A stretch of 64,000 nucleotides of DNA, from assembly GCA_963667175.2 (NCBI GenBank), contig CAXXXF010000014.1, positions 288,001 to 352,000 of the forward strand. Direction: 5' to 3'. Below the pieces are notes generated by a model. That model had not been told where the DNA came from. It made no database searches and saw only the letters and a program-made list of their open reading frames with translations. Shown here one piece after another: positions 1-64,000 of this stretch; the first letter of the stretch is position 1; each line of letters starts with the position of its first letter. A program made the translations under genes and the position numbers. Source of the DNA: Candidatus Latescibacterota bacterium. Its GTDB lineage: Bacteria; Latescibacterota; UBA2968; GCA-2709665.

Positions 1-32
1 CGACTGTCTGCTTCCGTGCGCGAGACCCGGCT

Positions 33-722
33 TCAGCCCCCGCGTCCTTCATCGACGATTCTGCCGTCTTCCATCCGAATGATCCGATCGGCCCTCGCGG
101 CCAGCGTCCGATCGTGCGTGGCGATGACGAAGGTCTGTTTCAGGCTGCCGGCCAGCCGCCAGATCAGATCGTGCAGTTCCCGGCTGTGTTCCGCGTCGAG
201 GTTGCCCGAAGGCTCGTCCGCCAGCACCAGCCTGGGCCGCCCGACCAGCGCCCTGGCCACGGCCACGCGCTGGGATTCTCCGCCGGACAGTTCCGAGGGC
301 AGATGATCGCGGCGCTCGAAGAGCCCCACGGCATTCAGCAGTTCCCCCGCCGCGGCCCGCGCTTTGGAAGCGGGCCGCCCCTGGATCATCAGGGGCAGCA
401 TCACGTTTTCTTCCGCGGTAAAATCGTTCAGCAGATGGTGAAACTGAAAAACAAAACCGACCGACTCGTTTCGGAACCGCGCCCGTTCCGTATCCGACAA
501 CGCAAAGACGTCGTTGCCATCGACGTGAACCGTTCCGCCGGTGGGGCGGTCCAGTCCGCCCAATACGTGGAGCAACGTACTCTTACCGACGCCGGAAGGG
601 CCAATCACGGCAACCACTTCGCCCTGCGCGACGGAAAGCGCGACGCCCCTGAGCACCTGTATTTCCGAACGGCCGACCCGGTATCGTTTTACCAGATCCG
701 CAGCCTCCAGCAGGCTACGCAT
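33..722 (-). CDS. lolD: Lipoprotein-release ABC transporter ATP-binding protein
   Basis: Walker A GPSGVGKS, LSGGE signature, LADEPSGNLD and GFVFQFHHLL motif typical of LolD; lies directly after lysS. Confidence 0.85.
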   Translation of the reverse strand: MRSLLEAADLVKRYRVGRSEIQVLRGVALSVAQGEVVAVIGPSGVGKSTLLHVLGGLDRPTGGTVHVDGNDVFALSDTERARFRNESVGFVFQFHHLLNDFTAEENVMLPLMIQGRPASKARAAAGELLNAVGLFERRDHLPSELSGGESQRVAVARALVGRPRLVLADEPSGNLDAEHSRELHDLIWRLAGSLKQTFVIATHDRTLAARADRIIRMEDGRIVDEGRGG

Positions 723-2259
723 CGCCGTCTGTCTCCGGACGGCCCTCCTCGGGACGCATGTGAGGGAAGAGGATGACGTCCCGGATGGAACGCGCGTCGG
801 TGAGGAGCATCACGAGCCGATCCACGCCAAAACCCATCCCGCCCGTAGGCGGCATGCCATATTCCATTGCCCTCAGGAAATCGGCGTCGAGAACCTGCGC
901 CTCCTCGTCCCCGCTCTCCCGCAACGAGGCCTGGTGTTCGAAACGCCTGCGCTGGTCGATCGGATCGTTGAGTTCGGAGAACGCGTTGGCAGCCTCCCAA
1001 CCGCAGATAAACGGCTCGAACCGTTCCGTGAGTTCCGGGTTTTCCCGGTGCCGCTTGGCCAGCGGCGACATTTCCACGGGATAGTCCGTAATAAACGTGG
1101 GTTGAATCAGGTGCGGCTGTACGACCGCGTCGAAAATCTCATCCATCAGATGGCCGCGCTGCGCAGCGTCGTCAACCTCAAGTTCGAAGCTCCGGCAGAC
1201 CTCCCTCAACGCTTCAACAGAAGCGTCGGCCACGTCGACGTTGCCGTACTCCGCAATGGCATCCAGAAGGGTCAACCGCCGCCACGGAGGGCTGAGGTCG
1301 ATCTCCGTTCCCTGATAGACAACCGTGCTCGCCCCGGTAACCGACCTGGCGACCGAATCAAACAACGACTCGGTCAGCGACATCATGTCGTTGTAGTCGG
1401 CGTACGCCTGGTAGGCCTCCAGCATGGTGAATTCGGGATTGTGCGTACGATCGATGCCCTCGTTGCGGAAATCCCGGCTGAATTCGTAGACCTTTTCAAA
1501 TCCGCCGACAATCAGGCGCTTCAGATAGAGCTCGTTCGAGATCCGCAGATAGAGCTTCATATCCAGCGCGTTGTGATGGGTTGTAAACGGCCGCGCAGAG
1601 GCGCCGCCGTACAGCGGCTGCAGAACCGGCGTGTCGGCCTCCAGGAAACCCCGCGCGTCAAAAAAATCGCGAATGGCCGAAAAGGTCGCCGTCCGCTTCC
1701 GAAACACGTCCTTCACTTCCGGATTCAGCGTCAGGTCCAGGTAACGGCGGCGGTACCGCAGTTCCGGGTCGCCGAAGGCATCGTGGACAACCTTCTCGCC
1801 GTCTTTCACCTCTTCCTTGGGCACAGGCAGCGGCCGCACGGCCTTGGAAAGCATTTCGAAGGCCTGCGCCTTCACCGTCATCTCGCCCGTACGGGTCCGG
1901 AATACCGGCCCCTCGACGCCGACGAAATCTCCAATATCGAGCAATTTCCAAAGATCGAACGCCTCTTCGCCCACCGCGTCCCGTCTTACGTAGATCTGAA
2001 TCCGACCCGATTCGTCCTGGAGATCGGCAAAGGCCGACCTTCCATGGTCCCGTCTGGCCATGAGCCGCCCCGCCACCGACACATTCCGCCCGTCCTCTTC
2101 GAGCGTCCGAAACGCCTCCCTTATTTCCCCGGAGCGATGGGTCACTTCAAACCGATACGGATAGGGCTCCACGCCCATTTCCCGTATCGACGCCAGCTTC
2201 TGCAGACGCAGGGCAACCAGTTGCGTCTCCGGGGCGGAAGACGCCCCTTCCTGAGCCAA
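715..2259 (-). CDS. lysS: Lysine--tRNA ligase (class II)
   Basis: OB-fold N-terminus, YLRISNELYLKRL, FRNEG..HNPEFTMLE, EYGMPPTGG.GFGVDRL; TTG start at 2259 chosen for the upstream GGGAGG. Confidence 0.97.
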   Translation of the reverse strand: MAQEGASSAPETQLVALRLQKLASIREMGVEPYPYRFEVTHRSGEIREAFRTLEEDGRNVSVAGRLMARRDHGRSAFADLQDESGRIQIYVRRDAVGEEAFDLWKLLDIGDFVGVEGPVFRTRTGEMTVKAQAFEMLSKAVRPLPVPKEEVKDGEKVVHDAFGDPELRYRRRYLDLTLNPEVKDVFRKRTATFSAIRDFFDARGFLEADTPVLQPLYGGASARPFTTHHNALDMKLYLRISNELYLKRLIVGGFEKVYEFSRDFRNEGIDRTHNPEFTMLEAYQAYADYNDMMSLTESLFDSVARSVTGASTVVYQGTEIDLSPPWRRLTLLDAIAEYGNVDVADASVEALREVCRSFELEVDDAAQRGHLMDEIFDAVVQPHLIQPTFITDYPVEMSPLAKRHRENPELTERFEPFICGWEAANAFSELNDPIDQRRRFEHQASLRESGDEEAQVLDADFLRAMEYGMPPTGGMGFGVDRLVMLLTDARSIRDVILFPHMRPEEGRPETDGDA

Positions 2260-2381
2260 ACGGATCCCTCCCGAAATAAACAAAAATAACCGGTTGATGA
2301 TTTTACACCAACGCCCGGATTAACCGGTCGAAAATAACATAATCAATACATACGGGCAAGTCAAGCCCTTTGCCCCACAGA

Positions 2382-3498
2382 TTACGCCTCTCCCTTCTGT
2401 TCCAGAAACGCCCGCATGAAGCCGTCCAGATCCCCGTCCATGACGTCCTGAACACCTGACGTCTCGAATCCGGTCCGGAGGTCTTTGACGAGCTGATAGG
2501 GGTGGAGCACGTAGTTGCGGACCTGGCTTCCGAACTCGATCTTCTTCTTGTCCTTCTCGATCTCCGCGCGGGCCTTCTCTTCCTCCTCCCTGTAGTGCTG
2601 GTACAGCCTGGCTTTGAGGATTTTCATGGCGGAGTTCCGGTTCTTGTGCTGCGAACGTTCGTTCTGACACTGAACCACGATACCCGTGGGATGGTGCGTG
2701 ATCCGTACGGCCGAGTCGGTCTTGTTCACGTGCTGCCCGCCAGCCCCGCTGGATCGATAGGTATCCACACGGATATCCTCCGGCTGGATCTCCACCTCGA
2801 TATCGCCCTCCGCCTCGGGATACACGGAAACAGACGCGAAGGACGTATGTCGCCTGCGGCCGGAATCGAACGGCGAAAGCCGAACCAGCCGGTGTACCCC
2901 CATTTCAGATTTGAGGTATCCGTACGCGTATTCTCCCTTCATTTCGATGACCACGCTCTTGACGCCGGCCGTCTCCCCCGGAAGAAGGTCCAGCACGTCC
3001 GCCCGGAAACCGCGGCGTTCGGCCCAACGGCTGTACATCCTCATCAGCATCTGCGCCCAGTCGGCCGATTCCGTGCCGCCCGCCCCGGGATGGATTGCCA
3101 GGATGGCATCCAGACGATCCTCCTTATCGCCCATCATATGCCGGAATTCAAGCACTTCAAGCTCCGCCGCCAGCGCCCCGTGTTCCCGGTGAAGGTCCCG
3201 CAGCGTCTCGTCGTCCTTCTCTTCGCGGACAAGATCGTATAACTCCTCCAGTTCCGTGAGCCGCTCATCCAGCCCACGCCATCCGGTTGCCCAATCTTTG
3301 TGGCCATTCACTTCATCGATGATCTGCCTGGCGCGTTCCCGATCGTCCCAGAATCCCGGACGCTCCATCGACCTTTCGAGTTCGGCGATCCGGGCTTCCC
3401 GGGATACCAGGTCAAAGAAACCTCCGGAGATTTTCCAGCCGGTCGCGGCTTTCGGCCAACCCGGATTTCAAATCGGTAAACTGCAGATCGACTGCCAT
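2382..3498 (-). CDS. prfB: Peptide chain release factor 2, translated by programmed +1 frameshift
   Basis: GGQ motif and SPF tripeptide; a short ORF from ATG 3498 ends in CTT TGA C (3417-3411) and continues in the +1 frame into the long ORF. Confidence 0.96.
3411..3425 (-). promoter_or_regulatory. RF2 autoregulatory +1 frameshift site (internal SD GGAGG plus CTT TGA C)
   Basis: Minus strand reads GGAGG TTT CTT TGA C, the canonical prfB shift signal. Confidence 0.93.
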
Positions 3499-3543
3499 AT
3501 CCGACAACTCCTTTCAGTGACAGAACAGAGCCCGACCTCTGTC

Positions 3544-4203
3544 TTACCTGAGGTCAATCACTTCGACACCGTCGGGCGGCACGAATGTGAACAGATCCGG
3601 TTTCAACTTCCCGTCCACTTTCAAACGGCTGATTTCGTACGTGGTCACATCGTCGTTCAGATTCAGGTACTCCGCCCGGCGGACGAGCCAGAGCTTTCTG
3701 TCTACCCACAGGCGGATACGGGAGATATAACTCTCTTCCTCCCTGGCCGTCAATTCCACGCGGTAACAGCGCTTGCCGTCAACGCGCTCTTCTCCCGCAA
3801 GCCGCGGGTCGTAGCGCGCCTCGTACCCTCCCAGCAGAACGAGATCGAAGAGCAGCTTCTCGTAACTCCTGTCGCCGGTTGCCCGATCGTAGCTGCTCAG
3901 CAGTACCTGTTCGTTCTCCGGCGTGTAGTTCCAGGCGCGTTCGCCATCGGACACCACCGTCTGCACCCGTGTCTCGAAGCGAAACTGATTCGGTTTCCGG
4001 ACGTACATGCGGCCGCCCAGTTCCGTCTTCTGATCGACGAGTTTCCAGTAGTGGCTCTTCCTGAACCTGGCGCTGATGCTCGTAAGCTTTTCATATCGCT
4101 GCTGTTGCCTGCGAATCACCTCTCGGCCGTCGATGCCGCGCACGTCCTCGGGCGCCAGAACCGCGCACGCGAAAAACAGCATTTTGAGCCAGCCGACGAC
4201 CAT
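3544..4203 (-). CDS. lolA: Outer-membrane lipoprotein carrier protein LolA family
   Basis: G.M.VRKPNQFRFE, QTVVSDGERAWNY.P..EQV, C-terminal LFTFVPPDGVEVID; follows ftsK as usual. Confidence 0.85.
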   Translation of the reverse strand: MVVGWLKMLFFACAVLAPEDVRGIDGREVIRRQQQRYEKLTSISARFRKSHYWKLVDQKTELGGRMYVRKPNQFRFETRVQTVVSDGERAWNYTPENEQVLLSSYDRATGDRSYEKLLFDLVLLGGYEARYDPRLAGEERVDGKRCYRVELTAREEESYISRIRLWVDRKLWLVRRAEYLNLNDDVTTYEISRLKVDGKLKPDLFTFVPPDGVEVIDLR

Positions 4204-4292
4204 GCGCCTACCCTCGCGTAAATTGCCTGCCGGAACCACCTGGCGCGCCGTCGCCCGCCTCGGTCCGCCCTTCGCCGCTCGCCATCCGGCAT

Positions 4293-6644
4293 TCACGCCG
4301 CATCGGGATCGTCCTCGTCGTGCCGGTCCAGGTACTCAATGCCGACCAGCACCTCCCGCCCCTTGCTGCCGCCGTCCGACGGCCCGACGATTCCGGCCTG
4401 CTCCAGCTCATCCACCAGACGCGCGGCACGGGCGTACCCCACCTTCATGCGGCGCTGCAGCAGCGAGGCAGACCCCTGCTGATGCGTAACGACCAGTCGC
4501 AACGCCTCGTCGAACCGCTTGTCGCGGGTCCCCTCGGCAAGCGTCAGTTCGTTTTCGTCCACGCCGAGATCCAGCTGTTCCAGAGCCACGCCCTGTCCGC
4601 TCACCCATTCCACCAGGCGTTCGGTCTCCTCGGTTGTCATGTTCGCGCCGTGAACGCGCACGGGTTCCGGTTTGCCCGCGGGCATGAACAGCATATCGCC
4701 GCGGCCCAGGAGCTTCTCGGCGCCGTTGCAGTCCAGGATGGTGCGAGAATCCACTTTCGATGCCACGCGAAACGCGATGCGCGACGGGAAGTTCGCCTTG
4801 ATCGTTCCGGTGATGACGTTAACGGACGGCCGTTGCGTCGCCAAGATCAGATGGATCCCCACCGCACGGGCCATCTGCGCCAGCCGGGCCAGCGAATCCT
4901 CGATGTCCGCGGGCGCCGTCATCATCAGGTCCGCGAGCTCATCGACCACAACGACGATATAAGGCAACTTCGACGCCACCTCACGACGGTCTTCTTCGGT
5001 ATTCGCCTCCGCCCGCATCTTATCCAGTTTGTTGTTGAAGTCCGTGATGTTCCGGACGTTGTACTGCGCCAGGTTTCGATAGCGGTCCTCCATTTCCGCC
5101 ACCGTCCACCGCAACGCCTCGGACGCCTTTTGTGGTTCCGTGACCACCGGCGCCAGCAGATGTGGAATGCTGTTGTAGATCGACAATTCCAGCATCTTCG
5201 GATCCACCATGATGAAACGGACCTCTTCGGGTCGGCACCGCACGAGTATGCTGGTGATCAGCACGTTGATGCATACCGACTTCCCGCTGCCCGTCGCGCC
5301 GGCGATCAACAGGTGGGGCATGGACGCCAGGCTGGTGCAGACGGATTCTCCGGTGGCGGATTTGCCCAACGCCAGCATCAGCCTGTCGTCGGCGCCATGA
5401 AAGGCATCGGATTCCAGAATCTCCCGCAGGAAGACGGTTGACGGATTTGCATTCGGAACCTCGATTCCCACCGCCGCTTTGCCGGGGATCGGCGCCTGAA
5501 TACGGATGCTTCGCGCCTTCATCACCAGCGCGAGGTCGTCCGAAAGATTGACAATGCGGTTCACCTTCACCCCGCGCGGCGGCTGCACTTCGTATCCGGT
5601 GACGACGGGCCCCGGATTCACCTGAACCACCTTGCCTTCGATACCGAAACTGCTCAGACTGTGTTCGAGGGTCTGCGCCCCTTCCAGCAGAACCGACCGG
5701 TCGGGTCCCTCTTCCGTTTGCGCGGGCTCGTTCAGCAGTTCCGGGTCAGGCAGCCGGTACTCGACGTCTTCGCCTTCCGGCGCCTCCATCTTCCGCTTCG
5801 GTGCGGACGCGGCAGCTATTTCGACGGGGTCTGCAACGATTTCGGGATCGAGTGACGGCGCCGGTTCCTCATCCGGTTCATCCACGTTGTCGTAAGCGGG
5901 AAACGGCTCGGAGAGCGTGTCTTCGGGCACGACGACGGGTTCCGGCCCGGCCTCGTTCCAGGGCTCGTCCTCCTGCGGCGGCAGGACGGGTTGCGTCCGC
6001 TCCGATTCCCGGCCTTCCTCGCTTTGTGCCGGTTCCGGGACCAGGGATGCGGCCTCGCCGTTCGTTCCGGTCCGGTTTTTCTTCGCACGTGCCGCCCACA
6101 GGTCCGGAATCCGGGAAAAGCGAAGGCCGGTCAGGAGCATGAAGAACACCAGAAACAGGGCGCTCAATAGAATATACGCCCCGACAAGGCCAAGATAGGG
6201 AACCAGAATTCTGGACGCCAGGGTCACGCCCAACCACCCGCCCATCAGGAACGAAAGGTGGGATTCCCCTCGCGAAGGCACGCCCGTCGCGCCGCAATAT
6301 ATCACCACCAGGGCCAGCAACAAGAGGCTGCGGGAGACAAGAGGCAGGGCGGGATGGTCTCTGAAACGGTTCCAACCCCACATCAGGACGATGACGACCA
6401 GCACGTAGGCGCAATGACCGACCGCGAACAGAAGATAGAAGGAAACCTGGCTGCCGATCCATCCCGCCATATTCTCCGTCAGTTCCGGCGCACGGCCCGA
6501 ATTCGGGGGATCCTGAGGGGAATGCGTAACCAGGCTTACCGCCATCAGCAACGCGACCGCGAATAGGAGCACCCCGCTGACCTGATTGACCAGATCCGGC
6601 TTATCATCCAATTCTTCGGTGACTTCAAACGGTTCCTTTCTCAT
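4293..6644 (-). CDS. ftsK: DNA translocase FtsK
   Basis: N-terminal TM domain, MPHLLIAGATGSGKS, VVDELADLM, ATQRPSV, gamma domain SASLLQRRMKVGYARAARL. Confidence 0.96.
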   Translation of the reverse strand: MRKEPFEVTEELDDKPDLVNQVSGVLLFAVALLMAVSLVTHSPQDPPNSGRAPELTENMAGWIGSQVSFYLLFAVGHCAYVLVVIVLMWGWNRFRDHPALPLVSRSLLLLALVVIYCGATGVPSRGESHLSFLMGGWLGVTLASRILVPYLGLVGAYILLSALFLVFFMLLTGLRFSRIPDLWAARAKKNRTGTNGEAASLVPEPAQSEEGRESERTQPVLPPQEDEPWNEAGPEPVVVPEDTLSEPFPAYDNVDEPDEEPAPSLDPEIVADPVEIAAASAPKRKMEAPEGEDVEYRLPDPELLNEPAQTEEGPDRSVLLEGAQTLEHSLSSFGIEGKVVQVNPGPVVTGYEVQPPRGVKVNRIVNLSDDLALVMKARSIRIQAPIPGKAAVGIEVPNANPSTVFLREILESDAFHGADDRLMLALGKSATGESVCTSLASMPHLLIAGATGSGKSVCINVLITSILVRCRPEEVRFIMVDPKMLELSIYNSIPHLLAPVVTEPQKASEALRWTVAEMEDRYRNLAQYNVRNITDFNNKLDKMRAEANTEEDRREVASKLPYIVVVVDELADLMMTAPADIEDSLARLAQMARAVGIHLILATQRPSVNVITGTIKANFPSRIAFRVASKVDSRTILDCNGAEKLLGRGDMLFMPAGKPEPVRVHGANMTTEETERLVEWVSGQGVALEQLDLGVDENELTLAEGTRDKRFDEALRLVVTHQQGSASLLQRRMKVGYARAARLVDELEQAGIVGPSDGGSKGREVLVGIEYLDRHDEDDPDAA

Positions 6645-6809
6645 ATGAGTTCCACCCTTGTCTTGTCGCGTCCAAGGGGACGAAAGAACGCGTGGGCCGT
6701 TCCTGAACGACACCCGTCCGCGGGATCAGGAGCGCGCGGGGCATTCCGAGTCGGCTTCTGAGACGCCGGCGCAGGGGATTCGCCGGTCCTGCAGGCTATG
6801 ACACAATCG

Positions 6810-8501
6810 CTAGAGTCCTCTCGCAAACACAACGGGAGCTCTGGTCCTAAAGATACGGTCTTCCAGCAAAGTCTCCAAAAATAAGATGTAAATGCCCGGC
6901 TTCAACGGCGCCCCGTCGTCACCCGTCCCGTCCCACGTCACACTTCGCCGGCTTCCGCCTTCGGCGGCATTCAGGAGCGATTTGACCGGGTGGCCGGACC
7001 TGTCGTAAACCCAGAGATTCACATCCGCGCGCGGGGCTGGAAGAAGGTAGCGTATTTCCACCCGATCGTAAAAGGGATTGGGTTCGGCAAGGAGCTGGAC
7101 GGCGTTGATGCCGCTTCCCTGCGCAACGCTGTTTTCACGGCCCGGCGTCGCGCCGTCACGGTGGGTGCTCGCCAACCAGTTCTGAGGGTCATCGCCGGAT
7201 CCCGACGCCGAAATCCGTTCGAGCGACAGTCCATCGAACGGCGCCTCGCCGTACGACATCCGATCCACAACCCCGCCGGTTGCATCCCGAACGACCACGG
7301 CGTCCCCGCTGTCGTTCAGGCGGGCCCACCGTCCGGGCGCAACAACGCGGACGGTCCGGTCGGGGAACCGGCTGTAGAACCGGTCGACGTCTTCGGCCAC
7401 CACCAGGTACGTATCCGGCGCCAGAAGAAGGGGTTCGCGTCCGAACCTCCCTCCAGAGGACGCCGCGTCGTCTATTCGCCACGCGACCAGGTCCAGCGCC
7501 TTCCCGGAACGGTTGAAAAGTTCCACCCATTCCGGGTCCCCTTCCGCCGGAGAAGCCATGACTTCATTGACAACCACGGCGCCGGGTCCGGCGCCGCCCA
7601 ACACCGTCCAGGTCAGCTGGTTGTTCGATGGTTCCTCATCGGCATCGAACGCGACCCGGGCCACGTATTCGTGCCGTCCGGGCGGTACGATTCCGATCGG
7701 CGTTTCGATCCGGAGAATTTCCGCCGGCCCCAGGCCCGGGAAATCCCGGCGCCAACCGGAGATTCCGTCGACCTCCACGGAGAACACAGACGCCGGTCGA
7801 CGCCCACGGTTTTCCACCGCCAGGACAAAATCGCGGGTCACGCCGGCCGGTACCGGAAACGGCGATTCCGATACCCTCGACAGCGCCAGATCGTAGTCCC
7901 TGGGGCTGACGCTGTTGGCGCGCCCCGGCGTCCCTCCCTCCCACCGTGAATCCGTCCAGTTATCCGGCCCGTCGCCTCCCGCGGGGTCGATTTTCTCTTC
8001 CGAGAACCCCGGTCTGTTTCCCGTGGTGTAGACCATCGCGCCAACGGTGTCGCCGGACGAAGAAACCAGCACGACCCGCTCCGGCGCCGAATTGCTCAGG
8101 CCGGAATTTCCGAGCGTGGCGTCTGAGACCGTGAGGATCAGCGCCGAAGCGGGCAGCGGATCGTAACGGGTCGAGTTCGCGAAATACCCCGCGTCCAGAA
8201 TCAGCCCGAATGCCCCGGGCGGCAGCAGAGACCCGCCGCCCTCGAAGACCAGTTCGTCCGCTTCGTCGCCGTCGCCGGCTTTCCATCCCGCCAGATTCAC
8301 CGGTTCGTCGCCGGTATTCTGAATTTCGATGTATTCGTCGGTAAACTCGCTGCCCGACGGATCGAACATCACCTCGCTGATCACCACGCGACTCTCGGCC
8401 CGTCCCCATGAAATCAGCACCGCAAGGAGCGCGATGCAGCCGAGTGCAAAGGACCCGTTGCAGCGAATCCACGGGGTCCGACGCGTCGCATACCCGATCA
8501 T
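6810..8501 (-). CDS. Secreted protein with two lamin-tail domains, an Ig/CARDB-like segment and a C-terminal FlgD-Ig/T9SS-like domain
   Basis: VVISEVMFDP..EYIEI and VVVNEVM..EWVELFN repeats, two TPGR.NS motifs, PNPF...WDG...PGIY C-terminus; ATGA overlap with the upstream gene. Confidence 0.8.
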   Translation of the reverse strand: MIGYATRRTPWIRCNGSFALGCIALLAVLISWGRAESRVVISEVMFDPSGSEFTDEYIEIQNTGDEPVNLAGWKAGDGDEADELVFEGGGSLLPPGAFGLILDAGYFANSTRYDPLPASALILTVSDATLGNSGLSNSAPERVVLVSSSGDTVGAMVYTTGNRPGFSEEKIDPAGGDGPDNWTDSRWEGGTPGRANSVSPRDYDLALSRVSESPFPVPAGVTRDFVLAVENRGRRPASVFSVEVDGISGWRRDFPGLGPAEILRIETPIGIVPPGRHEYVARVAFDADEEPSNNQLTWTVLGGAGPGAVVVNEVMASPAEGDPEWVELFNRSGKALDLVAWRIDDAASSGGRFGREPLLLAPDTYLVVAEDVDRFYSRFPDRTVRVVAPGRWARLNDSGDAVVVRDATGGVVDRMSYGEAPFDGLSLERISASGSGDDPQNWLASTHRDGATPGRENSVAQGSGINAVQLLAEPNPFYDRVEIRYLLPAPRADVNLWVYDRSGHPVKSLLNAAEGGSRRSVTWDGTGDDGAPLKPGIYILFLETLLEDRIFRTRAPVVFARGL

Positions 8502-10666
8502 ATCATGCCCCGCCTGCGCCGGGCCGTCCACTCCGCGCCAAGCAGCAGGATGAGAACGAATAGCGGCCATGGTTTCCCCCAGAGCCGGGTCCGGTACGAT
8601 TCGGCTACCGGCTGGGGGGCCAGTTCGAGATCGTTCAGAACCGAGTCCAGACGGTCGGGCGACGCAAAGACGCCACCGCTTTGCACGGCCAGACCCTCCA
8701 GAAGATCCCGGTTCATTCGCATGTCTTCATACTCCAGGCTGTACCGGCCCACGGTGAACCGCCCGGCGCCGCTTCCAAGGTCGATGCCGCCCATGCGGGC
8801 TCGCGCTTCAAATCCATAGTCGCCCTGGGCGCCCGCTTTCAGTTGCCCGCGGTACCTACCCTGGCCTTCATCGTCCAACACGGTTTGCCGCACGCGGTCC
8901 CCGTCCACGACAGAGACCGACACGCGAGCGCCTTCCTGCGGCCGGAGCAATTCGTTGAAAACACGGGCGTGAAACGTGACCGGAGCACCGCTGCGATAGA
9001 CCGGTTTGTCCACTTCCACCTGTATGCGGGCTACGTCCTCCCGCTTTGTCAGCCACTGAACCGAATTCGCCCAGAACGCCTTCGACGCCTCGTCGTTCCT
9101 GCCGACACCCCACGTCATGAGACCGAGACGCCAGAACGTCCTGACCGTCACGGCCATCACCTTGCCCGCGCCCGCGCGACACACGGCAACCAGAGGCATC
9201 TTTTCCCGGCCGGCGCGTTCGACCGGATGAAATATCAGGGTTTCGGCATTCGGTCGCCGACCCTCGTTGAGGTTGCACGCCAGAAGCGGAGGAAGATCGC
9301 TCCAGGCCTGCCGGTCCGTCAAGGGGTCGTCCGAGACCCTGAGAATCGGATGCAAGGGTCCGGACCGCGGCACTTCGAGCCGGAATGACGCCTCACGATA
9401 CGTAATCTCGTCCGGAGAGCACAGGACCGGCAGCACCCGCGCCAAGGGCGACCGCGCGTATGCCCCGTTGAATCCGTCCCGTCCGCCCACCACGAGCAGG
9501 GCGCCTCCCGATTCCACGTATTCGGCCAGCCGACGGCCCGGCTGCCCCAGGAGCATCTCCCCGGGCAGATCGAAGAGGACGACGAGTTCCGACTCCCCGG
9601 CATCGCTCAACGCCGTCCGCATCCGATAGGGCCGATCCTCCGGCATTAGGGCAATGTGCGCGTCCATCTGCAGATTCTCGTTGGCCTCCAGCAAACGGCG
9701 CAGATAGGCAAGGTCGGCGTCCGGAGAACCTGCAACCATCAGAACCCGCAGACGGTTCTCCAAAACTTCCGCCGATACGACGGCGGTATTGTTCGCCCTG
9801 GAGCGTTCCGCCGGCTGCGCGGGGAGTTTCACTTCGTACACAGACCGTCCGGCCCTGTCCGGCGATACACGAAAGCGGACCTCCTGCTCGCCGTCCGTCA
9901 GCGTGACCGGCGCCTCCGCCAACCGGCGCCCGTCCTCTTCGACAACCAGAAAGGACGTTGCGCCTTCACATCCGCTCGATTTCAGTCCGACCGAAATCGA
10001 CAGCGGCCGCCCGACGTAACCCATCGGATCGCACACGGCGGACACGATTGCCGCATCCTTCGGCGCGTCCGCGTTCCCCACGCCCACCGCAATTACCGGG
10101 GCGCCCAGCGCGAGCGCGGCCCCTTCCGGCCTCGCCCCCAGGTTGTGAGCCCCGTCGGAGATCAACACCGCCGCGACCAGTCCTTCGCCGGCCGTCTCTT
10201 CTCGCAGCATATTCAGCGCGGCGGCCAGGTCGGTTGCCCGCCCGTCGAAGCGCAGCGAATCCAGGCTCGATGGCGGCACGGGCGCGGTCCATTCGGAGAA
10301 GCGATACCTGGCCACCCGGGCACGCGACGCCAGCGCTTCGAACGTACCGCTCTTCAGGAGGTCCATCGCACGGTCGCCGCGCGTCCGCCCGCCGTCCTCG
10401 ATCCGCATGCTCTCGCTTTCGTCCACCAGTACGGCCACGAGCGGCTTGCGTTCGCGCCGCATCGTGAGCGCAAGGACGGGTTCCATCATCAGCACCAGCA
10501 GAAGAAGAAACGCCGTGCACCGCAATACCAGCAACCAGCGTACCAAGCGAAATTCCTGTTTTCTGGCGCGGTACGCCTGCCAGACCAGGTATATGCAGGC
10601 CGGTACCAGCAGACCCAGCCACAATCCGTCGCGCAAACTCAGATCCAGATCTGACAACCGGAACAT
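8498..10666 (-). CDS. Membrane-anchored VWA-domain / glutamine-amidotransferase-like protein
   Basis: N-terminal TM helices, MIDAS DESESM, TDL, LISDG, YVESGGALLVVGG, C-terminal EW..RRR.G. Confidence 0.75.
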   Translation of the reverse strand: MFRLSDLDLSLRDGLWLGLLVPACIYLVWQAYRARKQEFRLVRWLLVLRCTAFLLLLVLMMEPVLALTMRRERKPLVAVLVDESESMRIEDGGRTRGDRAMDLLKSGTFEALASRARVARYRFSEWTAPVPPSSLDSLRFDGRATDLAAALNMLREETAGEGLVAAVLISDGAHNLGARPEGAALALGAPVIAVGVGNADAPKDAAIVSAVCDPMGYVGRPLSISVGLKSSGCEGATSFLVVEEDGRRLAEAPVTLTDGEQEVRFRVSPDRAGRSVYEVKLPAQPAERSRANNTAVVSAEVLENRLRVLMVAGSPDADLAYLRRLLEANENLQMDAHIALMPEDRPYRMRTALSDAGESELVVLFDLPGEMLLGQPGRRLAEYVESGGALLVVGGRDGFNGAYARSPLARVLPVLCSPDEITYREASFRLEVPRSGPLHPILRVSDDPLTDRQAWSDLPPLLACNLNEGRRPNAETLIFHPVERAGREKMPLVAVCRAGAGKVMAVTVRTFWRLGLMTWGVGRNDEASKAFWANSVQWLTKREDVARIQVEVDKPVYRSGAPVTFHARVFNELLRPQEGARVSVSVVDGDRVRQTVLDDEGQGRYRGQLKAGAQGDYGFEARARMGGIDLGSGAGRFTVGRYSLEYEDMRMNRDLLEGLAVQSGGVFASPDRLDSVLNDLELAPQPVAESYRTRLWGKPWPLFVLILLLGAEWTARRRRGMI

Positions 10667-10696
10667 AGGGAACTCATCGTGTCGCGTGAGGCCGGG

Positions 10697-11752
10697 TCAG
10701 GTCAGCTTCATTCTGGGATCGGCATCCAGGTCCCGCCCCGACCGCTCGCCTCTGCCCAGCCGGAACCCTCCTGCGCAGGCGATCATCGCCGCATTGTCCG
10801 TACACAGGACCGGCGGCGGAAAACAGACCTCGGCGCCGAAGTCGCGGGCGGCGTGCCGCATCTCTTCCCGCAGCCGCCGATTCGCCGCCACGCCCCCCGT
10901 CAGCAGAATCCGTCTCAGACCCAGGGCGCGCGCGGCCTTTATGGTCTTTTCCACGAGAACGTCGACAACCGCGGCCTGAAAACTGGCCGCTATGTCCGCG
11001 CGTTCCGCAGCCGCATCGGCATCGGACCGGCTTTTCAGGTGGTACAGTACCGAAGTCTTGATCCCGCTGAAGCTGAACTCGAATCCCTCCCGATGCCGGA
11101 GCCCTCGCGGAAACGCAAACGCGTCGGCGTCACCCCGTTCCGCCAGTTCGGCAATGACCGGGCCGCCCATGGTCGTTTCGCCGGCCTTCAGCATGCCCAG
11201 CATCTTCGCGACCTTGTCGAAGGCTTCCCCTGCCGCGTCGTCCCTCGTTTCGCCGCGGATTTCGTACAAACCCCACCGGCGCACGTGGATCAACTGGGTA
11301 TGGCCGCCGGAAATCACCAGGGCGAGAAAGGGCGGGCACAGGTCGGGTTCCGCCAGCAGTCCCGCGAAGAGATGTCCCTCGATATGATGTACGCCGATCA
11401 GCGGACGTCCGCTTCCAAGCGCCATCCCCCTGGCAGCTGAGATACCCACGAGAAGACACCCGACGAGACCCGGCCCACGGGTGACCGCGATGCCGCCGAG
11501 GTCGTCCAGCCCGATTCCGGCCTGATCCAGGGCTTCTCGTACAACCGGCAAGATCTTGCGCACGTGGTTCCGCGACGCCAGTTCGGGAACGACACCGCCG
11601 TACAGGCTGTGCTCCGTTTGTGAAAAGATGATATTCGACAGAATACGGCCACCGGCAACGACCGCGGCAGCCGTTTCGTCACACGACGTCTCGATGCCGA
11701 GTACAGGACGATCCCATGCGGGCTGAACGGAGTCCCTGGATTGATCAGACAT
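10697..11752 (-). CDS. tsaD: tRNA N6-adenosine threonylcarbamoyltransferase
   Basis: LGIETSCDET, GGVVPELASR.H, HHIEGH, DDAAGEAFDK, TDNAAMIA. Confidence 0.97.
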   Translation of the reverse strand: MSDQSRDSVQPAWDRPVLGIETSCDETAAAVVAGGRILSNIIFSQTEHSLYGGVVPELASRNHVRKILPVVREALDQAGIGLDDLGGIAVTRGPGLVGCLLVGISAARGMALGSGRPLIGVHHIEGHLFAGLLAEPDLCPPFLALVISGGHTQLIHVRRWGLYEIRGETRDDAAGEAFDKVAKMLGMLKAGETTMGGPVIAELAERGDADAFAFPRGLRHREGFEFSFSGIKTSVLYHLKSRSDADAAAERADIAASFQAAVVDVLVEKTIKAARALGLRRILLTGGVAANRRLREEMRHAARDFGAEVCFPPPVLCTDNAAMIACAGGFRLGRGERSGRDLDADPRMKLT

Positions 11753-11997
11753 CTGGGCGTTAGAGAATCAAAGGGAGGCGGAAATAAGACACCACCCCCG
11801 CTGATCAGGGGATGGTCCCGCGCGAGGTGGAAAAAAATGAAATCCGGTTGAAAGAAACTTTCAAGAGATGAGCCAGCGTCCGGTGGCAGCGAGTCACCGG
11901 GGCCGCGAAGAATCCGTCCGCCGTCCTGGATATCGGATCTATCGGCGCCGGACGCGCGATGCGAGACCCTCAAGTGGGACGCGGCCGCATGTCCGGG

Positions 11998-12189
11998 TTA
12001 TTTGTACGACTCGGCGACGTTTCTTCCCATGCTGATCTCGCCGTTATCGATGCGCAGATTGAACCCGCAGTCCGGGCTGCTGCAAACCCAGGCCTTATAG
12101 TGAATGGGCGCGCCGTCGCGCCCGTAGTCGGACAGCGGCAGCAAAACACCCCTATCGCACTTCAGACACCGCGGCAGTTGATTTTCCAT
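11998..12189 (-). CDS. Small (63 aa) zinc-ribbon-like protein of unknown function
   Basis: CxxC ... CxxxxC motif pair, strong SD (GGAGGGGAGG) and its own promoter. Confidence 0.7.
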   Translation of the reverse strand: MENQLPRCLKCDRGVLLPLSDYGRDGAPIHYKAWVCSSPDCGFNLRIDNGEISMGRNVAESYK

Positions 12190-12340
12190 CCTGACCCTCC
12201 CCTCCACGTGATTTGCGGCTCCTCCCGTAATGGGCCGCCAGGTACCGCGTATCCGCTCCGCACGACGTGAAAATACGCTGCGGCAAAGTGGATCGTTGAC
12301 GCCGGAAACGACTGGCCCACTTTATATTAACAGACATGCA

Positions 12341-12369
12341 AAATTACGTAAACGAGGCGTTAAAGTCAA
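12341..12369 (-). promoter_or_regulatory. Sigma70-type promoter for the Zn-ribbon gene / tsaD operon
   Basis: Minus strand TTGACT-N17-TAATTT. Confidence 0.55.
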
Positions 12370-12415
12370 ATAATTCTCTTCGAAATCGTCACGGGAGCCG
12401 GTCGGTCGAAACCGA

Positions 12416-12444
12416 TTGACAATGGGTTCCGCCATGCGTATCCT
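12416..12444 (+). promoter_or_regulatory. Sigma70-type promoter for the XPB helicase
   Basis: TTGACA-N17-TATCCT. Confidence 0.6.
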
Positions 12445-12562
12445 TAACCCGCCTTTGCAACGGCATTATTCTCGAAATTCCTTGCGGCAGGCAACGGCGT
12501 GCCGCAACGGGTCTCTGCCGACCCCCTTTCTCCCGGCGACCGTCCGCCTGTCTCTATCCTCT

Positions 12563-14266
12563 ATGTCATACAACGCCCAAAATCCACTCATCGTGCAGAG
12601 CGATATGACCGTTCTCGCGGAGGTCGGCGGACCGCGGTACGAAGCCGCACGGGACGTTCTGGCCCGCTTCGCCGAGCTGGAAAAAAGCCCCGAGTATATC
12701 CACAGCTACCGCATCAGCCCGCTTTCGCTCTGGAACGCCGCCGCCGCGGGGCTCACGGCCGACGAAATCACGGGCGCTCTGGAGTCCTTCAGCAAATACG
12801 AAATCCCTCAGAACGTCTCCGTTGAAATCCGGGAGACGATGGGGCGGTACGGCCGGATTCGCCTGGAGCGGTCCGGGAAAAATCTCGTCCTCTCCGCCGA
12901 CGATCCGCTGCTCATCACCGAAATCTGCCGGCACAAGTCGGTACGGCCGTATCTGAACCGGAGGATCGACGAGCGGCGCCTCAAAATCGACCTGCTGTAC
13001 CGGGGCCACCTGAAACAGGCGCTTACCCGCATCGGCTTTCCCGTCAAGGACCTCGCCGGGTACGTGCCCGGCCGGCGCCTGACGCTGCAGCGGCGCGCGA
13101 ACACCCTGGCCGGCGCGCCGTTTCACCTGCGCGACTACCAGCGGGAGGCCCTGGAAATCTTCCACGCCGGCGGCGGACCGGAGGGCGGCAGCGGGGTGGT
13201 GGTGCTTCCCTGCGGCGCGGGCAAGACCATCGTCGGCATCGCCGCGCTCGAACGCCTGCAGACGCAGGCGCTCATCCTCACCACCAACGTTACCGCCTCG
13301 CGACAATGGAAAGCGGAACTCCTGGACAAGACGGATCTGAAGCCGGACCAGATCGGCGAATACTCCGGGGAGGTCAAAGAGATCCGCCCCATCACCGTCG
13401 CAACGTACAATATCCTCACCTACAGGAAGAAGAGGGGCGATGCGTTTCCCCACTTCGCCATCTTCAACCAGGGAAACTGGGGCATCATCATCTACGACGA
13501 GGTCCATCTGCTTCCCGCGCCGGTCTTCCGCTTTACCGCCGAACTGCAGGCGAGACGCCGGCTGGGCCTCACCGCCACGCTTGTGCGCGAGGACGGCCTG
13601 GAAGCGGACGTTTTCAGCCTGATCGGCCCGAAACGCTTCGACGTGCCCTGGCGAGACCTGGAGTCCCGGGGCTGGATCGCCACCGCGGAGTGCCGTGAAA
13701 TCCGCCTTCCCTTGCCCCAGGACCTGCGCCTGGACTATGCCGTTGCCGGGGGCCGCGGAAAATTCCGGATTGCGTCCGAGAATCCGTCCAAAATCCCACT
13801 GGCCAAACAGCTCATCCGGAAACACGACAAGGACCAGATCCTGGTGATCGGCAAGTACGTCGACCAGGTAGAAACCTTCGCCAGAGAACTGAATGCGCCC
13901 GTAATCACCGGCAAGACGCCCAGCGAGGATCGCGACCTGCTCTACGATCGCTTCCGGAAAGGGGAATTACGGCTGATGGTCGTTTCCAAGGTGGCCAATT
14001 TCGCCGTCGACCTGCCGGACGCCAACGTGGCCATCCAGATTTCGGGCACGTTCGGTTCCCGGCAGGAAGAGGCCCAGCGGCTGGGGCGCATCCTGCGGCC
14101 GAAGGCCAACGGCAGCCTCGCCCATTTCTACACCCTGGTTACCCGGGACACCCGGGAACTGGAGTTCGCGCGCAAGCGCCAGATGTTTCTCACCGAACAG
14201 GGTTACCGGTATTCCATTCGGGACGCCGCCGATGTCTTCGAGGGATCCGGCGCCGCTCCGGTCTGA
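12563..14266 (+). CDS. XPB/Ssl2/Rad25-like DNA repair helicase
   Basis: FAELEKSPEYIHSYRI N-domain, VLPCGAGKT, DEVH, LGLTAT, GSRQEEAQRLGRILRPK. Confidence 0.92.
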   Translation: MSYNAQNPLIVQSDMTVLAEVGGPRYEAARDVLARFAELEKSPEYIHSYRISPLSLWNAAAAGLTADEITGALESFSKYEIPQNVSVEIRETMGRYGRIRLERSGKNLVLSADDPLLITEICRHKSVRPYLNRRIDERRLKIDLLYRGHLKQALTRIGFPVKDLAGYVPGRRLTLQRRANTLAGAPFHLRDYQREALEIFHAGGGPEGGSGVVVLPCGAGKTIVGIAALERLQTQALILTTNVTASRQWKAELLDKTDLKPDQIGEYSGEVKEIRPITVATYNILTYRKKRGDAFPHFAIFNQGNWGIIIYDEVHLLPAPVFRFTAELQARRRLGLTATLVREDGLEADVFSLIGPKRFDVPWRDLESRGWIATAECREIRLPLPQDLRLDYAVAGGRGKFRIASENPSKIPLAKQLIRKHDKDQILVIGKYVDQVETFARELNAPVITGKTPSEDRDLLYDRFRKGELRLMVVSKVANFAVDLPDANVAIQISGTFGSRQEEAQRLGRILRPKANGSLAHFYTLVTRDTRELEFARKRQMFLTEQGYRYSIRDAADVFEGSGAAPV

Positions 14267-15107
14267 CCGTTCCGAAGCCGCCGCCTTCCGCGCGGGCCTG
14301 CAGATCACGCGCCCCCAGAACTGGGTGATCACCTTTGCCTCGGTGCTGATGGGCGGGTGGCTGGGGGTACACGCGTTGCCCGCGCCGCTCTGGATCGCCG
14401 CACTCTCCGCGGCGGCCGTCATGGCCGGCGGCAATGCGCTCAACGATCTGTGGGACCTGGAATCCGATCGCGTCAATCACCCTCACAGGCCCCTTCCGTC
14501 CGGCCGCCTGACCCCCCGCGCCGCCGGCATTGCGTGCATTGCCCTCTTCTCATTCGGCCTCGGCCTGAGCGTTCTCCTGCCACGCGAAGCCATCGCCGCC
14601 GCGGCCTGCGCGTGCGGATGCCTCGTCGTCTATAATCGCCGGCTGAAACACGTCCCGCTGGCGGGTAACGTCGCGGTGAGCCTCCTGTGCGGTCTGGCTT
14701 TCTTCTACGGCGGGTTCGCCGCGGGGGCGCCCCTGCCCGCCGCCGTTCCCGCCCTGTTTGCAGCCTTCTACCACCTCGGCCGGGAAATTCTCAAAGACGC
14801 TCAGGATATCCCGGGAGACCGAATGGCGCCCGGCGGCACCCTGCCCATGCGCTGGGGGCCGGCCAGGTCCTGCCGTCTTGCCGCCGGCGCATTCGCGCTC
14901 GTGGTTCTCCTCACGCCGGTCCCGTATTTGCTGGACATTTACGGCCTCCCGTATCTCATCCTGGTTTCCCTGCTCGACGTCCTGCTGATTGGTGTCATGG
15001 TCTCCATCCTGCGCGTCCCGGACACCCGACGGCTCCGGTTGATCAACCGATTTCTGAAGGCTGGCATGATGCTCGGGCTGCTGGCCATCCTCGCCGGCGC
15101 GCTGTGA
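14232..15107 (+). CDS. UbiA-family prenyltransferase, digeranylgeranylglyceryl-phosphate (DGGGP) synthase-like
   Basis: RPQN, NDLWD..SDRVNHP.RPLPSG, Y...LK..PL.GN..V, REILKD..DI.GD; multiple TM helices. Confidence 0.8.
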   Translation: MSSRDPAPLRSDRSEAAAFRAGLQITRPQNWVITFASVLMGGWLGVHALPAPLWIAALSAAAVMAGGNALNDLWDLESDRVNHPHRPLPSGRLTPRAAGIACIALFSFGLGLSVLLPREAIAAAACACGCLVVYNRRLKHVPLAGNVAVSLLCGLAFFYGGFAAGAPLPAAVPALFAAFYHLGREILKDAQDIPGDRMAPGGTLPMRWGPARSCRLAAGAFALVVLLTPVPYLLDIYGLPYLILVSLLDVLLIGVMVSILRVPDTRRLRLINRFLKAGMMLGLLAILAGAL

Positions 15108-15242
15108 CGCGCAGCAACCCGCCTTCCGCGCGCAAATAGCATCTCCTTCCTGACCGCCGACCCGGGCGAGAGACTTGCATCTGCCTCAAGTCGTTGATTA
15201 TATTGGTCCCACTACAAAGCCAGGTTCAATAAAGCGGCCTGA

Positions 15243-17249
<2,007 letters not shown>

Positions 17250-17327
17250 CAACCTGCGAAAGCCCGTCGCAGACCGCTCGACGGATTGTAATCCCCGGAC
17301 CGGAGCTCCCGACTCAGGCCTTTTCGC

Positions 17328-17356
17328 TTGACAGAAAACCGACGCTTTGTTACACT
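17328..17356 (+). promoter_or_regulatory. tRNA promoter
   Basis: TTGACA-N17-TACACT about 20 nt upstream of the tRNA. Confidence 0.75.
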
Positions 17357-17377
17357 TCCACCACATTGCCCAGCGGT

Positions 17378-17453
17378 GGGGCTGTAGCTCAGCTGGGAGA
17401 GCGCATGACTGGCAGTCATGAGGTCGTCGGTTCGATCCCGATCAGCTCCACCA
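17378..17453 (+). tRNA. tRNA-Ala (GGC)
   Basis: Cloverleaf: GGGGCTG/CAGCTCC acceptor stem with G3:U70, anticodon arm CATGA-CTGGCAG-TCATG, GGTTCGA T-loop, encoded CCA. Confidence 0.98.
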
Positions 17454-17462
17454 TGAAATCAG

Positions 17463-17497
17463 AAACAGGCTTGCGCCACGCGGCGCAAGCCTGTTTT
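17463..17497 (+). terminator. Intrinsic terminator after tRNA-Ala
   Basis: AAACAGGCTTGCGCC-acgc-GGCGCAAGCCTGTTTT perfect hairpin with T tail. Confidence 0.85.
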
Positions 17498-17510
17498 GGT
17501 TTTGGTGATG

Positions 17511-17554
17511 CCCTCACCCGACGTTGCGCGTCACCCTCTCCCAGAGGGAGAGGG
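17511..17554. repeat. Palindromic REP-like repeat family R1 (CCCTCACCC...CCCTCTCCC..GGGAGAGGG), intergenic copy
   Basis: Nearly identical to 18461-18504. Confidence 0.85.
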
Positions 17555-17758
17555 TATGATTGGGGAGGAGGTGAACCGGTGGAGGAATTCGGCATGTCAG
17601 CGCGTACTCGCCGCTTAGTGTCGCGAATCGCGACAGTTGTACGTATACGATCCCGGTTTCAATTAACCTGTTTTACGTTGACTGAAATTCCTGCGTGGTA
17701 TACTTTAAAGGTGTACATTAGATCAGCTAAGGAATGGTAAACCGGGGAGCTATACACG

Positions 17759-19399
17759 ATGGCGAAGGGTCGACGAAAAAAGACCAGGACGGATGCCGAA
17801 TCCAGCGAAGCTACGGATTTCCGATCCAAACTATGGGCGATGGCAGACGCGTTGCGGGGCAGCATGGACGCCGCCGAATACAAGCACGTCGTCCTGGGTC
17901 TGATCTTCCTCAAGTACATTTCGGACGCGTTCGAGGAAGCCCATGCCAGGCTCGTGGAAGAAATCGCTGAAGGAGCAGACCCGGAAGACCCTGACGAGTA
18001 TCGCGCCCAGAGCATCTTCTGGGTGCCGCCGGAAGCGCGTTGGAAACAGCTTCAGGCGCAGGCGCGGCAACCAGCCATCGGACGTGCGGTTGACGATGCA
18101 ATGGCCGCCATAGAACGGGATAATCCCGTGCTCAAGGACGTCTTGCCAAAGGACTATGCCCGTCCCAACCTGGACAAGACTCGCCTGGGGCAGGTGGTGG
18201 ACCTGGTTACCAACATTAACGTGGGCGGGGCAAAAGCCCGGGCGACGGACGTGCTCGGAAGCGTCTACGAGTACTTCCTGGAGCAATTCGCACTGGCTGA
18301 GGGCCGGAAGGGCGGCGAGTTTTACACCCCGCGCTCGGTAGTGCGTCTGCTGGTTGAGATGCTGGAACCCTACAAGGGGCGGGTCTACGACCCGTGTTGC
18401 GGCTCCTCGGGGATGTTCGTTCAGTCGATGGCGTTCATTGACGCCCATACCGGTGGGATACCCTCACCCGACGCTACGCGTCACCCTCTCCCAAAGGGAG
18501 AGGGTATGACTGTAGATAAGGCAGGCGGCGGAAGGGGCGATATCTCTATCTACGGACAGGAGTCCAACTACACCACCTGGCGAATGGCAAGGATGAACCT
18601 CGCGATTCGCGGCATCGACGGCCGAATCGAGCACGGGGACAGCTTCCACAACGACCGGCATCCGGACATGAAGGCCGACTACATCCTCGCCAATCCGCCC
18701 TTCAACGTGTCGGACTGGGGCGGCGACAGGTTGCGCGAGGACAGACGGTGGGAATTTGGCGTCCCACCCGCAGGTAACGCGAATTTTGCGTGGGTGCAGC
18801 ACTTCCTTTCTCACCTTGCGCCGCGCGGCATCGCCGGCTTCGTACTGGCCAACGGCTCCATGTCGTCCAACCAGTCGAACGAGGGGGAAATCCGGAAGAA
18901 TATCATCGAGGCCAACCTCGTGGACTGCATCGTCGCCCTGCCCGGCCAACTCTTCCGGTCGACGCAGATCCCCGCGTGTCTGTGGTTTCTGTCAAGGGCG
19001 CCCTCACCCGGGGGAGGCGCGAGGGTGCGCGGTGGCGAAACCCTCTTCATCGACGCCCGAAAGCTGGGTCATCTGGTCGACCGGACGCACAGGGACCTCT
19101 CGCCGGAAGACATCGCCCGGGTCGCGGACACCTACCACGCCTGGCAAAACGGAGAGGGCTACGACGACGTTCCAGGGTTCTGCAAGAGCGCATCGCTCGA
19201 AAAGATCCGTAAACACGGCCACGTCCTCACGCCCGGCCGCTACGTCGGCGCTAAGCCGCAGCCGGAAGATGGTGAACCCTTTGAGGAGAAGATGTCCCGT
19301 CTCGCGAAGCAGTGGCGCGAACAGCAGGTCGAGGCCGCAAAGCTGGATGCCGCTATTGAGAAGAATCTGAGAAAGCTTGGCTTTGGAGACGATCGATGA
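17759..19399 (+). CDS. hsdM: Type I RM N6-adenine methyltransferase subunit
   Basis: [38 protein letters not shown]. Confidence 0.96.
18461..18504. repeat. R1 repeat copy embedded in frame in hsdM
   Basis: ccctcacccgacgctacgcgtcaccctctcccaaagggagaggg, read as [15 protein letters not shown]. Confidence 0.85.
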
Positions 19400-19614
19400 C
19401 CTACACTGACGATGAGATCAAACGCCAACTTCGTCTGGGCGAGGACAGCCAGTGGGAGTTCAAACGGAACGAATTTTCCGGGAACCGGCTGCGAAATCCT
19501 GGCCGCGATGATTGGGCCGACGAGATCGCCGCCTTTGCCAACTCGAACGACGGCACACTGCTTTATGGCGTCACTGACGCGGGGGATATTCAGGGCATGT
19601 CGCGCGAGCATTGA
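19396..19614 (+). pseudogene. Truncated AlbA_2/Schlafen DNA-binding domain (5' duplicate of the gene at 20406)
   Basis: Near-identical to the first ~70 codons of 20406-22148, then stops. Confidence 0.8.
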
Positions 19615-19674
19615 GAAAGGCCGTCGGAAAAAGAACCGGCACGGGTCAACCCGGCAACGCAAAAGGAGGTCAAG

Positions 19675-19944
19675 ATGTCTGTCCAGAACTATCGGCCCGG
19701 GGAAATTTCCAGTCTGGGCAAGTCTATCTATCAGGAAAAGATCAAGCATCTGGTGGAACCTCAGGAAAATGGGAAGTTCATCGTCATCGACGTGGAAAGC
19801 GGCGAATACGAGATAGACGAACAAGACGTGGTCGCCTCAAGCCGGCTGCGAGAGCGTCGGCCCAACGCCGTTACCTATGGGGTCATCATCGGCTATCGCG
19901 TCGCGTACAGCCTCGGGGGAAGAATCGAGGCTACTGATGATTAG
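19675..19944 (+). CDS. Small hypothetical protein partnered with a clan AA aspartic protease
   Basis: SD AGGAGG, GKFIVIDVESGEYEID motif, overlaps the start of the protease. Confidence 0.7.
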   Translation: MSVQNYRPGEISSLGKSIYQEKIKHLVEPQENGKFIVIDVESGEYEIDEQDVVASSRLRERRPNAVTYGVIIGYRVAYSLGGRIEATDD

Positions 19945-20314
19945 GGGACGAGTAAGCCGTCGTCTGCGCGTCCGACTGCCTATTGAGTTAATTCTCAACG
20001 ACGCCTCTGTCCGATCTGTAGAAGTTGGCCTGGATACGGGGTTTACGGGTGATTTGACATTACCCTCAGAGGTAATACGGCAATGCGGAATGACACCGGA
20101 AGGTGAACGCTCGGTGGTCTTGGCCAACGGCGACGAGGTACATCTGAGGGTCTGGCAAGGCACGACACTCTGGCATGAGAGGCCGTGCCGGGTCAGGGTA
20201 TTCCAAGCGGAGGGTGAACCCTTGCTGGGCATGAACCTGCTACGGGGTAGCCGGGTTACTTTGGACGCTCTGGTCGGCGGTAACGTGGTCATAGAGGAAC
20301 TCGACAGAATGTGA
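19937..20314 (+). CDS. Clan AA (retropepsin-like) aspartic protease
   Basis: LDTGFTG catalytic motif, [12 protein letters not shown]. Confidence 0.8.
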
Positions 20315-20322
20315 ACGGCGAA

Positions 20323-20409
20323 TGGCGCGAACAACAGGCGGAGGCCGCAAAGCTGGATGCTGCGATTGCGGTAAATCTCAAAAAGCTTGGCTTTGGAGAC
20401 GATCGATGA
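20323..20409 (+). repeat. Remnant copy of the hsdM 3' end ([28 protein letters not shown])
   Basis: Aligns with 19313-19399. Confidence 0.88.
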
Positions 20410-22148
20410 CCCACACTGACGATGAGATCAGACGCCAACTTCGTCTGGGCGAGGACAGCTACTGGGAGTTCAAGCAGATCGAATTTTCCGGGAACCGGCT
20501 GAGAAATCCTGGCCGCGATGACTGGGCCGACGAGATCGCCGCTTTTGCCAACTCGAACGGCGGCACACTGCTATATGGCGTCACTGACGCGGGGGATATA
20601 CAGGGCATGTCGCGTGAACAGATGAACGTGCTGGAACGCACGATCGTCGAGCTGTGTACTCAATCGATCAAGCCCCCGCTTTTCGACGTCGTAATCACGC
20701 GTCACGAACTGGATGGCAAAGCACTGTTGTCCGTCTCCGTAGCCAGAGGCGCCGCGCAATACGACAGCCCGGGTGGCAGTTTCCGGCGCGTGGGCAGTTC
20801 CAAACGTCAAATGGGCAGCGACGAACGCATGCGCCTGGCACAACAGCGCGGTCAGGCCCGTTTTCGCTGGTTTGACGAGCAGCCCCTGCCTCAGACCGGG
20901 TTCCGCACGCTGGACGAGGCACTTTGGAAACCCTTGCTCAGCGTGAGCGGGAGGGCCGAACCCCATACGGCCCTAGAAAAACTGGCATTGTTGGGCAGGG
21001 ACGAGGACGGCGCAGTTCGGGCCACTGTGGCTGGGATTCTCCTTTGCACCCACGCGCCTGAGGAGTGGCTTCCCAGCGCTTGCATCACCGCGACCCATTA
21101 TCGCGGCGAGGACCGGGCATCCGGCCAACTCGATGCGCAGATCATCACCGGGCCGATCAACCGGCAGGTGGCGGACGCAATGGCATTTGTAATGCGCAAC
21201 ATGCGCGTTGGGGCGTACAAGAAACCCGCCCGAATGGACCTTCCGCAGTACAGTGCCGAAGCACTTTTCGAGGCGATCGTAAATGCCGTCGCCCATCGGG
21301 ATTATACGATACGAGGCAGTCGAATTCGAGTGTCCATGTTTGCCGACCGCGTGGAAATCAACTCGCCGGGCGGGTTGGCCAACAACCTCACCATCGACAG
21401 CATGGCGGCACGGCAGGCAACGCGCAACGAAACCATCGCGTCCGCGCTCGGGCGAATGCCCGTTGGAGACATTCCCGGGTCTGAAATGCGTCAATTCTTC
21501 ATGGAACGCCGCGGCGATGGTGTTCCCATTATCCTGCGCGAGACCGAGGCGTTGAGCGGTAAACCCCCCAGGTATTGGCTACTTGGCGAGTCAGACCTCT
21601 TTCTTACGTTGCCCGCCAGGGACACCAGTGCCACGCCAGCCACTGTCGTGGTGACGGTACGACGAGATGGTCGCCCGATTTCGGGCGCCGATTCGCTGGC
21701 GATTTTTCCCGATAACACCTGGATACGGGCCACGACGGACGAGAATGGAGAAGCGGCGATGGACCTGTACGCGACAAATCTGCCCATGACCGTGTTCGTC
21801 GCAGCCGGGGGCTATAAAGCATACGTTGAACAAGGGTGGGTTCCGACGAACGGCGCGCTGGCTGTGGAAGTCAAACCGCTTTCCGGCGGCGGCGCGGTGA
21901 TTTTTCCCGAGGCAACCGGCAAGATTCCGGGGCTCAAGGGACAGCTTAATCCCATTCGAGACGCACATGACCGGACCTACCTTTATGCCTCGAACATCGC
22001 CATCAACCAGGGCCAGCCGCAACCCGTTCACTTTTCGTTCGGTGAAGACTTGCGGCTCATAGATTCGAATGGCGTCGAAACGTGCGTGCGCGTCGTCCAA
22101 ATCGAAGGCAGATCGGCATTGGTGGAATATCGGCCATTCAAGGCGTGA
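20406..22148 (+). CDS. AlbA_2/Schlafen DNA-binding plus HATPase_c_4 (RecG-C-like) protein with extra C-terminal domain
   Basis: [46 protein letters not shown]. Confidence 0.82.
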
Positions 22149-22227
22149 ACAGCAGGCCGAGGCCGCTAAGCTGGATGCGGCTATTGAGGCGAACCTGCAA
22201 CGGCTTGGATTTGGAACGGAAGAATAG
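22142..22227 (+). repeat. Second remnant copy of the hsdM 3' end ([27 protein letters not shown])
   Basis: Aligns with 19314-19386, with synonymous and non-synonymous changes. Confidence 0.85.
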
Positions 22228-22230
22228 AAC

Positions 22231-22653
22231 ATGCGCATCAACACCGATTTCCTGATTCGATGCATCAACACACTGGAGTCGGCCTTCAAGGAGTTGCAGC
22301 AGCGAGAGCCATCCGATACCTTCTACGACATATTCCGCGCAGCTTCGGTCAAAGAGTTCGAGATTGTGCTGGAACAGTCCGGCAGCCTGTTGAAAAAGCG
22401 CCTAAGGCCCTACCTGGCCAGCAACAGACACGCGGACAGGCTTACGTTCAAGAATGCGTTCCACCACGCCGCCAAACACGACCTCATCTCCGTGGAAGCC
22501 TGTGAACGCTGGTTTGCTTACCGGGACGACCGGAACGACACCGCCCACGACTATGGCGAAGCCTTTGCCGAAACCACACTCACATTGCTTCCGCAATTCA
22601 TCGTCGATGCCAGAAATCTGGCGAAAATTATCGCAGAGGTCGACGATGACTGA
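22231..22653 (+). CDS. Nucleotidyltransferase substrate-binding (HEPN-like, HI0074-type) protein
   Basis: VKEFEIVLEQSG.LL, RNDTAHDYG (R-x4-H HEPN motif); overlaps the MNT-hsdS start. Confidence 0.85.
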   Translation: MRINTDFLIRCINTLESAFKELQQREPSDTFYDIFRAASVKEFEIVLEQSGSLLKKRLRPYLASNRHADRLTFKNAFHHAAKHDLISVEACERWFAYRDDRNDTAHDYGEAFAETTLTLLPQFIVDARNLAKIIAEVDDD

Positions 22654-24694
22654 CAGATTGGACCTGCCGCAGAGATACCGGAGCATACTCGAGGGGCTGC
22701 TGCGTGAGCATGTGCCCGACGCCGAGGTGTGGGCCTACGGCAGCCGCATCACAGGCGAGAGCCACGAGGGCAGCGACCTGGATCTGGTGGTGAGGGGACC
22801 CGGACTGGAGCCCCTGGGCGACGGCTTCTTCAGCCTGCTGGAAGCGATCGAGGAATCGAACATCCCGATCCTCGTCCAGGCGCACGACTGGGCACTGTTA
22901 CCTGAGAGTTTTCACCCAGAGATAGAGCGGGACTACGTGGTGGTTCAGGGGGACCAAAGCGGAACAGAAAGCAGGTGGACAGCCACCACTTGGGGCGAAC
23001 TTGCAACGTTGGAATATGGAAAGTCGCTCCGTGGGTATGATTCGGCTGAAGGACCTTACAGGGTCTACGGAACCAATGGACCAATCGGCAAAAACAACGA
23101 GCCGCTCTGTCGGCATGCCAGCGTCATCATTGGGCGCAAGGGGGCGTACAGGGGTGTCCATTACTCCCCTGATCCGTTCTTTGTAATCGATACTGCATTT
23201 TACATGAAACCAAAGGTAGACCTCGATACTCGGTGGGCGTACTACCAACTGCTCACTCAGGATATCAATGGCCTCGATAGCGGCTCTGCAATACCGTCAA
23301 CGAGCCGTGAGGATTTTTATGGTCTGCCAGTTGAAGTCCCACCTCTGAAGGAACAACGTGCTATCGCTCATGTTTTGGGAACGCTGGACGACAAGATCGA
23401 GTTGAACCGGCGGATGAACGAAACGCTGGAGGATATGGCGCGGGCGCTCTTCAAGTCGTGGTTCGTCGACTTCGACCCTGTCCACGCCAAAGCCGCGCTC
23501 AGTCAAACTGCAGGTTCTTCATCGCGCGCCCACCCACCTATCACTCCCCCCTTGGGGGGGAGTCGGCAAGACGAGGGCGTCAGCCCGACGTCGCGCCGGT
23601 GGGGGGATATCCGTCGGAAATACACCCGAGAAACCCTCGAAAAAGCCCGCTCACTGCGCCAGACCCAAACCGACGCCGAGGGCCTCCTGTGGCACTACCT
23701 GCGAAATAAGCGATTGGGCGGATACAAATTCCGCCGCCAGCATCCCATGGGCAAGTACATCGCGGATTTTGTTTGTCTGTCGCGGAAGCTGATCATCGAA
23801 CTGGATGGCGGCCACCACGCGAAAGAGAACGACTACGATGAAGAGCGAGACCGCTTCTTGCAGAACGAGGGCTATCGCGTTATGCGGTTCTGGAACAACG
23901 AGATTCTTGAGAGTTGTATGGGCGTGTTGGAGAAAGTGTTCGACGCATTGGAGTTCCCCCCTCCGCCGCCGGAGGCGGCGACTCCCCCCCAAGGGGGGAG
24001 TGATGGCGAGGTGTCATCGGGTTGGACAATCGAACGGGCTCGCGCGTATCTCGACAAGATGGACCCGTCCATCGCGGCGCTGTTCCCCGATCGCTTCGTC
24101 GATTCGGAATTGGGCGAGATCCCGGAGGGGTGGGAGGTGAAGGCGTTGGGGGATGTAGCGAATCAACGGAGAAACGGACTAACTCCAGAGCAGATTGACC
24201 CAAGTGCGCCGTATATAGGGCTTGAACATATGCCCCAACGCTCCATTGCACTTTCGGAATGGACCAACGCGGATGGACTCGTTAGCGGAAAGAGCAGATT
24301 TGAAGAAGGTGACATCCTGTTTGGCAAACTAAGGCCTTACTTCCACAAGGTAGGCGTCGCTCCAGTCGAAGGAGTATGCTCGACCGATATAGTTGTTATA
24401 TCACCAATATCTGCGCATTGGTTCGGGGTTGTCCTTGGACACACGTCCAGCAAGCAATTCGTTGACTATACGGATGCCGCATCAACCGGTACCAGAATGC
24501 CGCGCACCAAATGGAAAGACATGGCATTATATGGGTTTGCGCTACCGGGCGTCGAAATCGCCTGTGGCTACAATGCACTCATCCAACCCTGGATTGAGAG
24601 AATGCTGTCAGCGATCCACGAATGTCGAATGCTCGCTAAGCAAAGGGTTGAACTGCTGCCGAGGTTGGTTTCCGGCATTGTGCGGATTGGATAA
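22646..24694 (+). CDS. hsdS: Type I RM specificity subunit with N-terminal MNT domain and in-frame DUF559 nuclease insertion
   Basis: AYGSR...SDLDL (MNT); TRD1 ...EQRAIAHVLGTLDDKIELN; LFKSWFVDF; DUF559; DSELGEIPEGW; TRD2 ...LLPRLVSG. Confidence 0.9.
   Translation: MTDRLDLPQRYRSILEGLLREHVPDAEVWAYGSRITGESHEGSDLDLVVRGPGLEPLGDGFFSLLEAIEESNIPILVQAHDWALLPESFHPEIERDYVVVQGDQSGTESRWTATTWGELATLEYGKSLRGYDSAEGPYRVYGTNGPIGKNNEPLCRHASVIIGRKGAYRGVHYSPDPFFVIDTAFYMKPKVDLDTRWAYYQLLTQDINGLDSGSAIPSTSREDFYGLPVEVPPLKEQRAIAHVLGTLDDKIELNRRMNETLEDMARALFKSWFVDFDPVHAKAALSQTAGSSSRAHPPITPPLGGSRQDEGVSPTSRRWGDIRRKYTRETLEKARSLRQTQTDAEGLLWHYLRNKRLGGYKFRRQHPMGKYIADFVCLSRKLIIELDGGHHAKENDYDEERDRFLQNEGYRVMRFWNNEILESCMGVLEKVFDALEFPPPPPEAATPPQGGSDGEVSSGWTIERARAYLDKMDPSIAALFPDRFVDSELGEIPEGWEVKALGDVANQRRNGLTPEQIDPSAPYIGLEHMPQRSIALSEWTNADGLVSGKSRFEEGDILFGKLRPYFHKVGVAPVEGVCSTDIVVISPISAHWFGVVLGHTSSKQFVDYTDAASTGTRMPRTKWKDMALYGFALPGVEIACGYNALIQPWIERMLSAIHECRMLAKQRVELLPRLVSGIVRIG
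23540..24004 (+). mobile_element. Putative DUF559 (Vsr-like endonuclease) element with perfect 26-bp inverted repeats
   Basis: ATCACTCCCCCCTTGGGGGGGAGTCG (23540-23565) and its exact reverse complement (23979-24004) flank ARSLR..T.AE..LW..LR...FRRQHP..YIADF..IIELDGG.H..D.ERD..L...GY.V.RFWN; span 465 bp = 155 codons. Confidence 0.75.
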
Positions 24695-24747
24695 TCCAAC
24701 GAGAAAATGTCAGTAAATGTCAGTATAAGAAATATGAACCTCGAAGG

Positions 24748-27051
24748 ATGTTTGCAATTGAGAGTTGGTCCAACATGAAACGAAGACGAAGAGCGAAACG
24801 AAAACGCGGCGCAAGGAATACGAAACCTGAAGAGAACAGCTTCCAGGTTATCAGATTTTCACCTCCCCGACTCGACCGCGAAAAATCCGAAGGGCGTTTT
24901 CGTGTGAAAAAGGACGAATGTGAGGTCAAGTTTCGTGAGCTAGTCCATTCTCTGTCTGGTCGTTTTCGCAATAGATATCCACCACAGATTATATCGATTG
25001 TCGCGGCCTATGGGTTACATCGACAGGTAACTAGCAAGGGGGTCAGTGAAAGGGCGTTTGTCGACGTGATTCAACAGTATCACGTTGAGTTCCTACAGGC
25101 CTTGGCGCTTACGATTTCCAAAAACGAGTGGGGCAGTAAGCCAGTAACGCCAGACATTGTCCAAGCGACTATCGACGAAGTTATCGAGTTGGGAGAATCG
25201 TTCCGAATAATGCGGCAATCTGCATTGCAGAATGAACACGACAAGGAAGAACAAGCCGTGCTGGCTTTAAGAGATCGACTTCGCACACACACTCAGATTT
25301 CGCGCAACTGGGGATATCGTACAGCTATGGTGGAAGATTCAGTCGAGCTGTACAGCCCCTTGGACTCGACATTACAGAACCACTACGGATTCAGTGCAAC
25401 GGACGTGATTGAAGTAGCGATAACCCTCATCAGAGTGATGGAGAACCGCGCTGCTGAACATTGGACAATGGCCAGCGAGATTCTTCGATCGCGGAATGTT
25501 CGTCTGGTCGCCAAACGACTCTTTGCCCAATATTCGGACAGCGAGGTCGAACCTGGTGAATTCGAACGTGCATTTCCGGAAAGTCTTGATAACAACGCTG
25601 TAGAGGCGCGTATATGGTCACTTATGGACACCAATCTATTACATCTGTTTCTTTTCGACTGTGAGAGAGTTGCCGAAGAATCCGGCCGATCAATCGAAAT
25701 TGTATCGCGAGTACTACGGAAACTATCTATGGGTCCCGGTGATCTCGCCCAAAACAAACCACATGAATTTCTCCTCAACAACCCGATTTGGGTTGCACCT
25801 GGTGTTATCACCGCGGGAGATTTCTTTTTCCCGATGCCGCAGATTGTACTCAGCCACATCCACGGGCTCATGCGCATTCTCGCCAAGTGCGCGGGTTTTA
25901 CAGACAGACTATATAAGCGACGATCTAAATTTCTCGAAAATAGAGTGTATGACACGATTCGTCGAATTCTTCCTTCTGCCCATTTGACTAAGAATGTAGA
26001 ATGGCGAATTGATGGAACCCGTTTCGAGACGGACCTACTCGGCAGGGTCGATCGGGTTGTGTTAATTGTGGAAGCAAAGTCCGGAGCGCTTACTGCCCAA
26101 GGCCTGCGAGGAGTTCCCTTGCGGATAAAGCGTCATGTGCACGACCTAGTTGTTAGTCCAGCAAAGCAATCTGCACGACTTGAGCAATTGATCTGGCAAG
26201 CGAAGTCAGGCGAGACCGTTGCAGCGGACGCGATTTCCGCGTTGGGTTTGGAACCAGACAAAATAGACACTGTCATTAGAATGTCGGTGACGCTTGACGA
26301 TTTCTCCATGATGGCGATTGCTGAACGGGAACTGAGGGCAGCGGGATGGATTCCGCCTGAGCTCCAAATAGCACCTACATTGACATTCGCAAATCTTGCA
26401 ACCGTAGTCGACGTACTTCACGAGCCAGCGTATTTTCTGCACTATTTCGCCGGACGTGAACGCACTCAGAAAACGATCGATCTGATAGGCGATGAGATGG
26501 ATTTGCTCGGCCTTTATTTGGAGACTGGTTTCAATATTGCAGAAAAGGAACTTGAGGGGGGCCCATTCATCACCTCTGGACTGTCTCGACAAGTGGATCA
26601 GTTTTACAATAGTGCCGATGCTGGTGTCGAAGTACGTAAACCACGACCAAAGATCCATCGCACATTAGAAAAAATCGTCCTCTATATCCAGAATAAGCGG
26701 ATGGAGGCCTGGTCGACAATCGCGCTTGATCTTCTGCGCATCGGATCTCTTGATGAGCAAAGGATGATTTTTCAGGACGTTCAGAGGCTACGAAAACGAG
26801 TAGCCAAGACTTATCGCGACCCGGCACACATTTGCTCGGAGTTTGTAGTTCCCGCAGAACACATCGATGCGTTTATTATATTTTATGTATTTCCCAATGC
26901 AATAGCCGGCGGTCGTTTCAAAGTGGCTGAAGAATTAGCCCGCCGTCAATTCGCAGTTCACGATCGATCTCGCTGCATAATAGTCGGAAAAATGATCGAA
27001 TCCTGGGACAAGCCTTATCAGTTTGTGGCCGTCTATAACAATCCAAAATAA
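24748..27051 (+). CDS. Large hypothetical protein with NERD/PD-(D/E)xK-like motif
   Basis: 767-aa ORF in lower-GC DNA; ETDLL...LIVEAKS. Confidence 0.7.
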   Translation: MFAIESWSNMKRRRRAKRKRGARNTKPEENSFQVIRFSPPRLDREKSEGRFRVKKDECEVKFRELVHSLSGRFRNRYPPQIISIVAAYGLHRQVTSKGVSERAFVDVIQQYHVEFLQALALTISKNEWGSKPVTPDIVQATIDEVIELGESFRIMRQSALQNEHDKEEQAVLALRDRLRTHTQISRNWGYRTAMVEDSVELYSPLDSTLQNHYGFSATDVIEVAITLIRVMENRAAEHWTMASEILRSRNVRLVAKRLFAQYSDSEVEPGEFERAFPESLDNNAVEARIWSLMDTNLLHLFLFDCERVAEESGRSIEIVSRVLRKLSMGPGDLAQNKPHEFLLNNPIWVAPGVITAGDFFFPMPQIVLSHIHGLMRILAKCAGFTDRLYKRRSKFLENRVYDTIRRILPSAHLTKNVEWRIDGTRFETDLLGRVDRVVLIVEAKSGALTAQGLRGVPLRIKRHVHDLVVSPAKQSARLEQLIWQAKSGETVAADAISALGLEPDKIDTVIRMSVTLDDFSMMAIAERELRAAGWIPPELQIAPTLTFANLATVVDVLHEPAYFLHYFAGRERTQKTIDLIGDEMDLLGLYLETGFNIAEKELEGGPFITSGLSRQVDQFYNSADAGVEVRKPRPKIHRTLEKIVLYIQNKRMEAWSTIALDLLRIGSLDEQRMIFQDVQRLRKRVAKTYRDPAHICSEFVVPAEHIDAFIIFYVFPNAIAGGRFKVAEELARRQFAVHDRSRCIIVGKMIESWDKPYQFVAVYNNPK

Positions 27052-27472
27052 CCAACGAAGATTGCTGGTTTCCAAGTAAGTGCCGTGTTTTCTATCTGGT
27101 AATTTCCAGATCCGATCACCTTCGATTTGGAAACAAGCGGGATTAAGTGGACTATGAACTTCAAACCTGATCTGATTGACGGAGTGCGAGGCGAAGATTG
27201 CTTGAATCGAGAATTCTCTCAGATGGGCGTTGTCGTAGTGGAAGCTGCAAGGCGAACGCGATTGTGGTCACAGTCAAAGAAATGCAATAAACAAAGTTTG
27301 TCCGATCGCTTTCCAGGAGATCCGTTATCCAGAGGGTAGTCACAGCCGTCGTTCAGGCAGAAACGTCTCCGTCTGATCGGACACGTCACCCTTGGCCAGA
27401 TGCACTTGGGCGACACAGCTATATGTGTGTCGGCAACCAACGTATAAACCCATATTTGGTAGGTGGACTTTT

Positions 27473-27862
27473 ATGGCAATAAAACGAGCGTTTATCAGCT
27501 TTGATTTTGATCACGACGAGGAACTTCGTGACGCCCTGGTGGGTCAGGCAATAAATGCTGACTCTCCATTCAGAATCTCAGACTGGTCGGTACATGAACC
27601 CTTCGATTCCAACTGGAGACAGAAAGTAAGGGACAGAATCCGAAGAACTGACTTGACGATCGTGATTTGTGGTGAGCACACTCACACAGCGAAGGGCGTG
27701 GCAGCCGAGGTGTCCATCGCCCAAAAAGAGAATAAACCGTATTTCTTGCTCTGGGGGCGACCCAAAAAGATATGCAAGAAACCCGCCAATGCCTATGCAA
27801 ACGACAAGATTTACAAGTGGGATTGGAAAATCCTGAAGAAGCTGATTGCAGGAGAAAGATAG
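27473..27862 (+). CDS. Stand-alone TIR-domain protein (ThsB/DUF1863-like)
   Basis: RAFISFDFDHD, DWSVHE, IVICGEHT.TA.GV..E (catalytic Glu position). Confidence 0.82.
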   Translation: MAIKRAFISFDFDHDEELRDALVGQAINADSPFRISDWSVHEPFDSNWRQKVRDRIRRTDLTIVICGEHTHTAKGVAAEVSIAQKENKPYFLLWGRPKKICKKPANAYANDKIYKWDWKILKKLIAGER

Positions 27863-27866
27863 GAAT

Positions 27867-28376
27867 ATGGGTGAGCCAAGTATGGTCCTGTTCAGTCAGG
27901 CGAAAGAGAACTATGGTGACTCTTTCAACACGCACCTTCTGGAGCAGTATAAGCTTTACGTGCAGTCGGCGGAGAACGTGAGCGCGCGGAGAGTGGCATC
28001 GAGCCGATATCTGCTGACACTCAACTCGGCCCTCGTCGCGTTGTACGGACTTCAGTCGGCAGATCTTGACCAGAACTATTGGGCGTTGCTGATTCCCGTT
28101 GTGGGAATTAGAATATCCGTGCTTTGGTATCGGATCATCAAGTCGCACGCCGACCTGAACCGCGTCAAGTTCAAGATCATTTACGTACTGGAGGATCATC
28201 TGCCAGCAGCGATGTATAAATATGAGTGGCATTTGGCTGAGGAGGGCAGAGGAAAGACCTATCGTACAGTAACAACCTTCGAAAAGTGGGTACCTGTTGT
28301 GTTCGGGGCGCTGCACGTGGCTTTGGCGATCACAATCGTCTTGACAATCGCAGGTTTATTGGATTGCGTTCAATGA
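27867..28376 (+). CDS. Small multi-pass membrane protein, putative effector of the TIR gene
   Basis: LLEQYKLYV.SAE.VS.RR, LN.VKF.II..LE..LP...Y..EW, about three hydrophobic segments; starts 4 nt after the TIR stop. Confidence 0.75.
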   Translation: MGEPSMVLFSQAKENYGDSFNTHLLEQYKLYVQSAENVSARRVASSRYLLTLNSALVALYGLQSADLDQNYWALLIPVVGIRISVLWYRIIKSHADLNRVKFKIIYVLEDHLPAAMYKYEWHLAEEGRGKTYRTVTTFEKWVPVVFGALHVALAITIVLTIAGLLDCVQ

Positions 28377-28626
28377 CGGGATGCTGGGGCGGTTCGCGAA
28401 CCGCCCGCAAATCTTCGGTCATCGAAACCGACATGGCGAATTTGCTGTAATGACCAACCAGATCCATGCCATTACGGTAAAATACAGACGCCCGCGAGCA
28501 TCCAGTCGTGGCGCTACGAAGAGGAAGGTCTGTGCGCCGCAACGTCATCGCACGGAAAGCAAATCGCGGTTGATCCAGTGAGATCGTCTGTAATAGACCA
28601 AATCGACGTTCACCGGGAGAGCCACG

Positions 28627-28905
28627 ATGCAAGAAACCAAATCCCAACGTGTTTGGACCGTGGCCGAGGCGAAGGCCCGGCTATCCGAAATCCTGCGCCT
28701 TGCCGAGGAGGAGGGGCCGCAACGCATCGGCGCGCGGAAGCCATTCGTCATCGTACCCGAGTGCGTATGGAAGTCTCGAGACCAGGCGTCCACCCCCTTG
28801 GGTCAGTGGCTGGTTGAAAACACGCCGCGCGGCACGAACCTTGAAATCCCAAGGCGTCGCGAGAGTGGCCGCAAGATTCCCTTCATCGAGGAATCAGACG
28901 AATGA
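28627..28905 (+). CDS. Phd/YefM-family antitoxin
   Basis: WTVAEAKARLSEIL...GPQ.I. Confidence 0.82.
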   Translation: MQETKSQRVWTVAEAKARLSEILRLAEEEGPQRIGARKPFVIVPECVWKSRDQASTPLGQWLVENTPRGTNLEIPRRRESGRKIPFIEESDE

Positions 28906-29000
28906 GCGGTTATCTCCTGGATACGAACGTGGTCTCGGAGTTGACGAAGGAAAATCCGAACCCGGCCTACATAGACGATCTGAACGCCCAGGAGGGTTAG
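28902..29000 (+). pseudogene. Truncated VapC/PIN toxin (32 aa)
   Basis: MSGYLLDTNVVSEL PIN N-terminus, coupled to Phd by ATGA, then an early stop. Confidence 0.75.
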
Positions 29001-29001
29001 T

Positions 29002-29229
29002 ATGAGGTGGCAGGACTATATATCGAGCAAGCCGGACGTTTGCCACGGCAAGGCTTGCATTACTGGCACACGGGTCATGGCAACGGTCATTCTGGACAGT
29101 CTGGCGGAAGGGTTGAGTGTTGAGGAGATCGTCGAGAACTATCCGTCAGTATCACGCGAGGCGGTGCAGGCGACCCTGCTCTACGCTGCCGAGTTGGCAA
29201 AGGAACGTCTAGTGCCCTTGAGCGAATAG
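29002..29229 (+). CDS. DUF433-domain antitoxin
   Basis: P.VCHGKACI.GTRV...ILD.LA.G....EI..NYP. Confidence 0.88.
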   Translation: MRWQDYISSKPDVCHGKACITGTRVMATVILDSLAEGLSVEEIVENYPSVSREAVQATLLYAAELAKERLVPLSE

Positions 29230-29237
29230 GGTCCGCC

Positions 29238-29591
29238 ATGCTTTTCAAGCTGGACGAAAATCTCCCTACAGCGCTTTCCGGACGCTTCGCCGAGGCGGGT
29301 CACGATGTAGTCACCGTCACGGATCAGGCAATGAACGGCGCAAGCGACCCTGATCTCGCGGCCATATGCCGTAGCGAAGGCCGAGCCCTTGTGACGCTGG
29401 ATATGGACTTTGCCGACATCAGGGTCTATCCGCCGCGGAACTATCCTGGGTTGGTGGTCTTCAGGCTCGCGAGGCATGCCTCGGGCCATGTGTTGGAAGT
29501 CGCCACAAGACTGCTCAGAACGTTGCCCGACGCCTCGCTTCACGGGCAGTTGTGGATCGTCGAAGATAACAGGATTCGTATCAGAGAGTGA
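29238..29591 (+). CDS. DUF5615/PIN-like toxin
   Basis: FKLDENLP, GHDV.TV, GASD, LVTLD.DF. Confidence 0.85.
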   Translation: MLFKLDENLPTALSGRFAEAGHDVVTVTDQAMNGASDPDLAAICRSEGRALVTLDMDFADIRVYPPRNYPGLVVFRLARHASGHVLEVATRLLRTLPDASLHGQLWIVEDNRIRIRE

Positions 29592-29594
29592 CGC

Positions 29595-29643
29595 ATGACC
29601 ACCCTCACCGAAGCGGACGTTGAACAGGCGGCCCTTCACTGGC
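29595..29643 (+). repeat. Remnant copy of the hsdR 5' end ([16 protein letters not shown])
   Basis: Aligns with 33399-33447 ([16 protein letters not shown]). Confidence 0.85.
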
Positions 29644-29705
29644 GCGTCGACCCCGGCAGTGAGTATCCCAGGTTCCTTACCGCGCACCCACGCAGGAGGT
29701 GAGAA

Positions 29706-29948
29706 GTGTTCAAGGAACACGATCAAATAGTGCATACCGCTGATGTTCGTGGTGACGAGGGAGAGGAACTAAAACCGGGCGACGTGGGCACCATCATACA
29801 CGTCCATCGCGATAAAGCCGCCTTCGTGGTGGAGTTCATGTCACTGGATGGCGCCACGGTGGCTATTGCTACCGTGTTGGCCTCGCATGCGCGTCCCGTA
29901 GATGGCGCTGATCTCACGCATGCCCGAACGATTGCGGCGGCAATCTGA
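29706..29948 (+). CDS. DUF4926-like small protein
   Basis: KEHD.IV, LKPGDVGTIIHVH...AFVVEF. Confidence 0.75.
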   Translation: MFKEHDQIVHTADVRGDEGEELKPGDVGTIIHVHRDKAAFVVEFMSLDGATVAIATVLASHARPVDGADLTHARTIAAAI

Positions 29949-29975
29949 TTGGACGCGGTGGCGACGGCCCCTCTA

Positions 29976-30128
29976 CCCTTCGACAAGCTCAGGGACCTCA
30001 GGATCACGGACCGGCTCGGCTTCTTCGACTCCCCCACAAGGGGGAGTGATGCAGAGGTGTTAACGCTTGTTCATCGTGCGACAGATGAGATCGATGCGGG
30101 CAGACAGGAATGTCTGCCCCACCATCAA
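29976..30128. repeat. Composite palindromic repeat module (R3 CCCTTCGACAAGCTCAGGG + R2 ACTCCCCC..GGGGGAGTGAT + R5 GGGCAGACAGGAATGTCTGCCCCAC)
   Basis: Matches the modules at 38749-38920 and 40529-40810. Confidence 0.8.
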
Positions 30129-30264
30129 TCCGCTTCCGTCAGTATCGCAGTACATTCGCACTTGTGACGGACGTATCTCCTGGATACGAACGTGGTCTCG
30201 GAGCTGACGAAGGAGAATCCGGTCCGGGCCTTCATAGACGATCTGAACGCCCAGGAGGGTTCGT

Positions 30265-30498
30265 ATGAGGTGGCAAGAGTACATTTCATCAGACCCCACG
30301 ATATGCCACGGCAAGGCATGCATTACAGGCACGCGGGTTATGGCGACGGTCATTCTGGATAGTCTGGCAGAAGGGTTGCGTGTTGAGGAGATCGTCGAGA
30401 ACTACCCGTCCGTATCGCGCGAGGCGGTGCAGGCGACCCTGCTCTACGCTGCCGAGTTTGCTAAGGAACGGATAGCGCCATTGAAGGGAGTCCAATGA
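30265..30498 (+). CDS. DUF433-domain antitoxin, second copy (preceded by a degenerate PIN remnant, 30164-30263)
   Basis: Highly similar to 29002-29229. Confidence 0.85.
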   Translation: MRWQEYISSDPTICHGKACITGTRVMATVILDSLAEGLRVEEIVENYPSVSREAVQATLLYAAEFAKERIAPLKGVQ

Positions 30499-30569
30499 AT
30501 CCCGGTGATAGACTGCGACGGAGAGACGTGAGCGGTCGTCCCAATATGCCATCTCGAAATGAGCGAGAA

Positions 30570-30782
30570 ATGCACAAGTACGAAATTATCATCTATTGGA
30601 GCAATGAAGACGGAGCCTTTGTGGCGGAGGCGCCCGAACTTCCCGGGTGCACGGCCCACGGTCATACCCAGGAGGCGGCGTTGCAGAACATCAATCAGGC
30701 CGTGGACCTGTGGCTGGAAACGGCCCGGGAGTTTGGAGACCCGATCCCGGAACCCAGGGGCGAACGCTTGATGTTGGCATAG
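30570..30782 (+). CDS. HicB-family antitoxin (no intact HicA next to it)
   Basis: YEIIIYWS.ED.AFVAE.PELPGC.AHG.T.E.AL. Confidence 0.87.
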   Translation: MHKYEIIIYWSNEDGAFVAEAPELPGCTAHGHTQEAALQNINQAVDLWLETAREFGDPIPEPRGERLMLA

Positions 30783-30789
30783 GTAAATC

Positions 30790-30838
30790 AGGACCAACCT
30801 TACAGAAGTGGACGTAGCGCAGGCGGCCCTTGACTGGC
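30790..30838 (+). repeat. Second remnant of the hsdR 5' end (TNLTEVDVAQAALDW)
   Basis: Aligns with 33399-33447. Confidence 0.8.
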
Positions 30839-30955
30839 AGGTGGCCTATTGACTGATCTGGTAAGGATACTTGACAAGATGGATAAGTGGGCATATCTTT
30901 TCCAGCAAGATAGCTCACAAGAGTAAACTCGAAAATCTTCTGAAGAGAGCATTCC

Positions 30956-31447
30956 ATGGGCTCCTCTATCCCGCATGTAATGCCTGCCGCAGATTTGTCG
31001 CCCGTAACAGAACAGCCAGTAAAGAAATGCGTGAATGTAATCTCGCAGCCCTCTATTGTGGAACAATTCCGGCACGGGCTCGAAGAGACGAATGAGCACG
31101 TTTTGCAGGTCATGGCTGACTGGTACGGGTTTTTGCAAATGCTTGAGCAGAATCCGCAGAACTACAGGGAAATGTGTCGAGACGGTGACGTGGAGTCAGT
31201 AATCACTGGCCTGGAGGAGTCTGGAAAGAGTCTGCCCAGAGAAACCTGGACTGCCATCGGAAAAGTACTCAGGGAATGCGACGCCGACACGTACGAGAAA
31301 TTCGAGGAAGTGGATGAAAACGTACGGGCATGTGGCGCACTCCTTCGAGAAGTGAGTTGGACGCTGTCACTATTGCACCTGGAAAAAACGCCAAGCACTG
31401 GCCCTACCTATCCAATAGGTGAAGTCATTGAAAGCCTGCGGCGTTAG
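30956..31447 (+). CDS. Hypothetical protein, possible antitoxin
   Basis: ORF directly upstream of a RelE-like gene; start uncertain. Confidence 0.5.
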   Translation: MGSSIPHVMPAADLSPVTEQPVKKCVNVISQPSIVEQFRHGLEETNEHVLQVMADWYGFLQMLEQNPQNYREMCRDGDVESVITGLEESGKSLPRETWTAIGKVLRECDADTYEKFEEVDENVRACGALLREVSWTLSLLHLEKTPSTGPTYPIGEVIESLRR

Positions 31448-31449
31448 AT

Positions 31450-31752
31450 GTGGATAGATCATTCTTTCCGCCCGTAAAGAGAATAGTATTTCAAGATGAT
31501 AGCGTCGTAAAAGTCGTAAGCAGATTGCCAGGACCAGTAAAGAAACGGCTTCGAGAATTCCTGAGTGATCTTGAAAACGGGCAGTTGTCAAAAAGAGGAA
31601 AGAACATTTCGCAAACATCTGGCGTCAAAAAGTACCGATTGAACGATCAATTTCGCATCGCATTTGTTTTGCAGGGAGATACGGCGAGAATATTACGCAT
31701 TGGGGACCATGACGAAATGGATCGATTGTTGGAAGTCCTCAGGCGCCTCTGA
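31450..31752 (+). CDS. RelE/ParE-superfamily toxin-like protein
   Basis: KYRLNDQFRIAF...ILRIGDHDE C-terminal pattern. Confidence 0.65.
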   Translation: MDRSFFPPVKRIVFQDDSVVKVVSRLPGPVKKRLREFLSDLENGQLSKRGKNISQTSGVKKYRLNDQFRIAFVLQGDTARILRIGDHDEMDRLLEVLRRL

Positions 31753-32119
31753 AAAAACGCCACCCTCTTTTCCCTTCCCGCCTTTCAGCCTCCTGACAGC
31801 CCGTCGGAAAAGTCCATCCGGACTGCTAAACCACGATCGATTCGACCCCTCGCTGTTGCCCGTCTTGACAGCCGACGGATTTCGTGCAAACAACGCCCGA
31901 GCGACCTCTTCGGTGGTCGCGTCGATGCTCACGTCTTCCTCCATCTCTCCCCCTTTTTCGCGTGGCGCATAGAGCTTACGACCTTTTGCGCTACGACCGT
32001 TCCTTCCGCAATTGCCCGATCCCATGATTGAGCCAGTGGCGCAACCTGTTCTTGCCATCTACGACAGGCTGGGACTCCCCCTCAATGGAAGAGTGACGAG
32101 AGGCGTGGTCGGGTTGGAC

Positions 32120-32153
32120 GGCGAATCGCACGTCGAGCAGGCGGCCCTTTATT
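32120..32153 (+). repeat. Third, degenerate remnant of the hsdR 5' end (ESHVEQAAL)
   Basis: acgtcgagcaggcggc is shared with the hsdR start. Confidence 0.55.
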
Positions 32154-32450
32154 TTCTGTCAACGGACACGGGCAGCGCGTATTGGGTTCCATTTTCCTTG
32201 ACTTCTCCGACAAAATTCGTGTCTTTTTCATCATGCCGCAGGGGATGCCGACTTGAACAAGGAAGGCGCCGATGACCGCGAGAAAGGAGACGGCCAAACA
32301 GGGGCGGCCTGTTACAAAAAGGACGCTCGGCAGGACTCCTGAACAACCGGAGTGTCTCCCATCGGCGATGTTTCGGGATTGGTGATTGGTGGGGAGGCGG
32401 AAGGAGAATGCGGTATCTGAGAAGGCGCAGCGCATATCGGGGGCAAACAG

Positions 32451-33038
32451 ATGCCTGAATGGTTGGATACAGGACTTCGGGTAATCACGCCACTGGGCAT
32501 GTTTGCCGTTGTCGCCATATCGGTTTACATCAACTGGAGACGTCCCAGGTACGCGAGTCTGAAGGATCAAGGAGAATGGAAGGGCGGAGTTGACGCGGAC
32601 ATAAAAAACATCAAGGAATTCATGAAGGAAATCCGCGAAGACGTCAAAGAGATTTTCGATCGACTACCTCCCAGGGCCGTCACTACGGAGAGTCCGCTCC
32701 GGCTGACGGATTTCGGAGAACGGATCGCGGAACACCTGCAGGCTCGCGATTGGGCAGGATCACTGGCGCCGACGCTGTCCAATGAGGTTGGGGGGAAACA
32801 GCCGTTTCAGATTGATGAATTCGCGAACGCTTACGTGCACGAAATGCTCGACGATGATTGGAATATGAGAATCGCGAGTTGCGCATATGAGTTCGGAATT
32901 GAAAAGGATGGCGTCCTTTCGGTGTTGAGAGTCGTGTTGCGGGATGCATTGCTTCGAACTTATGTGCCAACAATCGATAACAATCGATACCTGAATCACG
33001 CGGTGTCTGCGTCTGAACCGCTTACAATACGTCCATGA
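32451..33038 (+). CDS. Hypothetical membrane-anchored coiled-coil protein
   Basis: N-terminal TM helix, GEWKGGVD coiled coil, SPLRLT.FG motif. Confidence 0.6.
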   Translation: MPEWLDTGLRVITPLGMFAVVAISVYINWRRPRYASLKDQGEWKGGVDADIKNIKEFMKEIREDVKEIFDRLPPRAVTTESPLRLTDFGERIAEHLQARDWAGSLAPTLSNEVGGKQPFQIDEFANAYVHEMLDDDWNMRIASCAYEFGIEKDGVLSVLRVVLRDALLRTYVPTIDNNRYLNHAVSASEPLTIRP

Positions 33039-33398
33039 GACGACCAGGCGATTCTTACCCAAGGATTCGGGGTCCACGTTCGTTGCGCCATCCACGGAAT
33101 TCGTCGAATTAGCGTTTCTGGCGCGGATGTTCATTTTATGAAGGGGGCCGTAGCATTCCCGGCTTGAGCAACTCCCGGCTGGACTCGATCCCGTTGGATT
33201 GCGTTTGTTATCTCACATATTCCCCAACGGAGCGCCTGACAGTTTGATGCCTCACGCCTCGCGATCTTTCGGATGGGCTGAGGCATCATCTTTGTACGCT
33301 TCCGATCCTGAATCGCGTGACGCACGACAAAGCCATTCAGCGTCGGCCCGTCGATGTCCAGGGTACAGACCGATAAACATCCCTTCACAGGAACCCCC

Positions 33399-36563
<3,165 letters not shown>

Positions 36564-36614
36564 GGGAAGAAGCGCCTGACTGACTTGCCAATGCGCGTCT
36601 TTCGACCCATTTGT

Positions 36615-36643
36615 ATTGCGGCTTTGGATCAAGGATGGTACAT
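36615..36643 (+). promoter_or_regulatory. Extended -10 promoter, repeated near 40875
   Basis: TTGCGG-N17-TACATT with TGn; the copy ccatttgtattgcggc..tacatt lies at 40866-40903. Confidence 0.5.
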
Positions 36644-36741
36644 TGATGACCGAACTCTATCGAACATGATACAACGCTTCTAGGGATTTTTGTTCTTTCG
36701 CGTGTTTCGTCGTTTCCCTACGTGCCCGTACAGGGTGAACC

Positions 36742-38289
36742 ATGACCAGACGCAGACTGCCCATCGGCATTCAGACCTTCGCCAAAATCAGGGAAGAAAA
36801 CTACTACTACGTCGATAAAACGGTCCACCTGCGGCGACTGATCGACGAGGGTACGCACTATTTTTTATCTCGTCCGCGTCGCTTTGGGAAGAGCCTGTTT
36901 CTGGACACAATGAAGGAACTGTTCGAGGGCAATGAGCCGCTGTTCGAAGGGCTTCACGTTCACGACCACTGGGATTGGTCCGTTCGCTATCCTGTATTAC
37001 GCCTTGACTTTGGCAGCGGCAATCTTGATGAGCCGGAGAGCTTGCACAAAGAGGTGATGGCGCAGCTGGACGCGATAGAAAGAGAAACAGGCGTAGAGAG
37101 CCCTTACGATGCTGCTTCCGCACGTTTTCGCCATATCATCCAGATGTTGCATCGGGAGGCTGGTCAGCGCGTTGTCGTGCTGGTTGATGAATACGACAAG
37201 CCGATCCTGGATGTGCTGGAGACACCGGAGATTGCCCGTGCCAACCGCGACTTTCTTCGGGGTCTGTATTCGACGATCAAGTCCAATGATGCCCATATCA
37301 GATTCACGTTCCTCACGGGTGTGAGCAAATTCTCCAAAGTCAGCCTCTTCTCTGGCCTCAACAACCTCACTGACATCACCATTGATCCGCAATACTCCGA
37401 CTTATGCGGGTACACGGAAACGGACCTCGACGTGGTATTCGCGCCGGAACTGCCGGGGCTGGATCGGGAAGAGATTCGCGACTGGTACAATGGCTATAGC
37501 TGGCGGGGCGATGAGAAGGTCTATAACCCCTTCGATATCCTCCTGCTGTTTAGAAGGCACAGCTTCGAAGCCTACTGGTTCGAGACCGGCACGCCGGCGT
37601 TCCTTGTCGAGATACTACTGGATCGGGGCGTAGGTACCATCGCTTTGGACAATATGCTGGGTAGCGATGAATTGTTATCTACATTCGACGTGGACACCAT
37701 CGTTCCCGAAGCCCTGCTGTTTCAGACCGGATATCTGACCATCCTCCGTACGGAACCGCGCGGCGGGAGGATGTTCTACCGCCTGGGGTATCCGAATCGG
37801 GAAGTTCGGCAGAGCTTGAACGAGAGCCTGCTGAATCACCTGATTGGACACTCGTCGCGCGGCGTTGAGCACAGTGCCCGTTTGCATGATCTGCTGCTGA
37901 TCAATGACTTCGAGGGACTCAAGACCCTGTTCCACGCCTTCTTTGCCAGTATTCCCTATGAATGGCACACCAACAATGACGTCGCCAATTTCGAAGGCTA
38001 CTACGCCAGCGTGTTCTATTCCTATTTCGCGGCGCTGGGTCTCAATATCACCGTAGAGGACAGCGCAAGTCAGGGACGTGCGGATATGGCCGTTCACTTC
38101 AACGATAACGTCTACCTCTTCGAGTTCAAAGTGGTGGAACTGGCGTCTGCGGGCGCGGCGATGGCGCAATTGCAGGAGAAGAGTTACGCGGACAAATACC
38201 GCAACCTGAACCAGCCGATCCACCTGATCGGGGTCGAGTTCAGCAAGGATACCCGCAATATCACGGGCTTTGAGGTAGCCCGCGTGTGA
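36742..38289 (+). CDS. AAA-ATPase-like plus C-terminal PD-(D/E)xK (PDDEXK_9) protein
   Basis: LPIGIQTF..IR, YVDKT, SRPRRFGKS, DEYDKP, GRADM...LFEFK. Confidence 0.9.
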   Translation: MTRRRLPIGIQTFAKIREENYYYVDKTVHLRRLIDEGTHYFLSRPRRFGKSLFLDTMKELFEGNEPLFEGLHVHDHWDWSVRYPVLRLDFGSGNLDEPESLHKEVMAQLDAIERETGVESPYDAASARFRHIIQMLHREAGQRVVVLVDEYDKPILDVLETPEIARANRDFLRGLYSTIKSNDAHIRFTFLTGVSKFSKVSLFSGLNNLTDITIDPQYSDLCGYTETDLDVVFAPELPGLDREEIRDWYNGYSWRGDEKVYNPFDILLLFRRHSFEAYWFETGTPAFLVEILLDRGVGTIALDNMLGSDELLSTFDVDTIVPEALLFQTGYLTILRTEPRGGRMFYRLGYPNREVRQSLNESLLNHLIGHSSRGVEHSARLHDLLLINDFEGLKTLFHAFFASIPYEWHTNNDVANFEGYYASVFYSYFAALGLNITVEDSASQGRADMAVHFNDNVYLFEFKVVELASAGAAMAQLQEKSYADKYRNLNQPIHLIGVEFSKDTRNITGFEVARV

Positions 38290-38311
38290 CCCGGGAAGTA
38301 AGGAACCGGAT

Positions 38312-38620
38312 ATGGATGTGTACGAAAACATCGGAGACATATCTGACACGGTGCGTAGAGACATCGACCGGGGAATAGGTATCTTGAAAGCAGGAGGATG
38401 TAAAGCGGTCTTTCTCTTCGGATCAATTGTCGAGGGGAGGAGTAACTCGCGATCGGATATTGACTTCGCCGTCAGGGGATGCCCGGCAGGAATGTTCTAC
38501 AGGCTCCAGGGGAAATTGCTCCTGGAACTCACGCGATCTGCGGACCTTGTCGATCTGGACGCAGACATCGAACTGACGGCATTTCTCGAACGCGAAGCGA
38601 ACTTGACCCAGGTGGGATGA
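38312..38620 (+). CDS. Minimal nucleotidyltransferase (MNT) antitoxin-like protein
   Basis: LFGS....SDIDFAV, DLVDL. Confidence 0.85.
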   Translation: MDVYENIGDISDTVRRDIDRGIGILKAGGCKAVFLFGSIVEGRSNSRSDIDFAVRGCPAGMFYRLQGKLLLELTRSADLVDLDADIELTAFLEREANLTQVG

Positions 38621-38748
38621 AAGGCATGTAAGATACCTATTATTTTGAATTTAGGTCATTATTGGATACAAATGTCAAGTGGTGATTCTTGTGTCCGTTG
38701 CACCATCGGTACAATTCCAAACTTGCCTTCCCGCGGAATACAACAGTA

Positions 38749-38920
38749 CCCCCACCGCATCAGCCGTCGCCTGCCCTTCGACAAGCTCAGGGAACCGGCT
38801 CGGCTTCTGCGACTCCCCCTCAAGGGGGAGTGATGGCGCGGCGGTCTTTTCGTAGGTCTCATCACCGACAGAAATCCATCGATGTGGGCAGACAGGAATG
38901 TCTGCCCCACCCTCAAACTG
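38749..38920. repeat. Composite repeat module: R2 with R3 nested, followed by R5
   Basis: ccccaccgcatcagccgtcg..cccttcgacaagctcaggg..cgactccccctcaagggggagtgat...gggcagacaggaatgtctgcccc. Confidence 0.85.
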
Positions 38921-39042
38921 CCTACGTCGGCTTGACAGTGATTGCGAGGTGTTGGCGCAGACCGTCGGATGATCGGTATTTCTGACCAGGCAATGCCGTT
39001 CCTTAAATTCGTAGCTGGTCTATTGAATCACGGAAGGGAACC

Positions 39043-39420
39043 ATGGCGGCTGGGCTAACGGAACTGATCGAGCGGGCACCGTGGCGGGAGGCGGTTACGT
39101 ATCGAAAGACGTGGCCTCACGAGTACGTGTTGTCCGAAGAGGACGGACAAACTGAGCTTCTTGAAGCGATCCGGGAACGGTTCCGCACCGGAGAGGGTGT
39201 GTCTGGCCGCTTTTTCAGTACGAAGAATACGTACCTCTTTATCGGCGACTACAAATATTGGCTGATGACCCACTGGGACGAAATTGAGCCCGGAATTAAC
39301 TACGTCATCAACCGCGCCCGTCTCTACCGGGACCGGAGGGATTTTGTGATTCAATCCGGGGACATGGGGAGGCCTGAGGACTACCCGGTGACGCCCGCGT
39401 ACGACGATCACGATGCTTAA
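39043..39420 (+). CDS. Hypothetical protein
   Basis: Good SD; WREAVTY..TWPHEYV and YLFIGDYKYW motifs. Confidence 0.65.
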   Translation: MAAGLTELIERAPWREAVTYRKTWPHEYVLSEEDGQTELLEAIRERFRTGEGVSGRFFSTKNTYLFIGDYKYWLMTHWDEIEPGINYVINRARLYRDRRDFVIQSGDMGRPEDYPVTPAYDDHDA

Positions 39421-39433
39421 ATGAGGATTCTCC

Positions 39434-40471
39434 ATGTCAAATGACGACACCCTGCTCGCCTATCTGGTCCCCAAGCTGACCTCACGAGTCGAAGACGCTG
39501 CGACGGATGGGCTTGGCTATATACTTAAGAAGTCGGTACCAGCGATAGACGCCCTTAACGGCCTGCTCCGGCAGGGCGGTTTCTCGGGAAATCCCATTGT
39601 CAGAGTGGAGTCCCAGGTCGCGTACGAGGATGGTACGCGTCCCGACATGACGGGCTATGACGAACACGACGGGAAACGTCTGCTCGTGGAGGTAAAGTTC
39701 TGGGCAGCTTTAGGGGAAACCCAGGCGAGCGATTATCTTGGGCAACTTGACGAACCCGGTGCTGCGATGTTGCTGTTTATCGCTCCCCAGGCGAGGATCG
39801 AGACGCTATGGGCTCAGATTAACCGTCAAGTTGAAGCCGATGGAAGAAGAAAATTGGATACCATGGACAGTTCCGATGCTTTTCAAACCGCGAGGTTGGC
39901 AGGCGAAGAGAAGCGACTGATGCTGATCAGTTGGCGCACCCTGCTCGCCCATCTGGCTGCTTCAGCGGACACCGAAGAAGTCAAGGGTGACATACTGCAG
40001 CTGCAGGGGCTTGCGGAGGGACAGGATACTCATGCGTTCTTGCCCCTGCATTGCGAAGATGTAAGTCCTGAAGTCGCGCGGCGCATTTCGAACTACAAAA
40101 CACTCGTTGATGATGTGGTCGAACGTGAAGTTTCCAAGAAGTGGTTGAACATTGAGAAGCTAAAGGTCACCCCTCAGGTGTACGGATACGGACGGTTTTT
40201 TCGCTTTTCCAATATAAAGGGTGACTTCTGGATTGGCGTTAACTGTGAAAAATGGGCTGAAGACAGCGATACACCGTTGTGGCTATGGGTGGGAAAGGAT
40301 GTTCAAAAAAGCATGATTGCGATAGGCACTGCCTTGGGTATTCGAGTCTTCGACCGCTGGATTCCAATTCGGCTTAGAAGAACCGTGGAATATCGCGCGG
40401 TGTTGGACGATGTGACATGCCAGTTGAAGGAAATCGGAAGAGTTGTCGGGGCAATTATACCAGACGATTAG
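39434..40471 (+). CDS. PD-(D/E)xK nuclease-family protein
   Basis: ED.AT..L, RPDM....LLVEVKF.A.L...Q...Y. Confidence 0.75.
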   Translation: MSNDDTLLAYLVPKLTSRVEDAATDGLGYILKKSVPAIDALNGLLRQGGFSGNPIVRVESQVAYEDGTRPDMTGYDEHDGKRLLVEVKFWAALGETQASDYLGQLDEPGAAMLLFIAPQARIETLWAQINRQVEADGRRKLDTMDSSDAFQTARLAGEEKRLMLISWRTLLAHLAASADTEEVKGDILQLQGLAEGQDTHAFLPLHCEDVSPEVARRISNYKTLVDDVVEREVSKKWLNIEKLKVTPQVYGYGRFFRFSNIKGDFWIGVNCEKWAEDSDTPLWLWVGKDVQKSMIAIGTALGIRVFDRWIPIRLRRTVEYRAVLDDVTCQLKEIGRVVGAIIPDD

Positions 40472-40528
40472 GGTGTCGCAAAAAGCGACACCCAGGAAGG
40501 AGCCTTAGGGGCGTAGATCGCTTCACCA

Positions 40529-40810
40529 CCCACCGCATCAGCCGTCGCCGGCCCTTCGGCCCTTCGACCCTTCGACAGGCTCAGGGACCGCAAGCTCAGG
40601 GAAAGGCTCGGCTTCTGCCTGCCTGCCGCGCTCCGCGTAGCGCAGGCAGGCGACTCCCCCTCAAGGGGGGAGTGATGGCGAGGTGACGGCAAGGCATGCG
40701 TTTCTTATGTCCTTTAATCGAGAGCAATCCATCGACGTGGGCAGACTGGAATGTCTGCCTGCCTGCGCCTGCCAGTGACGCTTTGGCAGGCAGGCCCCAC
40801 CCTCAACCTG
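40529..40810. repeat. Composite repeat module with multiply nested insertions (R2 containing R3-in-R3 and R4; R5 containing R4)
   Basis: Removing 40618-40650 and 40758-40794 restores the host repeats as seen at 38749-38920. Confidence 0.85.
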
Positions 40811-41000
40811 CATACGTCAGCATGAACGATGTGGGGGAGCATCGTGCCGATGTCCGTATTTCAGGCCATTTGTATTGCGGCATTGGTCCAAAGATGATAC
40901 ATTTACATCCAAGTTTTATTGCACATTATGTAACGCCACCGACGAGCGGCCGTTTTTGATAGATTTCCCATGATAATTCAGACCGAAAAGGGACCCGGAT

Positions 41001-41309
41001 ATGGATGTGTACGAAGACATCGGAGACATATCTGACTCGGTGCGTAAAGACATCGACCGGGGAATAGGTATCTTGAAAGCAGGAGGATGTGAAGCGGTCT
41101 ATCTCTTTGGGTCAGTTGTCGAGGGGAGGAGTAGCTCTCGATCCGATATTGACTTCGCCGTCAGGGGATGTCCGGCAGGAATGTTCTACAGGCTCCAGGG
41201 AAAATTGCTCCTGGAACTCACGCGATCTGCGGACCTTGTCGACCTGGACGCAGACATCGAACTGACGTCATTTCTCGAACGCGAAGCGAACTTGACCCAT
41301 GTGGGATGA
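41001..41309 (+). CDS. MNT antitoxin-like protein, near-identical second copy
   Basis: Differs from 38312-38620 at only a few residues. Confidence 0.85.
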   Translation: MDVYEDIGDISDSVRKDIDRGIGILKAGGCEAVYLFGSVVEGRSSSRSDIDFAVRGCPAGMFYRLQGKLLLELTRSADLVDLDADIELTSFLEREANLTHVG

Positions 41310-41392
41310 GCGAACGCGAGCAGAATTGACCCACGAACTCGGACAGCTTGGGCATCTGCAATCGATTCGTGAACTAATGGGGGAGAAGAATA

Positions 41393-42160
41393 ATGGATGA
41401 GAAGGAATACCTGCGTGAGATAGAAGAGGCGCTTGGGAGCGACAACACACGCCTTGGGGAGGTCTGGAGCCGTACCAAGGAAGGCAAGTCTCCCAACGAT
41501 ATTTCCGAAGAACTAAACGTCTCTACAAGTGGTTTCGTTTACACATATTTAAGTTACATCAGGGCTATTATTGAGGGGGAAATCTCAAGAAGCCCAACAA
41601 TGGCAAAACAGATAGGTGGGGCGCTACGGAATTTTCTTAAACGTCACAAAGAGAACTTCTCTGATTATACTGTCCGGACGCTTACGAAGCGTGCAGAAGA
41701 ATGTGATCGTTGGGTGTCCGATGTCCAAGCTTTGGAAGAAGAGGATTCGGAAGTCGAACGGCAAACGACCAGTGTTGAAAAAACCCAGACGGCCGGAATT
41801 TATGTGTACACCTATCCGCACTACTTGCGCAATCCCGTTGTTCCGGGAACGGATGGCTACAATGATAGGACCTACCTAAAAATCGGGATGTCTGGGGGGA
41901 ATGTCCGCGAGCGCATATTGCGGCAGACGACAGGAATGCCGGAGCCTGCAATGATACTGCAAGTCTGGGTAGTTGACGACGACAATGACTTAGAGAACAG
42001 CGAAAAGAGAATCCACGAACACTTGAGCACCGTCGGCCACGGAACCGGCGGCAGCAGGCGTAGAGAGTGGTTGCTAACCAATGAAGATTCCGTAGCGTCA
42101 ACGGCAAGGTTAATTGGGCTCACGTGCCATTACGACCACAGGAACCAAGATTCCGTGTAA
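41393..42160 (+). CDS. GIY-YIG / T5orf172-like nuclease with N-terminal helical domain
   Basis: GIYVY, LKIGMS, RI..QTTGMPE, EKRIH..L, REW. Confidence 0.72.
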   Translation: MDEKEYLREIEEALGSDNTRLGEVWSRTKEGKSPNDISEELNVSTSGFVYTYLSYIRAIIEGEISRSPTMAKQIGGALRNFLKRHKENFSDYTVRTLTKRAEECDRWVSDVQALEEEDSEVERQTTSVEKTQTAGIYVYTYPHYLRNPVVPGTDGYNDRTYLKIGMSGGNVRERILRQTTGMPEPAMILQVWVVDDDNDLENSEKRIHEHLSTVGHGTGGSRRREWLLTNEDSVASTARLIGLTCHYDHRNQDSV

Positions 42161-42294
42161 TCGTACACCGGCGCGGAAGACAAGAAGCTGTTTTTTTGGC
42201 GTAATCACGGAACATTTGCTACTGTGAGCTTTCTTGGAATTGCAGCTTGTCCGAGAACGCGAGGATTCACCTGATCAGAGAAGGACGTGAAAAA

Positions 42295-43281
42295 ATGCCA
42301 CGTCTAACCGAAGCGCAGGTCGCGGAATTCGAGGCGCAGGGGTATCTGGTCGTGAGGGGGCTGTTCGATCCGGAAGCGGACCTCGAGCCTGTGATCGAGG
42401 AATACGCAGGGGTGCTGGACCGGCTTGCCGGCGAACTGTACGAAAACGGGGAGATCTCCTCGATGTACGAAGACCTCCCGTTCGGGGACCGGCTGACGCG
42501 GATCTACGCGGAGTCCGGCAAGGTGCACGCGCAGTATTTCGACTTTTCGCTGCCGCAGAAGAATGTCCGGGCGGATACCCCGATGTGGGTGGGGCCGGCA
42601 GTGTTCCGGCTGTTGCGGAACGAGAAGCTGCTCGACGCCGTGGAATCCCTGATCGGGCCCGAGATTTATTCAAATCCGGTGCAGCACGTCCGCCTCAAGC
42701 CGCCGGAGCACCTGTGCCCCGTCAACGAGACGGGACGCGTCCAGCTTGGCGCAACGCCGTGGCACCAGGATACGGGTGTGGTTCGGCCGGAAGCCGATGA
42801 CACGAATATGCTGACCGTGTGGTTCGGCCTGTGGGACGCGACTGTCGAAAACGGCTGCCTGGAGGTCATCCCCCGAAGCCACCGCGAAGGGCTGCTGCAT
42901 CACTGCCATGCGACCTCGACGATGTCGCGTGGGTTCGGCCTGCAGATTCCCGACCGGCTGCTGCGGCAGGGAGACGGCGTGGTGCTTCCCATGAAACGCG
43001 GCGACGTGCTGTTCTTCCACCGCCTGAACTGCCACTCCTCGCTGCCCAACAATAGCGACAATATCCGCTGGAGCTTCGACCTTCGGTACAACCCCATCGG
43101 CCAACCCACCGGACGCGGCTCGTTTCCGGGATTCGTCGCGCGCAGCCGCTCGAATCCCGAAAGCGAACTGCACGATCCCGCAGAATGGGCGAGGTTGTGG
43201 CACGAGGCCAGAAGCCGGCTCGCCCGCAGCGCGGATCCAACGTACAATCGCTGGAAGGTTGACGATCCGGTCTGTGCGTGA
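42295..43281 (+). CDS. Phytanoyl-CoA dioxygenase (PhyH) family Fe/2OG dioxygenase
   Basis: F...GYLVVRGLF, PWHQD, ENGCL.VIP.SH, H.S.PN, RWSFDLRY. Confidence 0.9.
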   Translation: MPRLTEAQVAEFEAQGYLVVRGLFDPEADLEPVIEEYAGVLDRLAGELYENGEISSMYEDLPFGDRLTRIYAESGKVHAQYFDFSLPQKNVRADTPMWVGPAVFRLLRNEKLLDAVESLIGPEIYSNPVQHVRLKPPEHLCPVNETGRVQLGATPWHQDTGVVRPEADDTNMLTVWFGLWDATVENGCLEVIPRSHREGLLHHCHATSTMSRGFGLQIPDRLLRQGDGVVLPMKRGDVLFFHRLNCHSSLPNNSDNIRWSFDLRYNPIGQPTGRGSFPGFVARSRSNPESELHDPAEWARLWHEARSRLARSADPTYNRWKVDDPVCA

Positions 43282-43288
43282 GCGATAA

Positions 43289-44089
43289 CTACGCTTCGGC
43301 GATGGTTTCGCGCAGGTGCCGCGCGGCAAGCCTGAACGTCTCGCGGTCGTCGCATTCGTTGACGTCCTGCCCCTCGAAGGTGATGGAAACGACGCCGTTG
43401 AAGCCCGCTGACTTGAGAATCCCGATAATGCGAGGGTAATCGAGCCACTCCTCCCGGCCGCTGTCGATCTTGTAGATCTTGGCGCGGACGTACGACGCGA
43501 ATGGGGCGGTCTGTTCCATATATTGGTAGATGTCGACGTCCGGATCGCCCACACCGCGGTTCTGCGCAGGCGACCCCACCCACTGGCCGGTGTCCAGGAT
43601 AAACGTAAAATTCTCGCGGTCGGTTTCCCGCAGAATCCGCAGGACGTTGTCGCCCGTACTCGGGTGATTCTGCAGGCCGACGATAATCCCGGACTCGGCC
43701 GCGAAATCGCACACTTCCTGGAAACATCGGATCTCACTTTCAGGGTCACCGTCACCCGGCGCCCCGCAGAAGAGCCGGATCATCGGCGCACCCAGGAAAG
43801 CGGCCACTCCCACGTCTCCCTTCGCCTGCTCGACCTTTCGACGCAATTCCTCATCCGTCCCCACGAAATGGCCGCCGGACGCCAGATAGCCGATGGGAAG
43901 CCCGGCTTTCAGGCATTTTATCTTCAGGTCCCGCAGATAGCCGCGGTCCAGGGAACCGAATCCCACGTCCACCCGGAAATCAATGACATCCAGCTTCAAC
44001 TCGTACGCGAGGTCAATGAACGACTCGACGTCCGGGAAGGCCTTGGGTTCTTCCTTGCCAAAATACGACGCGTATATGCCGACTTTCAT
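43289..44089 (-). CDS. Sugar-phosphate isomerase/epimerase (AP endonuclease 2 TIM barrel)
   Basis: A.FLGAP.IRLF, LQNH, LDTG.W, GF.G.VSI.FEG. Confidence 0.8.
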   Translation of the reverse strand: MKVGIYASYFGKEEPKAFPDVESFIDLAYELKLDVIDFRVDVGFGSLDRGYLRDLKIKCLKAGLPIGYLASGGHFVGTDEELRRKVEQAKGDVGVAAFLGAPMIRLFCGAPGDGDPESEIRCFQEVCDFAAESGIIVGLQNHPSTGDNVLRILRETDRENFTFILDTGQWVGSPAQNRGVGDPDVDIYQYMEQTAPFASYVRAKIYKIDSGREEWLDYPRIIGILKSAGFNGVVSITFEGQDVNECDDRETFRLAARHLRETIAEA

Positions 44090-44190
44090 CGCAAGACCTC
44101 CTATCTAGTCCAATGGCGGGGAGACCTACACCCTATACTCCTTCCAGGGTGAAGGAGGGAACTGTCATCACCTGTACACGTTTCGCTTTG

Positions 44191-44230
44191 CTCCCCCTCT
44201 CCGCCCGGGAGAGGGGGTTGGGGGGAGAGG
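44191..44230. repeat. R1-family palindrome in reverse orientation
   Basis: ctccccctctccgcccgggagaggggttggggggagagg. Confidence 0.6.
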
Positions 44231-44308
44231 TCTGCGTTCCATCCATTTTTGCTACATGACGACGCGGATATCCACCGGTTGTGTTTTTGATCTTCGTTCT
44301 TGCCTTTA

Positions 44309-44339
44309 GCTGACTGCTGACCGCTGATTGCTGATCGCT
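44309..44339. repeat. Heptamer tandem repeat (GCTGAYY) x4
   Basis: gctgact gctgacc gctgatt gctgatc. Confidence 0.7.
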
Positions 44340-44372
44340 TTTTTCTGCGAGGCCGGGAGCAGTGGTTTTGAT

Positions 44373-45218
44373 TCACACCGCGCGGTTGGCGTCGTCGTAG
44401 TACTGATTGATGCCGGGTACTTCTCTCATCCCGTGCCATACGCCTCTGAACAGCGACTGGCGTTTGGGCGGCAGCGCGGCGATCACCTCCGCGGGGGGGC
44501 ACCCCTTGCCCCACTTGGCGTTGACCGTGTTGTAGCAGGTGAAGAGACTCAGCCGGTCGCGGGTCTCGTTGGTCCAGCGCGTTCCCGTGTGGCAGAGCGC
44601 CTCGGTAAAGATCACCGCCGATCCCGCGGGACAGGTGTAGGTCTCCCACAGCGAACTGTCCCGGCCGCTGACTTCCTCGGGTCGCGGAAAGGCCGCCTTG
44701 TGGCTGCCCGTGAGGAACATCGTTCCCCCGTCTCCCGGACCCACCTCATTGAGTTCCCACACCACGCGGGTCAGGCCCGAATGGACCTTCCCAGGCAGCA
44801 TCTGGTAAATATGGGAATTGCCGGAAAAGGAAAAATAGGCGCCTCCGCCGTGGGGCCGGAAGTTGTCGTGGCCGGCCTCTCGGTGGCTGGTGTACGTGTG
44901 ATCGTACCGGAACCCGTAGCAGTCTTCCGTTGCCAGCGGGCGATGCGAGAGGATTTCGTTAAGCACGCCGACAACCGCCGGATGATCCAGAAGCGCCTGT
45001 GACGGCCCCCCGTGGTTGTCGCGTTCCTCCGGGGAAAGCGCGTCGCGACGGTAGAGAAAGTCCATCTGGTGCCGCCGGATCCGGTCGAGTTGATCTTCGT
45101 CGAACAATCCGGGCAGAGAAATCCAGCCTTTCAGATCGAACGTGTACTTCTGCGCGTCGGTCATCGGCACAACCGGGAGACCGTCCGCGTTGGTGGTGGG
45201 GAGAAGCTCGGTATCCAT
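44373..45218 (-). CDS. PhyH-family dioxygenase
   Basis: KYTFDLKGW, PHGG, DGGT.FL.GSHK, FTEAL.H. Confidence 0.8.
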   Translation of the reverse strand: MDTELLPTTNADGLPVVPMTDAQKYTFDLKGWISLPGLFDEDQLDRIRRHQMDFLYRRDALSPEERDNHGGPSQALLDHPAVVGVLNEILSHRPLATEDCYGFRYDHTYTSHREAGHDNFRPHGGGAYFSFSGNSHIYQMLPGKVHSGLTRVVWELNEVGPGDGGTMFLTGSHKAAFPRPEEVSGRDSSLWETYTCPAGSAVIFTEALCHTGTRWTNETRDRLSLFTCYNTVNAKWGKGCPPAEVIAALPPKRQSLFRGVWHGMREVPGINQYYDDANRAV

Positions 45219-45344
45219 AAATGACCTCGCAGGTTGATAGGGGTTGCGCTGTCTGCCGGTGCCGGTCCCACAAGAGCGGTGAGACGGGAGATGGAAGAGG
45301 AAAAACGGTTAGCGATATGCCGTCGCGATGTCAATCGGCGACGC

Positions 45345-45412
45345 GGACAGACAGGAACGTCTGCCCGCCTGCGCATGCCAGTGACGCTTTGGCAGGCAGG
45401 CCCCACCCTCAA
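45345..45412. repeat. R5 repeat with nested R4
   Basis: Same composite as 40738-40806. Confidence 0.8.
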
Positions 45413-45688
45413 ACCGGCTTCCTCAGCATGCGATTCCAAGATACTTCCGCGGCGGCGAAAATTCAAGACGCGCGGCGCATGCGGTTGCGTCGCCCTAGCC
45501 GGGCAGACCATAGCCCCCGGCCGGATTTGAAATTTCTGCATCCAAAGCCGCAAAACAACTTTGATCTCGCGCCTTTTCCGTCTATATTTGAGACAAATCG
45601 ACAACAAACCGGGGTTTTTGACCAGGACTTCAAACGTAGTTCAGTCGTTACCCCACGGATCGTCTTTTCCAACGCAGGAGACAGGCAC

Positions 45689-46789
45689 ATGTCAGATCAG
45701 ACCGGCGGTCACGTCACGGTCTACGTCGGCACCTACACGGACGATCGGACCGAAGGCCTGCACATACTTCGACTCAAACCCTCCTCCGGAGAACTGGAAG
45801 CCGTCTCGAAGGTCCCCGACGTCCACAACCCCTTCTTCCTCGCCGAAGACGCGGGCGCACGGTTCCTTTATGCCGCCTGCGCCGTCGACGAATTCGACGG
45901 CAGACCCGGAGGCTGCATCAAGGCGTTCTCCATCGATCCCGGGTCCGGCGGCCTTACGCTGCTCAACGAAGAGCATGCCGGGGGCGACCTGCCCTGCTAT
46001 CTCAGCGTTGACCGCTCCGGCCGCTGTCTGCTGTCCGGGAACTACGGATCGGGCAGCCTGAGCGCGCTTCCCATCGATGGAAACGGCCATCTCGAACCGG
46101 TCTCACAGATCGTCCTGCACGAGGGATCCAGCGTCGACACGGGGCGGCAGGAGGCGCCTCACGTTCATTCTGTCGTTCTCTCGCCCGATCACCGATTCGC
46201 GTTTGCCGCCGACCTGGGTATCGACAAGGTCATGTGCTATGAACTGGATGCGTCGTCGGCCTCCATCGAGCCGACCGGGCAGGCGTTCGTGTCCACACGG
46301 GCCGGCGCGGGACCCCGGCACATCTCCTTCCATCCCGATGGCAGCAGGGCGTACGTGATCAACGAGCTCGACAGCACCATCGCCGTCTTTGACTACGAAG
46401 CGGAAACCGGATCCCTTGCCGAACGCCAGACCCTTTCCGCCCTGCCCGATGACTACGTCGGCGAGAACTTCTGCGCGGACGTCCGGGTCCATCCGTCCGG
46501 CCGTTTCCTCTACGGCTCCAACCGGGGGCACGACAGCATCACGGTGATGGCGATTGACGGCGCAACGGGCGAACTCTCGCCACTCGGCCACGAGCCATCC
46601 CGCGGCGCGTGGCCCTGGAACCTGGAATTCGATCCCGCCGGCAGATATCTCCTCGTCGCCAACCAGCGCGGCAACGCGGTCTCCTGTTTCCGGATCGTCC
46701 CTGACACCGGCGCCCTCGATCCCGTCGGCAGTCCCGTTGAGGTACCGGGCGCAGTCTGTGTTGAAATTCCATCCCCGGCCGTTCGATAA
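45689..46789 (+). CDS. 6-phosphogluconolactonase-like lactonase (7-bladed propeller)
   Basis: YVGTYT, NY..GS, RQEAPH.H, DLG.D, GAGPRH..FHP, LYGSNRGHDSI. Confidence 0.88.
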   Translation: MSDQTGGHVTVYVGTYTDDRTEGLHILRLKPSSGELEAVSKVPDVHNPFFLAEDAGARFLYAACAVDEFDGRPGGCIKAFSIDPGSGGLTLLNEEHAGGDLPCYLSVDRSGRCLLSGNYGSGSLSALPIDGNGHLEPVSQIVLHEGSSVDTGRQEAPHVHSVVLSPDHRFAFAADLGIDKVMCYELDASSASIEPTGQAFVSTRAGAGPRHISFHPDGSRAYVINELDSTIAVFDYEAETGSLAERQTLSALPDDYVGENFCADVRVHPSGRFLYGSNRGHDSITVMAIDGATGELSPLGHEPSRGAWPWNLEFDPAGRYLLVANQRGNAVSCFRIVPDTGALDPVGSPVEVPGAVCVEIPSPAVR

Positions 46790-46790
46790 C

Positions 46791-48011
46791 ATGGCGCCAT
46801 CCACCAACGACGGACCCCTCGCCGGATGTCGCGTACTGGAGATGGGCAGCACCGTTTCCGGCCCGTTCTGCGGCCGCCTCCTGGCGGACTTCGGCGCGGA
46901 AGTCATCAAAGTGGAGCCGCCGTCCGGAGACCCGGTGCGCCAGATGGGCAGACGCAGCCGGGGCCGCTCGCTGTACGCGGCCAGCATCCTGCGCAACAAA
47001 CATCTCATCTCGGTGGATCTCAGAACACCCGGGGGTCAGGACGTCGTCAAGCGGCTGGTGAGCGCCTGCGACGTGGTTGTCGAGAATTTCCGGCCGGGAA
47101 CGCTGGAGGCGTGGAACCTGGGTTACGACAGCCTCGCCGCGGTCAACCGCGGCATCATCCTCGTCCGAATCAGCGGGTACGGACAGACGGGCCCCTACCG
47201 CCACCGCCCCGGATACGGCGTGACCAGCGAGGCGGTGGGCGGACTCAGAGAGATCACGGGCGAGCCCGACCGGCCGCCCAGCCGTGTGAGTATCTCCCTC
47301 ACGGATTGCATTACGGGGCTGTACGCCGCATTCGGCGCGGTCATGGCACTCTTCTCCAGGAACCGAACGGGTCGCGGGCAGGTGATTGACGCGGCGCTGT
47401 ACGAGGGGGCGTTCAGCTTTATGGAACCCCATGTCCCGGCATTCGCCGCGCTGGGGGCCGTCCCCACCCGTACGGGGTCCAGGTTGCCGAACAGCACGCC
47501 GAACAACCTCTATCCCACGGCGGACGGGGACTTCATCCACGTCACCGCGGGCAACGACGCCACCTTCGAACGCCTCGCCGCGTGCATGGGCGCCCCGCAT
47601 CTTGCCGAAGACGAACGCTTCAGGACACCCACGGCCCGGTCGCGGCACGAGGACGACATCGACGGCATCATCGCCGACTGGACGTCGGGGCGTCCGCTCA
47701 CGGAACTGGAGCGCGAGCTGGACGCGAGTGCCGTACCTGCCGCCAGGATATTCACGCTGCGGGACATTTTCGCCGATGAACACTACCGTGCGCGAGATAT
47801 GCTGGTGGAAATGCCGGATGACGTGCTCGGGTCGGTCACGCTGCCGGGCGTGGTGCCCGGTCTTTCGGAAACGCCGGGCGCCGTGCGTTGGGCCGGGCGG
47901 GAAGTGGGGGTCGATACCAGGGACGTACTGACACGGGTCGCAGGATACGAAGCCTGTGAAATTCACGCGCTTGCCCGGCAGAAGACCATTTACGCGACGT
48001 CACCGCCTTGA
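46791..48011 (+). CDS. CaiB/BaiF class III CoA-transferase
   Basis: GPL.G.RVLE, LADFGAEVIKVEPP.GD, RNK, VVENFRPG, SGYGQTGP. Confidence 0.9.
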   Translation: MAPSTNDGPLAGCRVLEMGSTVSGPFCGRLLADFGAEVIKVEPPSGDPVRQMGRRSRGRSLYAASILRNKHLISVDLRTPGGQDVVKRLVSACDVVVENFRPGTLEAWNLGYDSLAAVNRGIILVRISGYGQTGPYRHRPGYGVTSEAVGGLREITGEPDRPPSRVSISLTDCITGLYAAFGAVMALFSRNRTGRGQVIDAALYEGAFSFMEPHVPAFAALGAVPTRTGSRLPNSTPNNLYPTADGDFIHVTAGNDATFERLAACMGAPHLAEDERFRTPTARSRHEDDIDGIIADWTSGRPLTELERELDASAVPAARIFTLRDIFADEHYRARDMLVEMPDDVLGSVTLPGVVPGLSETPGAVRWAGREVGVDTRDVLTRVAGYEACEIHALARQKTIYATSPP

Positions 48012-48067
48012 AATGCAGTAAGCTGGATGCAGCAGGTGGCCTGGCGCCCGGTGTACAGGAGACACAG

Positions 48068-49633
48068 ATGAACTGGCAGAAAGAAACCGATGAACTCGAC
48101 GCGCGTCGATCCTGGTCCAGAAAGATGGGCGGGGCCGAGAACGTCGAACGCCATCACGGACAGGGAAAGCTCACCATTCGCGAACGCATCGACGCCCTGG
48201 TGGACAGCGGCTCGTTCACAGAGGTCGGGAGCCTCAGCGGCACAGGCGAGTACGACGAGGCCGGCAACGTCGTCAACGTGCAGCCCGCCCCCTACATCAT
48301 GGGCGTGGCCCGCATCAACGGAAGACCCGTGGCCATCGGCGGAGAGGATTTTACCGTCCGGGGCGGCAGCAGTCCCGGCACCCACCGGCGAAAGGGCGGA
48401 CAGGGCGGCTTTATTGAGGACCTTGCATCCAAGTATCTCATTCCGCTCGTCAACCTCGCGGACGGGGCCGGCGGTTCGGTCCGCGGCGCCGTAAAACGGG
48501 GGTACACCGTATTCCCCGGCGTCAGCAGTTTCGGCCGCTCCGTCCAACTCCTCGGCGAAGTCCCTGTTGTATCCGCCGTACTCGGCAGCGCGGCCGGCGG
48601 TCCCGCCGGACGGGCCATACTCTCGCACTGGTCCGTCATGGTACGACGCACGAGCCAGATCTTCTCCGGCGGTCCGCCCCTCGTCAAGCGGGCGCTCGGG
48701 GTAGAGGTATCAAAGGATGACCTTGGCGGACCCCACATCGCGGTGGACGCGGCCGGCACGGTCGACAATGCGGTCGATACCGAACGCGAGTGCTTTTACA
48801 TGATCCGGCGATTTCTCTCCTACATGCCCCAGAACGTATGGGAACTGCCCCCCGCCGAGTCCAGCGACGACCCGGTTGACCGGTGTGACGAGGAACTGTT
48901 GTCAATCGTCCCAAGAGAACGCACCTCCCCCTATTCGATGCACCGCCTGGTCGAACTGGTAGTGGACAAGGGCTCCGTCTTTGAAATCCAGCCGACGTTC
49001 GGACGCGCGCTCATCACCTGCCTCGCCCGGCTCAACGGCCATCCGGTAGGAATCGTCGCCAACAACCCCATGGTGTCCGGCGGCGCGATGGGCGCCGGCG
49101 AAGCCAAAAAACAGACCCATTTCATCGAACTGTGCGACTGCTTCCACGTCCCGCTGATCTTTTTCGTGGACATCCCCGGATTCATGATCGGCGCCGCCGC
49201 CGAGCAGGAGGCGACCCTGCGCGAAGGGATGAAAGCGGTCTTCGCGATTCACAGGGTCCGTGTGCCCATCCTCACCCTTGTGATCCGGAAGTGTTACGGC
49301 ATGGCCGGAATGGCCGCCGGCGACATGGACGAACTGGACTTCAAGATCGCCTGGCCTTCCGGAGAGTGGGGCTCCCTCCCCATCGAAGGAGGCGTTGCCG
49401 CGGCCTACCGTCGGGATATCGCGAATTCCGAGAACCCGGAAGCCCGTGAGAAGGAACTTGAAGAGGAACTCCGACAGTTCGCGTCTCCATTCCGCTCCGC
49501 GGAAGCCTTTGCGGTCGAGGAAATCATCGATCCGCGCGAAACCCGCCCCTTTCTCTGCAACTTCATTTCCCTCACCCGCAACCGCCTCAAGAGCCTGCTC
49601 GGTCCCACCGATAAACGAGGCGTTTCGCCGTAG
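48068..49633 (+). CDS. Acyl-CoA carboxylase carboxyltransferase subunit
   Basis: GKLTIRERI..L.D.GSF.E, DFTVRGGS, VD.PGF.IG, IIDPRETR. Confidence 0.9.
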   Translation: MNWQKETDELDARRSWSRKMGGAENVERHHGQGKLTIRERIDALVDSGSFTEVGSLSGTGEYDEAGNVVNVQPAPYIMGVARINGRPVAIGGEDFTVRGGSSPGTHRRKGGQGGFIEDLASKYLIPLVNLADGAGGSVRGAVKRGYTVFPGVSSFGRSVQLLGEVPVVSAVLGSAAGGPAGRAILSHWSVMVRRTSQIFSGGPPLVKRALGVEVSKDDLGGPHIAVDAAGTVDNAVDTERECFYMIRRFLSYMPQNVWELPPAESSDDPVDRCDEELLSIVPRERTSPYSMHRLVELVVDKGSVFEIQPTFGRALITCLARLNGHPVGIVANNPMVSGGAMGAGEAKKQTHFIELCDCFHVPLIFFVDIPGFMIGAAAEQEATLREGMKAVFAIHRVRVPILTLVIRKCYGMAGMAAGDMDELDFKIAWPSGEWGSLPIEGGVAAAYRRDIANSENPEAREKELEEELRQFASPFRSAEAFAVEEIIDPRETRPFLCNFISLTRNRLKSLLGPTDKRGVSP

Positions 49634-49998
49634 CGTCGCTACGCAGCCCCTCCGCCCCCAAAGCCACGTCTCCCCGGGTGAGACGGAAGACGGGAGAGGG
49701 GAGATAATGACATCGCGTCCACAGGATGACGATATGGGCTGGCGTTGTCAATTCATCAATTCGCGAAGACCTGTCTCCTGCGCGAAACCAATTATCGAGT
49801 GGGTTGTCCGACGAAAGGCGCCCTGTCAGGACGCGATAGATAAACCGCAGGCGGACCAACTCGTCTACCGTCTTCCGTCTCACCGCCTTAGTGTTACCCA
49901 TGTCCCAGAACACCTTTCGGTAATGTATGTAATCTTGATATATTGTATGAAATCTTGTATATTTATACATAAACCAGATACCATCGAAGGAGGCATAT

Positions 49999-50313
49999 AT
50001 GCCGCGTGACAGGACGTTACACATCAAGCTCGATGAAGAGACGGACTCGATGCTCAGAAGATTGGCGGAGATCCGCCGGAAGAGCAGAGGACAGCTTGTC
50101 CGGGACGCGATATCGGCATGTTATCAGACGGCGTTCGCCGAGTTGCCGCTCCGGCAGAGCCGGGCGCTCGCCGCCTATCGGGGCGGGTACATCAGCCTCG
50201 GGAAACTCGCCAGGGAAATGGGCATGCACGTGTTGCAGCTGAGAGCCTGGCTGAACGAACACGGCATTCCCCAGCGCAACGTGTACGGAGACGAGGACGC
50301 CGCACGTGCCTGA
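49999..50313 (+). CDS. RHH/CopG plus UPF0175-like antitoxin
   Basis: N-terminal RHH pattern; YRGGYISLGKLA.EMG. Confidence 0.7.
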   Translation: MPRDRTLHIKLDEETDSMLRRLAEIRRKSRGQLVRDAISACYQTAFAELPLRQSRALAAYRGGYISLGKLAREMGMHVLQLRAWLNEHGIPQRNVYGDEDAARA

Positions 50314-50818
50314 ATCCGGCGCCCGTTCTTATCTCGACACCGTTACCCTGAGCAATTTCGCCCTCTCGGGCCGCATCGACGTGCTCGTTGCGAGATACGG
50401 ACGGCGCGCAATCGTCCCGCAGCAGGTCCTCGACGAGATTGCAGACGGTATCGTCACGGGATATTCGGATTTGCGGGGGGTTGAGGCGGCGGTTGCAAAC
50501 GGGGAATTCAGCAGCGCGGAAGGCTTCTCCGCGGAAGAACGCGAGTTCTACCGTAATCTGCTGCGGACCCTGTCGCCGGGAGAAGCGTCGTGCGTAACCC
50601 TCGCGCGAACCCGCGGGGGCGTTGTCGTCACGGACGACCGGACGGCCAGAAACCGCTGCTTCGATGACGGCGTTCCCGTTACGGGAACGATCGGAATCCT
50701 CAAAGCGTGCGTGCTGGATGGAATCCTGTCGCCCCGGGAAGCCGATGACGCTCTGCGAGCGATGACGGCTGCCGGATATTACTCAGCGGTCAGCAGTATC
50801 AGCGCCGTTGTCCGGTGA
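50306..50818 (+). CDS. PIN-domain (DUF3368-like) toxin
   Basis: LDT..LSNFA, LS.GEA, TDD..AR, GTIGIL. Confidence 0.8.
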   Translation: MPESGARSYLDTVTLSNFALSGRIDVLVARYGRRAIVPQQVLDEIADGIVTGYSDLRGVEAAVANGEFSSAEGFSAEEREFYRNLLRTLSPGEASCVTLARTRGGVVVTDDRTARNRCFDDGVPVTGTIGILKACVLDGILSPREADDALRAMTAAGYYSAVSSISAVVR

Positions 50819-52705
50819 CGAAGACACGCGGCCGGCGGACCGGCGGTTCATGAACGCGACGATTCCGGCAACGAGGACGGCGGACCCCTGAATCCAGACC
50901 CGCAAGCCGCCGGAAGGGGTGAGAAAGAGGACAAGCGCCGCAGCGAGCAGGATGCCGCGCTGCCAGGGATTCAGAGGGGCGAAGCCGTACCCGGAGATAG
51001 CCGCGGCCAGTGGAAGAATCCCGGCGAACACGACGAGGACGTTGACGACGGTCGACGCAAGGTCCGTGGAGACGAGAAGCAGTTCGGGATGCAGTACGAA
51101 GGCGTAGGGCAGGGCGAAACCCACCAGGGCGAAACGAAATGCCGCGAGGCCCGTGCGCATGATGTCCGCCTTCGCGATTGCGGCTGCGGTGTAGGCGGCC
51201 AGCGCGACGGGCGGCGTCACCATCGACATCATCCCGAAATAGAAGATGAACAGATGCGCCGCCAGGGGCACAACGCCCAGTTCGCCCAGGACAGGGCCGA
51301 CGAGCGTGGCCATCAGGAGATAGCAGACGGCCGAAGGCAGGCCCATTCCCAGGATGATTGTGGAAATCATCAACAGAATCAGGGCAAGGACGAGGTTGTT
51401 CTGCGCCAGCGGCAGAATGGCGCCGGGCAGCCTGGCGCCGACCCCCGTGAGGGTGACCACCCCGATGATGATGCCCACGCAGGCAGCCGCCGCGATGAGG
51501 GACACGCCGCCGTGGGCCGCGCCCTCCACGGCGCGCAGCAGCGAACGGGGCCCCATGCGCGTCGACGGCTTCAACGCGGCCGCCAGGAGCGTGCAGACCA
51601 GGGCGATGCTGACCGCCCGGAACGGCGTATACCCGAGGACGATCAGCACGATCAGGCTCAGCAGCGCCACGAGGAATACAACGCCTGGGGCGCTCCGGGG
51701 GCGATCCGGGGGACGTTCATCGCCCGCGGCAACCCGGATGCGCCGGGCGTGAAAGTGGACGATCAGCAGAAGCGCGGTATAGTAGAATACCGCGGGGATG
51801 AGCGCCGCCCTGACGATCTCCAGGTAGGTGACCGCCGGATCGACCATCTCCAGCATCATGTAGGCGCCCGCGCCCATAATCGGCGGCGCCAGCGCACCGC
51901 CCGAACTGGCGGCCGCTTCGATCCCCCCTGCCGCCACGGGCCGGAATCCTGCCGAACGCATCATCGGAATTGTAAACGTACCGGTTGTGGCCGTGTTCGC
52001 GACCGCGCTCCCGGAAAGTGATCCCATGATCCCTGACGAGACGACGGCAACCTTCGCGGGCCCGCCGGTGCGCCTTCCGAAAAACCTGCGCGCGGTATCC
52101 AGTACGTACCCGGTCGCGCCCGTCCCTTCCAGCGTCGTGCCGAACAGAACGAAGAGAAAGACATACGTGAACATCACCTTCAGCGCGATGCCGAACACGC
52201 CCTGCGAATGCAGAAAGGTCTGGGAGACAATACGCTCCCAGCCGTACCCCCTGTGAGGAAAGAGCCAGTCGGGCATGACGTGGCCCAGGGCGGCATACGC
52301 CAGGAACGCGAGAGACAGCAGCGGCAGCGTGGGCCCGATCGCACGGCGGGTCGCTTCCAGGATGAGAATCAGACCGACCAGGCCGACCGCCCAATCCAGC
52401 GGAAGTTCCAGACCCGCGCGATTGCCCAGACTGCGGCCGCCCAGCCAGAAGGCTTCGAAGACCGGTTCGGTCTGAATCACCACGTAGCCGAAGCAAAAGA
52501 GTACAGCGGCAACGAAAAGCAGGGCCAGTGGTCTTCTCCTGGCAACTCCGGTACCGACCTGCGGCTTCAGGAATACAAGACTCAAGCCCAACATGGCAAA
52601 GAAAGCCAGTTGGGCTTGAGGCGTCAGTCCCGGATAGTTGACCTCAGCCAGGACGAATAAACTCAGCAGGACCGCCAGGATGCGAAAAAGCCATGTCTCG
52701 AGCAT
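50783..52705 (-). CDS. TRAP transporter fused 4TM/12TM permease
   Basis: GGPAKVAV.SS..MGS.SGSAVAN, PPIMGAGA, LGMGLP, TPPVALAA. Confidence 0.92.
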   Translation of the reverse strand: MLETWLFRILAVLLSLFVLAEVNYPGLTPQAQLAFFAMLGLSLVFLKPQVGTGVARRRPLALLFVAAVLFCFGYVVIQTEPVFEAFWLGGRSLGNRAGLELPLDWAVGLVGLILILEATRRAIGPTLPLLSLAFLAYAALGHVMPDWLFPHRGYGWERIVSQTFLHSQGVFGIALKVMFTYVFLFVLFGTTLEGTGATGYVLDTARRFFGRRTGGPAKVAVVSSGIMGSLSGSAVANTATTGTFTIPMMRSAGFRPVAAGGIEAAASSGGALAPPIMGAGAYMMLEMVDPAVTYLEIVRAALIPAVFYYTALLLIVHFHARRIRVAAGDERPPDRPRSAPGVVFLVALLSLIVLIVLGYTPFRAVSIALVCTLLAAALKPSTRMGPRSLLRAVEGAAHGGVSLIAAAACVGIIIGVVTLTGVGARLPGAILPLAQNNLVLALILLMISTIILGMGLPSAVCYLLMATLVGPVLGELGVVPLAAHLFIFYFGMMSMVTPPVALAAYTAAAIAKADIMRTGLAAFRFALVGFALPYAFVLHPELLLVSTDLASTVVNVLVVFAGILPLAAAISGYGFAPLNPWQRGILLAAALVLFLTPSGGLRVWIQGSAVLVAGIVAFMNRRSAGRVSSSPDNGADTADR

Positions 52706-52706
52706 G

Positions 52707-53705
52707 TCAGTTGGGCCAGATTCCGATTTCCCTGTAAAACCTGATCGCCCCGGGATGGAACGGTGTGCCGGTATCCCGAATCACGTTCCCAGGCTGGATG
52801 GCTTTGCCCGCGGGATGCTTCTTCACCACGTCCGCGCGGTTCTCGTAGAGAATCCTGGTAAACCGGTAGACCGTCTCCTCGTCCAGGGCGGCAGGCGTCA
52901 CAAGGTGCATCGAGCCCACGTTCATGCCGTCGAAGGCCTCCGCCTGGCCGCGATAGGTATTCGCCGGAATACTTGCCGCATTGAAGAACGGATAGTCCCG
53001 GAACAGACGTTCTTTTTCGGGAACGCCGAAGGGTATGAAGCGGACGTCCTGCGAAGCGCTCGCCTGGGTGATGGACGCCGTGGGCACGGCGCCGCCCAGA
53101 AAGGCCGCGGCGGCGGACCCGTCCGCGAGCATATCCACGGCGCCGGCCTGCGTATTGTGCAACGGGCTGAAGTCCTCGTAGGTGACACCGTGAGCATTCA
53201 GTATCGGCGCGAGGAAATACTCGAACCCGGCGCCGGCGGGGCCAACGACAACCCGTTTGCCCCTGAGATCGCCGATGGCGCGGATTTCCGTGCCTTCCGG
53301 CGTCACGAAGAGAGCGATATTCGGGGCCAGCGTCATCACGGCGTTGATGGCCTGCTTTTCGCCCCAGGCGCCCTCGCCCCGCACCGCAAAATACGATATC
53401 GCGGCATTGGCCAGCGCGAAATCCAGCTCCCCGCGCACGAGCCGGCGGATGTTCTCCTGCGTCCCCTTGGTCGCCTCCGCGGATACGTCCCACGACAGGT
53501 CGCCCGCGCGGTCGTCCACGACCTGCGCGATCGCGCCGCCGACCACAAAAAACGCGCCCCCCGGCGGCGCGGTGCCGACGCTCAGGAACCGGCGCTGGGG
53601 CTCGGTCGTTTCCCGCCCGCTGTCCGGCGCCTCGCATCCGAACGCAACCAGAAGGATTGCAATCGCTGCGCCGGCAACGCGTGTCATGCCCTCAAACCGG
53701 TCCAT
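52707..53705 (-). CDS. TAXI-family TRAP solute-binding lipoprotein
   Basis: Lipobox-like AFGC, GTAPPGG.F, AT.G..EN, DLRGKRV.VG..G.G, PFHPGA.RFY. Confidence 0.9.
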   Translation of the reverse strand: MDRFEGMTRVAGAAIAILLVAFGCEAPDSGRETTEPQRRFLSVGTAPPGGAFFVVGGAIAQVVDDRAGDLSWDVSAEATKGTQENIRRLVRGELDFALANAAISYFAVRGEGAWGEKQAINAVMTLAPNIALFVTPEGTEIRAIGDLRGKRVVVGPAGAGFEYFLAPILNAHGVTYEDFSPLHNTQAGAVDMLADGSAAAAFLGGAVPTASITQASASQDVRFIPFGVPEKERLFRDYPFFNAASIPANTYRGQAEAFDGMNVGSMHLVTPAALDEETVYRFTRILYENRADVVKKHPAGKAIQPGNVIRDTGTPFHPGAIRFYREIGIWPN

Positions 53706-53741
53706 CGAATCTCCTCTCTCCATTCGGTTCCGTGTCTCCAA

Positions 53742-55040
53742 TCAATTCCGCGTGTCTTCCGCAATACAATAGAGGTGGCTGCGCCCCCGCAAATAGAGGT
53801 CGTCCCCCACAACAACCGGCGACGCCCCGCTCCCTTCGTCCAGGGTGTTCTTCGCCAGAACCTCGAATTCAGGGCCGTTCCTGACAACGAGCGTGGTACC
53901 CTCGAGGTCGGAAATGTACACGCGGCCGCCGGCGCCTACCAGCGACGCGTAGACGAAGCCCATCCCGTCAATGCGTTCCGGCCCGAAGAGTGGCTTCCCG
54001 GTGCCCGCGTCATAGCAGGACAGGATCGCTCCCCGGCCCTTCATGAGAAACAGCCGGCCGCCGTAGAGCAGGGGTGACGACACATAGGGTGTGTTCCGCG
54101 CGATCGACCATACAACCGAGTTCGAACCCGAGACGTCGCCCTTCGCCCTGGCCAGATCAATTGCCTGCATGGCGGGGTCCCTGTGGCCGCTGGCCACGTA
54201 CACCACCCCGTTTTCGTACAACGGCGTCGGAATCACGTTCGTCCCCAATCCGCCGCATTCCCAGATCAACGCACCGGTCTTCAGGTCGTAGCCACGGGTG
54301 CGGCGCGACGCGCTGACGATCACCTGGATCCGGCCGCCGTGGTCAATAGGCAGCGGCGTGGACCAGGAGGTCACCTCATCCCGCGCCTTGCGCCAGAGTT
54401 CCCTGCCCGACGATTTGTCCAGCGCGACAATGAATGAGTCCCCTTCGTGGTCCCAGTTGATCACCAGCGTGCTGCCGTGGATCATTGGCGAAGCCCCCTC
54501 GCCGAAAGCGGCCCTGCTCCAGTATTTGCCCAGATCTTTCTCCCACTTCAGATTGCCGTCCATGTCGAGGCAATAGAGCCCCTGCGACCCGAAATACGCA
54601 AAGAGGTGTTCCCCGTCCGTAATGCCCGAGGGTGACGCAAACGACGCCGTCCGGTGCATTCCCTCGTGCGGCCGGGCCTCCCGGACCGTCTTTTCCCAGA
54701 TGGTTTCTCCGGTCCCGCGATCCAGGGCCAGGACCCTGTATTGAAACAGATTGGGCGGGGGTTGGCGCCTTCCCCCTCCGGTGTTCTCCACAACCTTGTC
54801 AGTCATGACGGCTGTCTGCACGAAAATCCGCTCGCCCCAGACAACCGGCGTTGCGTGGCCCAGACCGGGAATGGGCGCCTTCCATCTGATATTCTTCCCT
54901 TCGCTCCACTCAACGGGCGGATTCGCCCCGTCGACCAGCCCGTTGCGGTTCGGTCCGCGCCAATGCGGCCAGTCTGACGCGGCCGGTCCGGTTGAAACCA
55001 GCAGACAGAAAACAGAAAAGGCCAGCGTCATCCGATTCAT
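53742..55040 (-). CDS. Secreted PQQ-binding-like beta-propeller protein
   Basis: Signal peptide, WPHWRGP, repeated G...W blades, SP motifs. Confidence 0.85.
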   Translation of the reverse strand: MNRMTLAFSVFCLLVSTGPAASDWPHWRGPNRNGLVDGANPPVEWSEGKNIRWKAPIPGLGHATPVVWGERIFVQTAVMTDKVVENTGGGRRQPPPNLFQYRVLALDRGTGETIWEKTVREARPHEGMHRTASFASPSGITDGEHLFAYFGSQGLYCLDMDGNLKWEKDLGKYWSRAAFGEGASPMIHGSTLVINWDHEGDSFIVALDKSSGRELWRKARDEVTSWSTPLPIDHGGRIQVIVSASRRTRGYDLKTGALIWECGGLGTNVIPTPLYENGVVYVASGHRDPAMQAIDLARAKGDVSGSNSVVWSIARNTPYVSSPLLYGGRLFLMKGRGAILSCYDAGTGKPLFGPERIDGMGFVYASLVGAGGRVYISDLEGTTLVVRNGPEFEVLAKNTLDEGSGASPVVVGDDLYLRGRSHLYCIAEDTRN

Positions 55041-55316
55041 AACGCGCTCCTTTCACGACATAAGACCCCAGAAGCCCGACTTCGCGCCTTCAACTGAAGA
55101 TACGCTCTGCGACTCCGGAATTGAACTCTTATTTTGGTTGCCAAGCCCCAGCCAAAAATACCTCACCATTCTTCCGCCGATTCATCCCGTCTCGCCGCGT
55201 TGCCATCGCTCGCCGACCTGGCCAGGTCGCCTGCGCTCTGGCGCCTTGCGAGACGGGCGACTCGACGGCCGAATTCAGGCAACTTATTTCCGGGACAGAA
55301 CACTAGCGTGCAGGCC

Positions 55317-58300
55317 TCAGGCGCCTTCCCGTTTCAACGCCGGCAACAGCGGCGTCCTCAGCGCAACCAGAACCCCCGCGGTACCGGCAGCCAGGCCCGC
55401 GCTGAAGATAAGGCAAAGCGTGGTCAGCAACGACGCCCACGGCAGGCCGCCGGAGGCATGGGGCACGGTTGTCACGATCGCCGCCGCAACGCCGATTGCC
55501 ATGCCCCGCCACCATCAGGAATCCGTTCTCCACGCAAAGGAGTCCGCTCAGCAGCGCCCGGCGAAACCCGAGCGCCCTCAGCGCCGCCAGCTCGGCACGC
55601 CGTTCAACGACGTTACGCACCATCACGATCCCAAGTCCGATCGTCCCCAGGAGCACGCCCAGCCCGCCCAGCGTCTGAAACGTGGACAGGTACGTATTCT
55701 CCACCGTCCGGAAATGCGCGAGCCTGGCAGACGTCGGCGTCGCATCGAGACCGGCGTCCTGCAACCGCCGTTCCAGGAGGGCGCCAGTTTCTCCGGGCCG
55801 GTCGGTCTCCACAAGGAAATACCCGTACCCGCTCCGATCGGGGAAATGCGCGGTGAAATTCGCCTCCGATACGAGCAGTTCACTCTGGAAGATGCTGTGC
55901 TTCAGCAGTCCGACGAGCCGCAGCCTGACGGTCTCGCCCGTTTCCGTCTGCATCGGGATCTCGTCGCCCCAGCTTCTTGTGGAGAATCCAGGTGACCGAG
56001 TTCGCGTCGCCAAATGCGGGAATCACGCCGGGCTCCGCCTGCCGCGTCAACAACGTCCACGGCGCCTCCGCCTCGTACAGCAACCGATCGAACGCGAAAC
56101 CGCCCCGTCGAATCAACGTCTCGGGCACGCCCAGAACCCGGGGATGACGCGGTCTGTAGAGATTCAGGCAACTCACGTCTTCACCGGGCAATACGCGAAA
56201 CGGCATAATTCGCGCCCCGTCCAGAATCCGGGCATCCTCCGCGGAAAACCCCAGCTCGAAACGCCCGTCCGTCGAACCGGGATCGTGGTAGAGCGGCGCA
56301 TCCGTTTCGGCGATGAGCTGAAATCCGCCCCCCGCCCGACGTCCGGCTGTTCAGCGCATCGCGGCCGGCATCGGTGCGTCGATGGGCGCCAACGGCCACA
56401 ACCACGAAACATGCGCAGGCGATCAGCGATGCGCACAGCAGACTCCGGCCCGGATTTCGCGCGCTGTTCCGCACACCCATCCTCCAGATTCCGGTCACCG
56501 CCGTGCGCCGTTTCCGCTGAAACCAGACGGAGAGCGCGCACAGGCCCGAAATCAGAAGAAATGTCCCGCATCCGAAAAACAGCGCGATCGCGGCTTCGCG
56601 CCCTGCGCGCGGCACACCGGCAAGGCAGGCCGAGGCCAGTCCCAGGCTCGCGATCGCAACCACCTTCAAACGGCGCCCGCTGCCGGCGGCCGCGTGGTGA
56701 ACGGCGCCGGAGAGTAGCGCCCGAACGGGCATCCGGCCCAAACGCCGGACCGTCGTCAGAATCGTGAACAGAACCACAACCTGTGAAATCAGGTACCCGG
56801 CCGCCAGACCGGACCCGTGCACGTGCAGCGCGAGTTCACCGGTCCCGACGGCCGGAGCCCACCAGGTGCGCAGACCCGCGATCATGATCCATCCGTACGC
56901 CAGTCCTCCCGCGAGTCCGAGAAGGCCCCCCAACCCGGTCAGCCAGACCGCCTCGCCCATGAACCGGCGTCTGATCGCGCCCGCGGTAAAACCCGACGCC
57001 ATCAGCACGCCCACCTCATCGGCGCGCTGCTCCACGCCAAGCCGGAAGAGGAGACCCACGAGCAGCGCCGCCGAGACAATCAGAAACAGACTGAAACCCA
57101 CGAACAGCCCGCCGAAGTCGGTGGACCCCGACGAAGCCGCCAGCCCCTGTTTTCTCACGGGCTGAAAGGCCATGCCCGCGGATTCGGGCGGGAGCGCCTC
57201 CCTGAGTCCGGAACGAAACCGATCGGCGGATTGCCCGGCGTCCAGTCCGGGCGCGGGACCCATCCTGACGGACGTCAGGCTGCCGAATCGGCTTCGCCAG
57301 AGTCGTTGCCCCGTGGCGGACGACACGATGGCTTTGGGCGCGGCGCGATAGGCGTCCCAATAGGCTTCGTCCGCTGGTCGTATGCGCGTCAGGTCCACGG
57401 GGAAGGGCGGATCCCAGGCGTGCATGTCTTCCGCGTCGTGAAGACCCGGAAATGCCGGCGTCAACAGGGAATCTGCGCCCAACCCTTCCATGGCGACGAC
57501 GCCCGCCAGGCGTAACGTGACGTGACGCGTGCTCAGTGCTGGTCCGGCTTCGAAATAAGCCAGCTCGACGGCGTCGCCGGTCCCGGCGTGCAGGTCCTTC
57601 GCCGCCCAGGCATTCAGCAGCACTTCCCCCTCGCCGGGGACCGGCCCGGGGCGCCCGTCAGCCAGTCGCAGCTTGCCCACGCTCCCGACGTCCAACGCGG
57701 CAACCGTTGAATAGGGCAGAACGCGATCCCCGACCCGGATCGTATTGGCCAGGTACGTGAGGATCGCCATTCGCGGCATCCCCAGTTCATCCGCGAGCCC
57801 CAGAACCGTGTTCGCCACGTGGGGCTTCAGGAGAAACCCCGTGCTTTCCACCGCGAGGTAATCCGCATCCACCCGCATCGCAAGCCCGAGATCATCCAGC
57901 GTTGCGGCGCGTGTGAGCGCGAGCCCCGGATCGCCGGCGGCCTGCGTGTCCTGCGAAACCAGGAGCATATTCACCCGGCCCGGCAGTCCAAGCGTTTCCT
58001 GCAACAGGGGAAGGGACACGAACGCATTGAGCGGCGTCCGCTGACGCGGGCGCAGACCGAAACGACCCATTCCCCGGTCGTGCACGACACCCGTGAGTCT
58101 GACGCGGACGGTCTGTATCGACTCCGAGATCCCGTCCCGCCCGAACAGAGACTCCCTGTGGACGTCGCCCGGCAGCTCGAACGAAAGCAGGACCGCATCG
58201 CCCACGCGGGCGTTCAGTTCGCTCCGCAGAGACTCGTTGGCGACAAACGGCGTCGCGGCCCCGCGTCGGGCGAGGTCGGGCGCGTTGGCATCGAACAGGC

Positions 58301-58631
58301 CGGCGAACCGGGAATCCACACCCAGAATGGCGACGCGGGAAGCGCGGGTCCCCGCGGTGGCGTGCACCGCCGATCCAGCGAGGGTCACCGCCGGCACAAC
58401 GGTCAGTCCGCCATCCGCCGCCTCGACGTCCCGCGCGAGGTCCGTGCGAAAGAAGCGATCCGAAACGAGGGCGTGATCGATATCTCCCAGGCGGTCGAGG
58501 GTCAGGTCTCTCAGGCTTTCGCGTACCGAGTCGCCCACCAGCAGGGCCCCGGTGAGCACGGCGGTGGCCACGGCCACGCCCAGCAGCACGGACAGATGAA
58601 TTCGCCAGAAGAAGGTCAGGCTTCGACGCAA
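55317..58631 (-). pseudogene. Large FtsX/MacB-type ABC permease broken by three +1 frameshifts (possibly sequencing errors)
   Basis: Continuous protein similarity across four frames; extra G in G-runs near 56330, 55968 and 55505. Confidence 0.75.
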
Positions 58632-59275
58632 GTCCCCTCCCGCAACTCAAGGGTGCGTTCGAACCGTGCTGCCATTTCCGGACTGTGCGTGACCCCGATC
58701 AGGATCGTGTCCTCCCGGGCATGCAGTTCGAATATCAGGTCGCCGATTTCATCGGCCCGCGCCCGATCCAGGCTGCCCGTCGGCTCATCGCACAGGAGAA
58801 GCGCCGGCCTGTTGACCAGCGCTCGAGCCACGGCCGCCCGCTGGCGTTCGCCGCCGGACAGAGCGGCCGGGCGGTGGTCGGCCCGATGCGCGAGTCCGAC
58901 CCGTTCGATCAGGTCCCTCGCCCGGTCCCCGTCGCCGGATCCGGCGTCTCCGGACGCGAGCGTGGGAATCAGCACGTTCTCCAGTACCGAATACTGCGGC
59001 AGCAGATGGTGGTCCTGGAACACGAACCCGATCCCGCGATTCCGAAAGCGAGCCAGCTCCTTGTCGGAAAGGGCGTAGGCATCCCGGCCGTCAATCACCA
59101 CGCGGCCCGACGACGGCCTGTCCAGCGTGCCCAGAACGTGGAGGAGCGTGCTCTTTCCCGATCCCGACGGCCCGACGACCGCCACGGACTGCCCACGTCC
59201 CGTCTCGAACGAAACCTCCCTCAGAACGGACACGTCGCCATACTGTTTCGATACCCGCTCAGCCCGCAGCGTCAT
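58616..59275 (-). CDS. ABC transporter ATP-binding protein (LolD/MacB-like)
   Basis: GPSGSGKS, LSGGERQR, DEPTG. Confidence 0.92.
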   Translation of the reverse strand: MTLRAERVSKQYGDVSVLREVSFETGRGQSVAVVGPSGSGKSTLLHVLGTLDRPSSGRVVIDGRDAYALSDKELARFRNRGIGFVFQDHHLLPQYSVLENVLIPTLASGDAGSGDGDRARDLIERVGLAHRADHRPAALSGGERQRAAVARALVNRPALLLCDEPTGSLDRARADEIGDLIFELHAREDTILIGVTHSPEMAARFERTLELREGTCVEA

Positions 59276-59699
59276 CCTCCCCCTCCTCCGCTTCCTGGAT
59301 CCGGTCCGCGATGGCGCCCGGTATGGGGACGGCGCGGAACGGCTCGCCCGGGGCGCACTCGCAGAACACCGTACTCAACCGGCCCCGGGCAATCCGGACG
59401 TCGCCGCGGCGGAATTCGAACCCGTACGTGATCGAGCTCGTCCCCTTTCTGACGACCTTCAAATGGACGTCCAGCACGTCTTCGAACCGTGCCGGTTCCA
59501 GATAGTCGCACGACGCGCCAACGCGGGGCCACCCCACCCTGCGCCCTTCCCATCGGGTATGCACGCTGGCGCCGAGCGAGCGCAGGAACGCGTGCTCGGC
59601 CGCCTCCATGAAAACGAAAAACCGGGAAAAGTGCACAATCCCGGCCATGTCCGTATCCGAAAACTCGACGCGTCGCGTGGTGCGGAATTCACATGGCAT
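59259..59699 (-). CDS. 4HBT/YbgC-family acyl-CoA thioesterase
   Basis: RVEFSDTDMAGIVHF, P.RFED hotdog fold. Confidence 0.88.
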   Translation of the reverse strand: MPCEFRTTRRVEFSDTDMAGIVHFSRFFVFMEAAEHAFLRSLGASVHTRWEGRRVGWPRVGASCDYLEPARFEDVLDVHLKVVRKGTSSITYGFEFRRGDVRIARGRLSTVFCECAPGEPFRAVPIPGAIADRIQEAEEGEDDAAG

Positions 59700-59741
59700 A
59701 GGGTTTCCTCTCGAGGATGCACCGGTCCCGGCGTCATCCGG

Positions 59742-60242
59742 TCAGGACGCGGGCTTGTAGAGCGTCACCAGGCATCCGCCCAGCGCCGCCAGCACGATCC
59801 CCAACACAAACTGCCAGTTCAGACCGCCCCATCCGCCGGCAGGCGGGTGCATGGCCATCGACACCACCGCGTTTACGACGGGCGCGCCGGCGAATACGAT
59901 CGACATCACCACGGCAGGGGTGCCCCGGGCGCCAAACGCGAGAAGGACCCCGAATGCGCCGATCGCGCCCACGGCGCCGGCCAGCAGAGACCATGTGAAG
60001 CCGCGCGCGGGGAACGACCAGTCCGCGCCGTTCATCCAGAGGACAACCATCGATCCGATGACGGCGGTCAGCAGATAGGCCACGCCCACGAGCAGGAACG
60101 CCTTGTACCGTCCGTTCACCGGATCGGCCATTGCGATCTGCCCGGTATGCAGAAAAATCCCGTACAATCCCCACGACCCCACGGTCATGGCCGCAAAAAT
60201 CAACCACGTGAACCCAGGCGTCGTTGCCTGCTCGGCCGGCAT
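59742..60242 (-). CDS. Five-helix membrane protein (EamA/DMT-like)
   Basis: Hydrophobic; SWG.YG, P.VVMS.VF.GAP.VN. Confidence 0.7.
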   Translation of the reverse strand: MPAEQATTPGFTWLIFAAMTVGSWGLYGIFLHTGQIAMADPVNGRYKAFLLVGVAYLLTAVIGSMVVLWMNGADWSFPARGFTWSLLAGAVGAIGAFGVLLAFGARGTPAVVMSIVFAGAPVVNAVVSMAMHPPAGGWGGLNWQFVLGIVLAALGGCLVTLYKPAS

Positions 60243-60302
60243 AGAATCTCCTCCTTCGTTCTCCGGTCCAAATCGTCGGCGTGACCTCCGTAAACGGACC
60301 GA

Positions 60303-61595
60303 TCATTCCGCGACGAATTCTCGATAGACGTCCAGCATGGCGCCTGCCATGCGCCCGTCGCTGTACGTCCGGTGGACGGTCGCACGGCCCTTTCTGCCCA
60401 TACCTTCCCGGGCCTCCCTGTCCCTCATCATACGAGAAAGGCCTTCCGCAAGCGCCGCCGGTGAGCCGGGATCGACGAGGATCCCTCCTCCGGTCGACTC
60501 GACAAGCTCCGGAAACGCGCCGTGGCGCGGCTGGACCACGGGCGTGCCATTGGCCAGCGCCTCCAGCACGAACAACCCCTTCGGCTCCCGGTACGGCGTC
60601 GGCACGGACAGGACGTGGACGCTGTTCAGGAATTCGATCTTCTGTTCCCGGTCCACCTCGCCCCGGTACTCGAACGCATCGGTTAACCCGAGGGAATCGA
60701 TCCGCGAGACGACCTCCCGGAAATAGGACTTTTCGCGTCCGCCCAGATAACCCGCCGCCAGCAGCCTGACATTCTCCGATCCGACCTGTTCCGCCAGACG
60801 CCCCACGGCATCGGCCAGAAGATGCAATCCCTTCTCGGGCGCGATGCGGGCCATGTACCCGACCGTAAACGGGGTCTCGGGAAGCGCCCGGTCGCCCTGC
60901 CCGTGGCCTTCCAGGCCGATGCCCAGGCGGACCACGCGGAAGCGTTCCCGGGGCGCAACCAGAACCGCTGCCATGGCATCCGCGTACCAGTCGCACGTCG
61001 CCACAAACGCGTCGACGTCGCGCGACCGGTCCCGAATCAGGTCTAACGCCTCGCTTCGATACGGTTCGATCAACCCCTCGAGGAAGACGTCCTCCCCCTG
61101 TACGGAACACAGAACGGGAACGCCCGTTTCCCGCTTCAACTCACGCGCCATGCCCAGAAACATGGAATTCGTCAGATGCACGAGGTCCGGCCGGAGGTCG
61201 TCTTTCAGCCATCGAACCAGCTTTTTCAGTTCCTTCCGCTGGGCGCCATGTTCTCCCTTCAGCATCGAGACCGTAAGCGCGCCCAGCTCGCCGGCCCGGG
61301 TCGAACCGCTGAACCAGGAAAGCGATTTCAGCAGCGTGCGCCCGTTCATCATCCGGTCCACGAATTCCGGCGTGCTGCGAAAAAACGCCAGCTTCTGCTG
61401 CAGATAGACGTTGATTCCACCGTAGAACACCCGGTTGATGCTCGCGTCGGGTCCATCGGTCCGCAACGGCGTGTACGTCGGAATCAGCGTCAGGTCCACG
61501 CCCCTGAGCCTGAGCGCCAGGGCCAGCGTATTGTCGCTGATGCAACTCCCGCAAACCATCCCCGCGGCGCCCGCGGCGATATAGGCAATTCGCAT
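60303..61595 (-). CDS. Glycosyltransferase family 4 protein
   Basis: ARI.PEKG, EP.GL.VLEALA.G.PVV....GAFPE; N-terminal CGSC. Confidence 0.88.
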   Translation of the reverse strand: MRIAYIAAGAAGMVCGSCISDNTLALALRLRGVDLTLIPTYTPLRTDGPDASINRVFYGGINVYLQQKLAFFRSTPEFVDRMMNGRTLLKSLSWFSGSTRAGELGALTVSMLKGEHGAQRKELKKLVRWLKDDLRPDLVHLTNSMFLGMARELKRETGVPVLCSVQGEDVFLEGLIEPYRSEALDLIRDRSRDVDAFVATCDWYADAMAAVLVAPRERFRVVRLGIGLEGHGQGDRALPETPFTVGYMARIAPEKGLHLLADAVGRLAEQVGSENVRLLAAGYLGGREKSYFREVVSRIDSLGLTDAFEYRGEVDREQKIEFLNSVHVLSVPTPYREPKGLFVLEALANGTPVVQPRHGAFPELVESTGGGILVDPGSPAALAEGLSRMMRDREAREGMGRKGRATVHRTYSDGRMAGAMLDVYREFVAE

Positions 61596-61597
61596 GG

Positions 61598-61827
61598 GAA
61601 TTAACAATTGAGAATTAGGAATTAAGAGTTGCGAATTGAGAATCAGGATTTGGCGCTACGTCTGTCCTTCGCGGTCTTCTGAATCGCTGCGAGAAGCCGA
61701 CAAAAGTTTCTTCAGCATCGGAGTGGATGCCAACGAACTCATCTTCGGACAAATAGCCGGTATCTTTCAGTAAACGCAACCAATAGCTGCTTTACAATTC
61801 TAAATTCTCAATTCTTAATTCTTAATT
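61598..61827 (-). mobile_element. Degraded four-helix-bundle protein (23S rRNA IVP-like) element with inverted heptamer-repeat flanks
   Basis: Minus strand 61788-61643 reads SYWLRLLKDTGYLSEDEF..IHSDAEE / LCRLLAAIQKTAK..*; flanked by (GAATT.r)n at 61598-61643 and (.AATTCT)n at 61795-61827. Confidence 0.75.
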
Positions 61828-63083
61828 TCATTTGCTTTTTCAAAGTGCGCAACGTCCTCGGGCAGATCGCACATCTTCCCCATCGGTCCGAAGATCGGGG
61901 TGACGTCGTTCATGTAGATCTTCCCGCTCAGGATGTCCACGATGCCGTCCAGACACTCCGGATGGGCGTCGAGGAATCGGCTGAAGCTGAATTCCTTCGC
62001 GTAGAATGCGTACACCAGCTTTCGTATGGCTTCCATACCGGGAATGAACGCGTCGCCCCAGCTGCCCAGCCGTTCGGCTGAGAAATCGTCGTTCACAATG
62101 GCCTCGTGAATCGCGTCGGCAGCCATCTCGCCCGATTTGAGCGCCAGGAACACGCCGGACGAATACACGGGATCCAGGAACCCGTAGGCGTCTCCAACCA
62201 GCACCCAGCCGTCTCCCGAGACCGAACGGGCCCGATAGGAGAAATCGCTGGTCACCTTCATGGGAAACAACTGCCGGGCGCCTTTCAGCCGCTCCAGCAT
62301 CGGCATGCATCTCTCCAGTTCCTCCTGGAAAATCTCCTGGCGCGTCCCCGCCCGCTGCCGCAGGAGATAGTCCAGGTCTCCAACCACCCCGACGCTGACA
62401 ACGTCCCCGGCCAGCGGGATGTACCAGAACCACGCGTCCTTCGTGGTGGTGTGGAGAATCAGGGTCGCCCCCTCGTCGATCCCCGAGTCTCTGGACGCGC
62501 TCGCAAAATGCGTAAACAGAGACGCCTTCCTCAACGTGGGCTCTTCGGTCTTGATCCGGAGCTTGCGGGAAATCAGGGCGCTGCGGCCCGTCGCATCCAC
62601 CACCACGCGGGACGGGAGGTCGCGCAGGCAGCCGTCGCCGTATCTCGCCCTGACGCCGACCGCCCGATCCCCTTCGAAGAGGACCTCCTGAACGGCGGCC
62701 CCCTGCCTCACGCACGCCCCTTTCTCGCGGGCGTTTTCCAGCATCATCCGGTCGAACTCGCTCCTCAGCACCTGCCACGTGACCGAACTCTCGTGCGGAT
62801 CGTGTCGATGGAAGTAGAAAGGCGCCGACCCCCGGCCCGATGCGCCGAAAAACTGCACGCTGTACTTCCTGACGAACGCGCTCTTCTTCAGTTTTTCGAG
62901 GACGCCCAGGCGTTTGAACGACCAGTAGGTTCCCGGCATCAGCGACTCGCCGATCTGAAACCTTGGAAATCGCTCGCGTTCGAGCAGCAGGACCCGATGA
63001 CCATACCCGGCCACCAGCGCCGCGACCGTACTTCCTGCAGGGCCGCCGCCGATCACGATGACGTCGTAGGGATCTGAACGCAT
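61815..63083 (-). CDS. Flavin-dependent halogenase-family oxidoreductase
   Basis: GGGPAG FAD motif, FPR..IGES, WFWYIP (WxWxIP), GDA.GFLDPVYSSGV. Confidence 0.85.
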   Translation of the reverse strand: MRSDPYDVIVIGGGPAGSTVAALVAGYGHRVLLLERERFPRFQIGESLMPGTYWSFKRLGVLEKLKKSAFVRKYSVQFFGASGRGSAPFYFHRHDPHESSVTWQVLRSEFDRMMLENAREKGACVRQGAAVQEVLFEGDRAVGVRARYGDGCLRDLPSRVVVDATGRSALISRKLRIKTEEPTLRKASLFTHFASASRDSGIDEGATLILHTTTKDAWFWYIPLAGDVVSVGVVGDLDYLLRQRAGTRQEIFQEELERCMPMLERLKGARQLFPMKVTSDFSYRARSVSGDGWVLVGDAYGFLDPVYSSGVFLALKSGEMAADAIHEAIVNDDFSAERLGSWGDAFIPGMEAIRKLVYAFYAKEFSFSRFLDAHPECLDGIVDILSGKIYMNDVTPIFGPMGKMCDLPEDVAHFEKANEIKN

Positions 63084-63092
63084 TCGATCTTC

Positions 63093-64000
63093 TCAGTTGC
63101 GATGGTCCGTAAACCGTTTCGCCTTCAGTTCGAACCTGGGCAGCGTGTTCAATTCGACCGCACGAACCCCGACGCGGAACCCCAGCGTCCGTCTTGCCTC
63201 CCGCGCCACGGCGCCGGCAACGGCGTCCGGTGAGTCTCCCTTCGCTTCCAGGCGAATCTCCATTTCGTCCAGGGCGCCGCGACGATAAATGTCGACCGCG
63301 AACTCCGTCACTTCGGGAAAGGTCCTGACGACGTTCTCAACGGCGCTCGGATAGATGACGACCCCGCGTATGATGATCCCGCCGTCGATACGGCCGACCA
63401 CGCCGTTCTCCAGCCGGAGGAACCCGGACCCGCAAGGGCATGTCCCTTTCGCGCGCGTTACGCGGTCGCCGGTGCGGTAACGGATCACCGGCATCCCTTC
63501 GCGCCCCAGGTTCGTCAGGACCAGTTCCCCTTCATCGGCCTGCTCGCCGGAATCCGGATCGATCACTTCGCAGATGAACTCGGCCTCGTTCACGTGCAGG
63601 CCGTTCCTGGCCCGGCACTCGAACCCCCAGGCCCCCACCTCGGTGGCGCCGGCGTGATCATAGCACCTGGCGCCCCAGGCTTCCTCGATCCGCCGCCGCG
63701 TCGCCGGCAGACCGGCCCCGGGCTCCCCGGCGTGGATCGTGGCGCGGATGCTGGAGGCCGCGATATCGATCCCCTCTGCTTCGGCCACCTCGGCCAGATG
63801 CAGCGCGTACGTCGGCGTGCAGATCAGCACCGTCGCCCGGTGCTCTTCGATGGTATGTAGGCGCTGGACGGAGGACATCGAGCCGCCCGTAATGGCCATC
63901 GCACCGATCATCCGCGCGGCTTCATGCGCCGTCCAGAACCCGATAAACGGGCCGAACGAAAAGGCGAAGAATACACGGTCCTCAGCCGTCACCGCGGCGC
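63093..64000 (-). CDS. Phenylacetate-CoA ligase (PaaK)-like adenylating enzyme, 5' end outside the window
   Basis: TPTYAL, AGEPG, DH.G.TE, GELV.T.L.R...P.IRYRTGD, GR.D. Confidence 0.87.
   Translation of the reverse strand, partial: AAVTAEDRVFFAFSFGPFIGFWTAHEAARMIGAMAITGGSMSSVQRLHTIEEHRATVLICTPTYALHLAEVAEAEGIDIAASSIRATIHAGEPGAGLPATRRRIEEAWGARCYDHAGATEVGAWGFECRARNGLHVNEAEFICEVIDPDSGEQADEGELVLTNLGREGMPVIRYRTGDRVTRAKGTCPCGSGFLRLENGVVGRIDGGIIIRGVVIYPSAVENVVRTFPEVTEFAVDIYRRGALDEMEIRLEAKGDSPDAVAGAVAREARRTLGFRVGVRAVELNTLPRFELKAKRFTDHRN

Follow-up and report, generated by a model that had tools for sequence, protein, structure and literature searches.

Three hsdM 3′ ends as probable scars of two successive insertions into a type I restriction-modification operon

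The 3′-terminal 87 nt of hsdM (19313–19399) recur at 20323–20409 and 22142–22227 of the 64,000-nt stretch of DNA analysed here (the window), and the three copies, or tails, are 84–88 % identical to one another. These tails (T1, T2 and T3, in that order) are probably the scars of two successive insertions, which would have occurred by serial homology-anchored capture with microhomology junctions. It is somewhat likelier than its opposite that the anchor gene, hsdM, was restored at each insertion, with an older gene end left behind as a scar. What can be read directly from the sequences described below is the existence of the repeats, the allele-like way in which they diverge, the intermediate alleles, the microhomologies at the junctions and the derivation of part of the cargo from foreign DNA.

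Pfam searches identified hsdM, hsdS and hsdR of a type I restriction-modification operon on one strand, and all of the features described here lie on the forward strand. The intact hsdM gene (17759–19399; 546 aa; Pfam HsdM_N and N6_Mtase, E value 1e–100; PADLOC MTase_I) ends in T1, its working 3′ end, which is 95 % identical to the hsdM tail of the congener G009. A repeat-element insert lies in frame inside hsdM, at 18457–18541. The hsdM stop overlaps, in the sequence ATGA, the start codon of a truncated AlbA_2 gene (AlbA′; 19396–19614; 72 aa), which covers just positions 1–49 of the 118 in the Pfam SLFN_AlbA_2 profile and is 93–94 % identical to the start of the full AlbA gene further downstream. 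Next comes a cassette of two genes that had gone unmentioned in the initial annotation, orf89 (19675–19944), which encodes a small protein, and orf125 (19937–20314), which encodes a clan AA (DTGF) aspartic-protease-like product. A mini-ORF of 32 codons (20311–20409), consisting of a foreign hsdS start fused in frame to the relic T2 (20323–20409), precedes the full AlbA_2 plus HATPase_c_4 gene (20406–22148; 580 aa; Pfam). The relic T3 (22142–22227) is followed by a HEPN gene (22231–22653; 140 aa; NTase_sub_bind, HI0074 family; Pfam E value 8e–15; TIGR01987) and then by an MNT domain fused in frame to HsdS (22646–24694; stop-free translation; Pfam NTP_transf_2, Methylase_S and DUF559), the DUF559 domain being inserted in frame in the central region. 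The hsdR gene of the same system (33354–36563; 1069 aa; Pfam HSDR_N, SWI2_SNF2 and T1RH-like_C) lies 8.6 kb 3′ of hsdS. The genes that the initial annotation had placed after the tails, a truncated AlbA gene, an AlbA-HATPase gene and a HEPN/MNT-hsdS pair, are thus those recognized by Pfam.

The recurrence of the hsdM end, also noted in that annotation, was borne out by repeat and whole-genome searches. When positions 19300–19410 were compared with the whole 5.5-Mb genome, only three matches were found (E values 1.9e–52, 5.8e–29 and 3.3e–16), the next best having an E value of 0.02; the three-copy repeat is far above chance level. A 74-nt repeat family has copies at 19314, 20324 and 22142, 84–85 % identical to the reference copy. 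The starting points of all three tails agree to within 1 nt, at (T)GGCG(C/T)GAACA, in keeping with the near-common start claimed previously. The repetition extends beyond what had been described, since copies 1 and 2 form a direct repeat of 298 nt (19313–19610 and 20323–20620; 91 % identity) that reaches 211 nt into AlbA, AlbA′ being the second part of copy 1. The two copies are unevenly alike, with 82 % identity in the first 100 nt vs 93–94 % in the AlbA part, and about 80 % in the first ~60 nt of the tail when the alignment was judged by eye. Later gene conversion or mosaic donors must therefore be assumed.

It is apparent from comparisons with working hsdM genes that the tails trace to different hsdM alleles, as the initial annotation had proposed. 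The nearest working tail to T1 is that of G009 (71/75 positions) and the nearest to T3 is that of another congener, G012 (70/75), vs just 59–64/75 among T1, T2 and T3 themselves. For T2, the best working tail in assembled genomes scores 63/75, which is no close match, T1 itself scoring 64/75. The 25-codon core (through ..LGFG) is free of stops and frameshifts in T1, T2 and T3 alike, and conserved residues are kept in all of them. The synonymous differences and differing last residues remarked upon earlier were also seen: T2 and T3 differ mostly at the third codon position (3, 3 and 10 differences at positions 1, 2 and 3, respectively), and the last 12–16 nt of each tail fit the gene that follows it, AlbA type vs HEPN type, as in other genomes.

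The junctions were resolved against the native contexts of their partners in other genomes. J2, J3 and J5 each lie on an 8-nt microhomology, with the common core GCGYGA, which agrees with the illegitimate second junction suggested at the outset. At J2 (19600–19612), where the 5′ part of AlbA meets the orf89 leader, the octamer is TCGCGYGA; the leader starts with TCGCGTGAG (left end) in G057c1 and G074, and AlbA carries TCGCG(C/T)GA at nt ~204. At J3 the octamer TGGCGCGA (20323–20330) matches at 8/8 positions. In G109, the sequence after orf125 is ATGAGCGGCGAATGGCGCGAGG, where an hsdS remnant starts; this remnant reads MSGEWREV at its beginning, and its start overlaps the orf125 stop. The window departs from the G109 sequence exactly after TGGCGCGA. 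The mini-ORF accordingly holds seven foreign hsdS codons (V/M-N-G-E-W-R-E) in frame with T2, and it overlaps the orf125 stop (GTGA) and the AlbA start (ATGA). At J5 the octamer, GGCGYGAA, matches at 7/8 positions: the first 8 nt of T3, GGCGTGAA, also form the native AlbA end with its stop codon. Native AlbA ends read ..GGCG TGA A.. in G002, G011 and G009; among the 12 other AlbA homologues, these three and G012 end ..GCG TGA A.., as in the window, and an hsdM tail after AlbA is absent in all 12. The T2 and T3 relics start at the same octamer, and relics in G003, L065 and L133 start within ±3 nt of it. Microhomology accounts, after the fact, for the left end that the copies share, with no dedicated site.

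The cargo between copies 1 and 2 clearly appears, from its distribution, to derive from another family. DNA of orf89 and orf125 was present in 12 of 76 genomes of family f3 and in none of the 14 own-genus, 21 family f1 or 31 family f2 genomes. The orf89/protease cassette was seen in another family only, with no genome of the window's own family carrying any. The orf89 product is 84–89 % identical (aa) to homologues in family f3 and had no match in Pfam, NCBIfam or PADLOC; orf125 matched TIGR03698 at an E value of 6.7e–13, which is under that model's cut-off, and gave a weak gag-asp_proteas match. The full AlbA gene is a mosaic, as judged by an identity profile and a breakpoint alignment, with the first ~211 nt of own-genus type and the remainder of G057c2 type. 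The truncation point of AlbA′ lies ≤~45 nt from this mosaic breakpoint; it is treated here as marking where a conserved block ends, but a single linked event could account for both.

Public metagenome contigs contain alleles that are simpler than that of the window. In an X2 contig, hsdM is joined from 19318 to 22147, with 2828 nt skipped and a 10-nt ambiguity, which corresponds to hsdM-T3-HEPN without cassettes. The same tail-HEPN junction, likewise behind hsdM, is present in G007. A second X2 contig, of 2598 nt, comprises hsdM with 329 extra letters and then positions 20321–22004 (52 mismatches in 1684), i.e. a full hsdM-T2-AlbA arrangement, and this one metagenome contig is the source of the attachment of T2 to a full hsdM. 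Its T2-AlbA part is 97 % identical to the window and its hsdM part 92 % (37 mismatches in 461), values that would fit replacement of the 3′ region of hsdM together with the last insertion. An X4 contig runs without interruption from 21147 to 22514 (40 mismatches; 97 %), spanning the AlbA/T3 junction as AlbA-T3-HEPN. The hsdM-T2-AlbA and AlbA-T3-HEPN adjacencies come from separate contigs of different runs. X1 contigs bridge the AlbA′/orf89 junction (19197–19714; 5 mismatches) and the orf125/T2 junction (20244–20372; 0 mismatches), although X1 may be the source sample of the window and metagenome contigs can be chimeric. Both relic tails, each with its following gene, were thus found with hsdM elsewhere, a full-length one in the case of T2, as would be anticipated from the capture proposed in the initial annotation. 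The no-cassette and intermediate alleles favour its claim of serial capture; its claim of foreign restriction-modification loci as donors fared less well, since most donors were versions of this very locus from related strains, orf89/orf125 being the sole clear cargo from another family.

The locus, beside ligA, is kept in the genus, and its content between hsdM and hsdS is variable. Other hsdM fragments, with other boundaries, were found in G009, G015, G057c2 and G003, and extra C-terminal fragments of hsdM occur in 11 of 83 eligible related loci (the window included) in several phyla. In one such locus, L106, a lone gene of 146 aa lies between two nearly identical tails. Relics start within ±3 nt of the same W-R-E codon in five cases, from four genomes of several phyla; others start at –27, –18, +12 or +27 nt, or hundreds of nt upstream. 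In distant phyla, members of the hsdM family seen here are again followed by the AlbA, orf89 and HEPN/MNT cargo families. The 10 ORFs from ligA through hsdS/orf767 were found to encode no integrase, resolvase or transposase domain, and none was detected in a set of 14 ORFs that takes in the hsdS–hsdR interval and two genes upstream of ligA, these sets including ORFs of no family.

The sequence in which the events took place, a homologous crossover on the left and the route of the DNA into the cell are matters that we infer. The oldest state would have been hsdM-T3-HEPN-MNT/hsdS. Incoming DNA of another allele of the locus, hsdM-T2-AlbA, may then have recombined on the left through hsdM homology, while on the right the native AlbA end, GGCGTGAA, would have been joined to GGCGCGAA, the near-identical octamer with which the resident tail begins, and that tail would have stayed behind AlbA as T3. 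DNA with hsdM-T1-AlbA′(truncated)-orf89-orf125-hsdS may have entered likewise, the first hsdS codons (..GAA TGG CGC GA) being joined to the identical octamer TGGCGCGA at the start of T2. A relic would be unavoidable in such events because the next gene starts on the hsdM stop (ATGA), so that a junction keeping that gene and its start signals falls inside hsdM. The C-terminal ~43–60 residues of HsdM touch the HsdS coiled coil and are required for assembly (PMC2647291); the incoming copy would bring the intact C-terminal helix that HsdM requires for HsdS binding.

Several other explanations were weighed against serial capture. The tails might represent one or two local duplications of the hsdM end in this genome followed by random decay, and the location of the copies within 3 kb in the same orientation, their common left end and the near-identical pair in L106 are in line with this. 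T1 and T3, however, are each closer to the working hsdM of another species than to the other window tails, the differences are concentrated at third codon positions with conserved residues kept and no stops or indels, and the tail ends fit the type of the following gene. Single-tail alleles before AlbA or before HEPN exist, and the cargo between the copies derives from another family. These tail affinities, codon pattern, single-tail alleles and foreign cargo largely refute the duplication model, which we regard as very improbable. A mis-joining of strain variants during metagenome assembly is even harder to credit. The genome is metagenome-derived (18 contigs; 4.75 % contamination), and in public runs related strains with different arrangements are found side by side; yet every junction is bridged by a public-run contig, one of them from another study at 97 %, the copies differ by 9–16 %, so that no collapse or mis-joining would be expected, and the same kind of structure occurs in the complete single-contig genomes G009 and G015. 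Equally improbable as local duplication is a dedicated cassette system, in which the tail or the first octamer would be a recombinase attachment site and tail-plus-gene units would move in the manner of integron cassettes. The W-R-E clustering of relic starts, the GCGYGA core common to all three window junctions and the cargo families shared with distant phyla could be read in this way, but no recombinase domain was detected in the scanned ORFs (ORFs of no family among them), relic boundaries vary among genomes, and the native sequence of each junction partner accounts for the octamer. The tails folded no better than shuffled sequences (z 0.45, 0.37 and –0.68), with no common structure.

Insertion of a circularized fragment by one homologous crossover, in the tail (87 nt) or in the tail plus the AlbA 5′ part (298 nt), which would duplicate that stretch and lead to an identical arrangement, is a possibility to be kept in mind, at a probability well below that of serial capture. 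Direct octamers flank both units (TGGCGCGA at 20323 and at the hsdS start in the donor-type context; GGCGCGAA where the tail begins and GGCGTGAA where AlbA ends), and what circle and target would share, from tail start to AlbA′ truncation, corresponds exactly to the repeat of copies 1 and 2. The uneven identity along the repeat would suit a crossover inside the tail, and the arrangement in L106 is also what a circle might leave. In an E. coli assay for homology-facilitated illegitimate recombination (HFIR), 56 of 60 selected recombinants were single crossovers of a circular molecule, and 14 that were sequenced had the homologous segment duplicated over 109–950 bp (PMC3240628); insertions that lack a mobility gene and produce long target duplications of variable length, often over start or stop codons, are documented around restriction-modification genes (PMC2853133). 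Against this, no circle or excision product was seen, and the predicted closure junction was absent in 12 of 12 other AlbA and two of two other orf125 homologues. A stretch of 87 nt at ~85 % identity is a poor RecA substrate, and the 92 % vs 97 % identities to the X2 allele suggest that hsdM itself was exchanged. A broader and more doubtful idea is that the hsdM tail is a portable docking module: a gene between two tails would be able to loop out and recombine homologously back into any member of this widespread hsdM family, with the GC-rich octamer at the W-R-E codon as preferred breakpoint and relic mini-ORFs keeping ribosomes coupled along the operon. If true, it would imply, in type I operons of this family, an integrase-free exchange of cassettes that assembles defence islands across phyla.

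Serial capture, the preferred reading, has counterparts among known processes. HFIR combines one homologous anchor with a second junction at a short GC-rich microhomology near the anchor, and it usually deletes recipient DNA. It was reportedly described in transformable bacteria by de Vries and Wackernagel in 2002, Prudhomme in 2002 and Meier and Wackernagel in 2003. J3, J5 and J2 likewise place the second junction at a short donor–recipient microhomology, but a short duplication is found here instead of a deletion, and competence, the entry of linear foreign DNA by natural transformation or conjugation and the left crossover would have to be supposed for this uncultured organism.

Insertion with long target duplication around restriction-modification genes was, it is said, noted by Nobusato et al. 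in 2000. In the cases of Furuta et al. 2010 (PMC2853133), a block lies between direct repeats, tens to hundreds of bp long, of which a relative's empty site has a single copy; here, repeats of >30 bp (87 and 298 nt) align to a single copy at the empty site (X2, 19318/22147; G007). As there, no mobility gene was found in or beside the insert (Pfam, 10 + 14 ORFs, including ORFs of no family), and repeats often cover a start or stop codon with the target gene left intact. In those cases, unlike here, a restriction-modification system is what inserted, and the screening rule called for R and M homologues in the insert; here the operon is the target and the cargo is non-restriction-modification defence genes (AlbA_2/HATPase_c_4, orf89 and the DTGF protease-like gene). 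There the repeats copy the target, as they do in L106; here they are 84–91 % alike and trace to different alleles, T1 and T3 being closer to other genomes, and two insertions are stacked.

The order T1-cassette, T2-AlbA, T3-HEPN, the intermediate alleles and the affinities to other strains are those of a displacement array. Orphan C-terminal strings of Rhs/CDI loci are such sequential displacement arrays, according to what Jackson in 2009 and Poole in 2011 reportedly found. The T6SS effector-immunity arrays of Vibrio cholerae (PMC5361080) also have a conserved upstream gene as homologous anchor, new modules that push older ones downstream with a stub of the displaced 3′ end, and modules resembling those of other strains; HFIR was proposed there as the mechanism. 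There, however, a polymorphic toxin is displaced, its variable 3′ part giving way to the incoming module, and immunity genes are retained, whereas hsdM, a methylase, is restored intact here with nothing lost, the stubs are short methylase ends and the cargo is not toxin-immunity pairs. Unlike in the T6SS/Rhs arrays, the junction microhomologies are resolved here.

PrrC in EcoprrI (PMC12707154) provides another case of non-restriction-modification defence genes nested between hsd genes and probably co-transcribed; that report is not known to describe the entry route of such genes or hsdM relics. In EcoKI, hsdM and hsdS are known to be translationally coupled (PMC3510504), and here too the hsdM end overlaps the start of the next gene and the mini-ORF overlaps its neighbours on both sides; coupling through the relic mini-ORF would be a difference, and T3 has no start codon beside the AlbA stop.

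Nested defence genes are common in type I operons, but how they enter while leaving the operon unbroken has seldom been recorded. The present locus is a stepwise record of such entry, with an empty allele, intermediate adjacencies (on separate contigs), a two-cassette allele and exact 8-nt microhomology junctions, and it also gives a reason for the scar, namely the start of the following gene on the hsdM stop together with the dependence of HsdM on its C-terminal helix. Scars of this kind, present in roughly one-eighth of the related loci and in many phyla, could mark and order defence-island insertions. The locus illustrates the accumulation of defence genes within a restriction operon through a process whose outline is already known, a variant of homology-anchored illegitimate recombination, long target duplication insertion and displacement arrays.

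The locus lies on the forward strand, where ligA (15252-17249) and a tRNA gene (17378-17450) precede hsdM (17759-19399). A 72-aa AlbA_2 stump, AlbA', starts on the hsdM stop codon (ATGA) and is followed by a two-gene cassette, orf89 (19675-19944, no family) and orf125 (19937-20314, DTGF clan-AA aspartic-protease-like; TIGR03698, E 6.7e-13, under its cut-off). Next come tail 2, a copy of the hsdM 3' end (20323-20409); a full AlbA_2 plus HATPase_c_4 gene starting on the tail 2 stop (20406-22148); tail 3 (22142-22227); HEPN (22231-22653); and a single ORF (22646-24694) in which MNT and HsdS are combined with an in-frame DUF559 domain. hsdR (33354-36563) is preceded by 8.6 kb of other genes, including a 767-aa ORF and a ThsB-like TIR plus 8xMP pair. 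In PADLOC and NCBIfam, AlbA gave weak matches to pAgo-associated models, and orf89 gave none. Promoter and terminator counts over 17200-25000 were at shuffle level, and between hsdM and hsdS that scan found no terminator-like sites except weak intragenic ones; this is consistent with a single operon, although counts at shuffle level carry no evidential weight.

Several features of the surroundings were also recorded. The tRNA is followed, just 5' of hsdM, by a 16-bp terminator-like hairpin (17462-17497), and could possibly be a landmark for island integration. The 767-aa ORF (24748-27051) is directly 3' of hsdS, has no Pfam, NCBIfam or PADLOC match, and is kept in that position in three related genomes (G015, G007, G013; 58-63% aa identity); its atlas neighbours are hypothetical proteins, with NERD in 15% of the members of one cluster. 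The TIR gene (27392-27862) overlaps that for the 8xMP octameric membrane protein (27846-28376), between hsdS and hsdR, and an AAA-ATPase_like plus PDDEXK_9 gene (36742-38289) is immediately 3' of hsdR.

In-frame fusions and inserts were observed in both hsdS and hsdM. DUF559, a Vsr-like endonuclease domain, occupies the central part of HsdS (23531-24013), bracketed by inverted repeats of 35 nt (23531-23565 and 23979-24013; relatives L023, L026, L028 and L029), and a homologous DUF559 lies in frame at ~aa 415 of hsdM in G007, G002, G013 and G016, giving single ORFs of 718-796 aa. MNT, HEPN's nucleotidyltransferase partner, forms an in-frame fusion with the N-terminus of HsdS (22646-24694); the frame is unbroken in several relatives among the loci inspected (L024, L026, L027, L023, L031, L055 and L106), the distant L106 having a 537-aa ORF. 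A 65-nt palindrome-bearing element, with core ACCCTCTCCC-AGAG-GGGAGAGGGT, is in frame in hsdM (18457-18521), with a second copy in the hsdM leader (17507-17571); relatives lack the hsdM copy or have copies elsewhere in the locus, and the element's own genome holds only four long matches. A further in-frame hsdM insert of ~280 nt, at aa 504/505 and 13 codons 5' of the tail start, is found in G009 (L019) and G016 (L029), may also be present in a contig of metagenome run X2, and is missing from the window hsdM.

A repeat search of the window identified a direct repeat of 298 nt (19313-19610 and 20323-20620, 91% identical) and a 74-nt family present three times, at 19314, 20324 and 22142, with 84-85% identity to the reference copy. 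In the alignment, the left ends of the three copies fall within one base of each other, at (T)GGCG(C/T)GAACA. When 19300-19410 was searched against the entire 5.5-Mb genome, three places were found (E 1.9e-52, 5.8e-29 and 3.3e-16), the next match having an E value of 0.02. Genuine and confined to this locus, the repeat far exceeds chance expectation. Alignment and genome search thus agree with the initial annotation, which had the hsdM tail recurring at 20323 and 22142 from a nearly identical start point. Its 87-nt tails stand; the repeat extends further than it stated, since copies 1 and 2 continue 211 nt into AlbA.

Sixty related genomes were searched at the DNA level, and 20 fetched loci were then mapped. 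It is apparent that the ligA-hsdM...hsdS locus is kept across the genus, with variable content between hsdM and hsdS: no recognised cassette gene (G008, G010, G005), HEPN and MNT (G007), AlbA and MNT (G011, G002), or AlbA and orf89 (G057c1). Extra pieces of hsdM were present in G009 (DUF559 plus aa 412-543, 3' of AlbA), G015 (aa 450-544, 3' of AlbA), G057c2 (aa 488-545, 3 kb 5' of the full gene) and G003 (in the order hsdM aa 1-218, repeat element, tail, AlbA, full hsdM), all with boundaries unlike those in the window.

Over the first 25 codons (75 nt), tail 1, the working end of hsdM (19313-19399), matches the working tail of G009 at 71/75 nt, and tail 3 matches that of G012 at 70/75, as against only 59-64/75 among the three tails themselves. 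Over the same codons the conserved residues REQQ.EA..LD..I..NL..LGFG are present in all three, with no stop and no indel, and tails 2 and 3 differ at 3 first, 3 second and 10 third codon positions. The proposals that the tails represent different hsdM alleles and differ synonymously are therefore upheld. To judge from sequence, the differences look like divergence within working hsdM alleles, unlike decay after duplication; a single local duplication with decay is contradicted by this pattern, tails 1 and 3 being closer to working tails of other genomes. The last 12-16 nt of each tail track the gene 3' of it: GGAGACGATCGATGA stands 5' of AlbA in both the window and G009 (G002, G011 and G012 have close variants), and GGAACGG..GAATAGAAC-ATG/GTG is 5' of HEPN in the window and G007.

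Public metagenome contigs supplied putative intermediate alleles. Since the sampled words found in any one public run never exceeded a fraction of 0.29, the contigs represent related strains; none of them covers the stretch from end to end. Among the public runs matching the stretch there was no RNA run. In an 843-nt contig of run X2, hsdM up to 19318 is joined directly to 22147-22677, skipping 2828 nt with 10 nt ambiguous (18/154 mismatches in the hsdM part, 29/531 in the tail-HEPN part); it appears to be an hsdM-tail 3-HEPN allele with no cassette. A 2598-nt contig of the same run has hsdM 18803-19263, 329 other letters and then 20321-22004 (52 mismatches in 1684), so that a full-length hsdM ends in tail 2 and is followed by AlbA, the match being 97% identical; an hsdM carrying the ~280-nt insert of G009 and G016 would account for the size of the 329-letter stretch. 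Tail 2 with AlbA is thus found behind a full-length hsdM elsewhere, as the initial annotation had anticipated for captured pairs, and tail 3 with HEPN lies directly behind hsdM in the 843-nt contig and in G007. A 1368-nt contig of X4, a separate study, covers 21147-22514 unbroken (40 mismatches), placing the AlbA/tail 3/HEPN junction in a 3% diverged strain. Three contigs of X1, which may be the source sample, cover 19197-19714 (5 mismatches), 19854-20272 (0) and 20244-20372 (0), bridging the AlbA'/orf89 and orf125/tail 2 junctions. Together the contigs fit a progression from hsdM-HEPN, through addition of AlbA, to addition of AlbA'/orf89/orf125, an order that we infer. An assembly artefact is contradicted by these junction-bridging contigs.

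The junctions themselves could be resolved by comparison with relatives. At AlbA/tail 3 (J5), several of 12 other AlbA homologues (G002, G011, G009, G012) terminate ..GCG TGA A.., like the window, and a tail 3' of AlbA is found in 0/12. In the window GGCGTGAA leads directly into the CAGCAGG.. of the tail, and the tail start within hsdM reads TGGCGCGAACAGCAGG; comparison of the two places the join within GGCGYGAA (7 of 8), and the apparent C-to-T change at the start of tail 3 is AlbA's own stop codon. At orf125/tail 2 (J3), the stop of orf125 and the start of an 89-aa hsdS remnant (MSGEWREV..., ATGAGCGGCGAATGGCGCGAGG) overlap in G109, and the window shows GTGAACGGCGAATGGCGCGA before changing over to the tail. 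The opening seven codons of a foreign hsdS therefore continue in frame into tail 2 through a shared octamer, TGGCGCGA, that encodes W-R-E in HsdS and HsdM alike. The product is a 32-codon mini-ORF (20311-20409), whose GTG overlaps the orf125 stop (GTGA) and whose stop overlaps the AlbA start (ATGA). At AlbA'/orf89 (J2), the orf89 leader begins TCGCGTGAG in G057c1 and G074, and AlbA has TCGCG(C/T)GA at nt ~204; as the leader in G057c1 lies 72 nt after a full AlbA, a deletion between the two octamers would yield AlbA'. The core GCGYGA is common to all three junctions.

A search for the orf89/orf125 cassette DNA in 132 genomes found it in 0/14 of the own genus, 0/21, 0/31 and 12/76 of families f1, f2 and f3 of relatives, respectively. 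In G074 the pair is inside a type I locus with AlbA and HEPN/MNT. In G109 (L056, 4935-13873), orf89, orf125 and the hsdS remnant follow mutS, beside SIR2_2 and KAP NTPase genes, and constitute a piece of a type I operon carried into a different defence island. The full AlbA is a mosaic: the tail and first ~211 nt are of own-genus type (80-85%) and the rest is of G057c2 type (81-92%), own-genus identity being 53-57% right after the switch. We take the switch point, no more than ~45 nt from the octamer where AlbA' ends, to mark where the last conserved block stops; alternatively, the switch and the AlbA' cut could be a linked event.

Of 83 loci in which a complete hsdM of the same family is followed by at least 3 kb of sequence (taken from the cross-phylum set, the class set and the window), 11 contain extra hsdM C-terminal fragments: L065, L070, L071, L086 (two), L106, L133, G009, G015, G057c2, G003 and the window (two). 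The left ends of these relics are no further than 3 nt from the W-R-E codon in window tails 2 and 3, G003, L065 and one L133 relic; others are at -18 (L071), -27 (L106), +12 (L086), +27 (L070) or >100 nt upstream. No hsdS 5' remnant was recognisable before the octamer-starting relics of L065, L133 and G003, so the hsdS/hsdM W-R-E coincidence accounts for tail 2 only. In L106 two near-identical tails bracket one 146-aa gene; in the remaining loci the tails have diverged. L086, a Binatia MAG of a distant phylum, has its two relics alongside a cargo set like that of the window, with an AlbA homologue, orf89-like genes and a HEPN-like gene behind hsdM (10001-16000). Metagenome contigs were also scanned independently for a degenerate tail pattern, which gave 75 distinct matches in 80 fetched loci. 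Of the 62 tails that could be judged, 50 have an hsdM body before them, 8 a partial body and 4 none; another 11 were too close to the end of their contig, and the remaining 2 matched by chance. A cruder motif-based classification over-called relics, ~6 of the 16 flagged holding by eye.

The hsdM tails are a real, well-resolved series of scars. As the next gene begins on the hsdM stop, there is no intergenic space, and any join keeping that gene and its start signals must fall within hsdM. HsdM requires its last ~43-60 residues for binding the HsdS coiled coil (PMC2647291), so that only events supplying a fresh tail would keep the system working. The reading we favour is recombination anchored by homology, in which the second junction, near the end of the anchor, is illegitimate and guided by microhomology. 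The initial annotation had offered such a combination as an example, and the microhomology at J2, J3 and J5 is in line with it. In the 2598-nt X2 contig, identity to the window is 92% for the hsdM part and 97% for tail 2-AlbA, a contrast that fits the hsdM 3' region having been swapped along with the last insertion. GC-rich microhomology is a property of homology-facilitated illegitimate recombination; together with the removal of long repeats through recombination and selection to keep an upstream stop intact, it is a candidate reason for the predominance of short relics and the octamer start that several share.

The main rival is entry of a circularised tail-plus-cargo fragment by a single crossover, which would give an equal product. 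It matches the near-identical tail pair of L106 and the way identity varies along the 298-nt repeat, and has a precedent in E. coli, where duplication was detected by PCR in 56/60 clones and 14 sequenced clones had 109-950 bp duplicated (PMC3240628). A site-specific cassette system is contradicted by the varying relic boundaries and by Pfam, which found no recombinase or transposase domain among 24 ORFs scanned in and around the locus (10 + 14). The idea that the tails contain a structured RNA or an att-like element was rejected, as their predicted folds were no better than shuffles and unlike among the copies; Rfam matched only the tRNA on the locus.

Relic hsdM ends were not found described in the main text of open-access literature on type I RM, the hsdM-hsdS interval and hsdM fragments. 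Defence genes embedded in type I operons, e.g. PrrC, are already known (PMC12707154), and the mechanism itself is not new; what makes these data valuable is that the junctions are resolved, that intermediates were observed and that the frequency of such scars across phyla is given. Around RM genes, insertion with long target duplication, as portrayed in PMC2853133, is similar in its long repeats, its lack of mobility genes and the spanning of start or stop codons by the repeats, and the window differs in its target, in its cargo and in that its repeats are of allelic origin. The sequential displacement arrays of T6SS and Rhs, as outlined in PMC5361080, follow the same logic of an anchor and a displaced stub.

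Follow-up and report, generated by a model that had tools for sequence, protein, structure and literature searches.

A palindrome-ended DUF559 nuclease cassette inserted in frame in the type I restriction gene hsdS of a Candidatus Latescibacterota bacterium

The window, i.e. the whole 64,000-nucleotide stretch of Candidatus Latescibacterota DNA analysed here, contains a type I restriction locus in which the specificity gene carries an additional, nuclease-like domain. The host gene (22646-24694, + strand) encodes a 682-residue fusion of an MNT nucleotidyltransferase with HsdS, arranged as TRD1, central helix, cassette, TRD2 and C-terminal helix. In the longer open frame (22454-24694, +; 746 residues) the MNT-type nucleotidyltransferase (PF01909), TRD1 (PF01420, E 2.3e-17) and DUF559 lie in one frame, which runs through TRD2 to the stop codon. 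TRD2 can be aligned with the homologues P0029 and P0048, and the structure model places helices at residues 234-289 and 636-676; with two TRDs, helices between them, and both hsdM and hsdR in the locus, the protein classes as a type I HsdS. In the hsdM gene of the same system (17759-19399, +), a solo hairpin module lies in frame at 18458-18508 (hairpin 18483-18505), and an in-frame scar at approximately 18998-19030 occupies the site where five relatives hold another DUF559 cassette. The hsdR gene (33354-36563, +) encodes HSDR_N, SWI2_SNF2 and T1RH-like_C domains, hence the system has a restriction nuclease of its own.

The cassette occupies 23540-24004 (+) within the central linker of hsdS and is open in one of the six frames. 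An earlier note on this DNA, made from the letters alone, had described a complete DUF559 domain in HsdS, bracketed by exact 26-nt inverted repeats that are each a hairpin, with the reading frame kept across the span; all of these elements are present. The exact reverse complements lie at 23540-23565 and 23979-24004, with a repeat search extending the inverted arms to 35 nt at 89% identity (23531-23565 and 23979-24013), and each arm folds as a hairpin whose stem is 9 bp long (23543-23563 and 23981-24001). The cassette measures 465 nt, or 155 codons, and its two hairpins are 438 nt, or 146 codons, apart from start to start. Its junctions read ...LFKSWFVDFDPVHAKA... on one side and ...MDPSIAALFPDRFVDSELGEIPEGW on the other. 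The left terminal module (23540-23611, +) comprises ATC, the hairpin, a spacer and a G-run (GGTGGGGGGAT), encodes ITPPLGGSRQDEGVSPTSRRWGD, and corresponds, in inverted orientation, to the short nuclease-free repeat unit discussed below; the right terminal module (23953-24004, +) comprises a C-run (TTCCCCCCTCCG), a short stem, the hairpin and GAT, and encodes FPPPPPEAATPPQGGSD. An inner inverted repeat of 20 nt at 80% identity (23593-23612 and 23950-23969) closely brackets the ORF core. The ends translate to the Pro/Gly-rich peptides TPPLGGS and TPPQGGS. When the window was searched with the 21-nt hairpin, allowing up to 3 mismatches, there were 5 matches, corresponding to three sites, two of which matched on either strand and so count twice; 100 dinucleotide-preserving shuffles gave no match.

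Inverted repeats of 26-35 nt might allow a 413-nt segment to flip, so that hsdS would alternately encode the full-length protein and a truncated one with TRD1 only, and in the inverted orientation hsdS does stay open for 117 codons before one stop, which would give a half-HsdS. We consider such a switch very improbable: there is no recombinase among the neighbouring genes scanned, stand-alone DUF559 genes, where there is no host gene to switch, have the same inverted ends, and the contigs examined contain no inverted form, save for a single joint scored as 'opposite strands', at low depth and in a metagenome rich in copies of the repeat.

The DUF559 domain (23636-23950, +) matches PF04480 with E 9.6e-42 and 141.7 bits (cut-off 20.6) over profile positions 4-108 of 109, and on this profile evidence the segment is a member of a family of Vsr-like, predicted PD-(D/E)XK nucleases. 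Its conserved acidic residues lie in an E-x-D-G-x-x-H motif. It also matches PDB 3HRL (E 2.7e-29) and, at a score under the family cut-off, NCBIfam NF007294 (E 2.6e-30). It is not Vsr proper as defined by TIGR00632 (22.2 bits versus a cut-off of 97.85), and the adjoining methyltransferase is the N6-adenine enzyme HsdM, not the cytosine-5 methyltransferase with which Vsr is linked. In the structure model, residues 316-436 form helices and strands (block pLDDT 47-83, most blocks >60), and DUF559 appears as a discrete alpha/beta domain after the central helix, between two segments with pLDDT <50 (residues 291-331 and 439-458). Since the cassette continues one frame with loose Pro/Gly linkers, the nuclease would be made as an extra HsdS domain and the host protein could still fold; judged from the model, the insertion is structurally tolerable for HsdS. 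The best reading is that the cassette is tolerated in its host protein because its ends encode these linkers.

The DUF559 cassette in hsdS is an insertion. The earlier note had presumed that the domain is not ancestral to HsdS, and comparison with homologues bears this out. Among 120 listed homologues of TRD1, 77 could be parsed by a regular expression, and 64 of these 77 have (with three exceptions) a canonical linker of 14-20 residues; DUF559 is present in 5, and the other 8 have a long linker without DUF559 that contains only a solo or decayed hairpin-coded peptide, such as TPSQGGSD, ATPSHGGSD or INPPSEGSR. In addition, one metagenome contig connects 23506 to 24005 with 60 other letters between them and without the cassette.

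The cassette is not confined to this gene. A sequence search with the cassette as query (E <= 1e-3) matched 755 longer proteins and 3416 proteins of near its own length, both counts being 90%-identity clusters obtained with one query, and PF01420 (HsdS) is found in 110 of the best 120 longer matches. The hundreds of HsdS-DUF559 fusions could in large part go back to one old insertion, carried along as the conserved centre of hsdS spread. Besides HsdS, in-frame hosts include DnaE (locus L058) and, in five relatives, HsdM, as well as, judged by Pfam content, helicases and a class I aminoacyl-tRNA synthetase. An insert in hsdM of G016 draws attention to small GIY-YIG genes as well. Stand-alone copies read MTPPLRGS...ATPPQGGSD-stop; they begin and stop exactly at the hairpins, which makes the ORF coextensive with the cassette. 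Among four aligned copies (the hsdS copy of this genome, G000, an hsdS copy in G016, a copy in contig C47 of G002, and an hsdS remnant in G016), that of G002 is the only one at a clearly non-hsdS, intergenic site. The copy at 1.62 Mb in G016, considered as second-site proof of transposition, turned out to be the hsdS remnant.

The abundance of the HsdS architecture, with its intact ORF, raises the alternative that the HsdS-DUF559 protein is a domesticated fusion, i.e. a specificity subunit that still functions and whose nuclease domain has been put to use by the restriction system, the Pro/Gly segments being plain linkers. Consistent with this proposal, substitutions between cassette copies favour the third codon position, which indicates purifying selection on the DUF559 domain, the TRDs and helices stay intact in the model, and the in-frame copies in HsdM suggest a recurrent link with type I systems. 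However, the locus already has HsdR with its nuclease domain, and the cassette also occurs outside restriction genes, at the G002 intergenic site, in DnaE and as stand-alone ORFs. The decaying hairpin scars in alleles that have lost DUF559 also count against domestication, as does the way in which the linkers are conserved: what is preserved in them is the DNA palindrome, to a higher degree than the domain between them, and they are sometimes read in another frame. Taken together, we regard a domesticated fusion as quite unlikely.

The evidence on the ends comes from the four aligned copies. Their end modules are 88-96% identical in DNA, against 67-74% for the ORF core, and the flanks beyond the cassette are unrelated, with identity falling from ~90% to 27-47% exactly at both borders. 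The left terminal module of the cassette in the window is 88-90% identical to the three other copies, and the hairpin part of the right module is 89-96% identical. The left hairpin peptide is kept in 109 of 121 related proteins, and the hairpin is read in a shifted frame in 5 of the 121; in the hsdS copy the same derived loop variant is found at both ends, such that the 26-nt repeat stays exact; and stem sequences vary between lineages, with both arms varying in step. These sequence patterns argue for a constraint that acts on DNA and not on protein, with the ends apparently behaving like cis-sites. Neither a target-site duplication nor a common target motif outside the hairpins was found at 20 loci or in the four aligned copies, and copies in different contexts are only ~70% identical in DNA, thus giving no sign of recent transposition. 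In the assembled contigs that were analysed, no movement of the cassette was seen.

Hairpins accompany DUF559 well beyond this genus. That homologous DUF559 genes have such flanks was implicit in the earlier proposal, and of 34 loci drawn from many phyla, 21 indeed have GC-rich hairpins to either side of the gene. Over the 34 loci, hairpin density is 3.26 per kb near DUF559 (62 in 19,040 nt) versus 0.12 per kb farther away (16 in 133,670 nt); in relatives the values are 3.93 and 0.62 per kb, and the background, estimated on a contig sample covering about half of this genome, is 0.153 per kb. The hairpin pairs beside DUF559 are mostly inverted; a strict, equal-length orientation test left 8 of 20 pairs unclassified, five of which (L051 and L066-L069) are, by eye, inverted with unequal stems. 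In relatives, a different DUF559 subfamily has direct rather than inverted repeat modules at its flanks (inverted 2, direct 5, other 8; n = 15). Of the hairpins of this type, genome G045 has only two, which flank its single DUF559 gene, and G042 has four, three of which flank DUF559.

The three nuclease-free copies of the hairpin that had been listed for the window are real, and all of them lie outside credible genes. They comprise a hairpin end copy (30026-30050, +; hairpin 30028-30047) with the repeat body upstream from ~29975, a repeat unit running from a C-run end to the hairpin at 38812-38831 and GAT (38749-38834, +), and a unit with extra internal modules (40529-40676, +; hairpin 40653-40673). 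Two of the units, at 38749 and 40529, have the CCCCCACCG-type end; the GAGTGATG.. tail likewise occurs among the nuclease-free copies. In the 5.52-Mb assembly there are 44 hairpin copies by regular expression, or 40 by the stricter 26-nt end. The nuclease-free copies of this genome have one hairpin each and are mostly embedded in a composite repeat of ~240 bp; no two-hairpin deletion derivative of the cassette was found among them. A search of Rfam with the cassette locus and with the locus of a RAYT-like protein and composite repeat gave only a sub-threshold match to whalefall-1 (19.9 bits versus 37). Three short copies on contig C3, considered as proof of transposition, proved to be segmental duplicates upstream of paralogous genes.

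The expectation that repeat abundance follows DUF559 failed. The 26-nt end is present in all 14 other genomes of the genus, at 4-30 copies each, and three of these (G005, G008 and G010, with 22, 14 and 21 repeat copies) have no PF04480 match at E <= 1e-5; with 14-22 copies persisting in these three genomes, the nuclease is evidently not needed for maintenance of the repeat. In G003, G004 and G014 the PF04480 match is weak and partial, and lies inside a protein of ~1300 residues. The earlier proposal that DUF559 drives a REP-like repeat family is thus upheld in part: the flanking, locally enriched hairpins and the conserved ends favour it, whereas the independence of repeat abundance from DUF559 and the single-hairpin form of the nuclease-free copies do not.

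A further possibility is that the nuclease is passive cargo, the hairpins being REP- or MITE-like repeats that are moved or maintained by other means (by a REP-associated tyrosine transposase or host recombination), with DUF559 merely lying between two of them, or with repeats accumulating around it, and the nuclease having a cellular role, e.g. in Vsr-like repair. The presence of the repeat throughout the genus regardless of DUF559 is as expected on this account, and each cassette end is a complete nuclease-free unit, so that the cassette looks composite. The genome also encodes RAYT-like proteins, one on contig C3 (100.6 bits versus a cut-off of 80) and one on C7 (44.1 bits), the latter having the ~240-bp composite repeat at its flanks, once in full and once in part. 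Furthermore, the available part of a report on a Caulobacter DUF559 protein describes a chromosomal DNA-damage phenotype tied to cytosine methylation (PMC12907096). However, the RAYT-like protein fails to track the repeat too: it is present in 10 of the 14 genus genomes and in genera without the repeat, and was not found in G002, G003, G009 or G012, which have 22, 12, 6 and 20 repeat copies; we rejected it as driver of the repeat on the basis of this mismatch. Passive carriage also leaves unexplained why the only two hairpins of G045 sit at DUF559, why hairpins of unrelated sequence occupy the same positions beside DUF559 across phyla, and why stand-alone ORFs have their limits exactly at the hairpins. 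We consider it unlikely overall.

What is established comprises the anatomy of the cassette, the fact that it is an insertion, its repeated occurrence in different phyla and host genes, the conservation of its ends at the DNA level, and the scars. Our preferred explanation, in which we have somewhat better than even confidence, is that 23540-24004 is a copy of a compact, palindrome-ended, selfish and probably mobile DUF559 nuclease cassette, a single unit made up of the nuclease gene together with its two inverted hairpin ends; it appears to represent a type of selfish DNA module not described before. We infer both that DUF559 is the enzyme that acts on the cassette ends and the way in which the cassette moves. 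In the proposed mechanism, the Vsr-like nuclease would cut or nick at or near palindromes, either its own ends or solo copies elsewhere, with a duplex, an extruded cruciform or a single-strand hairpin as the possible substrate, and the break would promote copying or relocation of the cassette. Loss would occur by recombination between the two palindromes, deleting 438 nt and leaving an in-frame solo hairpin that later decays. A more ambitious proposal is that DUF559 cassettes constitute a previously unrecognised class of bacterial mobile element, autonomous and ~0.45 kb long, with one ORF running from palindrome to palindrome, moved by their own Vsr-like nuclease through palindrome cutting (restriction-and-rejoin or cruciform resolution), landing in frame as extra domains of HsdS, HsdM, DnaE and other proteins, and shedding solo hairpins that seed REP-like repeats; this we put forward tentatively, as a conceivable but on balance doubtful extension.

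DUF559 is a large family, and the experimental roles that we found for its members, in sources available in part, are those of the intron-borne homing endonuclease I-Bth0305I (PMC3239194) and the Caulobacter VsrA phenotype (PMC12907096). A conserved cassette anatomy, comprising the nuclease with inverted hairpin ends, a coextensive ORF, and in-frame residence in restriction subunits and even in DnaE, would open the family to experiment as a set of selfish nuclease modules. It would add a third way, beside introns and inteins, for a nuclease gene to reside inside an essential or conserved gene, and might explain where GC-rich hairpin repeats, and the odd Pro/Gly-rich segments of many predicted proteins, come from. 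With respect to annotation, hsdS and hsdM genes with such inserts should probably be taken as intact and not as fusions or broken genes.

Several known systems share features with the cassette, which, like TIR transposons and MITEs, has terminal inverted repeats. HUH-type RAYT transposases spread REP repeats as an autonomous/non-autonomous pair. The likeness to the RAYT/REP-REPIN system, as far as the available part of Bertels and Rainey 2011 (PMC3116915) describes it, extends to a single small gene inside inverted GC-rich hairpins and to scattered hairpin-only copies, mostly outside genes; here the inverted ends are exact over 26 nt and there are 40-44 copies in the genome. In contrast with RAYT/REPIN, the flanked protein is a PD-(D/E)XK, Vsr-like nuclease and not an HUH Y1 transposase (Y1_Tnp matches lie elsewhere in the genome), the ends are inside the ORF and translated, the cassette resides in frame in host proteins, and hairpin abundance in this genus does not follow the DUF559 gene.

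The direct sequence relatives are DUF559/Vsr-like chromosomal proteins, such as Neisseria 3HRL and Caulobacter VsrA (PMC12907096), which the available parts of the sources describe as stand-alone genes; a literature search of limited depth brought up no clear account of these proteins being inserted in frame or having hairpins at their ends. The accessible part of one study (PMC3424549) unites DUF559, Vsr and 3R3P in a single PD-(D/E)XK group, and that of another describes a Vsr-like fold in I-Bth0305I, a homing endonuclease of the EDxHD type (PMC3239194). By analogy, the predicted fold class of the cassette has precedent, being grouped with Vsr and with I-Bth0305I. The EDxHD homing endonucleases are alike in having a Vsr-like catalytic fold and in being selfish nuclease genes that recur at the same site of a conserved gene, and are described in the same partial source as residing in group I introns or inteins, or as free-standing, with NUMOD DNA-binding modules (PMC3239194). 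The DUF559 cassette differs in that it has neither an intron or intein nor an extra DNA-binding domain, and remains in the mature protein between palindromic ends. Inteins with homing endonucleases, for which DnaE is a classic host, likewise place a nuclease in frame in a conserved protein and express it through the host gene. The 746-residue frame has matches to 6 Pfam families, none of which is an intein, Hint/splicing or NUMOD family; with no splicing domain found in frame, the cassette, unlike an intein, would not splice and the insert would stay in the protein. Rickettsia palindromic elements and other in-frame MITEs are palindromic repeats that reside in frame in coding genes and are tolerated as extra peptides. 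Whereas the Rickettsia elements encode nothing, the DUF559 cassette consists of two such ends around a complete nuclease domain.

The open frame at 22454-24694 of the window (forward strand) joins an MNT-type nucleotidyltransferase domain, the first HsdS target-recognition domain (TRD1) and a full DUF559 domain (PF04480; nt 23636-23950, forward strand; Pfam E 9.6e-42), then continues into a second target-recognition domain (TRD2) and the usual HsdS C terminus; the MNT-HsdS protein likely starts at the ATG at 22646, giving 682 residues (P0005 among the TRD1 homologues). As the earlier note described, the nuclease domain lies in frame in HsdS between exact inverted hairpin repeats: the outermost 26 nt at either end of the 465-nt insert (23540-24004) are exact reverse complements, extend to 35 nt at 89% in a repeat search, and hold in each arm a hairpin with a 9-bp stem, a motif with no occurrence in 100 shuffles of the window. 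Both ends are complete copies of a short repeat unit that also occurs, free of nuclease, at other places in the genome; one end of the unit is a C-run (ATCCCCCCACCG...), the other a hairpin (...CGACTCCCCC-loop-GGGGGGAGTGAT). The left end module (23540-23611) is an inverted copy and the right (23953-24004) a forward copy, which puts the hairpins on the outside and turns the C/G-runs towards the DUF559 gene. Together, these runs make up a further, inner inverted repeat of 20 nt at 80%, tightly around the DUF559 core. One of the six frames is open across the cassette. Inverted repeats of this kind might act as an inversion switch, and the flipped cassette is open in the hsdS frame for 117 codons and then meets one stop; we consider such a switch very improbable. 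In an AlphaFold model of MNT-HsdS-DUF559 (mean pLDDT 71.6, 15 sequences), a central helix (234-289), a low-confidence stretch (291-331) and an alpha/beta domain up to 436 are followed by a second low-confidence stretch (439-458), the WTIERARAYL helix, TRD2 and a C-terminal helix; the low-confidence stretches are the peptides coded by the end modules.

A complete type I system next to ligA makes up the locus: hsdM, genes of the AlbA_2/HATPase and HepT-like types and the MNT-HsdS fusion are followed by a gene without assigned function, a ThsB-TIR/8xMP pair and, farther on, hsdR. The HepT-like gene (22231-22653; PF08780) overlaps the MNT start at 22646, and the nucleotidyltransferase is joined in frame, with no stop, to the HsdS N terminus (window 22231-24694). 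Since many TRD1 homologues also match PF01909/PF18765 together with PF01420, the fusion of a toxin-antitoxin-type MNT to the specificity subunit seems to be genuine and common. The ThsB-like TIR protein (PF08937) and the 8xMP membrane protein (PF24838) are adjacent (27392-28376) between hsdS and hsdR, and the region around them looks like a defence island. Between hsdM and the gene for the 608-residue Schlafen/HATPase_c_4 protein downstream (20322-22148) is a 72-residue ORF (19396-19614), apparently a truncated duplicate, that repeats the N-terminal AlbA_2 region of that protein.

Judged by its homologues, the DUF559 cassette in hsdS is an insertion. PF04480 is present in 5 of the 120 TRD1 homologues listed, and the central linker could be parsed by regular expression in 77/120. 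The DUF559-free alleles that were sought are common: 64 of the 77 have neither DUF559 nor the long-linker motif, most with a canonical linker of 14-20 residues (MEGRDTGLP..., MEGRWRRGESLPGLP...), the exceptions being P0017 (166 residues, regex overshoot), P0097 (62 residues, with another repeat inside) and P0001 (45 residues). Eight have longer linkers that lack DUF559 and carry only a solo or decayed hairpin-coded peptide at the same place (TPSQGGSD, ATPSHGGSD, INPPSEGSR and others), WTVERARAYLD coming next; five carry DUF559. The nearest allele (P0003, TRD1 92% identical) has a strongly diverged 21-residue segment, the length of one hairpin plus tails, and on a 1592-nt metagenome contig the match stops at 23506, is followed by 60 other letters and picks up again precisely at 24005. 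DUF559 might instead be a domesticated HsdS domain, whole and in frame as it is in this protein; we consider this quite unlikely.

The insert recurs as a unit. As a query, its 155 residues match 755 longer proteins at E ≤ 1e-3 (PF01420 in 110 of the best 120), nearly all of which have the end-coded peptides ITPPL[RG]GS...RRWG and PPPxQPxP...ATPPQGGSD, the domain itself being 55-75% identical. Of 121 proteins, 109 have the left hairpin translated as TPPxxGS, 5 have it in a shifted frame, as SPLEGES, and 7 show neither peptide; this distribution points to the DNA, rather than the peptide, as what is constrained. Near-length matches number 3416, and the closest stand-alone forms begin MTPPLRGS... 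and finish ...ATPPQGGSD, so that the ORF spans hairpin to hairpin. When four copies were aligned as DNA (hsdS of G000, the genome of the window; hsdS and an hsdS remnant of its relative G016; a non-hsdS site in G002), identity was 88-96% in the end modules, 67-74% with third-position bias in the ORF core and 27-47% in the outside flanks.

Beyond the lineage, 47 related loci were found in Alpha-, Beta- and Gammaproteobacteria, Nitrospirae, Saccharibacteria, Spirochaetes and others; 37 were analysed (10 short partial matches were omitted), of which three more without the core motif were set aside, leaving 34. Here, too, homologous DUF559 genes have hairpin flanks: in the 19,040 nt that lie up to ~250 nt from the domain there are 62 GC-rich, perfect hairpins with stems of at least 8, versus 16 in the 133,670 nt at distances above 400 nt, and 21 of the 34 loci have them on both sides. 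A typical pair consists of exact inverted copies placed at fixed distances, such as CCCCTCTCCCCTTGCGGGAGAGGGG on the upstream side with its reverse complement on the downstream side; stem sequences vary between lineages, the two arms changing in concert. When 20 two-sided loci were put to a strict orientation test, 8 pairs proved inverted and 4 direct; of the 8 left unclassified, five are, by eye, inverted pairs with unequal stems. Five genomes were screened for CCCTCTCCC-type hairpins and DUF559 genes: G045 has two such hairpins, both beside its single DUF559, and G042 four, three of them at a DUF559 gene; hairpins and genes number 10 and 1 in G044, 27 and 3 in G043, and 38 and 2 in G041, and the hairpins of these three include gene-free inverted pairs 30-240 nt apart. 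A spirochaete HsdS (L043) is a directly seen in-frame host, as is DnaE, DNA polymerase III alpha, in an alphaproteobacterial MAG (L058, 539-4771; 1411-residue frame). In this DnaE, hairpin-coded peptides lie either side of DUF559, in a loop upstream of the conserved GVFQFES motif.

Among the relatives, PF04480 occurs in 27 of 41 genomes. DUF559 is in hsdS in G000 and G016, and another subfamily, with its own CCCTCTCCC-type hairpins and an outer CCCTCACCC/GGGTGAGGG repeat, is in frame in hsdM of G002, G006, G007, G013 and G016. At the exact site of the cassette in these five, hsdM of the window has an in-frame scar (about 18998-19030) of outer repeat arms (CCCTCACCC ... GAGGGTG); upstream of it is an in-frame solo hairpin module (18458-18508, hairpin 18483-18505; peptide RHPLPKGEG). 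Hairpin density is 3.93/kb near the relatives' DUF559 genes versus 0.62/kb farther off, the background being 0.153/kb in a contig sample of about half of the G000 genome. In this set of relatives' genes, the repeat modules beside the stand-alone subfamily are mostly direct (inverted 2, direct 5, other 8; n = 15). G015 has tandem stand-alone genes of another subfamily (L012, G015:C1:3772596-3775910; also G015:C1:3759412 and 3759976), ~560 nt apart with the same hairpin modules ahead of each, forming arrays, not single cassettes. The G016 hsdM (L035, G016:C1:2293000-2304000, 2605-5010) holds, beyond its DUF559 cassette, an in-frame GIY-YIG nuclease domain with an inverted repeat of CCTGCCTGC/GCAGGCAGG type at both sides; other small nuclease genes may thus share this in-frame, repeat-capped lifestyle.

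The three nuclease-free copies named in the earlier note (30026-30050, 38749-38834 and 40529-40676) are present in the window, outside credible genes. Some 50-60 nt downstream of each is a hairpin of a second family (GGGCAGACnGGAATGTCTGCCC; 30098-30119, 38886-38907 and about 40738-40760), which suggests a recurring composite arrangement. The 26-nt hairpin end occurs in 14/14 other genomes of the genus (4-30 copies each), in 3/7 genomes from the family's other genera and in 0/19 genomes of the sister family. One expectation of the proposal that DUF559 drives this repeat family, namely that repeat abundance tracks the gene, did not hold: G005, G008 and G010 have no PF04480 match at E ≤ 1e-5, yet hold 22, 14 and 21 copies. 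In G003, G004 and G014 the match is weak and partial only, in a ~1300-residue protein. Most nuclease-free copies in G000 lie inside a ~240-bp composite repeat with sharp borders (68 BLAST rows; 19 full-length copies aligned) and no Rfam match; two-hairpin derivatives of the cassette are absent from the G000 nuclease-free copies. The composite repeat (e.g. C3:428458-428704) has a ACTCCCCC hairpin unit in its middle, and its right flank, GATTGG.ACATCGAACGGGC.CGCGC, resembles the hsdS DNA coding WTIERARAY directly after the cassette. Of three RAYT-like (REP-associated tyrosine transposase) genes in G000 (C7:59528-60130, C7:62896-63498 and C3:192478-193107), the second lies between a full and a partial copy of the composite repeat, and its protein occurs in 10/14 genus genomes and also in genera without the hairpin repeat; the C3 gene sits amid another hairpin family. 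No driver of the hairpin repeat was identified among the DUF559 and RAYT-like candidates. A repeat that also occurs in genomes with no DUF559 match leaves some room for the gene as passive cargo between REP-like units; given the hairpins flanking distant homologues, we think this unlikely.

These results are consistent with a selfish cassette whose nuclease gene and palindromic ends are coupled in function and passed on as a unit. Expression of such a cassette would be supplied by the host reading frame, the loose Pro/Gly linkers that its ends encode may be why it is tolerated, and its loss would proceed by recombination between the palindromes, giving in-frame scars. We infer that the nuclease acts on the cassette ends and that the unit moves. 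By listing, full-text searches of the DUF559 literature (supplementary lists, notably that of PMC9881135, being outside their scope) gave nothing on mobility or hairpin flanks, one of the hits matching DUF5590 only, and the papers listed for Vsr-like palindromic mobile elements or in-frame endonuclease insertion in type I specificity subunits do not, by listing, describe this arrangement. According to excerpts of PMC9881135, which pass no comment on it, DUF559 is enriched 14.3-fold among the CDSs that predicted inversion repeats overlap. As excerpted, other reports place a proven homing endonuclease in the DUF559 fold class (PMC3239194, PMC3424549) and describe a Caulobacter DUF559 protein that causes DNA damage in cells without methylation of a GC-rich palindromic motif (PMC12907096).
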